The translations under genes and the position numbers were made by a program. The notes under the pieces were generated by a model. The model had not been told where the DNA came from, searched no databases, and saw only the letters and a program-made list of their open reading frames with translations. From the IMG/VR virus record IMGVR_UViG_3300029787_000114, positions 1 to 41,113 of that record: DNA of 41,113 bases, one strand, 5' to 3'. Positions 1 to 41,113 of this stretch are shown in pieces. Source of the DNA: a virus (taxonomy: Duplodnaviria; Caudoviricetes). Positions within the stretch are counted from its first letter, which is position 1. Every line of letters starts with the position of its first letter.

Positions 1-368
1 AACAGTAGAAAAAGCTATATTTAATAATGACTGTGTAAGACCATAATTAGCATATTCTCGTTGTTTTTGCATCAATATAGGAACTTCAAAAGCAGTAGAG
101 TATATTCCCATTGTTTTAGCGCCTCTATAAAATCTAGAAGTAGCAAGACCTGATCTTGCAACATTACCTAAAAATCCTGCCTTTGAGACAAAAGGTTCTG
201 GCGCAAATAAAAGAGCCGCATTTACAGGATCTACAAACGCAGAACCTAAAGTGGAAAAAAACATACCAAATTTTTGAAAACCAGAAGCGGACTGATATAT
301 TTGAGCCATTTCCATTTCTTCTATTTTTCTTTCATGAATAAGCTGCGCTTCTGTAACAGTCATTTCAC
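1..368. repeat. Left copy of the terminal overlap (imperfect copy of 40746-41113)
   Basis: Manual alignment gives 27 substitutions and no indels over 368 nt; positions 314-368 (55 nt) are identical to the contig end. Confidence 0.95.
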
Positions 369-708
369 GGTCAAAATTTATTTCACCACCAAGCCCATAT
401 GCTGAATTAAGCTCCGGTATACTCATTACTTCAGAAGACCTAGCTTCATCTAGCCCTGTAACAGAATTTCTATAAACGCCATCTGGATCCGTAAGAGTAT
501 CATGAAAATTATCTTGTATAAATCTAGAGATTGTAGACCTTTCTTCAAAAACGTCTCCTACAGGATCACTAAATGAAAGAAGTCTATAGTACTCGCCTTC
601 ATCCCAAGCTGCTGATAAAGCTTCGCGTGTGTCTATGCTTTGGTTAAGTGAGTCACCACCCGCAGACTTTATAAACTCATTGTCATCATATTGTTTTATT
701 CTAGCCAT
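1..708 (-). CDS. 5' part of an internal virion protein; continues across the circular junction into 39126-41108 (joined length about 775 aa)
   Basis: ATG at 708 (MARIKQYDDNEF...) lies 2 nt after the stop of the 711-2837 gene and is in frame with the ATG at 363 that matches the start of the 660-aa ORF. Absent from the ORF track because it runs off the edge. Confidence 0.85.
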   Translation of the reverse strand, partial: MARIKQYDDNEFIKSAGGDSLNQSIDTREALSAAWDEGEYYRLLSFSDPVGDVFEERSTISRFIQDNFHDTLTDPDGVYRNSVTGLDEARSSEVMSIPELNSAYGLGGEINFDREMTVTEAQLIHERKIEEMEMAQIYQSASGFQKFGMFFSTLGSAFVDPVNAALLFAPEPFVSKAGFLGNVARSGLATSRFYRGAKTMGIYSTAFEVPILMQKQREYANYGLTQSLLNIAFSTV

Positions 709-710
709 AA

Positions 711-2837
711 TTAATCCACAATAGTATTTTCAAGCTCTTTCCATTTAAAAGCGTAAGGCATACCGTCATTAATTGTTACGGGTAATCTGCCTAAGCCCTC
801 AATTGCCCACACTAGTTCTATACCATCACCTGATGCTGTTTGTCTCCACATAACATTATCATCTAAATCTTTAGTCTGTATCGCTCTAAGCTCTTTATCA
901 GTAAGAGTTGTTACTCCTTTTCCTAGAGGATCTATGTTAAGATTATTAGCGGGCTCCATAATTTTTTCAATTAAATATTCCGCCTTATCTTCATAATCAT
1001 CTTCGTCTTGTCCATGCACTTCTTTTCTAGGAATAACAAACTCCGGTGTAATTAAGTAGTAATCGCCAATAAATTCTTTTACATATTTTTTTACATCTTT
1101 ATTTTTTTGTTGCATAGAACCACTGTGCTGTGCTAAAGTTACTATTAAATCTTCAAGCCCGTCTAAATGTTCCGTAGCTGCTGGATCACCACCAAAAGAT
1201 GCTACGTAACTTTTCCAAGTAGAATTCGTTGATAGCTTTTGATTTTTTCCTCTCATGCTAGGATTAACTGCATTGGAATCTAAAATTTGACCACCTTTTA
1301 CGGTTGCAGATTTAAGCAAACTTAGATTATGTGCGAATGCAGGTGTGTCTACATAATCTAATAAAGCTACAAATCTTTCGTCTAGATCGCCTTTTTCTTG
1401 AATATCTTTAATAAAAGTATGAAAATGGTTTCCATATCTTTCCTTGTAGGTTAACATAAGAGCTTGCACGTCACTTGACTTGGTTGAAGAAAACATTAAT
1501 TGATCTGCTGCTGTTAATGCTTCTACCTCACCGATAACATCTACATCTTGTCTGTTAATATTTCTTTCTACTTGTAAACTAATTAAATCATCAATCCCTC
1601 TTTGAAAAGTAGCAGTGTCCTCGCTTTCTAATTTCATAGTAATATCAGGTCTATATCTTTTAGCAAATCCTTTTGGATCTTTTTCTAGCATAGTTACTAT
1701 TGCTTCTCTAAGCTTTTTAAGTTTTTCTAAGTGTTTATTTTTTCTAAAATCACCTTCTGCTTCTTTTGTTCTTTTATTAATTAAGGCTAATTTTTCATCC
1801 TGTGTTCCTAGTGCTAATGTAAACTCATCTGAATATAATTTTTTTGAGTCTTCAACCTGTCTTGAATAATCAATCCAATTTTTATTTCCTTGCTTTTTTC
1901 CGTAAACGTTTATAAAATCTTTTTCTGTATAAGGCGTAATTTCCTCTCCTGTTTCACCTATACTTAATATATTGTTTTCTAAAGTGTCTGCAAATTTTAC
2001 CTGCATACCATAATTGACGGATCCTAATTTATTATTTATTTGACTAAGCTTTGCTTGTTTATCTTCAACAGTTAAGTATTTATCTAATTGTCCTGATTCT
2101 AGTATAGCCTTTATTGTCAGTAATTTATTAGAATCTGATTCATCATTTATTGCTTTTACAGTACTACTAATTATATTTTTAACTACTTTATCTTTCTTTT
2201 CTTCCCTTTTTTCTTTACTCCATATATTTCTATATCCCTCTATTTCTCTTGTTTGAGGCAAATCTTCTAAATTATCTATTGTATTTACAATACCATCAAT
2301 ATTTTCAAGTAAAGTAGTAACATCATCAAATGCAACGTAAGCAATATTTTTTGCAGAATCATTAAGCTGTTCTAATTGGTGAGATAAAGTCTTTTTAGCA
2401 ACATAATCAGTAGACTTTAAGAATACCTCGTTTTTATATCTATTAACTTCTTTTTTAAATATATCTGAAGCAATCTTACTTGGGGCTTTTTCTAAAGCCA
2501 TGTCACTAATCTCTTGCATTTTACGCAATGCTGCTTCCGGCCTACCAGACCCTGTTTCTGATTCATCGCTTATTTCATATTCATTAGACCAATTAGCCAT
2601 TTGTGCTTTCATAGTAGTAAGATTATCTTGACTCCATAAAGTTCCTTCTTTACTTTGTCTATCTTCCTCAATTTTTCCAAGATTTCTAGCTAAATTTGAC
2701 ATGCCTCGTCCAAGAGATTCAAGTCCTGTATCAGACGCAGCTTGTATTTGACCACCTGAAAAACCTTGAGCTCCTTGTGATGATGCAGCAACTTCTCTTA
2801 TTTTATCAGAAAATCTTGGTATTTTTAATCTTGCCAT
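711..2837 (-). CDS. Internal virion (core/ejection) protein, 708 aa
   Basis: Long helical, charged protein with a Gly/Ala/Ser-rich N-terminus, located after the gp14-like gene in a podovirus tail module. Assignment is positional. Confidence 0.6.
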   Translation of the reverse strand: MARLKIPRFSDKIREVAASSQGAQGFSGGQIQAASDTGLESLGRGMSNLARNLGKIEEDRQSKEGTLWSQDNLTTMKAQMANWSNEYEISDESETGSGRPEAALRKMQEISDMALEKAPSKIASDIFKKEVNRYKNEVFLKSTDYVAKKTLSHQLEQLNDSAKNIAYVAFDDVTTLLENIDGIVNTIDNLEDLPQTREIEGYRNIWSKEKREEKKDKVVKNIISSTVKAINDESDSNKLLTIKAILESGQLDKYLTVEDKQAKLSQINNKLGSVNYGMQVKFADTLENNILSIGETGEEITPYTEKDFINVYGKKQGNKNWIDYSRQVEDSKKLYSDEFTLALGTQDEKLALINKRTKEAEGDFRKNKHLEKLKKLREAIVTMLEKDPKGFAKRYRPDITMKLESEDTATFQRGIDDLISLQVERNINRQDVDVIGEVEALTAADQLMFSSTKSSDVQALMLTYKERYGNHFHTFIKDIQEKGDLDERFVALLDYVDTPAFAHNLSLLKSATVKGGQILDSNAVNPSMRGKNQKLSTNSTWKSYVASFGGDPAATEHLDGLEDLIVTLAQHSGSMQQKNKDVKKYVKEFIGDYYLITPEFVIPRKEVHGQDEDDYEDKAEYLIEKIMEPANNLNIDPLGKGVTTLTDKELRAIQTKDLDDNVMWRQTASGDGIELVWAIEGLGRLPVTINDGMPYAFKWKELENTIVD

Positions 2838-3301
2838 TATGAAAATGCTCCTAGTGCATCACCCGTTCTGACTGCTTCTGAGCCGCCTGTTAATAGTGTA
2901 CCAACTGCTTTCATTTTACCAGCTTGTTTAGCTACCCTACCGGTATACAATTGAGTTTGCTCCTCTATCTTATAACCTCTTTTTTCTAGTTCTGTATTAT
3001 ACTGTATCATTGCATAGTTTCTTTCATAACTAATATCATTATCATCTACTATATCAAATTGTAACTCTACGCCAGACTTAGCAGATACTGTTTGAACCTC
3101 ACCGGTTAATATATCATATCTTCTTTTAAGATCTGCTTTATCTAGTTCAGCTTTTTGTTGTGCGATATCGGCATTATCTCTTGCCACTTGTGCATTATAT
3201 TGACTTAATTTCTCTGCATTTTTACCTTGCTGATATGCTCCAAGTGCAGATACTGCTGTACCAGCTGCCATTGCTGCCATTACTATTTTACCTGGATTCA
3301 T
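2837..3301 (-). CDS. Small internal virion protein (T7 gp14-like position)
   Basis: Hydrophobic Ala/Gly N-terminus (MAAMAAGTAVSALGAYQQG), Ala/Gln-rich coiled region with SGV motif; follows the GNAT-like gene. Confidence 0.65.
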   Translation of the reverse strand: MNPGKIVMAAMAAGTAVSALGAYQQGKNAEKLSQYNAQVARDNADIAQQKAELDKADLKRRYDILTGEVQTVSAKSGVELQFDIVDDNDISYERNYAMIQYNTELEKRGYKIEEQTQLYTGRVAKQAGKMKAVGTLLTGGSEAVRTGDALGAFS

Positions 3302-3740
3302 AAAACCTCACTAGTTTAATATAGTCTTCTTTGTTAGGACCAAACATTTTTAACTCTGCTTCTTGTTCAAAGCCAAGATACTTTGCAAACCTAATAGCAT
3401 CAGTAAAAGATTTTATTACGTGGCAATCTACTCTATGAAAATTCATTTGTTTAGATATTAAATCTAAATAGTATCTTATATCTTTAATACACCTAATCTT
3501 ATTTTTTTTAAACTCTGGCGATAAAAACATATATGCCTCTCCTACTCCATTCCAATATGGCATTACACCACATATACCAACTATCCGATTTCCGTTATAC
3601 CAAGAAAATGTTGCACCTGTATCATATAGATATTGTACTACGTTTTCCCAATTTTTTCCATAATTTTGTATAATTAGTTCTTCAGGTCCTTCTACTGTTA
3701 GCATATTAAAATGCCATGGCTCAAAAGGCACTACTATCAT
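3288..3740 (-). CDS. GNAT-fold virion assembly protein (T7 gp13-like position)
   Basis: IVGICGV..W.GVGEAY and AIRFAKYLGFEQE GNAT-like motifs; synteny. Confidence 0.65.
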   Translation of the reverse strand: MIVVPFEPWHFNMLTVEGPEELIIQNYGKNWENVVQYLYDTGATFSWYNGNRIVGICGVMPYWNGVGEAYMFLSPEFKKNKIRCIKDIRYYLDLISKQMNFHRVDCHVIKSFTDAIRFAKYLGFEQEAELKMFGPNKEDYIKLVRFYESR

Positions 3741-5791
3741 TTATATGTGCTCATATATAGTATTATAGCATTTATTGTACACGCGGTTGCGGCGTCAGAT
3801 ACCACGTATAACCTATTATTTTTGTCGTAAGTTCCTGATATATAAACTTCATAATCTTTTGTTTGTGGAGATATAGGCCCTGTAGGATCAATTGTATCTC
3901 TAAATAAAACGGATTCAACGTTAGTTGAAGATGGACCTATCTTTAAATTTACTGTTTCAAATAGTCGAAGCACTGCTTTATCTATTCTTGATTTTTTGCC
4001 TTGTGACGTACCATACTCTGTTTTTGGCTCTAAATTTTGTGTCTCTAGTTCTGCTACATAAGGTAATCCTATATGGCATTTAGTTGTTGCGTTAGTTAGT
4101 GTTATTGCACCTGAAGATACAGTTTTATTAGATTCAACAGCACCATTGTTTAGTACAGCAACAGTTTGTCCTTCTAAATGATCTAATCCTGATATAGTTG
4201 TAGCTGAGCTACCTGAGTAAGTTAATCCAGAATCAACAAAATATTGATCATCTCTTGTATGTCCATCATCTTCACGGTAATCTTCTTCTATAAACTCTAC
4301 ATATTGCTTTGTAGCTCCGTTTATAGTTCTTTCAACAATTAAATAGATAGTATCATGAGCATCATTAACACCTGGTATAATCGCTAAACTTTTTACTTTA
4401 GCATTTGTACCGGCTATCGTATGTCTATGCCAAGCAACTACGTCTTGGTCTCTATAATAAGTTAATCCTAGTAAAGTACCGTCTGCTTTTCTAGCCCATA
4501 ATATATTATTTGGATAAGTAGCAAATTGCATTTCTTCTATTCCACCATACCCTAAATGCTCGGAAAATATTGTCATATCAGGACTAGTATAAGAATCATA
4601 ATCTATATTGTATGCAAATTCTCTTACTTTCTTTTTATTTTTACCTACATATAAAACTGATTTAGATGCAGGTGATATTCTTGCCGAGGATGCTCCGTCT
4701 TTAGTTTCATTAACTGCTTGTACTGATGTTGGTGTTAATGCTGCTGTAGCTGAACCTGAAGCAATGTTAAAGGTACCGTCTTTTGAAAATACATGTAAAT
4801 ACCTACCTCCATATATAGCAGTTATTTCATTTACTTGGTCTGAACTTATAGTATAAGTTACTCCATTAGCATCTGTAACAGTTCCATCAGTACCACTAGG
4901 AGCAAAATTATCAAAGTCTCCACTATTTGAACCATATACAGTACTAGGTTGTAGATCTGTATTTGCATAAAATAATCTTTCTTCAAAAAAAGTAACTTTA
5001 CTAGGATAATTACCTGTATAAAATGTACCTAGCCTCCATTCACTTGTAGCGTCTGTAGCACCAAAATTATTATTTATTGTAACTACTACTACTGTAGCGC
5101 TTGTATATGAAGTTACTGTGGCACAACCCCATGTTACAGTAGTTCCATCTACGTGCTTAAGTCTAATTTTTCTACCTACATCTGTACTATAAAATGTACT
5201 TGCACTAGCTGTAATGTTAACTCCTGTTCCTGAAGTTGCAGCAGCTGTCAATGTTACAGCGCTCCCATCATAACCTACAACACCATTTGTATTAGGATAT
5301 AGATATGGACCATCTGAAATAGTTACATCTGTTATAGTCCAAGTTGTGTGTGCTGTCCTTGTTAGTTTTCTAGGTGCATGCTCTGGATGAACTATATACA
5401 GTACATCTGCAGATTGCACATACTGTAAATCATCTAACTGAGCTGCAGTATAAGAAGTAGATACTTCATAAGGAGTAGATCCTGATGAATATATTTGACC
5501 TTCATCTTTAAAAAATCTTATATAGTTGTGTCCAAATTCTATAATGTAAGCTTGAGTTTTAGAAAACACAAATGGAATTAATCTAGCCCCTGAATTAGAA
5601 CCTGTCTGAGTTTTTATTGCTGCAATATATCTAGTGCCTGGTCTTTTTTGAACACCACCATAAGTTTGTACAGTAAAATTATGTATTGTTGAAGCAGAGT
5701 TATAATACTTTTCAATATCAAATCGTCCTTCTAATCTAGGACTAAACTCTCCTGCTGTAAAGTTGGTAAGCGTTGGTGTTGACTTGGCCAT
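3737..5791 (-). CDS. Tail nozzle / tail tubular protein B
   Basis: N-terminal NFTAGEFSPRL..R.D, GG..KRPGT, YVQSADVLYIVHP, FFEERL and AWHRH motifs typical of podovirus nozzle proteins. Confidence 0.85.
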   Translation of the reverse strand: MAKSTPTLTNFTAGEFSPRLEGRFDIEKYYNSASTIHNFTVQTYGGVQKRPGTRYIAAIKTQTGSNSGARLIPFVFSKTQAYIIEFGHNYIRFFKDEGQIYSSGSTPYEVSTSYTAAQLDDLQYVQSADVLYIVHPEHAPRKLTRTAHTTWTITDVTISDGPYLYPNTNGVVGYDGSAVTLTAAATSGTGVNITASASTFYSTDVGRKIRLKHVDGTTVTWGCATVTSYTSATVVVVTINNNFGATDATSEWRLGTFYTGNYPSKVTFFEERLFYANTDLQPSTVYGSNSGDFDNFAPSGTDGTVTDANGVTYTISSDQVNEITAIYGGRYLHVFSKDGTFNIASGSATAALTPTSVQAVNETKDGASSARISPASKSVLYVGKNKKKVREFAYNIDYDSYTSPDMTIFSEHLGYGGIEEMQFATYPNNILWARKADGTLLGLTYYRDQDVVAWHRHTIAGTNAKVKSLAIIPGVNDAHDTIYLIVERTINGATKQYVEFIEEDYREDDGHTRDDQYFVDSGLTYSGSSATTISGLDHLEGQTVAVLNNGAVESNKTVSSGAITLTNATTKCHIGLPYVAELETQNLEPKTEYGTSQGKKSRIDKAVLRLFETVNLKIGPSSTNVESVLFRDTIDPTGPISPQTKDYEVYISGTYDKNNRLYVVSDAATACTINAIILYMSTYK

Positions 5792-5797
5792 TATTCA

Positions 5798-5947
5798 TTA
5801 TCTCTTTTTTGCTGTCTTTGCAGATCTTTTAAAATCTTTGTCTGATGGTGCACCTTTAGAACCTTTTTTCCTCATTGTTTCACCACTACCACCTTTTATT
5901 CTTTTACGCTTTGCGTGTATATTTGCATATAAACCTCTTTTAGCCAT
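5798..5947 (-). CDS. Small basic hypothetical protein, 49 aa (MAKRGLYANIHAKRKRIKGGSGETMRKKGSKGAPSDKDFKRSAKTAKKR)
   Basis: Manually translated; AGGAG RBS upstream; fills the gap between the two tail tube genes; below the ORF-track cutoff. Confidence 0.8.
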   Translation of the reverse strand: MAKRGLYANIHAKRKRIKGGSGETMRKKGSKGAPSDKDFKRSAKTAKKR

Positions 5948-5956
5948 AAAATCTCC

Positions 5957-6562
5957 TTACGTAGTATATTTATTCCATCTATAATTACTTAATCCAGAAC
6001 CGGCTGTCCTTGATTCTAGCCAAAAATCTGCATCTATTCCTTCGGGACTTCCCTCTTGAGCATCTGCACTTCTTGCTGTTCTTAGTTTTTCAGAATATAG
6101 ACTATTCATAGCATTTAAAGTTTCTAGATCCTGTAGTAAAGGCATAGTTAGATTTACTGCTAGTTTTGCAGCAAGAGTTTCTACTAATAATGAGTCATAT
6201 GTTGCAACTGCTTCATTTCTAAACACATATGTGCATTTAAAAGTATTTGTCTCAGTAACTAATTTATCAGACTCGATTTTATACTCTAGAGTATCATCTT
6301 CAGGTCTTACTATTCTTAACCAGTCTCCTGGTAATTGAAATTCATAACTAAAATAATATGCTGGAGTATTATCGGTTAAAGATAATGCTGCACGCTTTAT
6401 ACAACTATTCCATGGATGCATTCTAAATAATGTGTCTCTTGTATCATCATATAGCTCATTTGCAAATCTTGCAGGCTTTGTATCTTCAGTCAATGAAGTA
6501 ATAAACTCTGCTCCTAGCAGTCCGAGTGCTCTATTTACTATGTCAATTTTTGTAGTAGCCAT
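5957..6562 (-). CDS. Tail tubular protein A / head-tail adaptor
   Basis: IVNRALGLLGA..ITSL, HPWN..IKRA.L and FQLP.D.LRI motifs; synteny. Confidence 0.8.
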   Translation of the reverse strand: MATTKIDIVNRALGLLGAEFITSLTEDTKPARFANELYDDTRDTLFRMHPWNSCIKRAALSLTDNTPAYYFSYEFQLPGDWLRIVRPEDDTLEYKIESDKLVTETNTFKCTYVFRNEAVATYDSLLVETLAAKLAVNLTMPLLQDLETLNAMNSLYSEKLRTARSADAQEGSPEGIDADFWLESRTAGSGLSNYRWNKYTT

Positions 6563-6577
6563 AATTTATTATACCAT

Positions 6578-6620
6578 AAAAAAAGAATAAAGGTAGCCGC
6601 AAAAGCAACTACCTTATCCC
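6578..6620 (-). terminator. Rho-independent terminator after the capsid/decoration genes
   Basis: Minus-strand stem AAGGTAGTTGC / GCGGCTACCTT with TTTT loop, followed by a T-rich tract. Confidence 0.75.
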
Positions 6621-6626
6621 TTGTGA

Positions 6627-7118
6627 TTAATCTACAACGTATTGTATATAACCAGCTATGTCGTCTCCATCCGCTAATGCACCGATAGCTTTAGCTGCGA
6701 TTACCACACCGTCTCTACTTGTGAAGGTATAAGTACCTCCAGCAGCTTTAACAGTAGCTAATGCGCCAGACATTGCAAAGTAACCTGCAGTGTCTACGTC
6801 TAAACCATCGACCAGTCCATCTGGGTCTGCCGCTACGGCATCTCCAGCAGCATCGGTATAAGCTTCCCATCCTAAATCTAATGTTTGAGAACTGGCTGTC
6901 CAGTTAACATACATCACTGAAGAATGAAGCAGAACTTTAACAGTACCCGCAGGTAATCTGATAAGACTTACAGTCGAACCAGCGTCACCAACACCACTTT
7001 GATCATGAACAAAAGAGGCGACTCTTATTCTTCCATGATATGAAGTAGTAGGGTTTAAAGTTACAGGTGACGCAGTCTGATTAGTATACTCGGTAGTTTT
7101 TTGAGTTGTTACAGCCAT
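6627..7118 (-). CDS. Putative capsid decoration/cement protein
   Basis: 163-aa beta-rich Ala/Gly/Thr protein directly after the major capsid gene, ending in ...IQYVVD, followed by a terminator. Confidence 0.6.
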   Translation of the reverse strand: MAVTTQKTTEYTNQTASPVTLNPTTSYHGRIRVASFVHDQSGVGDAGSTVSLIRLPAGTVKVLLHSSVMYVNWTASSQTLDLGWEAYTDAAGDAVAADPDGLVDGLDVDTAGYFAMSGALATVKAAGGTYTFTSRDGVVIAAKAIGALADGDDIAGYIQYVVD

Positions 7119-7130
7119 ATTATCCTCCTG

Positions 7131-8015
7131 TTATTCCGCACACTTAATTTCCAACACTTTTCCTTCTTCCATACGAGTTGCCCCGAAAGAAGCTGAACAG
7201 TACACTTGGGTAGAATTTCTCTTATCACGTCTAGGACCAATATCAACATTAATATCAGAACCTACAGCCATAAGAAGACCTGATCTACAGTAAGCAATTA
7301 CTCGTCTGTAACTAGATGAATCTGTTGCTACTCTTTCAGTTCTAATAAATTGGAAACCCATAAATGTGTTAACTTCACCTTGTACTAATGCTTTGATTGA
7401 GTTAAAATCTGAGCTAGTAACTTCGGTAGTTTGTAACAAGTCATTTATTTGTTTAGAAGTAACAATAATAAATCTTGGATCTGACGGGTCTGTCTCGTTA
7501 GAGTCCAATAATCTTTTTGCTTCTCTAAGTTTTCCAACTGTTAGGCCTGAGTTTGCAGCAGAACCTGATTCAACGTAGTTTACAGCGATAACACTTCCTG
7601 CGTCGTGAGCCACTGAAGTCGATCCAGTCTTGCCTGAATAAGCAGTACCAAATGCAGCTTCAATAACAATGTCATCCATTTTACGTCCAAGTGCCCATGC
7701 GGCGTTTTGAGCATAAGGAGATGTTGGGTCAATTAAAAGTCTGATTCTATCAGTTCTATCAATCATGTCTGCCCAATCAAAATCCCTCAACGAGACTTGA
7801 CGTCTGTCATGAGGAGTAGAGATTAAAGGTGTGTCTGAATGTCTAGAAGTAACTTCTATTGCGTCAACAGATCCTATACGATCATAGTATTCAAATTCGC
7901 TATTTTGTGATTCAACACGTACAAAGTTACGTAGTCTAGATCCTTTTTGTTGTAAAAGATGTTCAACGTTTGCTCTATACTGGTTGACAAAAGCGGTAGT
8001 AATATTTACTGACAT
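7131..8015 (-). CDS. Major capsid protein
   Basis: MSVNITTAFVNQY..NV..LLQQKGSRLR N-terminus, A.ALGRKMDD, EVTSSDFN.IKALVQGE.NTFMGF.F and GATRMEE.KV motifs; GGAGG RBS. Confidence 0.9.
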   Translation of the reverse strand: MSVNITTAFVNQYRANVEHLLQQKGSRLRNFVRVESQNSEFEYYDRIGSVDAIEVTSRHSDTPLISTPHDRRQVSLRDFDWADMIDRTDRIRLLIDPTSPYAQNAAWALGRKMDDIVIEAAFGTAYSGKTGSTSVAHDAGSVIAVNYVESGSAANSGLTVGKLREAKRLLDSNETDPSDPRFIIVTSKQINDLLQTTEVTSSDFNSIKALVQGEVNTFMGFQFIRTERVATDSSSYRRVIAYCRSGLLMAVGSDINVDIGPRRDKRNSTQVYCSASFGATRMEEGKVLEIKCAE

Positions 8016-8048
8016 ACTATGTGCCTCCGTGTTAGTCGTTTAACTTTT

Positions 8049-8142
8049 CGTAAATGCTACCCAAAAGGACATTTTCTTGCTTGTTTACGTCTGTGCCATT
8101 ATCGACGAATGGACCTAAAAGGCTACCCATTACGTCGATAAT
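8049..8142 (-). promoter_or_regulatory. Structured leader upstream of the capsid gene (two hairpins sharing a GGGTAGC/GTCC internal loop)
   Basis: 10-bp stem ATTATCGACG (8098-8107) / CGTCGATAAT (8133-8142); second hairpin at 8052-8074 carries the same loop motif in swapped order. Confidence 0.6.
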
Positions 8143-8174
8143 ACACTTATTTAAAACATTCGTACAATATTTAT

Positions 8175-9047
8175 TTAGCTTGATGGAACGGGTGTTTCAT
8201 CAGGATATGCTAATTGAAATAAAGCATTCATCTTTTCAACAGCTTCACTATGCCCTTGATTTTCAGAATCTTGATAAGCTTTCATAAATTCTGGATCGCG
8301 GTTAAATCTAGCTATCTCTTGCCTTGCTTGGTCTGGTGTCATAATAAAGCTCCTGTCTGCTCCTGTATCTGGTTTACCTTCTGCTAGTCCTTCTCCAACT
8401 TTAGCAAACAGCTTGACAAACATAGGGTTGTTTCCCATACCTGTACTGTCTAGCCAATCCTTAAGTTCAGGTCCACCGTATGTTTCAACTGCTCTTGAAG
8501 CTAGATCTATTTTTTCAGAATATGCTTTACCAAAATCTTTTTTAATAGATTCTACCCATTCAGCATGTTGAAGCTGACTGCCTTCAGAACTAGTTGCTGC
8601 TTGATTATTAAGGTACTCATGATAACCATCATATATTTGTTTAGCTTGCTGTGGATTTAAACCAGCAGCATGTGCTATACCTTTATATGCATCTTCAAAA
8701 CCTTGGTCATATGTAACGCCCTCTGGTAATGTAGGTTTATCAAAAGTATACTCATTTGAGTCTGCAGGTCTACCTAAAGAGTTATAAAAATCATTCATCT
8801 CAGCTTCAGTTGCTTCTTTACCTGGTAATGCTATCTTATCTTTACCAATTAACTTTTGCCCATTAATATAACTTTTAGCCATACTGCTAACATCATTTAT
8901 ATCTGCTAATGACGGGTCAGATCGTATTTCTTCAGGTAGAGAATCTTTCCAGCTTACTGCATCACTTGTTGGTGCTGCTGATTCTGCTGGTGCTGATTCT
9001 GAGCTACCCGACGTAAGTACGGACCCAGCTTGTGCTTCTTCACTCAT
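8175..9047 (-). CDS. Capsid scaffolding/assembly protein
   Basis: Acidic; W..SLPEE.R, AKSY...QKLIG, FY..LGRP and G.GNNP motifs; lies between portal and capsid genes. Confidence 0.8.
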   Translation of the reverse strand: MSEEAQAGSVLTSGSSESAPAESAAPTSDAVSWKDSLPEEIRSDPSLADINDVSSMAKSYINGQKLIGKDKIALPGKEATEAEMNDFYNSLGRPADSNEYTFDKPTLPEGVTYDQGFEDAYKGIAHAAGLNPQQAKQIYDGYHEYLNNQAATSSEGSQLQHAEWVESIKKDFGKAYSEKIDLASRAVETYGGPELKDWLDSTGMGNNPMFVKLFAKVGEGLAEGKPDTGADRSFIMTPDQARQEIARFNRDPEFMKAYQDSENQGHSEAVEKMNALFQLAYPDETPVPSS

Positions 9048-9294
9048 TTATAGCCTCCATGTTTAACATATTTTTAAAGTGCTCAGGTTTCTTTTCAAGG
9101 AACTTGAGTATTGAAATTACGATCCTTCTCATACCTTCACGGTGAGCTGTCTCGTAAGGGTCGCCTGGGACATGTGTAGTGTCCAAAACGTAACCTGTTT
9201 TACAAAGGTGCTGTAATACAATCTCACCTTCTTTTGAATCAAACACTGATTTATAGTGCTCATTAAGCTTTTGTAAACCTACTGGCTTTGCCAT
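9040..9294 (-). CDS. Conserved small protein (Bbp19-like) after the portal
   Basis: YKSVF.S.EG..VL..L and DPYETA.REG.R..V motifs. Confidence 0.65.
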   Translation of the reverse strand: MAKPVGLQKLNEHYKSVFDSKEGEIVLQHLCKTGYVLDTTHVPGDPYETAHREGMRRIVISILKFLEKKPEHFKNMLNMEAINE

Positions 9295-9296
9295 CG

Positions 9297-10907
9297 TTAT
9301 ACCTCTCTATTTGATTTCTGCGCGTCTGCTACATTCTTAACAGCAGTACTTTCTTTTTGCGCTTGTTCAGCCTCCATCATAGCTTGTTGTTGCTCTTGTC
9401 TTGCTTCTCTTACTTCTTCTACTTTCTCTTTAGGAGCTAGTATAGCAGCTGGTGCATCTAGTAAATGATGAAAATATCTAAACGTTTCATCAGAGTCCAT
9501 GTTATCTAATAAATCAGGTTTAGCTTGAAATAATGGTACCATGCTTTCAAACAATCTATTTATTGATAGTAGCTGCCCTGATTTTTGAGCTCTTGCCATA
9601 GGAGAAGTATATTCAATTTTCATGTCCATACCTTCAAGAACCGCAGGCGCCTCAGGGATAGCTCCTTGCTTAACCATTATACCAAATACTCTTTCGATCA
9701 TTGGGCCGAGTAACTCTACTTGTAGTCTTCCAACCATTGGGCCCATAAGTCTCATCTTTTCTTCTTGCCTAGCTACAACTTCGGTTGCAGTCATTTGTCC
9801 TGCTTTTTGATCTGGCATCTTAAGCCAATCAACGTGGAAGGCACTTAATATATGTTGTCTTCTATTTTCTAATAAGTCAAATCCTATATCAGGTCTACCT
9901 CTTGTTTCTAGTGGCTCTATTTTTTCTTGTGTGCCTGCTCGATAAAAGTTTAATCCACCTGGCACAGTACGTACTGGTAATATAAAACCGTCATCAGGTA
10001 CTAGTAAAGGTGGGTCAACCATTTTTTGTGCTGACTTAATAATTGTTTTCATCATTGTATTTACCATTTTAATATCAGGTAATGATGTCATTGCCGGAGA
10101 TCTTCCGTATATTTCGCCTGCTACTTTTTGCCATCTAGGTACCATATATGGGAATTCATCGAATCCACTTTCTTCTAGTAAGGCTTTTTCCTCAAGTAAT
10201 ATGTAACAGGACTTAAACTCTTTATCAGTTGCTTTCTTATTTGGAATACCATAGCTTTCAGAAGGCTCAACAGCGTGTATAACTTCAAATTCTTTATATG
10301 GATCTTTGTAAGTCATTTCAACTACAGCTCTTGGTACTGCATCTCCAAAGCGTTCCATTAACTGTTTACCAGTTCTTTTATATCTACGATATAGTGTATC
10401 AACAAAACCTTTATCATTTTCTTGTATATAGCAATCTGCTAAATGATAAGTTCTAAATGTAATACCGTCCCCTGGTATATCTTGCACCATCATGACACCT
10501 GTACCAAATGAACCGAGGTCCAAGTACAACTCATGAGCTTGACTGTTAAAGTTAGATGTAGGTGAATTAAATACTCTGTCATATAGTGTTTGTGTACATA
10601 GATCCAACCATGACTTAACGGCAAATTCTTTATTTAATTCATCATCAAAAGTTTTTAGTTGAAACCATCTCTGAGACGGGGACGTCAAAAAACTATGTAA
10701 ACCACTTGCTAATTGTTCATTAGCGAGTGGTGCTGTTGTATCATAAATTCTATCTACACGATGTTGTGATCCTCTATATTGTTCTGTAGAAAAATCACCA
10801 CGATTAGGATTGACATAATCTGTGCAGTCCTGCCATAGGTTTTCCCAAGGGGATCTAAATGACTTTAAAGAATCACATTTAGCAATAATTGCTGATACTT
10901 GATCCAT
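9297..10907 (-). CDS. Portal protein (head-to-tail connector)
   Basis: LASGL.S.LT.P...WF, DL..FGTG, PY.VPRW....GEIYGRSP and MTATEV..R..EK...LGP-like motifs. Confidence 0.92.
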   Translation of the reverse strand: MDQVSAIIAKCDSLKSFRSPWENLWQDCTDYVNPNRGDFSTEQYRGSQHRVDRIYDTTAPLANEQLASGLHSFLTSPSQRWFQLKTFDDELNKEFAVKSWLDLCTQTLYDRVFNSPTSNFNSQAHELYLDLGSFGTGVMMVQDIPGDGITFRTYHLADCYIQENDKGFVDTLYRRYKRTGKQLMERFGDAVPRAVVEMTYKDPYKEFEVIHAVEPSESYGIPNKKATDKEFKSCYILLEEKALLEESGFDEFPYMVPRWQKVAGEIYGRSPAMTSLPDIKMVNTMMKTIIKSAQKMVDPPLLVPDDGFILPVRTVPGGLNFYRAGTQEKIEPLETRGRPDIGFDLLENRRQHILSAFHVDWLKMPDQKAGQMTATEVVARQEEKMRLMGPMVGRLQVELLGPMIERVFGIMVKQGAIPEAPAVLEGMDMKIEYTSPMARAQKSGQLLSINRLFESMVPLFQAKPDLLDNMDSDETFRYFHHLLDAPAAILAPKEKVEEVREARQEQQQAMMEAEQAQKESTAVKNVADAQKSNREV

Positions 10908-11125
10908 TATGCTCCTAATAGAGTTTTCTTAACTACGTTTGCTTCTTCTTCTACACCTTGACTAGAAGTTAAAATTGTTTGAGACCTACCATATTTTTGT
11001 TTTTTTACACCAGGTCTTTTAGCCATTTGTGGAGCTGCTGGTGGTTTTGGAGGTGGCGCCAATTTAGGTGAACCGCCTGTAACACTTTTAACTACTCCTG
11101 TAACTGCTCTTACTGCTCCGCCCAT
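10907..11125 (-). CDS. Small Pro/Lys-rich virion-associated protein
   Basis: GR..TILT...G and KKTLLG C-terminal pattern; lies between terminase and portal. Confidence 0.65.
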   Translation of the reverse strand: MGGAVRAVTGVVKSVTGGSPKLAPPPKPPAAPQMAKRPGVKKQKYGRSQTILTSSQGVEEEANVVKKTLLGA

Positions 11126-11126
11126 A

Positions 11127-12422
11127 TTATTCTCCTAAAATACTATATTCACTTTCAGCATAAGTTGGAAGCTCATGCTTTTGTTTTACATTTTCCCTTG
11201 TGCCTAAAGCAAGGTACCTAAAAGCATCTGCAGCATGGCTGCTCCAATCATGTAAAGGTTTATTTGAATAAACCTTTCGCTTATCATCGTAACTTTTACG
11301 GTACTGCCTTAAAGCCTCTATTAGTAATGTACACTTTTTTTCATCAAAATAACACCGCGGAATGATACTTCTTGCCGCTTCTATACCATCATCTACCTGT
11401 ATATGTTTACACATCGTAAAGGTAAGTCCTAGCTCTCTAGCTACTTCCCACCTAGATTTACCTGTACCCATCTCTCTAACTTTTATATCGTGTGGCGCGA
11501 TATGCGTTCCGTAGTTATAATCACGACCTCTTAGCTCTTTTATATAGTGAGCTATACCTTCTCCTTGGTTTTCATAATAATCTATTATTCTAATTTCCTT
11601 GTGAAACTGCTGAAAAAATATTATAGCTGTAGAATCTCCCATACCCAAGTCCCACGATGTATGAACTTCTAGTCTCGGCTCATGCGGCACTTTTGTTATT
11701 CGCTCGTCTTCTAGTGCTCTGGACATAAGGTTACCGTAATAAGATCCAGTAAGAGGTGCATCAAAACTACAGAAAAATTCTTGTTGTATTAATTCTTCTG
11801 GCATACCCGCTTCACGTTCTTCTTCTATAGCACCTTCATCTAGTACGCCTGTAGTAGCTACGCTTAATCGCTCACTGAACCATCTGTCATTTCGCTCAGC
11901 CATATTATACATGTCATATCCGTGATTTCTACCTCTAGCGGTATAAATAAATACTGCCCATCCTCCATTCTCTGCCAAGATGGGACGAACGAGATCCCAT
12001 GCCCTTGGATCCTGAAGACTGTATTCTGAGAATATAACTCCGACGGGGTTTGATCCCACCAGGCGGTCAACGTTATCTGTTCCAACAACTTGGTAAATTG
12101 ATCCATTTTTTAACTCCAATCGCATGTCGGTATTATTAACACCAGCCCAAAGTTCTTTTGGGAAGTGTTCTAGAAACGAGCGACCGTCCCTGGTCATACC
12201 ATCCCAGATGATCTTTCTTCCTTGATTATAAGTCGGTAGTAAATGCCAGTACAAACCTTTTCGTTTTATCGCGGCAGTTGCGCACCAGTTAACAGAAAGT
12301 AGATCTTTGCCGGCTCGTCTGTGCCAGACTGCTACGGCTCTTTTACCACCTTTTTCTAGATATTCCCAAAGGCTGCGCTGGTAACTTCTTGGTTGCCAGT
12401 CTTGTGGTACCTGTATTTCCAT
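11127..12422 (-). CDS. terL: Terminase large subunit
   Basis: Walker A-like HRRAGKD, Walker B-like VIFSE, nuclease motifs WDLGMGD and HDWSSHAADAFRY. Confidence 0.93.
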   Translation of the reverse strand: MEIQVPQDWQPRSYQRSLWEYLEKGGKRAVAVWHRRAGKDLLSVNWCATAAIKRKGLYWHLLPTYNQGRKIIWDGMTRDGRSFLEHFPKELWAGVNNTDMRLELKNGSIYQVVGTDNVDRLVGSNPVGVIFSEYSLQDPRAWDLVRPILAENGGWAVFIYTARGRNHGYDMYNMAERNDRWFSERLSVATTGVLDEGAIEEEREAGMPEELIQQEFFCSFDAPLTGSYYGNLMSRALEDERITKVPHEPRLEVHTSWDLGMGDSTAIIFFQQFHKEIRIIDYYENQGEGIAHYIKELRGRDYNYGTHIAPHDIKVREMGTGKSRWEVARELGLTFTMCKHIQVDDGIEAARSIIPRCYFDEKKCTLLIEALRQYRKSYDDKRKVYSNKPLHDWSSHAADAFRYLALGTRENVKQKHELPTYAESEYSILGE

Positions 12423-12424
12423 AT

Positions 12425-12724
12425 TTACTCTTCTAGTTTTTTAGTATCTGCAAAACTTAATACATTTACGTTGAGTCCTGCATCTATTGTTGCGTCTAGT
12501 TCTACTGCTCTTCTCTTAGGAGCGACGTACTGTGCTAATTCTTTGTTTGCTTGAAACCTTAATTCCGGTGTATTACTAGGATCCATCGCTATATTAGCTA
12601 AAGCTTCTATAGGATTACAACCTACATCATCTAATTGCTGCAATACAGCAACAGCTTTATCACCTAAAGCTCCCTTAGGTCTACCCGAACCTTTTCTATA
12701 TCCACCTGCACCTTGCTTACTCAT
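12425..12724 (-). CDS. terS: Putative terminase small subunit
   Basis: GG.R.GSGRPKG N-terminus and ELAQYVAPKRRAVE; directly upstream of terL. Confidence 0.65.
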   Translation of the reverse strand: MSKQGAGGYRKGSGRPKGALGDKAVAVLQQLDDVGCNPIEALANIAMDPSNTPELRFQANKELAQYVAPKRRAVELDATIDAGLNVNVLSFADTKKLEE

Positions 12725-12970
12725 GCTATCATTATAAGATACGTTGTATATAAAAGTAAACTACTTATTGGCATATTGTATTTATTGGCATTTACCACCG
12801 GTTTATTATTTTTTTTTACTTTTTTTCCCTATATACCCTGTATTAGTTTATCCGTTGGCATATTTTACCACCTTCCGACGACTAGGTTGGTGTATACGAA
12901 CCCCGCGCGGGAAAAGTGACGCCCGGTACTCTTTTACGCGGCAAAAACGCCAAAACTTAAAAACGTTTTT

Positions 12971-13170
12971 CTAATATAATAATATTTTAATATATTAATA
13001 TAATTATTTAATAATAGAAGAATATTAGCGATTCGTAATACTTGGCTGGATGGATTTGATAATGGATGCGATACATATTCTGATACTATTTGATTATGTA
13101 TCAAATTATCTGCTAATATTATAATATAATAATATTAGTATATTAGCGGAATTATTTTAAAAAAAAGTGA
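12971..13170. other. Very AT-rich non-coding segment between the divergent genome arms
   Basis: Nearly all A/T at 12971-13020 and 13113-13166; TAATATAATAATATT occurs twice; AATATTAGC / GCTAATATT inverted pair. Confidence 0.5.
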
Positions 13171-13178
13171 AAATAGTT

Positions 13179-13207
13179 GTGTACTTTTATCCGATTCGTG
13201 ATATATT
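13179..13207 (+). promoter_or_regulatory. Putative early promoter P1
   Basis: TGTACT-16 nt-TATATT preceded by an A-tract; resembles P2-P5. Confidence 0.45.
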
Positions 13208-13316
13208 GGTTCCAGATTCACAAGCTTTACGTGAATCATTAGAAGTAGCATTCATGGTTGCTTCGATATATAGCAATCTGGTGCTACATTATTTTTAACT
13301 AAAATAGGAGTAGCTT

Positions 13317-13601
13317 ATGAAAAAAGCAAATATTTATGTATTTAATGTAGAAAATTTCGCAGTGAGAATCACAAAGCAGATTCAGCAGATTCAAGCAGCT
13401 GTAGAGGATTCTGAAAGTACAACTTTCACAAAATCTGAGCTTGAGCAGCTTTTAAATATGGCTGAAGATTCTGGTACTTTAATCACTCGTCAGGCGCCGT
13501 GGAGAATATTCGCATATTATAAAAATGAGATGATTCGCCGTGGGATTCTAGAAGTTCGAGCAATCGAAGAAATAGAGCAAGACGAGCAAGCTGCGGGGTA
13601 A
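13317..13601 (+). CDS. Hypothetical early protein, paralogue 1 (T.Q.PWRIF.YY family)
   Basis: AGGAG RBS; own promoter and terminator; similar to 14752-15138. Confidence 0.85.
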   Translation: MKKANIYVFNVENFAVRITKQIQQIQAAVEDSESTTFTKSELEQLLNMAEDSGTLITRQAPWRIFAYYKNEMIRRGILEVRAIEEIEQDEQAAG

Positions 13602-13612
13602 CCTGAACCATG

Positions 13613-13640
13613 AAAAGGCGACGCAAGTCGCCTTTTTTTT
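13613..13640 (+). terminator. Rho-independent terminator
   Basis: AAAAGGCGAC-GCAA-GTCGCCTTTT followed by a T-run. Confidence 0.9.
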
Positions 13641-13773
13641 ATTTTTTTTTAAGTATTGTAGCACTTAAGTCGTCGACACCGTAAAACAACAAATATTTTA
13701 TGATCTGATGCCGTCGCAAAAATACACTATTATATATATATAAAAATTTACCTTGCAGTAGCGAACATAGCAG

Positions 13774-13802
13774 TTAACAACAATAATTATTCGTTATACA
13801 AT
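13774..13802 (+). promoter_or_regulatory. Putative sigma70-type promoter P2
   Basis: TTAACA-17 nt-TACAAT. Confidence 0.65.
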
Positions 13803-13839
13803 AGTCCTGTAAGTTTAATTATACAAAAGTGAGGTGCTT

Positions 13840-14070
13840 ATGACACAAGCAGAGCTAGAAAAGCGTTTCAGTAGTATTTGTAATAAAAATCATTGGAAAG
13901 ACGAAGTACATAGCTTAGTTCTTAAAAAAGATTTTGACGAGTATAATAAAGCAGTAATTCATTTTACTGGCGGTAGTTTACAAATATTATCGGAAATACC
14001 GATGGAAAGTAGTGGTGTTACAGTTCTCGAAGTTTATTCGGAAGGCTACTGGTACCACATTGGAAGTTAA
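13840..14070 (+). CDS. Hypothetical early protein, 76 aa
   Basis: GAGGTGCTT-ATG start at 13840; ends in YSEGYWYHIGS. Confidence 0.8.
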   Translation: MTQAELEKRFSSICNKNHWKDEVHSLVLKKDFDEYNKAVIHFTGGSLQILSEIPMESSGVTVLEVYSEGYWYHIGS

Positions 14071-14088
14071 CTAAAAGCGGAGGTGCTT

Positions 14089-14190
14089 ATGATGATGTTT
14101 TTTATAATAGGTTTTTACATGGGAGTTATGTTCACAGCGATGGGTTTACTCATCTACATGCATCATAACGATATGAAACAATACACTTAG
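14089..14190 (+). CDS. Membrane micro-protein, 33 aa (MMMFFIIGFYMGVMFTAMGLLIYMHHNDMKQYT)
   Basis: GGAGGTGCTT-ATG; one hydrophobic segment; its TAG stop overlaps the next RBS. Confidence 0.7.
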   Translation: MMMFFIIGFYMGVMFTAMGLLIYMHHNDMKQYT

Positions 14191-14199
14191 GAGGTGCTT

Positions 14200-14334
14200 A
14201 TGACACAAGAAGAGCTAGAAATAATTAAGAACAAAGTGGATGACTTAGGTTGGGACTTCCACAGACTTAGTGAAGGTGGCCAAGAAGTTTACGTAGAAAT
14301 ATGTAGACTACTTGGTTGGAAATTTGAACATTAG
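14200..14334 (+). CDS. Hypothetical micro-protein, 44 aa (MTQEELEIIKNKVDDLGWDFHRLSEGGQEVYVEICRLLGWKFEH)
   Basis: TAGGAGGTGCTT-ATG; manual translation. Confidence 0.75.
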   Translation: MTQEELEIIKNKVDDLGWDFHRLSEGGQEVYVEICRLLGWKFEH

Positions 14335-14343
14335 GAGGTGCTT

Positions 14344-14505
14344 ATGCGACATTTAAGTGTTATTAGCTTCTTGCTAGGCTTTATTATGGTAGCAGGAGTT
14401 ATGGGTCACATCGAAAATACAATAGACATCGACTGGTCTAGAGTATGGATATGGGCTGGCGCAGGCTACATGTTTATGTGGCTTGGCGTAAAGAGTATGG
14501 AATAG
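14344..14505 (+). CDS. Membrane micro-protein, 53 aa, two hydrophobic segments
   Basis: TAGGAGGTGCTT-ATG; MRHLSVISFLLGFIMVAGVMGHIENTIDIDWSRVWIWAGAGYMFMWLGVKSME. Confidence 0.7.
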   Translation: MRHLSVISFLLGFIMVAGVMGHIENTIDIDWSRVWIWAGAGYMFMWLGVKSME

Positions 14506-14514
14506 GAGGCGTTT

Positions 14515-14610
14515 ATGTTAGTAGGTGAAATATTACTTACAATATGTGTAGTGGCAATAATTATACTTGCAGTTTATTTATTTATTGCCAGCTACCCTAG
14601 AGATTATTAA
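14515..14610 (+). CDS. Membrane micro-protein, 31 aa (MLVGEILLTICVVAIIILAVYLFIASYPRDY)
   Basis: TAGGAGGCGTTT-ATG; single hydrophobic segment. Confidence 0.65.
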   Translation: MLVGEILLTICVVAIIILAVYLFIASYPRDY

Positions 14611-14614
14611 AACT

Positions 14615-14672
14615 ACTATATTTAGAATATCTGATCTTGGCGGTATACTTATCGGATATTCTATTATATAGT
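14615..14672 (+). promoter_or_regulatory. Putative promoter P3 inside a long inverted repeat
   Basis: TATACT (14644)-17 nt-TATAGT (14667); arms TAGAATATCTGAT (14623-14635) and ATCGGATATTCTA (14651-14663) are 12/13 complementary. Confidence 0.6.
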
Positions 14673-14751
14673 GAGCTTGATGGTAAATTTATATTATCAT
14701 CGATTTATTACAACTTAATTATTTTACAATCACGTACCATAGGAGGTGCAT

Positions 14752-15138
14752 ATGAGTAAAAAAAGCGTAAGCTACGTTTTTAACGTAGATGCTAATTACG
14801 ATAAAGCAACACCGCAGGTCAAGCAGATCTTAAAAGGCGTTGCAGACAGTAAGAAGCATACATTCACATTAGCGGAGATGAAAGAGTTCATCGCTAAGTT
14901 ATCAAACGATGGTTTTTTGGTTACAACGCAAGTTCCATGGCGTATCTTCCAATATTATAGACAAAGCATGATCGACAATGACTTTATGTCTCAACGTAAT
15001 GACGAGTCTATAGAAGATGTGTTGCCTGCAAATGCAAGTAAGGCAAAAGTTGCAAAGCACGCTGTAAACAAGCTATTCGATAGCAAGAAGACTGTTGTGA
15101 AGCGTAAAAATAAGCCCGCCCCGGCTATCCACATTTAG
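14752..15138 (+). CDS. Hypothetical early protein, paralogue 2, with a Lys-rich tail
   Basis: AGGAGGTGCAT-ATG at 14752; YVFNV...TTQVPWRIFQYY motif. Confidence 0.85.
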   Translation: MSKKSVSYVFNVDANYDKATPQVKQILKGVADSKKHTFTLAEMKEFIAKLSNDGFLVTTQVPWRIFQYYRQSMIDNDFMSQRNDESIEDVLPANASKAKVAKHAVNKLFDSKKTVVKRKNKPAPAIHI

Positions 15139-15153
15139 TACTGTGGTAAAATT

Positions 15154-15182
15154 AAGGACGTCATTTTGGCGTCCTTTTTTTT
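15154..15182 (+). terminator. Rho-independent terminator
   Basis: AAGGACGTCA-TTT-TGGCGTCCTT followed by a T-run. Confidence 0.85.
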
Positions 15183-15350
15183 ATTACTATATAGAGAACT
15201 TTGTAGTTTTTTTATTTTTTTTCAGCTAAAGTTACCAATAGACTAATACATTTACTTAATCGATGGTTTAAGACCTTGTTTTATATATATTTCTGATGTA
15301 TTGGACCTATATATTGGTATTAAAATAGTGGCAATAAAGATCAATACAGT

Positions 15351-15381
15351 TGTACCCTGCAAAATTATTCTATTATATAAT
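15351..15381 (+). promoter_or_regulatory. Putative promoter P4
   Basis: Perfect TATAAT at 15376 in the shared context TATTCTATTATATAAT; weak -35. Confidence 0.5.
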
Positions 15382-15411
15382 GAATCATAGTTCATTCACC
15401 GGAGAAACTTG

Positions 15412-15495
15412 ATGAGCAATTTTAAAGGTTTATTGCTGGTGTTATGTTCTTACGTGATCTACGCAGTAGTTATGTATTTGATAGCCATTGTGTAG
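15412..15495 (+). CDS. Putative membrane micro-protein, 27 aa (MSNFKGLLLVLCSYVIYAVVMYLIAIV)
   Basis: GGAG upstream; hydrophobic; lies between P4 and the DUF932 gene. Confidence 0.45.
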   Translation: MSNFKGLLLVLCSYVIYAVVMYLIAIV

Positions 15496-15525
15496 ATAAT
15501 TATAATTTACCAGAGAGGTAGAGAT

Positions 15526-16482
15526 ATGACAGCTAATGTTGAAAATATGGCATACGCTGGAAAAGTACCATGGCACGGCCTTGGAACCAAGGTCTCCGAG
15601 ACGATCACTCCTGACGAAATGCAAATAGCAGCAGGTCTTGATTGGGAAGTTAATAAAACTCCCTTCATGAATCCTATTACTAAGGCAGAGTCAGAAGACT
15701 GGTCTATGCTCGTCAGAAGTTCAGACGGCAAGGAGTTTGGTCCATGTGGCAAGAAGTATGTACCGGTACAAAATAGGGACGCCCTTGGTTTTTTTAAGAA
15801 GTTCACAGAGTCAGGTAAGATGCAGTTAGAGACAGCTGGTTCGCTTGACGGTGGTAGACGTGTGTTTGTTCTAGCAAAGACAACTCAATCATTTCGCTTA
15901 GCTAAAGCTAAGGACGATAAGGTTGATTCGTACTTGTTTTGTTATCATCCACACATCTGGGGACAATCTTTAAAAGTCATGTGGACCCCGATCCGCGTAG
16001 TATGTCAAAATACTCTCATGCAGGCTCTTGGAAGTAAAAGTGCAGAATTTCGTATGCCGCACGTTACTGAGTTCAATGCTGATATGCAATTTAAGGCCGA
16101 AAGTGCTTTAGGTCTTGCAGACGAGCAAATGAAACAGTTCCAAGATACAGCTGAGATTTTATCGATGACAGAGTTTACCGATCAGAAGCTATGGAGATAC
16201 TGGGCGTCTTTATTCCAGCCTTCATTAGTCAATGAGAAGAAGATAACTCCGGATATGTTTAATAGAACCATGGAGCACATGAATGTATTGCTACATAAGC
16301 AGCCAGGCGCTGAATATGCTAAAAATACATGGTGGCAGGCATTAAATACTGTTACTTACTATGTGGACCACAAGTCAGGTAGGGAGCGTGATGCTACCAT
16401 GACCAGCTCGTGGTTAGGTCAAAAGGGCGCCGTTAAGCGAAAAGCTTTGGCACAGGCTACTCAACTAGCACGCGCAGCTTAG
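15526..16482 (+). CDS. DUF932-family phage/plasmid protein
   Basis: MAY.G.VPWHGLG, AAGLDWEV, Y.PVQN, ETAGSL.GGR.V and TPIRVVC.NTL motifs. Confidence 0.88.
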   Translation: MTANVENMAYAGKVPWHGLGTKVSETITPDEMQIAAGLDWEVNKTPFMNPITKAESEDWSMLVRSSDGKEFGPCGKKYVPVQNRDALGFFKKFTESGKMQLETAGSLDGGRRVFVLAKTTQSFRLAKAKDDKVDSYLFCYHPHIWGQSLKVMWTPIRVVCQNTLMQALGSKSAEFRMPHVTEFNADMQFKAESALGLADEQMKQFQDTAEILSMTEFTDQKLWRYWASLFQPSLVNEKKITPDMFNRTMEHMNVLLHKQPGAEYAKNTWWQALNTVTYYVDHKSGRERDATMTSSWLGQKGAVKRKALAQATQLARAA

Positions 16483-16498
16483 GACCGTCATGGAAGAC

Positions 16499-16643
16499 AC
16501 ATCTCTACGCGGTATCGGGGATGTAAAATAAAAGATACCGCACTTAGCGTCAGGGGGACCACCAATATGGAGCCGAGTCCTTAAACTGCTGAAGGCTATC
16601 AGACCAGGATTTAATTGCCTGGACGTACCCTGACTGCTATTTT
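16499..16643 (+). ncRNA. Candidate structured RNA: H-type pseudoknot plus four-way junction
   Basis: ACATCTCT/GGGGATGT and GCGGTATC/GATACCGC interleaved; then TAGC-GTCAGGG / CCCTGAC-T-GCTA closes three hairpins. Confidence 0.55.
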
Positions 16644-16665
16644 ATTATAAGGGTATACTTGGCTG

Positions 16666-16694
16666 TTCACAGCAATAAATATCCGTTATATAAT
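16666..16694 (+). promoter_or_regulatory. Putative sigma70-type promoter P5
   Basis: TTCACA-17 nt-TATAAT. Confidence 0.75.
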
Positions 16695-16716
16695 AGTACA
16701 GTAACCAGGAGGTATT

Positions 16717-16779
16717 ATGGAACAACTTATATTATTAGTAGTTATAGTGTGGCTTGTATGGCGCGCTGTCAATGCCTAG
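16717..16779 (+). CDS. Membrane micro-protein, 20 aa (MEQLILLVVIVWLVWRAVNA)
   Basis: AGGAGGTATT-ATG; its TAG stop overlaps the next AGGAGG. Confidence 0.6.
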   Translation: MEQLILLVVIVWLVWRAVNA

Positions 16780-16788
16780 GAGGTGTTT

Positions 16789-17103
16789 ATGAAAGAAGAT
16801 TTTAATGCAACAGCACTGACCCGTATATATTATACGGAAGTGCACTTAAAGGAGTTACGCTCACAAGAGCACGATTCTAGTGTGTTAGCCGATAAGTTCG
16901 GCATACGTGTAGACCACGTCATTTATGACCAAAACTCTATGCCATTTGGCATTAGATTCAGCGGTCCGATGTACATGCTACGCAATTTACTAGCCGTATT
17001 ATGGCAAGCAGATCCTAAAAATCACGTGGGATTCGATCCAAAAACTATTGACGATAGAATACACTACAAAGTACAGGAGGTGACACATGGCAGAGTATTA
17101 TGA
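16789..17103 (+). CDS. Hypothetical protein
   Basis: TAGGAGGTGTTT-ATG at 16789; open frame. Confidence 0.75.
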   Translation: MKEDFNATALTRIYYTEVHLKELRSQEHDSSVLADKFGIRVDHVIYDQNSMPFGIRFSGPMYMLRNLLAVLWQADPKNHVGFDPKTIDDRIHYKVQEVTHGRVL

Positions 17104-17287
17104 AATGCCGCAAGAGGAGGCCAACCACATATTTGATGTAATGCGCGAAAGTGGGAGTATGAATATGATGATGGGTGCTTTACTTTTAAATCAACATTAT
17201 AACGTATCTAAATTTCATGCCAAGCAGCTTTTAGCTACTTGGATGAAGACTTATAAGGAGGTATCACATGACGACGAAACTAACTAA
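17087..17287 (+). CDS. Hypothetical protein, 66 aa
   Basis: AGGAGGT RBS; D..RESG..NM...WM pattern of small phage proteins. Confidence 0.75.
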   Translation: MAEYYEMPQEEANHIFDVMRESGSMNMMMGALLLNQHYNVSKFHAKQLLATWMKTYKEVSHDDETN

Positions 17288-17525
17288 CAAGAAAACGGAA
17301 TCAGATAATTGGCACTGGTATCGCGTTGACACAAAATACGAGGTTTTTTGCACGTACTTTGTGCAAGGTAAAAGTATGGACCAAGCATGCGCTAGGGTAT
17401 CTAATGGCGCAGTTACCGAGGAGCCATACCAAGATGATGCATATGGCCAAGAGACTCTAGTCAGTGTTAAGCGGGTAGATCCTGGTGATACAGACTATGA
17501 GCAATTTGAATTGAACTTACGATGA
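17268..17525 (+). CDS. Hypothetical protein, 85 aa
   Basis: AAGGAGGT RBS; coupled to neighbours. Confidence 0.75.
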   Translation: MTTKLTNKKTESDNWHWYRVDTKYEVFCTYFVQGKSMDQACARVSNGAVTEEPYQDDAYGQETLVSVKRVDPGDTDYEQFELNLR

Positions 17526-17728
17526 AGCCTGTTAACATTATAGTGCTAGATTATGAGTCTAGCACGGTTCACGTCCATTGGAATTGCAATATACCAGAAG
17601 ATATTCAGGATATAGAGTCCGATTATATCTTTAACAGTAAACATTTAGGTTATGAAGCTCTTGACTGCAGATTTATGATTTTTAACGGTCTAATCGACCT
17701 ACACAATAATAAGCATGAAAGTGCATAA
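17522..17728 (+). CDS. Hypothetical protein, 68 aa
   Basis: ATGA overlap with the previous stop. Confidence 0.7.
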   Translation: MKPVNIIVLDYESSTVHVHWNCNIPEDIQDIESDYIFNSKHLGYEALDCRFMIFNGLIDLHNNKHESA

Positions 17729-17733
17729 TGCCG

Positions 17734-17762
17734 TTTACAGCAGAATAAAAATAGATTATTAT
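17734..17762 (+). promoter_or_regulatory. Putative promoter P6
   Basis: TTTACA-17 nt-TATTAT. Confidence 0.45.
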
Positions 17763-17811
17763 AAACTATAGATTTTCATAAGCAAGCCGCCTCTCACGGG
17801 GCGCACCCCTT

Positions 17812-17846
17812 GGGGCTTTGAGTATATCTTAGAGCCCCTTTTTTTT
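17812..17846 (+). terminator. Rho-independent terminator, possibly an attenuator
   Basis: GGGGCTTTGAG-TATAT-CTTAGAGCCCC followed by T8, ending 4 nt before the next RBS. Confidence 0.8.
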
Positions 17847-17863
17847 ATATAGAGAGGATTATA

Positions 17864-18148
17864 ATGCTAGTACAACCAAAGATCAAGAAGTTAAAAAAGA
17901 AAGATTGGCTCTACGTCTATGCACGTGACTTTAATTATCAGCTACCCGACTATCTTCCAAAACAGGCAAGAGACATCGCTAATATATTAAAAGATAAAGG
18001 CGCTTTAAAGAGAGACATCTTACTTGCTGAAATGCAAAACGTAGTAAAAACAAAACAAATCGGTGGCGCAAACAGAATATTGACTTACTACCAAAATTTA
18101 TTATGGAATCAAGAAAAAATAATAGAAGTAAGAAAGACCCCAGACTAA
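17864..18148 (+). CDS. Hypothetical protein, divergent paralogue 3
   Basis: AGAGAGG RBS; P.Q...I and TKQ....RILTYY...L....IIEVR resemble the two earlier paralogues. Confidence 0.8.
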   Translation: MLVQPKIKKLKKKDWLYVYARDFNYQLPDYLPKQARDIANILKDKGALKRDILLAEMQNVVKTKQIGGANRILTYYQNLLWNQEKIIEVRKTPD

Positions 18149-18405
18149 CGGGCCCTGATAAGAGAGACGTTGAGGAATCTAATATAAGGTTTCCTATCAC
18201 AGACGTAAAAAACACTTGTATCAAGATAGACGGCAAGATATATACAAGTGTTGGAGATTATACGGCAAGTAATACGTATGACTCAGATACAACAGGTTCA
18301 GATACAACAGGTCTTGGATTAGGTTATTATGCGCATAAGAGAGACGAAAGATTTAATTACACAGAGAGGAAAGAGTATGGCAAACGCAAGAGGAAAGGAG
18401 ATTGA
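18103..18405 (+). CDS. Hypothetical protein, 100 aa
   Basis: Fills the gap before the methyltransferase; contains an in-frame 15-nt duplication (SDTTG twice); overlaps both neighbours. Confidence 0.45.
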   Translation: MESRKNNRSKKDPRLTGPDKRDVEESNIRFPITDVKNTCIKIDGKIYTSVGDYTASNTYDSDTTGSDTTGLGLGYYAHKRDERFNYTERKEYGKRKRKGD

Positions 18406-19243
18406 CAATACCGACTTAAGTATTGATCAAGCAGAGGTCCGAGGTTTTATACACAGGGACTACATAGCACATTGTTTACGTTGGACACACGTAGCACAAT
18501 ATCTAAACGCAAAGCAAAGGTATAAGAAAGCCAATATATTAGATATAGGTTGTGGTAAGGACATGCCACTAGCTAGAATGCTTATGACAAGTAGACTAGC
18601 ACCAAAGATGTATTTAGGTTTCGAGTACAATAAGATGGATATACCTAGTATGTTTGACAACACAACGTTTAAACCTGACGTTATCTCAGGTCAAGACTTT
18701 ACGAAATACCCACCTCCACCACCTCAAGGTGCTGTATTTAATTATACAGTATGTTTCGAGGTCCTTGAGCATGTAGAACCACTTACAGCGATTGAGATAC
18801 TTAAAAAAGTTTATCTATGGACGCAGCCAGGTACTATATCATGGTGGAGTACACCGTGTTGGGACGAGAAAGTAGGCGCTGCTAAAAACCACGTTAATGA
18901 AATGACATATGAAGCAGTAGGATCTATGTTAGAGCATTGTGGCTATAAGATTCATAATCATTGGGGTACGTTTGCTTCAATTAAAGATTATAAAAAACAC
19001 CTTATTGAATGTGGCTATGGTGACTTGTTTGAACGATTAAGGTCTTATTATGACGTAAACTATTTAGCTACAATACTTGCACCACTTTGGCCGCAGTATT
19101 CTAGAAACGCTATTTGGGAAACAGAGTACGTAGGAAAACTAACTAATGAAGAGCGTTTGTTCCCACCTATAAGTAAGCTAGAGGGTAGATTAGGTTCTTC
19201 AGAAAAATGGAGGGATTTACTAACATGCGAAAATCAAGAATAA
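18377..19243 (+). CDS. Class I SAM-dependent methyltransferase (small-molecule type)
   Basis: ILDIGCG motif I, CFEVLEHV, STP...NHVNE; no DPPY/NPPY or PC motif of DNA methyltransferases; start moved to the ATG after AGAGAGG. Confidence 0.85.
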   Translation: MANARGKEIDNTDLSIDQAEVRGFIHRDYIAHCLRWTHVAQYLNAKQRYKKANILDIGCGKDMPLARMLMTSRLAPKMYLGFEYNKMDIPSMFDNTTFKPDVISGQDFTKYPPPPPQGAVFNYTVCFEVLEHVEPLTAIEILKKVYLWTQPGTISWWSTPCWDEKVGAAKNHVNEMTYEAVGSMLEHCGYKIHNHWGTFASIKDYKKHLIECGYGDLFERLRSYYDVNYLATILAPLWPQYSRNAIWETEYVGKLTNEERLFPPISKLEGRLGSSEKWRDLLTCENQE

Positions 19244-19599
19244 CATATGACGTAGCAAAATTCCATGAGAAGATGCTATTAAAATATGATGGTCCACCTA
19301 GACAATTAGAAGAAGATATTACTAGGTCTAGGATAGGTCATCTACAAGAAGAACTTAATGAGTTCCATGCCGCACTTATCTATGATAAAGGTTTACCTGA
19401 AATGCTAGACGCTTTAGTAGATATTGTTTATGTTGCAATAGGAACTTCTTATTTAATGGGTTTAGATTTTGATGAGGCTTGGCGTAGAGTTCATGAAGCT
19501 AACATGAAGAAAATACCCAAAGCTACTAAAAGATCTAAAATAGATGTTGTTAAACCAAAAGGCTGGGTAGCACCAGATTTAAAAGATTTATGCCGATAA
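19207..19599 (+). CDS. MazG-like / PRA-PH all-alpha NTP pyrophosphohydrolase
   Basis: LQEELNEF, EMLDALVDIVYVA.G, VHEANMKK and KP.GW.APD motifs; start may be 19225. Confidence 0.88.
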   Translation: MEGFTNMRKSRITYDVAKFHEKMLLKYDGPPRQLEEDITRSRIGHLQEELNEFHAALIYDKGLPEMLDALVDIVYVAIGTSYLMGLDFDEAWRRVHEANMKKIPKATKRSKIDVVKPKGWVAPDLKDLCR

Positions 19600-20588
19600 T
19601 AGTATTAGATGGCCCAGACGCAGTAGGTAAAACTACGCTTGCTAAAGCCTTTGAAAAACGATACAGAAATGTAAAGTATATTCATCTAGAATATAGATGG
19701 TCAAACAAGATGTTTCACTATCACACAGCAGCTTTTAAAAGAGCTCTTAAATGGTCGAGACAAGGTTTTATTGTAATCATAGATAGGTGGTGGATGAGTG
19801 AGTCCTGTTATGCTAAAGCATATAGAGGAGGATCTGCCTGGCCTATGCATGGCCGGTTTTTAACTAGGCTAGGACTAACACACAGTGTAGTTTATGTCAT
19901 GTGCTTACCTGATATGTTTACATTAGACGTATTTGATAAAATGAAGAGAGAGCGCAATGAACAGTATGATGACATTAAAAAGGTATGTGATTTGTATAGT
20001 CAATTATATTTCGGTGACCAATCTCATACGGAAACAGGGGACTATATTGACCAAGTTATTAAGCTAGGCGGATATATGAGAGCTTCTTATGTTATGCCAT
20101 ACAGTATACAAAACTGGGGAAGCCCAGCTCTTATGAATTGCTTTGTAGATCTTGTTTTACAACGATCAGAAGAAATGAGACAGGATCAGTTTGACGCTGT
20201 TATGACAAGTGATAATTTTTTAGGCCACAGGAAGTTTGCTAATTACTTATTAGTAGGTGAGCAAGTGAATCCTAAATTTAGAGATGTTAAATGGCCTTTT
20301 TTTGAGTACGGTAACTCAAGTCTATTTTTGACTAGCACATTACACGACCTATGGGTTAAGGAAGATAGTCTTGCATTCACTAACATTAGAGATGCCAATG
20401 GAAATGTAGATACAGAGTTTATAAGATTATGTAGTGAAGATAAGATTATCATTGCACTAGGTAGTGAAGCAAAAAACATTATGAAGAGAAGAGGATTTAC
20501 GTGTGACTACCACATAAAGCATCCGTCATGGTATAAACGATTTAACAGTAGTGAATTTAAAGAAGACTTGGAGGATATAATATGCTAG
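19590..20588 (+). CDS. dNMP (thymidylate-type) kinase fused to a UDG-superfamily domain
   Basis: N-terminal GPDAVGKTT P-loop and IIDR...SE..Y; C-terminal LLVGEQ....WPF, FTN, IIALG..A and HPS. Confidence 0.8.
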   Translation: MPIIVLDGPDAVGKTTLAKAFEKRYRNVKYIHLEYRWSNKMFHYHTAAFKRALKWSRQGFIVIIDRWWMSESCYAKAYRGGSAWPMHGRFLTRLGLTHSVVYVMCLPDMFTLDVFDKMKRERNEQYDDIKKVCDLYSQLYFGDQSHTETGDYIDQVIKLGGYMRASYVMPYSIQNWGSPALMNCFVDLVLQRSEEMRQDQFDAVMTSDNFLGHRKFANYLLVGEQVNPKFRDVKWPFFEYGNSSLFLTSTLHDLWVKEDSLAFTNIRDANGNVDTEFIRLCSEDKIIIALGSEAKNIMKRRGFTCDYHIKHPSWYKRFNSSEFKEDLEDIIC

Positions 20589-21406
20589 ATAAAAAAGACG
20601 AATATAACTTAATAAGCAGATCAGCAAGTGAGCAATGGATCAAGCAGTTAAAAAAACTAATGGACGTAAGAAAGGCTTATGAGAAAAGTGATGAAGAATA
20701 TCCAAAGCTAAACACGTATGAAATTATAAATGCAGGCACAACAGTTAACATGGCAGAATGCATACTTAATGTGCCGCAAAGAGAGCTAGGATATAAATTT
20801 ATGGCTCAGGAAGCTTTAAATATATTGATCGGCCATAATCAAGTAAATGCTATTAGAAACTTTTCTCCAACAATAACAAATTATTCTGATGATGGATATT
20901 TTTTTAATGGCCACTACGGTCCTATGATAATTGACCAGTACACTTACATTGTAGATAAGCTAGTAGAAGATAATAATACAAGACAAGCTGTTGCTACAAT
21001 ATGGAGGCCTAATCCAAGAAATAGCAAAGATATTCCTTGCACAGTTAGCGTTCAATTTCTTATAAGAGGTAATAGGCTACACTGTGTAGACACAATGAGA
21101 TCAAGCGACATCTGGTTAGGATGGCCTTACGACATATTTAATTTTACTATGATGACAGCTTATGTATCTTGCTTGTTTGGTCTCAGGACTGGTGATAGAC
21201 TTCAACTAGGCAATTTATTTTTAAATGCAGGTAGCCAACATTTATATTTAAGAGACGTTGAAAAAGCAAATAAAGTCTTAGACAAGTATCTGCATTTTAA
21301 AGTTCCTCCTTTGCAGAAGATCAAGATTGAAGACTGGACATACCCAGCTGAAATACTTAATTGGCTATATGAAAAAGCGCAGACCGGAGATTTTAGTGAG
21401 AGTTGA
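20582..21406 (+). CDS. Thymidylate synthase homologue, probably dCMP-specific (methylase or hydroxymethylase)
   Basis: TRQAV, catalytic D.PC, MRSSDIWLGWPYD (Asp where ThyA has Asn), GS.HLY. Confidence 0.85.
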   Translation: MLDKKDEYNLISRSASEQWIKQLKKLMDVRKAYEKSDEEYPKLNTYEIINAGTTVNMAECILNVPQRELGYKFMAQEALNILIGHNQVNAIRNFSPTITNYSDDGYFFNGHYGPMIIDQYTYIVDKLVEDNNTRQAVATIWRPNPRNSKDIPCTVSVQFLIRGNRLHCVDTMRSSDIWLGWPYDIFNFTMMTAYVSCLFGLRTGDRLQLGNLFLNAGSQHLYLRDVEKANKVLDKYLHFKVPPLQKIKIEDWTYPAEILNWLYEKAQTGDFSES

Positions 21407-21839
21407 TGCTGAAAATTATTTTTTAAATATGGCTGAGCTAGTATCTATGAGAGGTACATGTTCAAGAAGACAGGTAGGCTGTATACTAGTAGACAAAAAT
21501 AATTTAGTATTAGCTACAGGATATAATGGAAATCCAAGAGGACATAAACACTGTATCGATAGTCCTTGTGATGGAGCTAAATTAAAAGGTACAGGATTAG
21601 GACTAGATATTTGTGAGGCAATACATGCAGAACAGAATGCATTGCTTCAATGTAAAGATGTAGATAAAATTAAAACAGCTTATATAACAGTAAGCCCTTG
21701 TATGACTTGCGTAAAGCTATTATTAAATACGTCATGTAAAGAAATAGTTTTTATGGAAGAATATATAGATAATAATAACCCGAAAAGGATGTGGCAAAAT
21801 GGCAAAAGAAAATGGACACACGCAGGAACCGTTATTTAA
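21327..21839 (+). CDS. dCMP deaminase family protein
   Basis: TC.RRQVG, TGYNG, HAEQNA and PCMTC zinc motifs; likely start 21369. Confidence 0.9.
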   Translation: MKTGHTQLKYLIGYMKKRRPEILVRVDAENYFLNMAELVSMRGTCSRRQVGCILVDKNNLVLATGYNGNPRGHKHCIDSPCDGAKLKGTGLGLDICEAIHAEQNALLQCKDVDKIKTAYITVSPCMTCVKLLLNTSCKEIVFMEEYIDNNNPKRMWQNGKRKWTHAGTVI

Positions 21840-23703
21840 ACCGGAATCTAGATGGGAACCGCCAACCGAGTTCCCTGATCTTTCAAGCGCAAAAATTATT
21901 GCATTTGACTGTGAAACTAGTGACCCTAATCTACTTAAACACGGACCAGGAGGAGTAAGAAATGATGGAAAACTCGTTGGACTATCAATGGCGACAGACG
22001 ATGGCTTTAAAGGATATTATCCAATCAGACATGAAGGTGGAGGTAACCTTGACTGTGAGCAAGTCTTACAATGGGCGCAGGATCAACTCAAAGGAAGCAC
22101 AGATAAGGTTGGAGCAAATATCCTTTATGATTTGGAATGGCTTAGGAGCGAAGGGATTCATGTTGGAGGAAACAAATACGACATCCAAGTTGCAGAACCC
22201 CTTATTGACGAAGAAAGAAAAGAAGGATATAGTTTAGAAAAATTAAGCAGAAGATACCTTAACAAAGGTAAAGATGAAGATCTTTTAAGAGCGGCAGCTG
22301 ATGCATATAACATAGATGCTAAGGGAGAGTTATGGAAACTACCTGCTCATTACGTAGGACCTTATGGTGAGGCAGACTCTGTTAATACATTACAAGTTTT
22401 TCAAAAGCAACTACCTATTTTAAAACAACAAGAGCTTATGGACGTGTTTAAACTAGAGACAGATATAATACCGCTAATATTAGATATGAGATTTAAAGGT
22501 GTGAAGGTAGATCTAGACAATGCAGAAAAATTAAATAAAAAATATAAGCAAGAAGAAACAAAGCTATTAAAAGAACTTAGAGATTTTACAGGCTATCCAA
22601 TTGAGCCTTGGAGTAACGACCAGATAGGACACGTCTGTGAAACTAAAAAGATATGGTACCCGAGAACCGAGGCAGGTAATCCTTCATTTACTGCTAACTT
22701 TATGGAAGGAAGTAAAGAGCCTTTATTTCAAATGATAGCATCGTATAGAAAAGTAAATAAAATGAGACGAGACTTTATAGATAAAGTTATACTAGGCATG
22801 AATGTTAATGGCAGGATCCATGCACAGTTTCACCCATTAAGAAAAGATACTGATGGTACAAGAACAGGTAGGTTTAGTTCATCGAACCCTAACTTACAAC
22901 AAATACCTTCAAGAGATAAATACTGGGGACCATTAATACGATCCTTATTTATACCTGAAAATGGTTGTGACTGGTTAAGACTAGATTACAATCAACAAGA
23001 ACCAAGAGTTATGGTTCATTATGCTTGTTTAAGAGGTATAAGAGGAGCTAAAGAAGCAGCACAAGCATATAAAGAATCAGGTGCAGACTTCCATACAATG
23101 GTGTCAGAGCTTGCTAACATAGATCGTAAAGTAGCTAAGACAATTAATTTAGGTATCATGTATGGTATGGGGACGTTTAAGCTAGGACAAATGTTAGGCA
23201 TTACATATGATGAAGCCAAGTCTTTACTAGAGCAATATCATACTTCAGTACCATTTGTTAAAGGTATTATGCATGAGGCTACTAAGGCAGCGACATATAG
23301 GGGAGAGATAAAAACTTTACTAGGTAGAAAAAGACATTTTGATTATTGGACACCTGCAGATTCTACACTTAAATTTCCAAATAAAGAAATGCCATTAAGA
23401 AAACAAGATGCAGAAAAGGTATGGGAAGGTAGACCATTACAAAGAGCGTTTACTCATAAAGCTTTAAATGCTTTAATACAAGGAGCTTCTGCAGATCTTA
23501 CAAAGAAAGCTATGGTAGATATTTACAAAGAGCTAGGTGAAGTACCTCATCTACAAATACATGATGAGCTTGACTTTAGTGTAACTAGTGGAGATACAAA
23601 GACAATTAAAAAAATTGCAGACATAATGGAAAACTGTATGCAGCTTGAAGTACCACTTAAGGTATCTGTTGAAACTGGTAAATCATGGGGGAAGTTAAAA
23701 TGA
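21799..23703 (+). CDS. polA: Family A DNA polymerase with a 3'-5' exonuclease domain
   Basis: ExoI FDCET, ExoII NILYDL, TGRFSSSNPNLQQIP, motif A DYNQQEPR, motif B RKVAKTINLGIMYG, motif C IHDEL. Confidence 0.95.
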   Translation: MAKENGHTQEPLFKPESRWEPPTEFPDLSSAKIIAFDCETSDPNLLKHGPGGVRNDGKLVGLSMATDDGFKGYYPIRHEGGGNLDCEQVLQWAQDQLKGSTDKVGANILYDLEWLRSEGIHVGGNKYDIQVAEPLIDEERKEGYSLEKLSRRYLNKGKDEDLLRAAADAYNIDAKGELWKLPAHYVGPYGEADSVNTLQVFQKQLPILKQQELMDVFKLETDIIPLILDMRFKGVKVDLDNAEKLNKKYKQEETKLLKELRDFTGYPIEPWSNDQIGHVCETKKIWYPRTEAGNPSFTANFMEGSKEPLFQMIASYRKVNKMRRDFIDKVILGMNVNGRIHAQFHPLRKDTDGTRTGRFSSSNPNLQQIPSRDKYWGPLIRSLFIPENGCDWLRLDYNQQEPRVMVHYACLRGIRGAKEAAQAYKESGADFHTMVSELANIDRKVAKTINLGIMYGMGTFKLGQMLGITYDEAKSLLEQYHTSVPFVKGIMHEATKAATYRGEIKTLLGRKRHFDYWTPADSTLKFPNKEMPLRKQDAEKVWEGRPLQRAFTHKALNALIQGASADLTKKAMVDIYKELGEVPHLQIHDELDFSVTSGDTKTIKKIADIMENCMQLEVPLKVSVETGKSWGKLK

Positions 23704-24107
23704 GAGAAAAAGATTTGTGGGCGTTGTTTAAAAAAAATATACCCGGTCATTTAGTAAGGATCGAAAACATAGTCACTAAAGGTGTACCTGATGTTCATTG
23801 CTCTAGGAACGGAAAGTCTGTATGGGTAGAACTTAAGATAACAAATGGAACTAGAGTATATTTTCAACCTTCACAAATAGCTTTTTTTGAGGAAGCAAAG
23901 AAACATCAAGAGATCGTCAAAGTATTTGTCAGGCACAAAAATCTGTTATATCTAATTAATACGACAACATTATTAAAAATGGTATACGAAGTCAATAAAA
24001 GTGATAAGATAACCTATGACATATCTCAATTAGCAAAAGCACATATATGGGGACAGCCGTACGATTGGAAAGAAATATATAGAAAGCTTTACGATATTAA
24101 ACCTTAG
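23685..24107 (+). CDS. PD-(D/E)XK nuclease (VRR-NUC / Holliday junction resolvase-like)
   Basis: RIEN....GVPDV......WVELK......PSQ; likely start 23700. Confidence 0.8.
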   Translation: MGEVKMREKDLWALFKKNIPGHLVRIENIVTKGVPDVHCSRNGKSVWVELKITNGTRVYFQPSQIAFFEEAKKHQEIVKVFVRHKNLLYLINTTTLLKMVYEVNKSDKITYDISQLAKAHIWGQPYDWKEIYRKLYDIKP

Positions 24108-24121
24108 TAAAGAGAGGAGTT

Positions 24122-24439
24122 ATGTCAGTATTTATAGTACAAGAAGTAAAAGGCAGGAACGTATTATCTGCACAAAAATTTGGAGAATTAAAACTTATGC
24201 TTCCACCAGGAGATATTGTTTTGTCTGCGCAACCTACTATCAAGCGCTTAAAGGCAAAGTTGAAAGACTTTTCAAACGATGACTATATCTTAACGATGGG
24301 AGATCCAATAGCCATTGCATTAGCAGGAGCTATAGCCTGTGAATACAACAATGGCAAAGTTAAGTTTTTAAAGTGGGATAGACAAGAGAGAAAATACTAT
24401 CCTGTTAACTGTAACCTACGCGGAGAGAGATATGATTAA
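24122..24439 (+). CDS. Hypothetical alpha/beta protein in the replication module
   Basis: GAGGAG RBS; DYIL..GDP and LKWDR...Y.PV motifs. Confidence 0.8.
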   Translation: MSVFIVQEVKGRNVLSAQKFGELKLMLPPGDIVLSAQPTIKRLKAKLKDFSNDDYILTMGDPIAIALAGAIACEYNNGKVKFLKWDRQERKYYPVNCNLRGERYD

Positions 24440-24947
24440 TGATAAGCAGGGTAAGGAAGTACAGGATCTTTTAGATGAATTACTTTATGCTGATAATGCA
24501 ATAAACGAGTTAGAAAAAAAAATTAAAGATGTAAAAGAAATTAAAGATCGACTAACCTATACAGACATACCTCTTAAACTAGCAGAGTTTGGTTTGTCTG
24601 AACTTAAAACAGTTGATGGTAGCTCAATCACTATAAAGCCAGAGTACCGAGGACACATTAGTAAGGAAAACAAAGACGATGCACACACTTGGCTTAGAGA
24701 AAATGAACATGGCGATCTTATAAAAAATCAAGTTAAGACTTCGTTTGGAAAAGGCGAAGATAAAGATGCAACAGATTTAATGATGCATTTAACAGAAGAA
24801 GGAATCGGGTTTACGCACACTGAAGCTGTACACCATAGCAGCCTTAAAGCGTTTATCAGAGAACAAACAGAGAAAGGTAACGACCTACCCCATGATCTGT
24901 TAGGAATATTTGTAGGTCAAAAAGCAACCATAAAGAGAGGAAAGTAA
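24432..24947 (+). CDS. Hypothetical replication-module protein (coiled-coil N-terminus)
   Basis: WLREN.HGDLIK and VH..SLKAFIRE motifs; adjacent to the SSB-like gene. Confidence 0.75.
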   Translation: MINDKQGKEVQDLLDELLYADNAINELEKKIKDVKEIKDRLTYTDIPLKLAEFGLSELKTVDGSSITIKPEYRGHISKENKDDAHTWLRENEHGDLIKNQVKTSFGKGEDKDATDLMMHLTEEGIGFTHTEAVHHSSLKAFIREQTEKGNDLPHDLLGIFVGQKATIKRGK

Positions 24948-24948
24948 T

Positions 24949-25662
24949 ATGAGTAAAAAAGCTAAAGACTTAGCTGTTATAGACTTTGATGCCGACTCAG
25001 GAGCAGGATTAGAGAACATAGGCACAGAAGATATAGCTATACCGTATATTAATATTATACAAAAAGTTAGTCCAGCACTAGAAGAGATTGATGGATCAAA
25101 ACCTGGTGATATTTTTAACAGCGTTTCTCATGAAGTTTATCAAGAACTTCGTGTTATACCATGTGCATATAAAAGAGCATTTGTAGAATGGAAGCCACGT
25201 AGCCAAGGCGGTGGATTTGTTGGAGAGCATTCAAGTAGCTCTTCATTTGCTTCTAATCCAAGAAATGAAAAAGGTGAGATTGTACTAGACAATGGAAATG
25301 TATTAGTTGAGACTGCATACTTCTATGTCATAACATGTGACACTTTCGAAAGAGCAGTTATTAATATGTCTTCTACAAATCTAAAGGTAGCAAGAAGATG
25401 GAATGGTCAAATGCTTAATATAAAGATCAACGGTAAGACACCTGCAATGTTTAGTCATTCATATGTAGTATCTACTGTTTTACAGAAGAATGATAAAGGT
25501 ACTTGGTATACTTTTGATATTAAAGATGCTATGCAGTTAGATAACGTCAATCATTATAATTTAGGCAAAAGTTTATCGACTAAAGTAATTGAAGGTAAGA
25601 TGCAAGCAACACCACCGTCAAGACAAAGTTTAGATAAGCCAAACGGTGAAGACCACTTCTAA
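24949..25662 (+). CDS. Putative single-stranded DNA-binding protein
   Basis: G.G.E.....D..IP...I.Q..SP N-terminus, N.KG.WY motif, acidic/aromatic C-terminus (GEDHF); upstream of the primase. Confidence 0.55.
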   Translation: MSKKAKDLAVIDFDADSGAGLENIGTEDIAIPYINIIQKVSPALEEIDGSKPGDIFNSVSHEVYQELRVIPCAYKRAFVEWKPRSQGGGFVGEHSSSSSFASNPRNEKGEIVLDNGNVLVETAYFYVITCDTFERAVINMSSTNLKVARRWNGQMLNIKINGKTPAMFSHSYVVSTVLQKNDKGTWYTFDIKDAMQLDNVNHYNLGKSLSTKVIEGKMQATPPSRQSLDKPNGEDHF

Positions 25663-25664
25663 AA

Positions 25665-27173
25665 ATGGAAGAAAGATTTAATCGTTTATTCTCAGGCTTG
25701 AGTAGGGCTCATGGCACGTATGAGATACAAGATTCGAGAGCCGATGGTAAACTTACAGGTAAAGCTATTACTGTAAGAGAAGATGTTACAATTGAACATT
25801 GGAAAAAACATTTAAGTGGAAGTAAAGGACTAGGTATAATTCCAATAAATGACGAATCAAGTGTTATGTTTGGTGCAATAGATGTAGATGAATACAAGGA
25901 CTTAAACCTTGTAGACCTATCAATAAGACTGAAGGAACTTAAACTTCCTTTAGTCTTATGTAGATCTAAAAGTGGTGGTGTTCATTTATATCTTTTTTGT
26001 AGTGAATGGATTCCGGCAAAGCTTATGAAAAATAAATTAGAAGAACTATCCTCAGGCCTAGGCTTTGGAGGATCTGAAGTATTCCCTAAACAAATACAAA
26101 TACTAGCAGAGCGTGGTGATGTAGGAGGCTGGATTAATATGCCATACTTTAATCAATCTGATAGTAGAAGATATGCAATAGATGGTGATGGAAAAAAATT
26201 AGATGCATTACAATTTTTAGATCTAGCAGAAAGTTTATTACAAACAAAAGAACGACTGCAAAAACTAAAGGTAAAAGTAAACTATGAGTTAGATGAAGGA
26301 CCACCTTGTCTACAGCATCTAACAGAACAAGGATTCCCTGAAGGCACAAGGAACAATGGCTTATTTAATCTAGCTGTATATTGTAGAAAAGCATATCCAG
26401 ATAACTGGCAAGCACAGGTAGAGACTTATAACGTAAAGTTTATGGATCCACCTTTAATGGCAACAGAAGTACTTGATATAATAAAATCAGCAAATAAAAA
26501 AACGTATCAATATACTTGTAGCCGCGCACCGATAGCTCCGTATTGCAATGCGTCTGTTTGTAAACTACGTAAGCATGGTATAGGTAACGATGGCGGAATG
26601 CCTGCCATACATTCTTTAACAAAATATAATTCGAATCCACCAATATGGTTTCTTGATATTGAAGGAAGTGGTAGAATAGAACTTGATACAGATGACCTTC
26701 AAAACCAGCGCAGGTTCCAAAGAAGATGTATGGAAAGACTTAACATGATGCCTGCAAAGATGAATGAAAATTCTTGGAACCAGTTGATTAATCACTTGTT
26801 TGAGAACTTAAACATTATTGAAGCTCCTGAAGATGCTAGTTCAGTTGGGCAGCTATTTGAGATGATTGAAAGATTCTGTACTAGTAGGGCACAAGCTTTA
26901 AGTAGAGATGAAATACTATTAGGTAAGCCGTGGACTGATGACAAGCGACATTACTTTAGAGTATCTGATCTTATGGCTTACTTTGATAGACAACATTTTA
27001 GAGAATTTAAAGTGCACCAAGTAACTTCTTTTTTAAAACAAAAAGATGCTGAGCACCACTTCTGGAATGTTAAAGGTAAGGGAGTAAACTTGTGGTCTGT
27101 ACCAAAGTTTGCGCAGCAAGATAGTGAACATGAATTACCAAGGGAAATAACTGATGACGCAAACTCCTTCTAA
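25665..27173 (+). CDS. AEP-superfamily primase with a PriCT-like domain
   Basis: AIDVD, RSKSGG.H.Y and NMPY catalytic motifs; GPPCL...EGTRNNGLF PriCT-like region. Confidence 0.8.
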   Translation: MEERFNRLFSGLSRAHGTYEIQDSRADGKLTGKAITVREDVTIEHWKKHLSGSKGLGIIPINDESSVMFGAIDVDEYKDLNLVDLSIRLKELKLPLVLCRSKSGGVHLYLFCSEWIPAKLMKNKLEELSSGLGFGGSEVFPKQIQILAERGDVGGWINMPYFNQSDSRRYAIDGDGKKLDALQFLDLAESLLQTKERLQKLKVKVNYELDEGPPCLQHLTEQGFPEGTRNNGLFNLAVYCRKAYPDNWQAQVETYNVKFMDPPLMATEVLDIIKSANKKTYQYTCSRAPIAPYCNASVCKLRKHGIGNDGGMPAIHSLTKYNSNPPIWFLDIEGSGRIELDTDDLQNQRRFQRRCMERLNMMPAKMNENSWNQLINHLFENLNIIEAPEDASSVGQLFEMIERFCTSRAQALSRDEILLGKPWTDDKRHYFRVSDLMAYFDRQHFREFKVHQVTSFLKQKDAEHHFWNVKGKGVNLWSVPKFAQQDSEHELPREITDDANSF

Positions 27174-27318
27174 CACAACAAACACGGAGCAAGAAATGGA
27201 AATAAAAAAACTTAAAGCAGAGATAAAGCAACTTAAAGCTAGATTAAAAGTAAATATAGCACTAAAAGAAATGTATCGTAAATTAGCACATGAGCACGCA
27301 ATCCCAGATGAATCATGA
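27154..27318 (+). CDS. Small coiled-coil protein, 54 aa
   Basis: Manual translation MTQTPSNTTNTEQEMEIKKLKAEIKQLKARLKVNIALKEMYRKLAHEHAIPDES fills the primase-helicase gap. Confidence 0.55.
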   Translation: MTQTPSNTTNTEQEMEIKKLKAEIKQLKARLKVNIALKEMYRKLAHEHAIPDES

Positions 27319-28780
27319 AAATCTTAATATAATCTTAGGACCACCTGGGACAGGTAAGACTACAAAGCTATTAACACTAGTAGAATCATTATTAAATGAT
27401 GGCATATTACCTTCCCACATTGGTTACTTTTCTTTTACAAAGAAAGCATCTATTGAGGCAGCTGAAAGAGCATATGAACAGTTTAATTATAGCAAAGACG
27501 ATCTTCCATATTTTAGGACAATACATAGCTTATGCTTTAGTTTGTTAAACTTAAAAAGATCTGATATAATGAGCAAAGAACACTATAAAGAATTAGGTGA
27601 TATGTTAGGTTTAGAAGTAGACGGTGGAGCTCAAATGGAAGAAGGCCAGGTGTTTGGTATGAGGACAGGGGATAAATTATTTTTCTTAGAAAATTTATCA
27701 CGAGTAAAACAAACTCCTTTGAAAAAAATATTTAATCAATATAATGGTGATGATGTAGATTGGTTTGAACTAGAGAGATTACAAAGAGCATTGACCATGT
27801 ATAAAGATAAGAGAATGGTGATAGACTTTACTGATATGCTTATTAAAAGTTTGTCTATAAGTTTTCCAAAGCTGTATGCAATATTTGTAGATGAGGCACA
27901 AGATCTTTCATCGTTACAATGGGAAATTATAGACAAGCTATCTAAAAAATGTAAGATAGTTTATATAGCAGGAGATGACGATCAAGCTATATACACATGG
28001 GCTGGAGCAGATGTAGGTAAGTTTATTGATTTATCAGGCACTAGTACAGTATTAAAAGAATCTTACAGAGTGCCGATAACAATATGGGAACTAGCAAATA
28101 GACTTAGCGCTAGGATAACTAACAGAAAACAAAAAGTATTTAATCCTCAAAAAAATACAGGGTCTATCAATTGGTATTTAGATCCTGAAGATGTAGACAT
28201 AAGTAAAGGCACCTGGTATTTACTAGCTAGAAATGGGTATATGCTAAAGCAGTTAGAAAACATATGCATTAAGAATGGCTATCCATACACAACAGTAGGT
28301 AAGGGTTCGCCATTAAATGCTAATGCTTTAAATGCTATCCGGCTATGGACTAGGTTTAATAAAGGGCATAAGCTATTAGGAGAAGATGTTAAACTTATCT
28401 ATAGGTACATGTCTACTAGATGTCCAAGAGGAATAAGTGAAGATACAGAATATACTATAGACGAGTTTAATTTACCTAGAGGAATATGGCATGAGGTGTT
28501 AGATAAGGTAGATACAAAGAGAAGAGAATATTATATAATGCTACTTAAGAGAGGAGAAAACCTAAGCGCCGATCCGAGAATAAAGATCAGCACTATACAT
28601 GGAGTAAAAGGTGGTGAAGCAGATAATGTTTTATTATTAAGTGATGTAGCTCCTAGGACTTATAGGGAAATGCATGAGTTACCAGACGACGAAATAAGAG
28701 TTTTTTACGTTGCAGTTACAAGGGCTAGAAAAACATTGCATATAATACAACCGAATACAAATATGTATTTTGACCTATAG
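27290..28780 (+). CDS. UvrD/Rep-like SF1 helicase
   Basis: GPPGTGKTT, VDEAQD, GDDDQAIY, STIHGVKGGEAD and YVAVTRAR. Confidence 0.92.
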   Translation: MSTQSQMNHENLNIILGPPGTGKTTKLLTLVESLLNDGILPSHIGYFSFTKKASIEAAERAYEQFNYSKDDLPYFRTIHSLCFSLLNLKRSDIMSKEHYKELGDMLGLEVDGGAQMEEGQVFGMRTGDKLFFLENLSRVKQTPLKKIFNQYNGDDVDWFELERLQRALTMYKDKRMVIDFTDMLIKSLSISFPKLYAIFVDEAQDLSSLQWEIIDKLSKKCKIVYIAGDDDQAIYTWAGADVGKFIDLSGTSTVLKESYRVPITIWELANRLSARITNRKQKVFNPQKNTGSINWYLDPEDVDISKGTWYLLARNGYMLKQLENICIKNGYPYTTVGKGSPLNANALNAIRLWTRFNKGHKLLGEDVKLIYRYMSTRCPRGISEDTEYTIDEFNLPRGIWHEVLDKVDTKRREYYIMLLKRGENLSADPRIKISTIHGVKGGEADNVLLLSDVAPRTYREMHELPDDEIRVFYVAVTRARKTLHIIQPNTNMYFDL

Positions 28781-28813
28781 GCAGATAAAACTAATAAAAA
28801 ATGGGCCCCTAGA

Positions 28814-30280
28814 TTGTCCATATACATGCGGAGGAATACAATTATGATACATACCTATCCATTTAAAACGGATCCTTTTAAGCATCAGCTCGATGCTTGG
28901 AACATTTCAAAAGACAAAGAGTCATTTGCATTGTTCATGGAAATGGGTACTGGTAAATCAAAAGTAATATTAGATACTGCTGCATACTTGTATGATAAAG
29001 GTAGTATAGACTCACTATTAATTGTAGCTCCAAAAGGTGCGTACAGAAACTGGCAACTTAACGAGGTACCTACTCACTTGCCGGATCACATCTTACATAC
29101 TATGGCTATATGGTCTGCAGCTCCAAAGAAAAAAGAAAAAGAAGATTTAGATATAATACAAGATCCCACTGCAAATTTAAGAATACTTATAATGAATGTT
29201 GAAGCGTTTAGTAGTGCGCGTGGAGTTAAGTTTGCTCAATCAATTATCCTTGGAAGTAAGTGCATGATGGTTGTAGATGAGTCAACAACAATTAAAAACC
29301 CAGGAGCAAAAAGAACAAAGTCTATTATTAAGTGTGGAGTTAATTCTAAGTATAGAAGAATACTATCAGGAGAGCCCGTTACCCGAGATCCACTAGACTT
29401 GTATACTCAGTGTGAATTTTTAGACGAGACTCATTTAGGATTTTCATCATACTATAGCTATAGAAACAGATATGCTATTATGCAACAAATGAATCTAGGT
29501 GGAAGAGCATTTAAAAAAATAGTCGGCTTTCAAAGAGTAGATGAGCTAAACTCATTACTTAAAGACTTTAGTTATAGAGTAAAGAAAGATGATTGTCTAG
29601 ATCTACCTGAAAAATCATATCAGTATCGATATGTAACTATGACTGAAGAACAAGAAAAAGCCTATAAGCAAATGAAAGAAGTTTGTATGGCAGCAGTTAA
29701 TAACGACATAATTACCGTACCAAATAAATTATCTATGCTATCTAAGCTACATCAAATAACCTGTGGACATATCATATCAAATCAAGGTGACACTAGTTAT
29801 ATTAAAAATAATAGGTTAGATACTTTAATAGAAGTTTGTAATGAGGTAGATAGCAAGACAATTATATGGGCATCATACAGAGCTGATCTTAAAAAGATAA
29901 GTGATACATTAAGAAAAGAGTATGGTAATGATTCAACAGTAGAGTACTGGGGAGATACTGATGATAAGACTAGAAAAGAAAATATAGAATTGTTTATGAA
30001 AGGTGAAGCTAAATTTTTTGTAGCAAATCCTGCTACGGCTGGCTTTGGTCTTAATCTACAAAAAGCAAATACTGTTATATACTATAGCAATAGCTATAAT
30101 TTAGAACATAGACTACAGTCCGAGGACCGATGCCATAGAATAGGACAAACTAAAAACGTCCATTATATAGATCTTATTACACTAGGAACTGTAGATGAAA
30201 AGATAATTACATCTTTAAAGAATAAGAAAAATATATCACAACAAGTTATGGGCGATAAATGGAAGGAGTGGCTAAGTTAA
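28814..30280 (+). CDS. SNF2-family SF2 helicase
   Basis: MEMGTGKS, VDEST, LSGEP, G.GLNL and QSEDRCHRIGQ; likely ATG start near 28844 after GGAGG. Confidence 0.9.
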   Translation: MSIYMRRNTIMIHTYPFKTDPFKHQLDAWNISKDKESFALFMEMGTGKSKVILDTAAYLYDKGSIDSLLIVAPKGAYRNWQLNEVPTHLPDHILHTMAIWSAAPKKKEKEDLDIIQDPTANLRILIMNVEAFSSARGVKFAQSIILGSKCMMVVDESTTIKNPGAKRTKSIIKCGVNSKYRRILSGEPVTRDPLDLYTQCEFLDETHLGFSSYYSYRNRYAIMQQMNLGGRAFKKIVGFQRVDELNSLLKDFSYRVKKDDCLDLPEKSYQYRYVTMTEEQEKAYKQMKEVCMAAVNNDIITVPNKLSMLSKLHQITCGHIISNQGDTSYIKNNRLDTLIEVCNEVDSKTIIWASYRADLKKISDTLRKEYGNDSTVEYWGDTDDKTRKENIELFMKGEAKFFVANPATAGFGLNLQKANTVIYYSNSYNLEHRLQSEDRCHRIGQTKNVHYIDLITLGTVDEKIITSLKNKKNISQQVMGDKWKEWLS

Positions 30281-30665
30281 ACCATTCTGCTACATTAAAG
30301 TTAGGACACGTCTTACTATCATCTAAGTCATGATGGCCAACAATCTTTGCCTCAGGATATAATCTTAATAGTAATTGTACTAGGTCTCTTAATGCATCAA
30401 ACTGCCTAGGATCAAACTCAGTTCTACCTACTAAACATACTCCGACAGATACAGAGTTTTTGTTTTTAACGTGAGCCCCTATAACATCAATATTTCTACC
30501 ATTTTCTATAATACCATTTCTTCTAATAACAAAGTGATAACCTATATCAGACCACTTATTATCATTTACGTGCCATCCTCTTATTGTTGCTGCATCAACA
30601 TCTCTATCATCAGGTGTATCAGAGCAATGTATTACTATGTAACTAGTATCATGTCTATTTACCAT
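30246..30665 (-). CDS. Endolysin, N-acetylmuramoyl-L-alanine amidase (T7 lysozyme-like)
   Basis: IVIHCS.T, WSDIGYHFVI, GAHV and GH.D....KTCPNF zinc motifs. Confidence 0.92.
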   Translation of the reverse strand: MVNRHDTSYIVIHCSDTPDDRDVDAATIRGWHVNDNKWSDIGYHFVIRRNGIIENGRNIDVIGAHVKNKNSVSVGVCLVGRTEFDPRQFDALRDLVQLLLRLYPEAKIVGHHDLDDSKTCPNFNVAEWFNLATPSIYRP

Positions 30666-30674
30666 GTTATCTCC

Positions 30675-31052
30675 TTATTTAGTAAATTTGCCTATTGACT
30701 TAAGACCAAATGAAGCACCAATACTGGCCATTATACTCCACTGTAACCACTCTGGAAATGTAGATAAAAACTGTATTCCATTAGAAACAAAAGGCTGAAA
30801 GTATGGTATAAAGCTAAATAAAATTATTGCAATAAAACAAACAGTCCAGGCCTCGTCTTTCCAGCTATCATCACTGGCTTGAGCCATAGTCTTTTCCCAG
30901 TCTACTTTTCCTTCAACTATTTTCTTTTGAACCGCTGTCTTAGCATCTATTTCTGCTATCTTTAAATCAGAGTTAGCTTTAGCTTTCTTTGCACTGTGTT
31001 CAAAATATCCTCCAACCGCTTTACTTAAACCATTTACAATTAATCCAATCAT
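30675..31052 (-). CDS. Putative holin-like membrane protein
   Basis: SWKDE.W motif followed by two hydrophobic segments; adjacent to the endolysin. Confidence 0.6.
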   Translation of the reverse strand: MIGLIVNGLSKAVGGYFEHSAKKAKANSDLKIAEIDAKTAVQKKIVEGKVDWEKTMAQASDDSWKDEAWTVCFIAIILFSFIPYFQPFVSNGIQFLSTFPEWLQWSIMASIGASFGLKSIGKFTK

Positions 31053-31276
31053 TGCATTTTCTCCAGGATCTTATCTAACTTATTAGAATTTCTATTTACT
31101 TGCTCTTTGATATATCTAACTTCCACTTCCATAACTTGTACCTTTTCAACCTTTGATTTGATGAGCTCATTTTCTTTAGACAAGTCATTAATTTTTGCAG
31201 TTGAGGTACCCCAAGCTACTCCAATTAAAATAAAAGGAGTAAGTATATATATTGCTGTTTTAAGATCTATATTCAT
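31049..31276 (-). CDS. Membrane-anchored coiled-coil protein
   Basis: N-terminal hydrophobic segment followed by a heptad pattern. Confidence 0.7.
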   Translation of the reverse strand: MNIDLKTAIYILTPFILIGVAWGTSTAKINDLSKENELIKSKVEKVQVMEVEVRYIKEQVNRNSNKLDKILEKMQ

Positions 31277-31614
31277 TTGCCTAATGGGTTGTCATTAATA
31301 ATATCGTAAACTTTAGATAGCTCTCTTTCTATCCAAGCAGAAAGTTCATCTTCCATATCTCCCATTTCTGTATCTAGTTTTTCTAAATCTTCCCAAGTAT
31401 CTTCTATAGTATCACTATTAAATTGTACTCGCTCTTCAGTTGAAGTTAGTCTTTCGTTTAAGGAGCCAGTGTCACTGTTAGATATTTTACCTTCCATAGC
31501 CACTAAACGTGTGCTTAGGTCTGACATCCACCATACGAACCCACCTGCTGCTGGAACTACCGATAAGATTATCGTAAGTAGAACTGCTGGTGAAAGTACT
31601 AATGTCTTGTTCAT
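31273..31614 (-). CDS. Membrane-anchored acidic coiled-coil protein
   Basis: N-terminal hydrophobic segment, coiled coil, C-terminal NPL; AGGAG RBS. Confidence 0.7.
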   Translation of the reverse strand: MNKTLVLSPAVLLTIILSVVPAAGGFVWWMSDLSTRLVAMEGKISNSDTGSLNERLTSTEERVQFNSDTIEDTWEDLEKLDTEMGDMEDELSAWIERELSKVYDIINDNPLGK

Positions 31615-32917
31615 ATACCATCTCCTGTGTCAATGACACCGTTTCTGTAATTATAACTAATTCTTGTAGTTGAGTAAAATAGTTTATAGGTAGATCTATT
31701 GTCTCCATGGAATCAGTAGTTGGAACATTCCCTTTAGTTTTTCCCACAGGTCTTTTATCCACTGTTTTAATTTTTTTATTACTCGGTACATCTTGTCTTT
31801 GTACGTTTTCTTTTTTGCTTTCTTTTTTGTCTTTGCTTTTTTTGCCATCTTTATTGCTTGCTTGTTTTTTAGGTTCATTGTCACCTCCGGTTGATTTTGA
31901 TAACTTGCTTTCTTCATTTGTCTCATTCTCTGTTTCTGTCTCTTGTTCATTTACGGCACTCTCCTTTAAATCTTCTTCCATAGTGGAATCATTTAATTCT
32001 TCTGGTTGTTCAAGCTCAGCCACTTCGGATTCTATTTCTACGGGCTGATCAACATTAATTTCTGTTATTTCTTGTATCTCCTCAGTAACTTCAATTTCCG
32101 TAGGAAGAGGAGGTAACTCTATGTTAACAGGCATTTCAACAGGAATATCTATTGACATGTCTATTGGTATATCAATTGTAATTTCAGGTACTTCCATTGT
32201 TACAGGCTCTAATATTACATCATTAACAATCTCTGTGTCTAGACTTAAACCTTCAATCATAGTAGGTTCAACAATAACAACAGGTTCTATTACAACAGGT
32301 TCTATTACAACAGGTTCTATGACTGGCACTATATAATCTTGATAAGTAATTAGTAATTCATAGTTATCAGTAATAGGACCTAGCCAATTACTCGAGTCTC
32401 CTGTATCAATACCTTGTAAGCTAAATGTAATTCCAGTCTCACCTGTTAAAAATGTATCATTAATAGATTTGGTAAACGTGTGATAAGTCCAACCGTCTTC
32501 ATACGGCACTGCTATTGTATTAGAAGAAATTTCTGTATTAGTTGCACTTTTAAAAGTAACGTTAGTAACAATCGTATCATCAGCTTCATCATTACACCAG
32601 CCACCAGGACTATTACCACAGCCATAACCATGATACTTAATAGTAACACCTGTAATTTCTTTATTAGTTTCTAAACTTGAAGTATCTACAGATTGTGTAA
32701 TAGTTGAAGTTTGGCCTTTAAATCTTATAGTAGGACTACTACCTGCATCAGGATAGCTATTACTATCACGCTTAACATTAGGATCAGATAAGGTCCATCC
32801 ATCAGTGTTCTCGTCAAATGTATTGTTATTCAGTAGGTTGTCCGAAGTCGAATCTGCGTGGCTTGATAACACCACCATGAACGACATTAGGATTGCCCAC
32901 GATATTATCTTTATCAT
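31487..32917 (-). CDS. Secreted-type protein: signal peptide, beta-rich domain, Pro/Glu-rich linker
   Basis: Signal-like N-terminus ending SHA; NLL.N..F.....GW pattern; repeated VIEPV; acidic then Lys-rich low-complexity region. Confidence 0.7.
   Translation of the reverse strand: MIKIISWAILMSFMVVLSSHADSTSDNLLNNNTFDENTDGWTLSDPNVKRDSNSYPDAGSSPTIRFKGQTSTITQSVDTSSLETNKEITGVTIKYHGYGCGNSPGGWCNDEADDTIVTNVTFKSATNTEISSNTIAVPYEDGWTYHTFTKSINDTFLTGETGITFSLQGIDTGDSSNWLGPITDNYELLITYQDYIVPVIEPVVIEPVVIEPVVIVEPTMIEGLSLDTEIVNDVILEPVTMEVPEITIDIPIDMSIDIPVEMPVNIELPPLPTEIEVTEEIQEITEINVDQPVEIESEVAELEQPEELNDSTMEEDLKESAVNEQETETENETNEESKLSKSTGGDNEPKKQASNKDGKKSKDKKESKKENVQRQDVPSNKKIKTVDKRPVGKTKGNVPTTDSMETIDLPINYFTQLQELVIITETVSLTQEMVYEQDISTFTSSSTYDNLIGSSSSRWVRMVDVRPKHTFSGYGR
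32277..32320. repeat. 15-nt tandem repeat, three copies (ACAACAGGTTCTATT), encoding IEPVV
   Basis: Directly visible. Confidence 0.85.
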
Positions 32918-33326
32918 TAATTACTCCTAGCTCTCTATATCTTTTTTTAGCATCATCTCCTATTAAGCCATCAATGGGGCATGGGGATCCTGCATTTAAC
33001 ATTGCTTCAAATACCCTTTTGTCTTGGCACAACATAGAAGTAGCACTTACTTTAAGTCCTAGTTGAGCTAATGCTCTACTTAATTTTATACGCTCACAAT
33101 TTTTGTCTATGACGTGTATACCTGCAGATGCTGAAAATAATCCAGTACCAATTGCGCCGCTTCTAACTACAATACAGACATCATTACCACTACCAATAGA
33201 TAGTGATGGTGAGATTGATGAAGGTGGAGGTTGATCTTTATAACGAATAGTTGTATCTGCTGCGTTAGCAATAGTTGCGTGTGTAAAAGTTATCGCTAAT
33301 ATAATTATATATAGCAGCTTGTTCAT
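32826..33326 (-). CDS. Secreted-type Cys-containing protein
   Basis: Signal peptide ending ANA; D.NCER.K..R.L and LCQD.RV..AM..AGSPCP motifs. Confidence 0.75.
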   Translation of the reverse strand: MNKLLYIIILAITFTHATIANAADTTIRYKDQPPPSSISPSLSIGSGNDVCIVVRSGAIGTGLFSASAGIHVIDKNCERIKLSRALAQLGLKVSATSMLCQDKRVFEAMLNAGSPCPIDGLIGDDAKKRYRELGVINDKDNIVGNPNVVHGGVIKPRRFDFGQPTE

Positions 33327-33329
33327 ACA

Positions 33330-33515
33330 TTAATCCGCATCCGCAATGGTGTTACCAGCATCTTCCCATGCTTTGATTAATACTCTGTCAACATTATTAT
33401 CATCAAGCGGCACTATCATTTCGACACTATTGATAACTGCTTTTATGCAACTATATTGCCCTGTTATTGGGTCATTAACTTTTTTTGCTGAACTAACTAT
33501 TCTATCATCTTCCAT
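33330..33515 (-). CDS. Small protein after the tail fibre (possible fibre accessory)
   Basis: AGGAG RBS; VPLD..N.D...I..W...GNTI..AD pattern. Confidence 0.7.
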   Translation of the reverse strand: MEDDRIVSSAKKVNDPITGQYSCIKAVINSVEMIVPLDDNNVDRVLIKAWEDAGNTIADAD

Positions 33516-33524
33516 ATATTACTC

Positions 33525-36281
33525 CTATAATTCTGCGTCAAAATCTGCACCTAAACCAGCCATAGCAACATTTTGTTGCGTGCTTATACTGGCGTCATGG
33601 TTTAATCCATATCTAAAACCATTTTGTCCCATATTGCTAAAAACCAAAGTCGTAGTAGTACCAGAGCCACCAATCAACGCAATAAAGCCAACAGGATTTG
33701 CAGTAAGTGTTGGTGATACTCGCATTGTTCTTCTTAATTGTGGGGTTGGTTGTACTGTGGTAGCACTCGCAGCCTCGGCAGTTGGATTTAAACCATTTGC
33801 AGTATTATCGCCAATTACAAAATACCTATGACATCTTAATAAAGTATCATCATACATTTCATGTTGAAAAGAAGGTATAGTGGTTGAATCAAACTCACCC
33901 ACTTCCATTTGCATACCTGTAATTAGTATATTGTTAGATGTGCTATCGCTACAGTCAACTTGACCAACAGCTTGATTGGCTTGAGTATAACTTTCCCATG
34001 CAGTTGCAGCACTACCACTTGTATAGTTTGAACCTGCGGCAAACCAAAATTGTAAATTCATACCATGAGTGCTATCTATGTCAAATTCATTACCAGCCGT
34101 GTCAGCAGGGAAAGTAACTATTGCTTTAGTCCAAGTATTAGCTGAACTAATAGTATAAGTCTGCATACAATAACGAGTATTATGTGCATCATATAGACCT
34201 ACAACATGAGTACCTGTTTTTGGTGATTTGACCCATGCAGCACAAGTAATTTTTTTAGCACTTGAAGTTCCTTTATTAAATATACGCATGTCTTTTTTTT
34301 CAAAACGCATATTAACAAAAATAAAATCAGCAGCTTCTAAACTATCATTAGCCGTAGTACAATCTATTTTCATAGATTTAGAAAAACCATACCCTTCTGG
34401 CACATCAGAGTCTTGAGTAATCGTATAAGTGCCTGCATCATTAAGTCGCATATATATTCTGTCTAAAGTATAAGCAGAGCCAGTTTGTCCTGTAAATGAT
34501 GTACCTCTTTGTGCTACTTCCATACCACCATTAATAATTAATGGTTTTGCATTAGGTCTTAAAGGTGTTCCAAAACCTGTCGCTGTACCATTGTTGGTAA
34601 TGGTTGCTCCTGATGCAATATTAATGTCTGACCCGGAAAGGGCCGTAAAAGTATTTGCTGTAAATGTAAAGTCATCTGCACCTGCAATCTCAATATCTAT
34701 TTGGTCATCGGTTGGAGATGAAATAGTGGTATCACCGTCAGCATCTAAAACTAGGCCATCAGCTAAACCATTCATATCAATAAGATTGCCGTTGACATCA
34801 AGTGTGCCGCCTAGTTGTGGTGAGCTATCACCTGCTAAAGAAGTTAATGAGCCACCGCCTACTCCTAATTCTGATGCGTCTACCTTTTTCAATGCACTAT
34901 CTGTTGCATCAAAAAACATAATGTGGTCAGCACTTGCAATAGTTGCGTCTGTTAAACCACTAATAACCGTAGGATCTAAATGCTCTTCAGATACAGCGGC
35001 ATCGGCTATTTTTGCAGCAGTTATAGCATCAGCAGCTATTTTAGCTGTGGTAACTTGTGAATCAGCTATATGCGCTGTGTCTATTGAACCATCAGTATAA
35101 TGCTCAGAGTTTATTGCATCGTCTGCAATCTTTGCTCCTGTAACTGCATCAGCAGCTATTTTAGCTGTGGTTACATTACCATCTGTAATTTTAGCGGTAG
35201 TTACTGCAGCATCATTTATCTTCGCAGTTTCTACTGCGCTTGCTGCAATCTCTGCTGTATCAATAGCGTTGTCTGCCATTTTAGCATTAGTAATTTGACT
35301 ATCAGCAATATGAGCAGTATCTATACTACCATCAACGTAATGTTCAGAATCAATAGAATCATCTGCAATTTTTGCATTAGTTACGGCATCTGCGTTTATC
35401 ATTGCTGTTTCTACAGCGTTGTTTGCTATAGTAACTGCTCCTGTGTCTGCCATAGTAGCATCACCAGACATAACGTTATCAATCCACTTGGATGTACCTG
35501 TGTCATATAGTAACATAGCGCCGTCTGCCGCTGACGTAATGTTTACGTCATTCATTTCAGCTAATGTATCTTCCGTTAAAATAACAGCGTCTACATATGC
35601 TTTAATAGATTGTTGTGTTGCTAGTTTAGTGGCTGAGTTAGAAGCCATATTATCTTCATCAGCAATAGTAAAACCGTCAAACTGATTAAGTTCTGCTGTT
35701 GTTAAAGTACAACCGTCTAATATATTTAATTCAGCTTCTGTTGCTGTAACTCCTGACAGGGAAAATGTAGATGTTTCTAGTGCTGTTCCATCTGAATTAT
35801 ATAGGATCATTTTTCCTGCATTATCAGAATTTGCTGCAGCAGAAGGAAATATTGTACCGGTGCTACGCAGTCCTGTGCTTTGTCTATACTTAGGAGTTCT
35901 TTCTAGTTGCTCTTGTTGTTGCTGTACTTGTAAAGTTAATTTATCTAGCTGCTGTTCAAATGATGCAGCTGGAAATGCATCTCCCTCTATAACGTCTAGT
36001 TCTTGAGAAAGAGCTTGTATTCTAGTAATGTATATTTTATGTGTTGATGGTAAGTTATTGCTTAAAGTTACAGTAGCGCTATCATTGTTTGAAGCAACTG
36101 AGATACTATAGTCGTATGTACCGGATCCACCGGCTGTTTGTAAAGTTTCAACACCTGTAGCTATTACAACTGTATATACTTTTATATCTGAAGAAGCGTA
36201 TACTTTATATGGCCAAGCATATGCTGTTGTACTACCATTACCTGTATATGCTATATAACTATTTTGAGCTGATACTGTCAT
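33525..36281 (-). CDS. Tail fibre protein
   Basis: T7 gp17-like N-terminus (YTGNGSTT.Y), shaft of avt.aKia repeats, SPQLGG.LD.NG motif, C-terminal NG.M..AQRGTS...DR beta domain. Confidence 0.85.
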   Translation of the reverse strand: MTVSAQNSYIAYTGNGSTTAYAWPYKVYASSDIKVYTVVIATGVETLQTAGGSGTYDYSISVASNNDSATVTLSNNLPSTHKIYITRIQALSQELDVIEGDAFPAASFEQQLDKLTLQVQQQQEQLERTPKYRQSTGLRSTGTIFPSAAANSDNAGKMILYNSDGTALETSTFSLSGVTATEAELNILDGCTLTTAELNQFDGFTIADEDNMASNSATKLATQQSIKAYVDAVILTEDTLAEMNDVNITSAADGAMLLYDTGTSKWIDNVMSGDATMADTGAVTIANNAVETAMINADAVTNAKIADDSIDSEHYVDGSIDTAHIADSQITNAKMADNAIDTAEIAASAVETAKINDAAVTTAKITDGNVTTAKIAADAVTGAKIADDAINSEHYTDGSIDTAHIADSQVTTAKIAADAITAAKIADAAVSEEHLDPTVISGLTDATIASADHIMFFDATDSALKKVDASELGVGGGSLTSLAGDSSPQLGGTLDVNGNLIDMNGLADGLVLDADGDTTISSPTDDQIDIEIAGADDFTFTANTFTALSGSDINIASGATITNNGTATGFGTPLRPNAKPLIINGGMEVAQRGTSFTGQTGSAYTLDRIYMRLNDAGTYTITQDSDVPEGYGFSKSMKIDCTTANDSLEAADFIFVNMRFEKKDMRIFNKGTSSAKKITCAAWVKSPKTGTHVVGLYDAHNTRYCMQTYTISSANTWTKAIVTFPADTAGNEFDIDSTHGMNLQFWFAAGSNYTSGSAATAWESYTQANQAVGQVDCSDSTSNNILITGMQMEVGEFDSTTIPSFQHEMYDDTLLRCHRYFVIGDNTANGLNPTAEAASATTVQPTPQLRRTMRVSPTLTANPVGFIALIGGSGTTTTLVFSNMGQNGFRYGLNHDASISTQQNVAMAGLGADFDAEL
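34975..35450 (-). repeat. Roughly 10-aa repeat shaft in the tail fibre with a duplicated block
   Basis: ADDSIDSEHYVDGSIDTAHIADSQ versus ADDAINSEHYTDGSIDTAHIADSQ; GCATCAGCAGCTATTTTAGCTGTGGT occurs twice, 120 nt apart. Confidence 0.8.
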
Positions 36282-39124
36282 TTTATTTCCTCAATTAAGT
36301 TGTCTAATATTTCTTTTGGCGACCCGCCGCCTTGTGGTACAATATCAGAAGGACTAATTAATAAATCTTGATCTAGTTCTTTTTTCCTTCTTCGTTCCTT
36401 TTTAGTTAGCGTTCCTGGGTCTATCATCTCACTAATATTATACACTATAAAATAGTTTAGTAACATCTGCAGATAAAATAAATTTATTCCTGGAGTGTTT
36501 TGAGTTACTAGGTTTGCAGCTCCCTTTTTAATAGCTTTAGATTTACTTTCCTCTCTACCTGGTTTTGCCCCGTAGATTGTTCTTGAAAATAATTCCATAA
36601 TATCCGATATATTTCCTGCTGTAGGTCCTAAAAGTGATTCCCAGAATCCTCTATATTTCCACCACTCTCCTGCTAATATATCCCCGTAAAACGACATTCC
36701 ACCACCTTTGAGCATAGAATTTAATAATAGCTTTTGGTTGTGTAAAAAATTGTCTAAATTAGCTAGATCTTTAAATACCCTAGGCTCTCTTCCTTTTGTC
36801 ATATCTGTTAAGGCCAATGATATATATCCAAACAAAGTAAACCCAACTGTATATTTTGCTAGTCCTATTAAACTTGATTTTGCGGTAAACGCCTCTTTTC
36901 TAGTCCTAGCTCCATAACCATAAATCTCTCTTCCATGTACTTTACTAGTAATTGATATTAAGAAACTTTTAAACTTCATTAAATGCCTCATTGCTTCACC
37001 GGCTGCTGTACCTGGAGCTGTACCTAGATTCATAATAGATCTTTCATAAATTCCAGGTTGTGGTACACCGTAATCAGCTCTATCCTGAAAGTAACTATTA
37101 AACCTCTCGGATATTTGATTCCTAGCATTTTTTATTTGTCTTGCACTAATAGTTTTTCTTTGTGGATTTTTTGCTTTTAAATATCTAATCATAACTTCAT
37201 CTGGTAAAGAAAGTACTCTATCAGATACCATGAATGATTTCTTATCTAGTGTTATTATAGAGTTTGTTAAAATATTATCCCATTCTTCTTTTCCTAAATT
37301 ATATAGTAAAAGACTTCTAGTTGTTTCTGTTGGTAAATCTTTCCAATTTGTCTGTACACCTTTTTTATTAAACGCTTGTTTTGCCAGGTTTGCTGAAAGA
37401 ATATTTACCATTCCAACTCTGTGTCCATCTGTCCAAGCACTTAATAAGTTTAATTTAAAATAAAAAGCGCTTAATGACGATAACATTCCTGGCACATTAT
37501 CTGTGTCTCCAAATCTGCTATGAACTTCTCCAAGCATGCCATCTATTCCAATACCTAGTTGTCTTGCTATTTCACGTCTATTACTATTTTTTCCACCTCT
37601 TACCCTAACCAATGTTTCAAAGGGCGCCAACCATCTTTGTAGCGGGTGAACACCTTGGTATCTTAATTCTGCTACTTGAGCAGGTATGTCACCTGCAGCA
37701 GATATGGTAGCACCGCCTAATTTAGATAAGTCTTGCATAACTCTAACTGCTCTACTAACTTGAGCAGTAGTACCGGCTAATGAAGCAGAATGCCTTGTTG
37801 CACCAATGACGTCTAGCCATGCTGCTTGAAATATACTGAGTGTTAATATATCACCATCAGTTGGTTTTAAAAATCCAGGTCCACTCCATATATCTAATTT
37901 TTTTTCTTGAGCTAGTAAATTATCTAATACTTTATCTAATTTTTTCTTTTCTTTTGCATCAACTGCGCTTTCTAATTTATTAGATATTTCAGTTCTTTGT
38001 CTTTTTACTTTTGCTAGTTCTCTTTTAATTACCTTAATTAGCATATTCTCAGGGTTTGTTCCTAGTTTTTCAAGAAGTGCAATGCTTCTTGCCATAGATT
38101 CAATACCTGATAATACGTTACTATGAAGAGGGCCATGGCCATATTTGTCATTATATACTAATGCAGAGTCCGCATCTTTAAAATGAATTATCCTATGTTT
38201 TTTTGTTAGTCTTTTTGCTAAACTAGATCCTTTTGGAAGTAATCCTTCTATTGCTTGTGTAAGATCTGTATCAGTCCTCATATGCCTGCCACTAACAAAG
38301 TAATCCCAAATGCTTTTTAAAAATTTATCTCTGTCTAGATTAGTATTTAAGTCTTTAAATGTAGTATCAAAATCAAGTAACTCTTCTATATCTTTTTTCC
38401 ACGCCTCAAATCCTGCTCTTCTTATAGCCACAGAATTATGAGTTTGTCTCATTATATATCCTGGTAATTTTTTAATTAAAGCACCTGATATATTTGCTCT
38501 ATCTATTAAAGTGTCATTTATTTCAAATATTATCCTAGCTATTTTTTCAGCATTAGGGTTTTTACTTATTCCAGACTGTCCACCTGGTCTCATTTCAAAT
38601 AGCTCTAAGGCTATTTCTCTTTCTATTGACCCGCTTGAAAATAATGCTACTAGGTCAATACCATCATCTTGGCCTTCTTTATTTAACATAGATAATAATT
38701 TACCAACATATTGCCTGTGCAAACTTTGTTGTGATAAACCTACAGAATTTCTAGATCCTGGTGTTATACCCTGCTTACCTGTCAAAATTGATCTAATAGC
38801 AGTAGCTGAATTTTGTTGACCGCCACCTACTGGATCTAAATTATCAAACTCGTCTAAATATCTTATTAAATCTAGCTCTTTTTCTTTATTTATTATTGTA
38901 TGCTTTCTTTCAATAGCATTTGCAAGCAGCGCCTCTGTTTCTTCATCTTCAATATACTTTTTAATTTTTTGCTCAATACCACCTTCAGAATCTAAAAGTC
39001 TTTCATCTTTTACTTTTTTCTGTATTTCTCTCAGTATCTGTTTTTTTTCAGCTAGTGTAAGAGCATCTCCTATTGCTTTATTAATTATCTCAATACAATG
39101 ATCTGAACCTTTTTTCTTGGCCAT
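36278..39124 (-). CDS. Large internal virion (ejection) protein, 948 aa
   Basis: Helical protein with hydrophobic Gly-rich C-terminal segments (FKSF, KGREPR, GGG..FYGD, LLGPT.G); lies before the tail fibre. Confidence 0.7.
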   Translation of the reverse strand: MAKKKGSDHCIEIINKAIGDALTLAEKKQILREIQKKVKDERLLDSEGGIEQKIKKYIEDEETEALLANAIERKHTIINKEKELDLIRYLDEFDNLDPVGGGQQNSATAIRSILTGKQGITPGSRNSVGLSQQSLHRQYVGKLLSMLNKEGQDDGIDLVALFSSGSIEREIALELFEMRPGGQSGISKNPNAEKIARIIFEINDTLIDRANISGALIKKLPGYIMRQTHNSVAIRRAGFEAWKKDIEELLDFDTTFKDLNTNLDRDKFLKSIWDYFVSGRHMRTDTDLTQAIEGLLPKGSSLAKRLTKKHRIIHFKDADSALVYNDKYGHGPLHSNVLSGIESMARSIALLEKLGTNPENMLIKVIKRELAKVKRQRTEISNKLESAVDAKEKKKLDKVLDNLLAQEKKLDIWSGPGFLKPTDGDILTLSIFQAAWLDVIGATRHSASLAGTTAQVSRAVRVMQDLSKLGGATISAAGDIPAQVAELRYQGVHPLQRWLAPFETLVRVRGGKNSNRREIARQLGIGIDGMLGEVHSRFGDTDNVPGMLSSLSAFYFKLNLLSAWTDGHRVGMVNILSANLAKQAFNKKGVQTNWKDLPTETTRSLLLYNLGKEEWDNILTNSIITLDKKSFMVSDRVLSLPDEVMIRYLKAKNPQRKTISARQIKNARNQISERFNSYFQDRADYGVPQPGIYERSIMNLGTAPGTAAGEAMRHLMKFKSFLISITSKVHGREIYGYGARTRKEAFTAKSSLIGLAKYTVGFTLFGYISLALTDMTKGREPRVFKDLANLDNFLHNQKLLLNSMLKGGGMSFYGDILAGEWWKYRGFWESLLGPTAGNISDIMELFSRTIYGAKPGREESKSKAIKKGAANLVTQNTPGINLFYLQMLLNYFIVYNISEMIDPGTLTKKERRRKKELDQDLLISPSDIVPQGGGSPKEILDNLIEEIK

Positions 39125-39125
39125 C

Positions 39126-41108
39126 TTAATCCTCCCCGTTTAATACGCATTGAGTTATTGATTTTTTAGCTGCTGCTGTTGCCTTTGTCTTTGCTTGAGA
39201 TCTAAGTTGTGATTCTTCAAGGTCTCTCAGCATCGCTATGTCATCAGGCGACATAGTACCGTCTTCTGCCATAGCCTTTAGCTCTTCTTCAAATTCTTTT
39301 TTCATAGCTTTGTATGCAGCTTCTTCTTCTCTTAACTGAACTTCTAAAGAATCATCATCTATTTTTTGCACTTTTTCTCTCGCGTTTAATGCTCCTTCTT
39401 TAGCATTTGGCAACATAGTATCATCCATAAATTGATTTTTAGGATCTTTTTTATATGATTTACTTTTATCAATAACAGCATCTAAAGTAATAGCATCATC
39501 ACCTGATCTATTTACAAATACTTCAGCATCAACTTCAAGTCTTCTATTTTCACCTTTACCTCTCCACACTGCTTTTCTAATTCTTAAAGATGTATTTACG
39601 TCTAATATAATTTCCATTTCTTTCTTATTACCCATTATTAATTTTGTACCTCTTGGTACAAATATTTTTATTAATGCAGGAATTTTTTCTTTTTTACTAC
39701 TAGAAGCACTCGCTGTTCTTTCAGCAAATCTTAACGCTGTATTTTTATTTAAACTACCATTTAAGAATCCTTCAGTTTGTATTACTTTACCTACTAGTCC
39801 TTTTGCAGATTTTTTGTTGTTAACAATAGGCCCTGTAGGTTCTCCATGCACTTGAAAATGGCCTGCATTTTTACCTGTGTAAATTATTATATTTTCATCT
39901 AGCCCATCTGACTTTGCAATAGCATCTCTTAACAATTGTATTTGCTCTCTTATCTCGGCTATAGGCTGTTTTCCTTTACCTGGCTTATATGATTGACCTA
40001 GCACACGTTGCATATTAAAATTAAAGTCATCCCATCTTTGTATCACACTAACTTCTTCGGCAGTGAATTTACTGTTGTTAGCTTCTACTTTATCCATTAT
40101 AGATTTTGCTATTTTATCAACATCAGCAAAAGGTTTTTTATTTAAGATTTGTCTCTTACCTGTTTGAATGTCCATTTTAGATATTATTCCATCAGCTTCC
40201 ATTTGTCTAACCATGGCTGAAGCTTTGTTATATCCTATCTTAAATTCTTTTTGTAATTGAGTAATTATTTGCTTTGTATCTTTTGCTTTTAAAGTATACT
40301 TTACAGCAGAACCATACATTTCATCGGGAACAAGCTTATCTAAGTCTACTTTATTTTCTTCTAACTCAACTAAAGATTTTTTTTCACCTTTAACTTTTTT
40401 TTCAGATGAGACGTGATCCTCATTTAAAAGAACGTCATCAGATGCTTTATCTTTAGCTTCTGCAAGTTTTGAAGGACTATATTTAGGATCAAGCATTTTA
40501 TAAATAGGCTCGTAGTTTCCTACTCTTGTAGGACCTTGTCCTGGTAAATCAACTAATAGTCTTCCATCTGCTTTTGGTTTTGTTGCTGAATCATAAACTG
40601 CTCTAAACATTAAATCAACATTTATTGCTTTATCAGCTTGAGCTTGGTTATGGGCTAGAGATACTGTTGCATTAAAAGTTTCTCTATCTAGACCTTTAAC
40701 CATGTCTTTAACTTTACCACCACCTACGTGTAATCCACCACCAACAACAGTAGAAAAAGCTATATTTAACAGTGACTGTGTAAGACCATAATTAGCATAT
40801 TCTCGTTGTTTTTGCATCAATATAGGAACTTCAAAACCAGTAGAGTATAGTGCCATTGTTTTAGCGCCTCTATAAAATCTAGCAGTAGCAAGACCTGATT
40901 TCGCAACATTAGCTAAAAATCCTCCCTTTGAGACAAAAGGCTCTGGCATAAGTAAAAGTCCAAAATTTACAGGATCTACAAACGCAGAACCTAAAGTGGA
41001 AAAAAACATACCAACTTTTTGAAAACCAGAAGCGGCTTCATATACTTTAGCCATATCTATTTCTTCTATTTTTCTTTCATGAATAAGCTGCGCTTCTGTA
41101 ACAGTCAT
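39126..41108 (-). CDS. 3' part of an internal virion protein with FtsK-gamma-like and ADP-ribosyltransferase-like domains (true start at 708)
   Basis: DEMYGSAV...LQKEFKIGYNKASAMVRQMEADGIIS...GKRQIL; IIIYTG...GFLNGS...IFVPRG...EMEIIL. Confidence 0.8.
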   Translation of the reverse strand: MTVTEAQLIHERKIEEIDMAKVYEAASGFQKVGMFFSTLGSAFVDPVNFGLLLMPEPFVSKGGFLANVAKSGLATARFYRGAKTMALYSTGFEVPILMQKQREYANYGLTQSLLNIAFSTVVGGGLHVGGGKVKDMVKGLDRETFNATVSLAHNQAQADKAINVDLMFRAVYDSATKPKADGRLLVDLPGQGPTRVGNYEPIYKMLDPKYSPSKLAEAKDKASDDVLLNEDHVSSEKKVKGEKKSLVELEENKVDLDKLVPDEMYGSAVKYTLKAKDTKQIITQLQKEFKIGYNKASAMVRQMEADGIISKMDIQTGKRQILNKKPFADVDKIAKSIMDKVEANNSKFTAEEVSVIQRWDDFNFNMQRVLGQSYKPGKGKQPIAEIREQIQLLRDAIAKSDGLDENIIIYTGKNAGHFQVHGEPTGPIVNNKKSAKGLVGKVIQTEGFLNGSLNKNTALRFAERTASASSSKKEKIPALIKIFVPRGTKLIMGNKKEMEIILDVNTSLRIRKAVWRGKGENRRLEVDAEVFVNRSGDDAITLDAVIDKSKSYKKDPKNQFMDDTMLPNAKEGALNAREKVQKIDDDSLEVQLREEEAAYKAMKKEFEEELKAMAEDGTMSPDDIAMLRDLEESQLRSQAKTKATAAAKKSITQCVLNGED

Positions 41109-41113
41109 TTCAC
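40746..41113. repeat. Right copy of the terminal overlap
   Basis: About 93% identical to 1-368 (341/368). Confidence 0.95.

Follow-up and report, generated by a model that had tools for sequence, protein, structure and literature searches.

Several described systems bear on the locus studied here. In phage T4, the 5-hydroxymethylcytosine (5hmC) pathway combines the kinase gp1, a pyrophosphatase, a deaminase and a final glucose transfer by alpha/beta-glucosyltransferases with a thymidylate synthase homologue, the dCMP hydroxymethylase gp42, that has Asp at the positions equivalent to 143, 169 and 177 of ThyA, the signature given for 5-hydroxymethyl-dCMP formation in PMC13326640. A different last step is found in the 5hmC carbamoyltransferase recovered by MetaGPA, which is encoded next to an Asp177 synthase and places a non-sugar group on the 5-hydroxymethyl oxygen (PMC8670742). 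According to bioRxiv 2024.12.05.627091, a core of a thymidylate synthase homologue, dCMP deaminase, PRA-PH pyrophosphatase and PolA is enriched in modified-cytosine contigs and typifies the mSCD-B5/Xp12-type contigs, whose tested synthases made 5mdCMP. Among methyltransferases, HEN1 binds Mg through E132, E135, H136 and H181, and its metal binds a vicinal diol (PMC10781085).

The window, i.e. the whole stretch of 41,113 nucleotides that was analysed, is a phage record that is 100% complete by CheckV; its genome is of the small podovirus type. Pfam matches and ORF calls bear out the five overlapping genes that the initial annotation had placed directly upstream of PolA, all on the plus strand. 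The first (18377..19243) codes for a SAM-dependent class I methyltransferase of 288 aa from a phage-borne family (PF13489, E 7e-08), its start being set by aligned homologues and an AG-rich stretch upstream. It is followed by a MazG-like (PRA-PH) dNTP pyrophosphatase of 124 aa (19225..19599; PF01503, E 3.5e-11), whose best solved relative is DR2231, and by a 332-aa protein (19590..20588) with a dNMP kinase in its N-terminal ~195 aa and a family-4/UdgX-like uracil-DNA glycosylase (UDG) in its C-terminal ~130 aa. The cluster is completed by a thymidylate-synthase homologue, a predicted dCMP 5-hydroxymethylase (20582..21406; PF00303, E 7.9e-18), and a Zn-type dCMP deaminase of ~147 aa (21396..21839; PF00383, E 1.3e-20), and leads into PolA, a family A DNA polymerase with a 3'-5' exonuclease (21799..23703). 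Successive genes from the methyltransferase to PolA overlap by 19, 10, 7, 11 and 41 nt. The longest ORF of the deaminase begins with a TTG at 21327, but the GTG at 21396 behind a GGAG is most likely the true start. PolA was also considered as DpoZ and rejected (320 bits against a cut-off of 500), PurZ being absent from the window.

The same five genes are found in the same order in Stenotrophomonas phage AXL3 (gp31-gp27), together with a separate ThyX, in Pseudoxanthomonas phage PW916, and in dozens of IMG/VR contigs. The recurrence of this order in AXL3 and those contigs indicates that it is not due to chance. The methyltransferase of the cultured relatives is 30% identical to that of the window; the papers on both phages read the genes as a thymidylate pathway and left the modification without a name. 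Compared with T4, in which gp56 is the dCTPase and Cd the deaminase, the window has a SAM enzyme instead of glucosyltransferases, a PolA, a kinase fused to a UDG-like domain, and neither ThyA nor ThyX in its complete genome. The cassette had been presented as an uncharacterised pathway, which holds for the added methyltransferase and UDG-like domain, neither of them mentioned in the accessible main-text passages of bioRxiv 2024.12.05.627091; the synthase-deaminase-PRA-PH-PolA core, however, is already published there as a marker of modified-cytosine phages. Our literature search, which covered openly accessible texts and mostly judged papers by their listings, returned no report of 5-methoxymethylcytosine in DNA or of this methyltransferase. 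Systems that modify DNA bases were surveyed computationally by Iyer and colleagues in 2013, and that work may already predict such a cassette.

From the observed genes, folds, residues and linkage we infer the activities of the cassette as follows. The synthase homologue would convert dCMP to 5hm-dCMP, which the fused kinase would phosphorylate, with a host NDP kinase completing the triphosphate, and PolA is presumed to incorporate the resulting 5hm-dCTP. The MazG-like enzyme is predicted to remove dCTP and/or dUTP, while the deaminase is predicted to drain dCMP to dUMP for the supply of dTMP, which would then come from a host enzyme or, in relatives carrying it, from ThyX. The methyltransferase would activate the oxygen of the 5-hydroxymethyl group with a divalent metal of the Hen1 type and transfer the SAM methyl to it, and the UDG-like domain may excise uracil or a deaminated modified base. 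That cytosine is converted to 5hmC at the nucleotide stage and then O-methylated to 5-methoxymethylcytosine has, in our estimate, about an even chance of being right. The fuller version, in which all cytosine is replaced by 5-methoxymethylcytosine through a metal-dependent Hen1-type enzyme acting on 5hmC in DNA, with the UDG-like domain repairing the deamination product, is offered more tentatively and falls somewhat short of even.

The first step is the firmest. Asp150, Cys153, Thr154, Asp176 and Asp184 of the synthase homologue correspond to ThyA 143, 146, 147, 169 and 177, and the window protein shares the Asp143/Asp169/Asp177 signature with all 71 aligned synthases. Asp184, Asp150 and Cys153 are as in dCMP 5-hydroxymethylases of the T4 gp42/MilA type, and the best solved relative is the CMP 5-hydroxymethylase MilA (E 3.4e-17). 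Other identities were rejected: a ThyA making dTMP needs Leu143 and Asn177, neither of which is present, and the protein scores below every NCBIfam thymidylate synthase cut-off; a 5-hydroxy-dCMP synthase of the RB69 gp48 type needs Asn at 169, where the window has Asp176; and an Xp12-type dCMP methyltransferase (5mC synthase) needs Leu at 143, where it has Asp. Asp150, Asp176 and Asp184 thus support the conversion of dCMP to 5-hydroxymethyl-dCMP that the initial annotation proposed, and the synthase, as far as its sequence tells, is not of the type making dTMP from dUMP, which that annotation had named as grounds for abandoning the idea. Judged by its residues, the enzyme very probably serves to replace cytosine via 5hm-dCMP.

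The DNA of the cultured relative AXL3 is not made of canonical nucleosides alone, as the proposal in the initial annotation requires. Its DNA is left uncut by 35 of 37 enzymes, all 35 with G/C in their sites, whereas the A/T-only enzymes cut, pointing to non-canonical G/C-containing DNA; its genome has 13 KpnI sites, 21 XmnI-type sites and one XbaI site. Fully 5mC-containing Xp12 DNA is cut completely by KpnI-HF, and AXL3 DNA is not plain 5mC because KpnI, which cuts 5mC DNA, fails on it. T4gt DNA, which contains mainly 5hmC, resists nearly the whole panel and is cut, partly, by XbaI and XmnI only; the failure of these two on AXL3 is a weak sign, since 5mC Xp12 DNA also resists XmnI. As a means of separating 5hmC from its methyl ether the AXL3 digests fail, T4gt resisting nearly the same panel. 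Two further enzymes, Hpy188I and BtsCI, digest T4gt DNA completely but not glucosylated T4 DNA; AXL3 has 100 and 106 sites for them, respectively.

The methyltransferase family is large, with 344 proteins at 50% clustering (E up to 1e-30) in hundreds of lineages. Loci were collected with alignment queries, a single-sequence search with the methyltransferase having given no matches, and a 222-aa methyltransferase from three loci (L113, L114 and L198) was taken out of the profile as a different family. The resulting 258 loci represent 138 methyltransferase clusters at 90% identity, 120 of which have a synthase within the fetched stretch. All but one of these 120 synthases are D/E143-D169-D177, position 143 not being parsed in the remaining one, and none has Leu143 or Asn177 or is of the dTMP type. 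Whole records were searched for 10 of the 18 clusters lacking a synthase: six have one elsewhere, always with D169 and D177 (five with D143, one with N143), and the four without are 38-44% complete. The linked synthases are of the window type, the T4-gp42 type and a third motif type; in a quick tree, which gives no order of events, they are spread over long branches apart from one another, which indicates that the link with the methyltransferase is not one inherited block. The linkage to Asp-type synthases thus extends well into the relatives, where its absence would have told against the proposed pathway. In the MetaGPA screen Methyltransf_23, a very broad Pfam family, was not significant (27 versus 1436 contigs, corrected p 1).

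The initial annotation had further held that no glycosyl- or carbamoyltransferase is present and that the methyltransferase occupies that slot. Both statements stand: Pfam and PHROGs identify no such enzyme among the 46 main ORFs of the window, though a very remote one is possible, and our own probes (X353, BGT, TAGT, GT8 and carbamoyltransferase) have no match in the window genome or AXL3, at a low sensitivity illustrated by a ThyX seed that missed the annotated ThyX of AXL3. A direct example of the slot comes from L143, a locus with a synthase of the same clade and no methyltransferase, where a carbamoyltransferase directly precedes the MazG, kinase and synthase genes; another such locus, L117, has a T4-BGT-like gene after the synthase. 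Seeds from these two transferases, again of low sensitivity, match in none of the 138 methyltransferase clusters.

These observations bear on the strongest competing explanation, that the DNA carries plain 5hmC and the methyltransferase serves another need of these phages, its substrate being for example a protein, a small metabolite or, as for Hen1, the end of an RNA, which we consider unlikely but worth weighing. The AXL3 digests need nothing beyond 5hmC, 16 of 64 counted synthase clusters have no methyltransferase, 10 of those 16 have no other transferase in the fetched stretch either, and the substrates of the enzyme's nearest motif relatives are RNA ends and precursors of quinones. The dependence is nevertheless one-way, in that none of the methyltransferase clusters examined has a dTMP-, 5mC- or dUMP-type synthase; the enzyme sits, as judged from L143, in the slot of a proven class of 5hmC transferase (PMC8670742); and it fuses to cytosine-DNA-methylase-like domains. 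If plain 5hmC were nonetheless correct, the cassette would do no more than replace cytosine with 5hmC in the ordinary way, and its methyltransferase would be an orphan.

The O-methylation step is drawn from the active site. The window enzyme has E128-x-x-E131-H132...H172-x-x-E175, a site of the Hen1/UbiG type, and these five residues are kept in all 138 clusters. Its profile aligns with bacterial Hen1 (3jwi) and UbiG over the ExxEH and STP motifs, so that the ExxEH...H metal ligands lie on a class I fold at a spacing matching Hen1, a likeness that points to O-methylation. Identity to HEN1/Hen1 and UbiG is ~16%, and the window enzyme, unlike these, is tied to DNA cytosine genes. Its initial description as a small-molecule-type SAM methyltransferase was right as to the SAM enzyme; the Hen1/UbiG-type metal site replaces the generic small-molecule methylase. 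The NCBIfam Hen1 model has no match among window proteins at E 0.01, no Pnkp-type partner occurs among the neighbour genes scanned in the methyltransferase loci, and Hen1 is not among the Foldseek matches listed. The fold search, in which HEN1 3htx (Z 15.4, rmsd 2.9) ranks below ChlM (Z 17.9) and 4htf (Z 17.2) and many N- and C-methylases tie, indicates class I methyltransferases in general, no single match standing out, and was set aside as a pointer to one class. PC and (D/N/S)PP(Y/F) are the catalytic motifs of DNA C5 and amino methyltransferases; neither motif, nor any DNA-methylase Pfam family, was found, and these identities were rejected. The CmoA/CmoX carboxymethylcytosine system (PMC12783734), which needs the C5-methylase homologue CmoX, the ligase CmoY and a Cx-SAM synthase, was likewise discarded, the window having no C5-methylase-like gene.

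Two features of the enzyme leave room for other products, each quite improbable in our view. Since many of the equally good fold matches are N-methyltransferases, and N4 and the hydroxymethyl oxygen are, on chemical grounds, adjacent on the ring, the methyl group might go to a different position of 5hmC, N4 being the most plausible; the product would be an isomer with an identical nucleoside mass, 271.12 by formula against 257.10 for 5hmdC and 227.09 for dC. Yet the conserved ExxEH...H site resembles the O-methyltransferases Hen1 and UbiG, and the invariant columns hold no amino-methylase motif of the DPPY/NPPY/SPPY type. The second feature is that 5hmC has no vicinal diol, unlike the ligand of the HEN1 metal, which counts against its Hen1-like O-methylation. 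Hen1-type sites chelate such diols, as would suit a methyltransferase acting on a sugar that an undetected transferase had first placed on 5hmC. X353, which is only a lead for a glycosyltransferase, through an Atlas match of Glyco_trans_1_2 to 12% of one look-alike cluster, its profile not matching the L117 BGT-like protein (E 0.29), occurs in 2 of 138 clusters, is fused to the methyltransferase in P0235 and adjoins it in L233 and L234, and NDP-sugar enzymes lie near the methyltransferase in L016 and L030. Against this sugar route, the other 136 clusters have no X353 in the fetched stretch; the window and AXL3 give no match to the low-sensitivity probes, Pfam and PHROGs find no glycosyltransferase in the window, and all ORFs above 250 aa in its replication arm have other assignments.

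Still a little less probable is that the cassette makes 5-methyl-dCMP, part of it deaminated to dTMP (NEB mSCD/Xp12-type), or that 5hm-dCMP is deaminated to a thymine-replacing modified uracil: Asp177 synthases beside such deaminases gave 5mdCMP in 5 of 7 tests, activity on 5hmdC was found for 7 of 90 deaminases (bioRxiv 2024.12.05.627091), and neither ThyX nor ThyA is encoded in the window, but position 143 is Asp rather than Leu, AXL3 DNA withstands KpnI and the G/C-site enzymes and is cut by A/T-only ones, and a ThyX is present in AXL3 as in 10 of the 138 clusters (fetched stretch).

Under the preferred O-methylation of 5hmC, the methyl group is somewhat more likely added on DNA than on the nucleotide, because relatives fuse the enzyme to C5-DNA-methylase-like domains (12 of 29 long relatives scanned) or place its gene directly before the large terminase (L231, L242, L261 and L284); in G002 the gene lies ~50 kb from the synthase, a further hint of the DNA level. 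A fusion to MazG (P0222) favours the nucleotide level. The enzyme would resemble the MetaGPA carbamoyltransferase in its acceptor and differ in fold, in using SAM as donor and in yielding a methyl ether (PMC8670742). If so, 5hmC would have a third kind of cap in addition to sugar and carbamoyl, whose small size would let it evade both 5hmC-specific and glucosyl-5hmC-specific restriction enzymes, and the modification behind the restriction resistance of AXL3 would have a name. DNA would gain a further base, and the enzymes known to modify 5hmC a new class that is common in environmental phages; because such an enzyme would transfer groups from SAM to 5hmC, it would also be a candidate tool for mapping or labelling 5hmC. 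With the cassette in two cultured phages, AXL3 and PW916, the proposal is cheap to test.

None of Pfam, PHROGs and NCBIfam picks up the UDG half of the kinase-UDG protein, and the fusion proposed initially is supported by an AlphaFold model (pLDDT 96) for which Foldseek gives matches to family-4 UDGs and UdgX (probability 1.00, E 1.4e-4 to 8e-4) as well as to the kinase-like YorR. The predicted UDG fold has the GE...PF, Asn and HP motifs, with G223, P236, N265, H311 and P312 conserved. Family 4 and UdgX enzymes have four Cys (or Cys/His) Fe-S ligands, and no conserved Cys is found in the alignment of this domain. The UDG-like domain occurs almost only together with the methyltransferase. Upstream of the methyltransferase, a 94-aa ORF (17864..18148, plus strand) shows no match to the small helical domain that some methyltransferase relatives carry as a fusion; it is kept in close relatives, and in 11 of 85 loci a tblastn match to it lies immediately before the methyltransferase.

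The window record spans 41,113 bases with 36% G+C and is 100% complete by CheckV; in Pfam and PHROG scans its minus strand encodes podovirus-type virion proteins, and the plus strand contains a replication arm. On the plus strand the ORF coordinates bear out the five overlapping genes leading into PolA that had been described initially: the methyltransferase (18377-19243), a MazG-like protein (19225-19599), a kinase-UDG fusion (19590-20588), a synthase homologue (20582-21406) and a deaminase (about 21396-21839), with PolA (21799-23703) at the downstream end of the series. The same scans of the 46 window ORFs recovered no glycosyl- or carbamoyltransferase, in agreement with the initial annotation, and no second thymidylate synthase; ThyX is absent from the record. 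Two small plus-strand ORFs (14746-15138 and 17864-18148) resemble each other weakly (E about 0.003-0.006, three-sequence search) and possibly encode paralogous helical DNA-binding proteins. On the minus strand lie an internal virion protein with a GNAT fold (3288-3740) and, in the virion region, a 660-aa protein (39126-41108) combining an FtsK-gamma domain with an ADP-ribosyltransferase domain (PF03496, E 1.3e-10), which resembles phage host-takeover ADP-ribosyltransferases.

In the accessible text of PMC13326640, Asp177 (ThyA numbering) specifies dCMP, Asp or Glu143 a non-methyl product and Asn169 5-hydroxy-dCMP. The window synthase has Asp150, Asp176 and Asp184 at positions 143, 169 and 177, and canonical synthases have Leu at 143 and Asn at 177. 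Among solved structures it is closest to the CMP hydroxymethylase MilA (E 3.4e-17), with the diagnostic residues aligned. Its predicted product is thus 5hm-dCMP, and a 5hmC replacement route in this phage is very likely. Enrichment of a synthase, deaminase, PRA-PH and PolA core in modified-cytosine contigs is reported in the available text of bioRxiv 2024.12.05.627091, and that part of the cassette is therefore known. The cassette would operate much as the T4 pathway does, with a different last step.

To relate the methyltransferase to such synthases, we fetched its loci (best 80 of 373 loci, 27 of 27, 13 of 13, and 79 from the best 80 of 97 matches), as well as GenBank loci and loci centred on synthases. 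The methyltransferases fall into 138 clusters at 90% identity. A synthase lies within the fetched stretch in 120 of them, and 119 of these synthases are of the D/E143-D169-D177 type, position 143 being unparsed in the other; the co-occurrence with Asp-type synthases, put forward earlier as a check, thus holds. The linked synthases include at least three motif types, among them a T4-gp42-like one. Several of the remaining 18 clusters end at a contig edge. Ten whole records were searched from these: six have a synthase elsewhere, always with D169 and D177 (position 143 is Asp in five and Asn in one), and none was found in the other four, which are only 38-44% complete. Further partners among the 138 clusters are MazG (113), deaminase (108), kinase (100), UDG (76), a C5-methylase-like protein (16) and ThyX (10). 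For the reverse count, 88 synthase-centred loci (the best 80 of 587, from a query skewed towards linked synthases) formed 70 clusters, of which one of Asn177 type and five with a short upstream flank were dropped; the methyltransferase is present in 48 of the 64 counted and missing from 16. Together, the counts indicate a one-way dependence, of the methyltransferase on a 5hmC synthase and not the reverse. Among the 16, one locus (L143) has a carbamoyltransferase directly before MazG-kinase-synthase, the methyltransferase's slot in the window as the initial annotation had proposed, a T4-BGT-like gene is present in another (L117), the uncharacterised family X353 occurs in four, and the remaining ten show no transferase. 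The first two suggest that the methyltransferase alternates with known 5hmC transferases (PMC8670742, available text).

The best single reading, with roughly an even chance of being correct, is that the methyltransferase O-methylates 5hmC to 5-methoxymethylcytosine. We found no report of this base in DNA or of this methyltransferase among the openly available listings and main texts searched, which included the accessible portions of bioRxiv 2023.12.21.572611 and PMC12783734.

The cultured Stenotrophomonas phage AXL3 has the five cassette genes in the window's order, a synthase with Asp at all three diagnostic positions, as in the window, and ThyX as a separate gene. Its genome holds 13 KpnI and 21 XmnI-type sites (we take PdmI to be an XmnI isoschizomer), and the DNA is reported uncut at both. 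According to the accessible text of PMC7504290, 2 of 37 enzymes cut AXL3 DNA, both A/T-only. In that of PMC7653180, KpnI-HF completely cuts the 5mC DNA of Xp12, so AXL3 DNA is not plain 5mC; T4gt, T4 DNA with mainly 5hmC, resists nearly AXL3's panel, being cut by XbaI and XmnI alone, and partly. The uncut XmnI-type sites are a weak hint only because Xp12 also resists XmnI. The digests, as far as these sources report, show a modified G/C base, not the methyl itself. Plain 5hmC, with the methyltransferase acting on an unrelated target, would fit the AXL3 digests, given the resistance of T4gt; it is the foremost alternative and yet unlikely, the methyltransferase's dependence on 5hmC synthases counting against it. 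The cultured Pseudoxanthomonas phage PW916 also carries the cassette; the accessible part of its paper holds no restriction data. A small helical domain encoded by a separate gene before the AXL3 methyltransferase (gp32, L001:8243-8842) is fused to the methyltransferase in several relatives (E 4e-07), being found at the N-terminus of P0222 and in the linker of the C5-methylase fusions.

An E cut-off of 0.001 gives 1159 relatives of like length for the methyltransferase, and one of 1e-30 gives 344 representatives. Its Atlas look-alike clusters are 95-100% viral, and a scan of 185,579 prokaryote genomes gave 13 loci, every one in a metagenome-assembled record and on a contig no longer than 54 kb, 10 of them accompanied by other cassette genes. 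The model has a class I fold (pLDDT 90), and fold searches (ChlM, Z 17.9; 4htf, Z 17.2; HEN1, Z 15.4; many ties) single out no substrate. The conserved residues are more informative: all 138 clusters retain E128, E131, H132, H172 and E175, and the catalytic metal of HEN1 is held by E132, E135, H136 and H181 (PMC10781085, accessible text). The ExxEH and STP motifs of the profile align to bacterial Hen1 and UbiG, both O-methyltransferases; N-methylation, for which the tied folds leave room, is accordingly improbable. The main chemical gap in the O-methylation of 5hmC is that HEN1's metal chelates a vicinal diol, whereas 5hmC has none. Methylation of an undetected sugar would avoid this gap, but with no glycosyltransferase detected in the window by the Pfam and PHROG scans it is as improbable as N-methylation. 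A 5mC or modified-uracil route, at odds with the AXL3 digests and the predicted synthase product, is the least probable.

O-methylation of 5hmC would somewhat more probably take place on DNA than on the nucleotide. Counting for DNA are a PF00145 C5-DNA-methylase-like domain fused ahead of the methyltransferase in 12 of 29 long relatives (picked from 150 listed), with the PC motif intact in these 12 and D/D/D synthases (Asp at all three positions) adjoining such fusions in L212, L217 and L230; methyltransferase genes directly before the large terminase in L231, L242, L261 and L284; and the distance of about 50 kb between methyltransferase and synthase in G002. The operon position, one methyltransferase-MazG fusion (P0222) and the lack of an evident DNA-binding domain in the window's methyltransferase count for the nucleotide. 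The C5-DNA-methylase-like family itself (P0189, P0221, P0223, P0228, P0231, P0232, P0234, P0245, P0246, P0257, P0258, P0268; also L212:9989-11908 and L113:4898-5956) has an altered motif I, an intact PC and Arg/Lys replacing the ordinary motif-X Asn (12 of 21 ORFs; Leu in 1, unparsed in 8), matching CmoX, in which this is the hallmark for an anionic cofactor. Its members are part of 5hm-dCMP cassettes or adjoin them, a setting in which C5 is expected to be blocked already.

The kinase-UDG fusion (model pLDDT 96) matches YorR and thymidylate kinases in its N-terminal half and UdgX and family-4 UDGs in its UDG half, which is detectable by structure only. The 64 synthase clusters divide into 31 with methyltransferase and UDG, 17 with methyltransferase alone, 1 with UDG alone and 15 with neither (Fisher p 8e-5, kinship uncorrected). 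The UDG domain retains the GE, PF, Asn and HP motifs, has no conserved cysteines and may serve to remove uracil or a deaminated modified base.

X353, a family confined to viruses and about 350 aa long, is found in 5hmC cassettes, often with a C5-methylase-like gene (L113:6311-7372, L198:6314-7354, L169:4667-5683, L116:12033-13058, L233:11158-12276, L234:8811-9881; also the P0235 N-terminus). It gives no match in Pfam or to the L117 BGT, and, as an Atlas lead only, is a possible new DNA glycosyltransferase. T7-like loci (L005, the cultured Pelagibacter phage HTVC200P, and L155, L160, L176, L181, L195) have a D143/D169/D177 synthase and kinase only, with no transferase within the fetched stretch, and may hold bare 5hmC. 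A second, distinct family of small methyltransferases adjoins 5hmC cassettes (L113:4233-4901, L198:4213-4860, L152:5558-6235), the L113 copy having the metal motif variant HVLEH...NH. At L120:4287-8840 a hydroxymethylase of the Asn177 (dUMP) type occurs alongside a 5hmdU kinase domain and a gene resembling TET-associated glycosyltransferases, and at L252:7521-8369 a 5hmdU DNA kinase helical domain is found close to a cassette that has a methyltransferase and a D/D/D synthase.

What the first reader, a model, noticed from the sequence alone, without database searches (positions are those of the whole stretch)
40143..40325. FtsK-gamma-like winged helix next to the ART domain
Seen: DEMYGSAV..(13)..QLQKEFKIGYNKASAMVRQMEADGIIS...GKRQIL closely follows the FtsK gamma pattern D.LY..AV...LQR..RIGYNRAA.....ME..GIVS...G.R.VL. 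Established: this domain reads KOPS motifs and activates XerD. Inference: an injected protein that could direct the ART to DNA, interfere with host segregation, recruit XerCD, or help orient genome entry.
Basis: partly seen in the sequence, partly recalled or inferred. Interest (0 to 1): 0.7.

Follow-up and report, generated by a model that had tools for sequence, protein, structure and literature searches.

The report
DNA-gripping domain in injected phage protein
A marine phage carries a small domain copied from the bacterial chromosome pump FtsK inside a protein it likely injects with its DNA; two of the three residues that read FtsK's guide sequences are gone, so it is predicted to be a general DNA grip for the neighbouring ADP-ribosylating-type domain, an unusual version of a theme already in print.

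Summary
Observation confirmed. 40143-40325(-) is a true FtsK-gamma domain (Pfam 49 bits, cut-off 30.6; the model matches 2VE8 and 5DCF), placed just before an Alt/VIP2-fold ART domain. The protein is the orthologue of pelagiphage HTVC035P gp48, a probable ejection protein. KOPS reading is unlikely: R1300 and E1303 are A and R, and the genome shows no KOPS, no dif-like site and no integrase. XerD contacts are kept only conservatively (R1289 is K; 0 of 69 other viral gammas). In relatives this slot usually holds a kinase-like domain (23 of 26 ART-bearing homologues). Gamma occurs in 1 of 153 homologues, and a sister phage has a different winged helix there. The ART belongs to a clade lacking the strand-1 Arg and STS motif but keeping ExE, and looks conserved in strains. 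Best reading (0.45): a low-specificity DNA grip holding the ART at the entering genome; main rival: a drifting passenger (0.25). Motor-less gamma in virion proteins was described in 2017, and this scan noted it three times on other DNA. New here: the kinase-to-winged-helix swap beside a non-canonical ART.

The parts
40143..40325 (-). FtsK-gamma winged helix (ORF aa 263-323), no motor attached
   Evidence: Pfam PF09397 49 bits; PDB phmmer; model against 2VE8/5DCF
40224..40253 (-). Segment equal to E. coli FtsK 1288-1297, the XerD-contacting surface: 4 of 6 contact residues identical, R1289 and R1292 are K
   Evidence: alignment; contact table of PMC5052618
40197..40217 (-). Recognition helix: R1300 position is A, E1303 position is R (codon 40206-40208; T or S in other strains), E1306 kept
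39516..40124 (-). Alt/VIP2-fold ART domain; T at the strand-1 Arg position, NGS at the STS motif, E-x-E kept
   Evidence: Pfam PF03496; fold searches, best Z 19.1; motif columns
40638..41111 (-). Conserved N-terminal ejection-protein scaffold (PHROG 3003), second allele in the terminal overlap
1..708 (-). Start of the same gene at the other end of the circularly permuted contig; whole protein about 775 aa (P0001: 783 aa)
   Evidence: 368-bp terminal overlap at 93% identity; ORF; L003 links this allele to gamma-ART
39126..39480 (-). C-terminal helical tail ending in a Cys-containing motif shared across the family
   Evidence: alignments
36278..39124 (-). Next gene: 948-aa internal virion protein, orthologue of HTVC035P gp47
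   Evidence: PHROG 684, weak PHROG 342 C-part

Best explanation
The gamma domain is likely a low-specificity DNA grip that would hold the adjacent ART-fold domain on DNA at the point where the phage genome enters the cell. Shown: it is a motor-less FtsK-gamma domain in the variable middle of an HTVC035P-gp48-type protein, it lacks two of three KOPS-reading residues, and it stands where relatives have a kinase-like domain or another winged helix. Inferred: the protein is packed in the head and ejected, and its N-terminal scaffold crosses the inner membrane like the first membrane segment of T7 gp16, so the cargo after it hangs in the cytoplasm at the channel exit. Inferred: the basic winged helix binds double-stranded DNA with little or altered specificity. 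Inferred, weakest step: the ART, as T4 Alt does, modifies or blocks DNA-bound host proteins (RNA polymerase, defence nucleases) in the first minutes of infection, using a remodelled active site.
For: Gene order is identical to HTVC035P, where the orthologue is annotated internal virion protein. Relatives and gp48 match the T7-gp16-like PHROG 342 at profile 225-430, about where gp16 has its first membrane region, followed by a cytoplasmic DNA-binding part (PMC8954989 passages). The wHTH-ART proteins nest inside kinase-ART proteins (clade of 8, SH-aLRT 100, quick tree), so the kinase-like domain was replaced. P0002 has a domain in the same slot that resembles MarR/TrmB-type winged helices by predicted structure (TM 0.60-0.74) but has no sequence likeness to gamma (score 39; shuffles mean 32, 95th percentile 40): the fold class is kept while the sequence is not. 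Gamma's net charge is +4 against 0.0 +/- 1.8 for slightly longer cuts of 69 viral gammas. It is 82% identical to P0001, close to the scaffold's 86%, whereas linkers are 65-67%. The ART shows 10 silent to 4 replacement changes in one strain contig (binomial p 0.0007 against an assumed 27% silent) and keeps E-x-E in 25 of 25 aligned relatives.
Against: No binding or activity was measured. The ART lacks the strand-1 Arg and STS serine, as do all 9 members of its clade, so it may be non-catalytic. All 4 strain changes seen in gamma alter residues (0 silent; Fisher p 0.05 against the ART), which fits drift. Gamma sits on the longest internal branch (2.06 changes per site) of a 72-row, 66-column quick tree. 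The winged-helix-plus-ART layout rests on three sequence types only (window, P0001, P0002), and P0002's fold comes from a low-confidence Atlas model (mean pLDDT 0.49). The window's own protein did not match PHROG 342, and its hydrophobic peak is weak (1.33 in P0001). The host is unknown.
Confidence: 0.45

Rival explanations
1. Drifting passenger: a gamma domain replaced the kinase-like domain by recombination and is now decaying as a folded spacer; the ART-fold domain works alone.
For: 4 of 5 functional positions (R1289, R1297, R1300, E1303, E1306) differ; among 69 viral gammas 55 have none changed and the most is 3, in one. Long branch. 0 silent to 4 replacement strain changes, with three states at the E1303 position. 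P0002's unrecognisable winged helix could be the same domain further decayed; a short linker motif before the slot is shared by both.
Against: The hydrophobic core and IGYN motif are intact, with no indels or stops in the strains laid. Identity to P0001 is near scaffold level and well above linker level. Four changes are too few to show neutrality, and the rest of the protein outside the ART is also replacement-rich (3 silent to 15 in X6).
Confidence: 0.25
2. XerD activator or segregation jammer: the injected gamma binds host XerD and triggers untimely XerCD-dif recombination, which would tangle the chromosome and block division.
For: All six XerD-contacting positions are identical or R-to-K. 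KOPS-blind FtsK still activates Xer (PMC2680272). Isolated gamma activates XerCD-dif and gives topologically complex products (PMC3130261 abstract). A 9-residue peptide suffices when fused to XerC (PMC5052618).
Against: R1289, the critical salt bridge, is K here and R in 69 of 69 other viral gammas although the search pattern allowed K. The peptide is the family signature and also contacts DNA. No dif-like site and no integrase by eye or profile. P0002's domain lacks the peptide. A few membrane-tethered copies would rarely meet dif.
Confidence: 0.12
3. Protein-recognition module: the winged-helix surface has been repurposed to pick the ART's host protein substrate and changes fast in an arms race.
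For: Gamma uses one surface for both DNA and protein (PMC5052618). The recognition helix is remodelled and polymorphic at one exposed position (R/T/S). The slot is 19% identical to P0002 while the ART is 63%.
Against: No partner is known. Positive charge fits DNA as well. Positive selection was not shown.
Confidence: 0.1
4. KOPS-type reader that orients phage genome entry or marks host KOPS sites.
For: Family membership only. A host with a different guide motif cannot be excluded.
Against: R1300 and E1303 are replaced. 0 GGGNAGGG sites (0.9 expected). The best strand-skewed exact octamer has p 0.008, weaker than the median of 30 shuffles (0.004). No motor to steer.
Confidence: 0.05

Closest known systems
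FtsK/SpoIIIE gamma subdomain (Pfam PF09397; PDB 2J5P, 2J5O, 2VE8/2VE9, 5DCF)
   Same: Profile above cut-off, same winged-helix fold, IGYN core, E1306 and most XerD contacts.
   Different: No motor. R1300 and E1303 replaced, R1289 and R1297 are K, two-residue insertion after helix 1. Sits in a phage virion protein.
Phage polyvalent proteins (Iyer et al. 2017, PMC5512222)
   Same: Multidomain, probably injected protein with interchangeable conflict domains. The paper lists the FtsK wHTH as a rare DNA-binding domain of such proteins, and ARTs and kinases as common enzymes.
   Different: [quoted passage not shown] The carrier is a mid-sized gp16-like ejection protein, with no LPD or peptidase domain detected by Pfam.
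T4 Alt and virion-packed Alt/VIP2 ARTs, e.g. MuF-ART fusions (PMC9503650, PMC5512222)
   Same: Same ART fold, E-x-E, encoded among virion genes, probable delivery with the DNA.
   Different: Strand-1 Arg and STS motif replaced clade-wide, fused to a winged helix and to a podophage ejection scaffold.
Other motor-less phage gamma fusions: Sam46 small terminase (PMC8190038); RdgC, GapR, NA37, exonuclease and large virion-like proteins
   Same: Gamma reused as an accessory DNA-binding domain by phages; common (302 IMG/VR stretches).
   Different: Those mostly keep R1300 (59 of 69) and E1303 (60 of 69); none of the 28 scanned is fused to an ART.
HTVC010P-type pelagiphage internal virion protein gp48 (HTVC035P)
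   Same: Same gene order and N-terminal scaffold (32% over 198 aa to P0001).
   Different: gp48 is 489 aa and shows no ART, kinase or gamma match in PHROGs; the window phage also has an HTVC023P-like polymerase, so it is not an HTVC010P-type phage proper.

Membership tests
FtsK gamma domain (PF09397) | Profile score above the curated cut-off | tested here: met
   45-50 bits against 30.6
FtsK gamma domain (PF09397) | Three-helix winged-helix fold | tested here: met
   Model pLDDT 92-95; 2VE8 Z 9.5, rmsd 2.4 A, 64 residues; model leaned on a gamma alignment
KOPS-reading FtsK gamma | R1300, E1303, E1306 in the recognition helix | tested here: not met
   A, R (T/S in strains), E
XerD-activating FtsK gamma | Q1288, R1289, R1292, I1293, G1294, N1296 | tested here: inconclusive
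   4 identical, 2 R-to-K including the key R1289
FtsK gamma domain (PF09397) | Binds DNA or XerD | not testable with these tools
   needs gel shifts and a recombination assay
FtsK/SpoIIIE translocase | RecA-fold motor upstream of gamma | tested here: not met
   Pfam shows only gamma and ART in the window protein and in full-length P0001
Alt/VIP2 (R-S-E) ADP-ribosyltransferase | ART fold | tested here: met
   Pfam E 1e-10; VIA Z 17-19 to several R-S-E ARTs; Atlas 0.97
Alt/VIP2 (R-S-E) ADP-ribosyltransferase | Strand-1 arginine | tested here: not met
   T here; R in 16 of 25 aligned relatives, absent in the 9 of this clade
Alt/VIP2 (R-S-E) ADP-ribosyltransferase | S-T-S motif | tested here: not met
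   NGS or NAS in the same 9
Alt/VIP2 (R-S-E) ADP-ribosyltransferase | Catalytic E-x-E | tested here: met
   25 of 25
Alt/VIP2 (R-S-E) ADP-ribosyltransferase | NAD-dependent transfer activity | not testable with these tools
   needs an enzyme assay
Phage polyvalent proteins (Iyer 2017) | Several swappable conflict domains in one virion-context protein | tested here: met
   Slot holds kinase-like+ART, NUDIX, HYD-type ART, Zeta-like or PRTase-like domains across homologues
Phage polyvalent proteins (Iyer 2017) | ART of the HYD type (the paper excludes Alt/VIP2 ARTs from genuine members) | tested here: not met
   ART is Alt/VIP2-type; works like a polyvalent protein, not filed as a strict member
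T7-gp16-like ejection protein | Position after tail tube and gp14/gp15-like genes, before tail fibre | tested here: met
T7-gp16-like ejection protein | Sequence homology to gp16 membrane region | tested here: inconclusive
   PHROG 342 hit in 14 of 25 aligned members and in gp48, not in the window protein or P0001
T7-gp16-like ejection protein | Present in virions and ejected | not testable with these tools
   no proteomics for this family seen

The most novel reading that the evidence does not exclude
The NGS-type ART is an active enzyme with a rebuilt NAD pocket, and the winged helix feeds it nucleic acid: a membrane-tethered, DNA-guided ADP-ribosyltransferase that marks the phage genome as it enters (shielding it from restriction) or attacks host DNA, a new chemistry and a new job for podophage ejection proteins.
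Probability: 0.12. Interest if true: 0.78.

Novelty: new variant of a known kind. Interest (0 to 1): 0.38.

Why it matters
The role of motor-less FtsK-gamma domains in phages is unknown (stated in PMC8190038). This family gives a natural swap series in one slot (no cargo, kinase-like+ART, gamma+ART, other winged helix+ART), and the 290-residue gamma-ART fragment is small and predicted to fold well, so the question becomes testable. A conserved ART without two canonical motifs would extend the known chemistry of the family if active, or reveal a non-catalytic role if not. The gamma finding alone is an ordinary example of a published theme.

Tried and rejected
Single-sequence AlphaFold failed (pLDDT 36) and was not used. 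Word-index protein searches with the scaffold and with gamma alone returned only P0001: weak evidence. Locus scans found nothing for the scaffold or gamma-ART in viral contigs or for gamma in GTDB genomes, so no donor or host was identified; the gamma tree is unresolved (41 of 69 inner branches open, careful search unfinished). KOPS, SRS, dif-like and strand-skew scans were negative; the dif pattern is a recalled short consensus, and a divergent host dif would be missed. No Rfam hit. phmmer of the ART alone found no PDB hit; the profile and the model did. MAFFT forces gamma onto the last helices of the kinase-like domain; I rejected 'kinase remnant' because of the Pfam and PDB matches. P0002's cluster shows almost no variation, so it gives no selection signal. 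No complex prediction with XerD was sent: a pass would follow from likeness to 5DCF, with a stand-in host. Strain variation rests on one set of four runs only.

Full report
Setting. The window is a near-complete phage genome (virus record, completeness 100), found in marine runs. It has a podophage structural block (portal, capsid, tail tubes, internal virion genes, tail fibre), a capsid 58% identical to pelagiphage HTVC010P and a polymerase 42% identical to HTVC023P/027P. I saw no integrase by eye among the ORFs or in the 27 proteins scanned against PHROGs. The host is unknown. The contig ends overlap by 368 bp at 93% identity, so the gene of interest starts at 708-1 and continues at 41111-39126; about 775 aa in all (P0001: 783).

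Observation. Confirmed. Pfam FtsK_gamma matches 40143-40325 at 49 bits (cut-off 30.6), all 6 PDB sequence hits are FtsK gamma, and the model's best winged-helix matches are 2VE8 and 5DCF (the model used an alignment with 37 gamma rows). L003 (100%), P0001 (85%) and an X6 contig carry the same fusion.

Carrier. Gene order equals that of HTVC035P, whose gp48 is annotated putative internal virion protein and shares the N-terminal scaffold. gp48 and 14 of 25 aligned members hit the T7-gp16-like PHROG 342, at about profile 225-430 in the six whose coordinates I saw, and the next gene hits its 1047-1222 part weakly (E 0.002). This suggests a split gp16. In T7 gp16, residues 243-410 cross the inner membrane and the following part is cytoplasmic and binds DNA without sequence preference (PMC8954989, passages). 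That the cargo ends up in the cytoplasm at the channel exit is therefore inferred, not shown; the window protein itself did not hit PHROG 342.

The slot. The library search found 644 relatives and listed 150. With P0001, P0003 and P0004 I held 153, of which 151 have the scaffold. Gamma occurs in 1 of 153 (P0001), by Pfam and by a custom profile. An Alt/VIP2-type ART occurs in 26 of 151; 23 of these have a kinase-like domain just upstream, and all 23 kinase-like proteins have the ART (the profile was built from 21 of them). The kinase label rests on recalled HipA-type motifs seen in the alignment and weak Pfam hits only (HipA_2 in 4 of 25, best E 0.01). The three ART proteins without it are P0001, P0002 and the distant P0093. 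On the scaffold tree P0001 and P0002 nest in a clade with six kinase-ART proteins (SH-aLRT 100, quick tree of 30 chosen rows), so the kinase-like domain was replaced. P0002's slot looks like a MarR/TrmB-type winged helix by predicted structure (TM 0.60-0.74, low-confidence model) but is no more like gamma in sequence than shuffles are. Whether this is a second capture or one capture diverged cannot be told. Other homologues carry NUDIX (2), Zeta-like (1), ART-PolyVal (5, two above cut-off) or weak PRTase (4) matches.

Function of gamma. E. coli FtsK R1300A, E1303A, E1306A is KOPS-blind yet activates Xer (PMC2680272, passages). Here these positions are A, R and E; the middle one is T in P0001 and X6 and S in X2/X3. 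XerD contacts are Q1288, R1289, R1292, I1293, G1294 and N1296, with R1289 critical (PMC5052618, part 2 of 6 and Table 1); here R1289 and R1292 are K, the rest identical (P. aeruginosa also has K at 1292). As background, a pattern scan of IMG/VR gave 302 gamma stretches, of which the best 80 were kept and 69 were distinct; none of the 80 ORFs showed a motor P-loop in the 3 kb flanks held. R1289 is R in 69 of 69, R1300 in 59, E1303 in 60. Over five positions, 55 have no change and one has three; the window has four. The pattern fixed positions 1288, 1292-1296, so these say nothing. The genome has no GGGNAGGG, no excess of a dif-like pattern (3 found, 5.5 expected) and no unusual octamer skew. 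Isolated gamma can activate XerCD and yield tangled products (PMC3130261, abstract), so that rival remains possible.

The ART. The fold is clearly of the R-S-E class (Z up to 19.1). Of 25 aligned members, 16 keep the strand-1 Arg; the other 9, including the window, lack it, read NGS or NAS at the STS motif, and form one clade (SH-aLRT 98). E-x-E is in all 25. One strain contig differs by 10 silent and 4 replacement codons in the ART, against 0 and 3 in gamma and 3 and 15 in everything outside the ART (Fisher p 0.05 and 0.003; from 37 of that contig's 38 differences, as the table was cut). So the ART is conserved despite the lost motifs: either a rebuilt enzyme or a binding module. E-x-E is typical of arginine-modifying protein ARTs (recalled), which argues for a protein rather than a DNA target.

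Mechanism. Most likely (0.45) gamma is a low-specificity DNA grip that keeps the ART-fold domain on the entering genome or nearby nucleoid, where it acts like T4 Alt on DNA-bound host proteins. Identity, residue losses and the swap are shown; ejection, topology, DNA binding and activity are inferred. Rivals: drifting passenger 0.25, XerD activator 0.12, protein-recognition module 0.10, KOPS reader 0.05.

What is known. Iyer et al. 2017 list the FtsK wHTH as a rare DNA-binding domain of polyvalent proteins and say Alt/VIP2 ARTs are not in genuine ones (PMC5512222, passages and section 9). Virion-packed Alt/VIP2 ARTs are common (PMC9503650, passages and section 27). Gamma is fused to a small terminase in Sam46, and the role of phage gamma genes is called unknown (PMC8190038, passages). 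R-S-E motif roles: PMC7919650, passages. PMC10386132 and PMC12014285 (passages) gave nothing used. Gamma also sits in large virion-like proteins L015, L024, L028 and L033. Three earlier notes of this scan report gamma in ejection proteins of other phages. The search listings showed no paper on a gamma-ART fusion, on this kinase-ART ejection family or on the NGS-type ART; supplements and the FTP architecture lists of the Iyer papers were not seen and may hold such cases.

Verdict. A real feature and a new variant of a known kind. The gamma domain alone is ordinary; the swap series and the conserved non-canonical ART make it a useful test case. Interest 0.38.

Noticed in passing
window 1-368 and 40746-41113: The terminal overlap holds two alleles of the scaffold's hydrophobic region that differ by 18 replacement and 3 silent codons; not significantly above neutral (p 0.14) but unlike the ART, possibly diversifying selection on the membrane-crossing part.
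   Followed up: partly
P0003-P0016 and others; L001 5635-8601: A kinase-like domain and an Alt/VIP2 ART are strictly coupled in this ejection-protein family (23 of 23); the kinase-like part also matches proteins annotated ADP-ribosyltransferase in Pseudomonas, Aeromonas and Yersinia phages. A mobile kinase-ART cassette worth its own study.
   Followed up: partly
window 39516-40124; P0001-P0003, P0005, P0006, P0008, P0009, P0040: A clade of ARTs that lost the strand-1 Arg and STS motif together yet stays conserved.
   Followed up: partly
window 18329-21839 (+): Cluster of methyltransferase, MazG-like pyrophosphatase, nucleotide kinase with an extra C-terminal domain (uracil-glycosylase-like by eye, recalled), thymidylate-synthase-like and dCMP deaminase genes: possibly a DNA base-modification pathway, which could let a DNA-binding domain tell phage from host DNA.
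   Followed up: no
window 13295-16799 (+): Early genes share a strong Shine-Dalgarno-plus-start repeat (6 copies) and follow an AT-rich inverted repeat at 12996-13145; strong ribosome-binding sites may hint at a host other than SAR11 (recalled expectation, untested).
   Followed up: no
L015, L024, L028, L033: Large (over 1000 aa) virion-like proteins with an intact-looking gamma domain, two with an L,D-transpeptidase-like and one with a helicase-like domain.
   Followed up: partly
L050, L063, L072, L076, L025: Motor-less gamma fused to DEDD exonuclease-BRCT, GapR, NA37 and a DUF5906 domain in viral contigs.
   Followed up: no
whole window: Mosaic genome: HTVC010P-like structural module with an HTVC023P-like polymerase, primase and two helicases; closest record for the capsid and second for the polymerase is MW202510.1.
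   Followed up: partly
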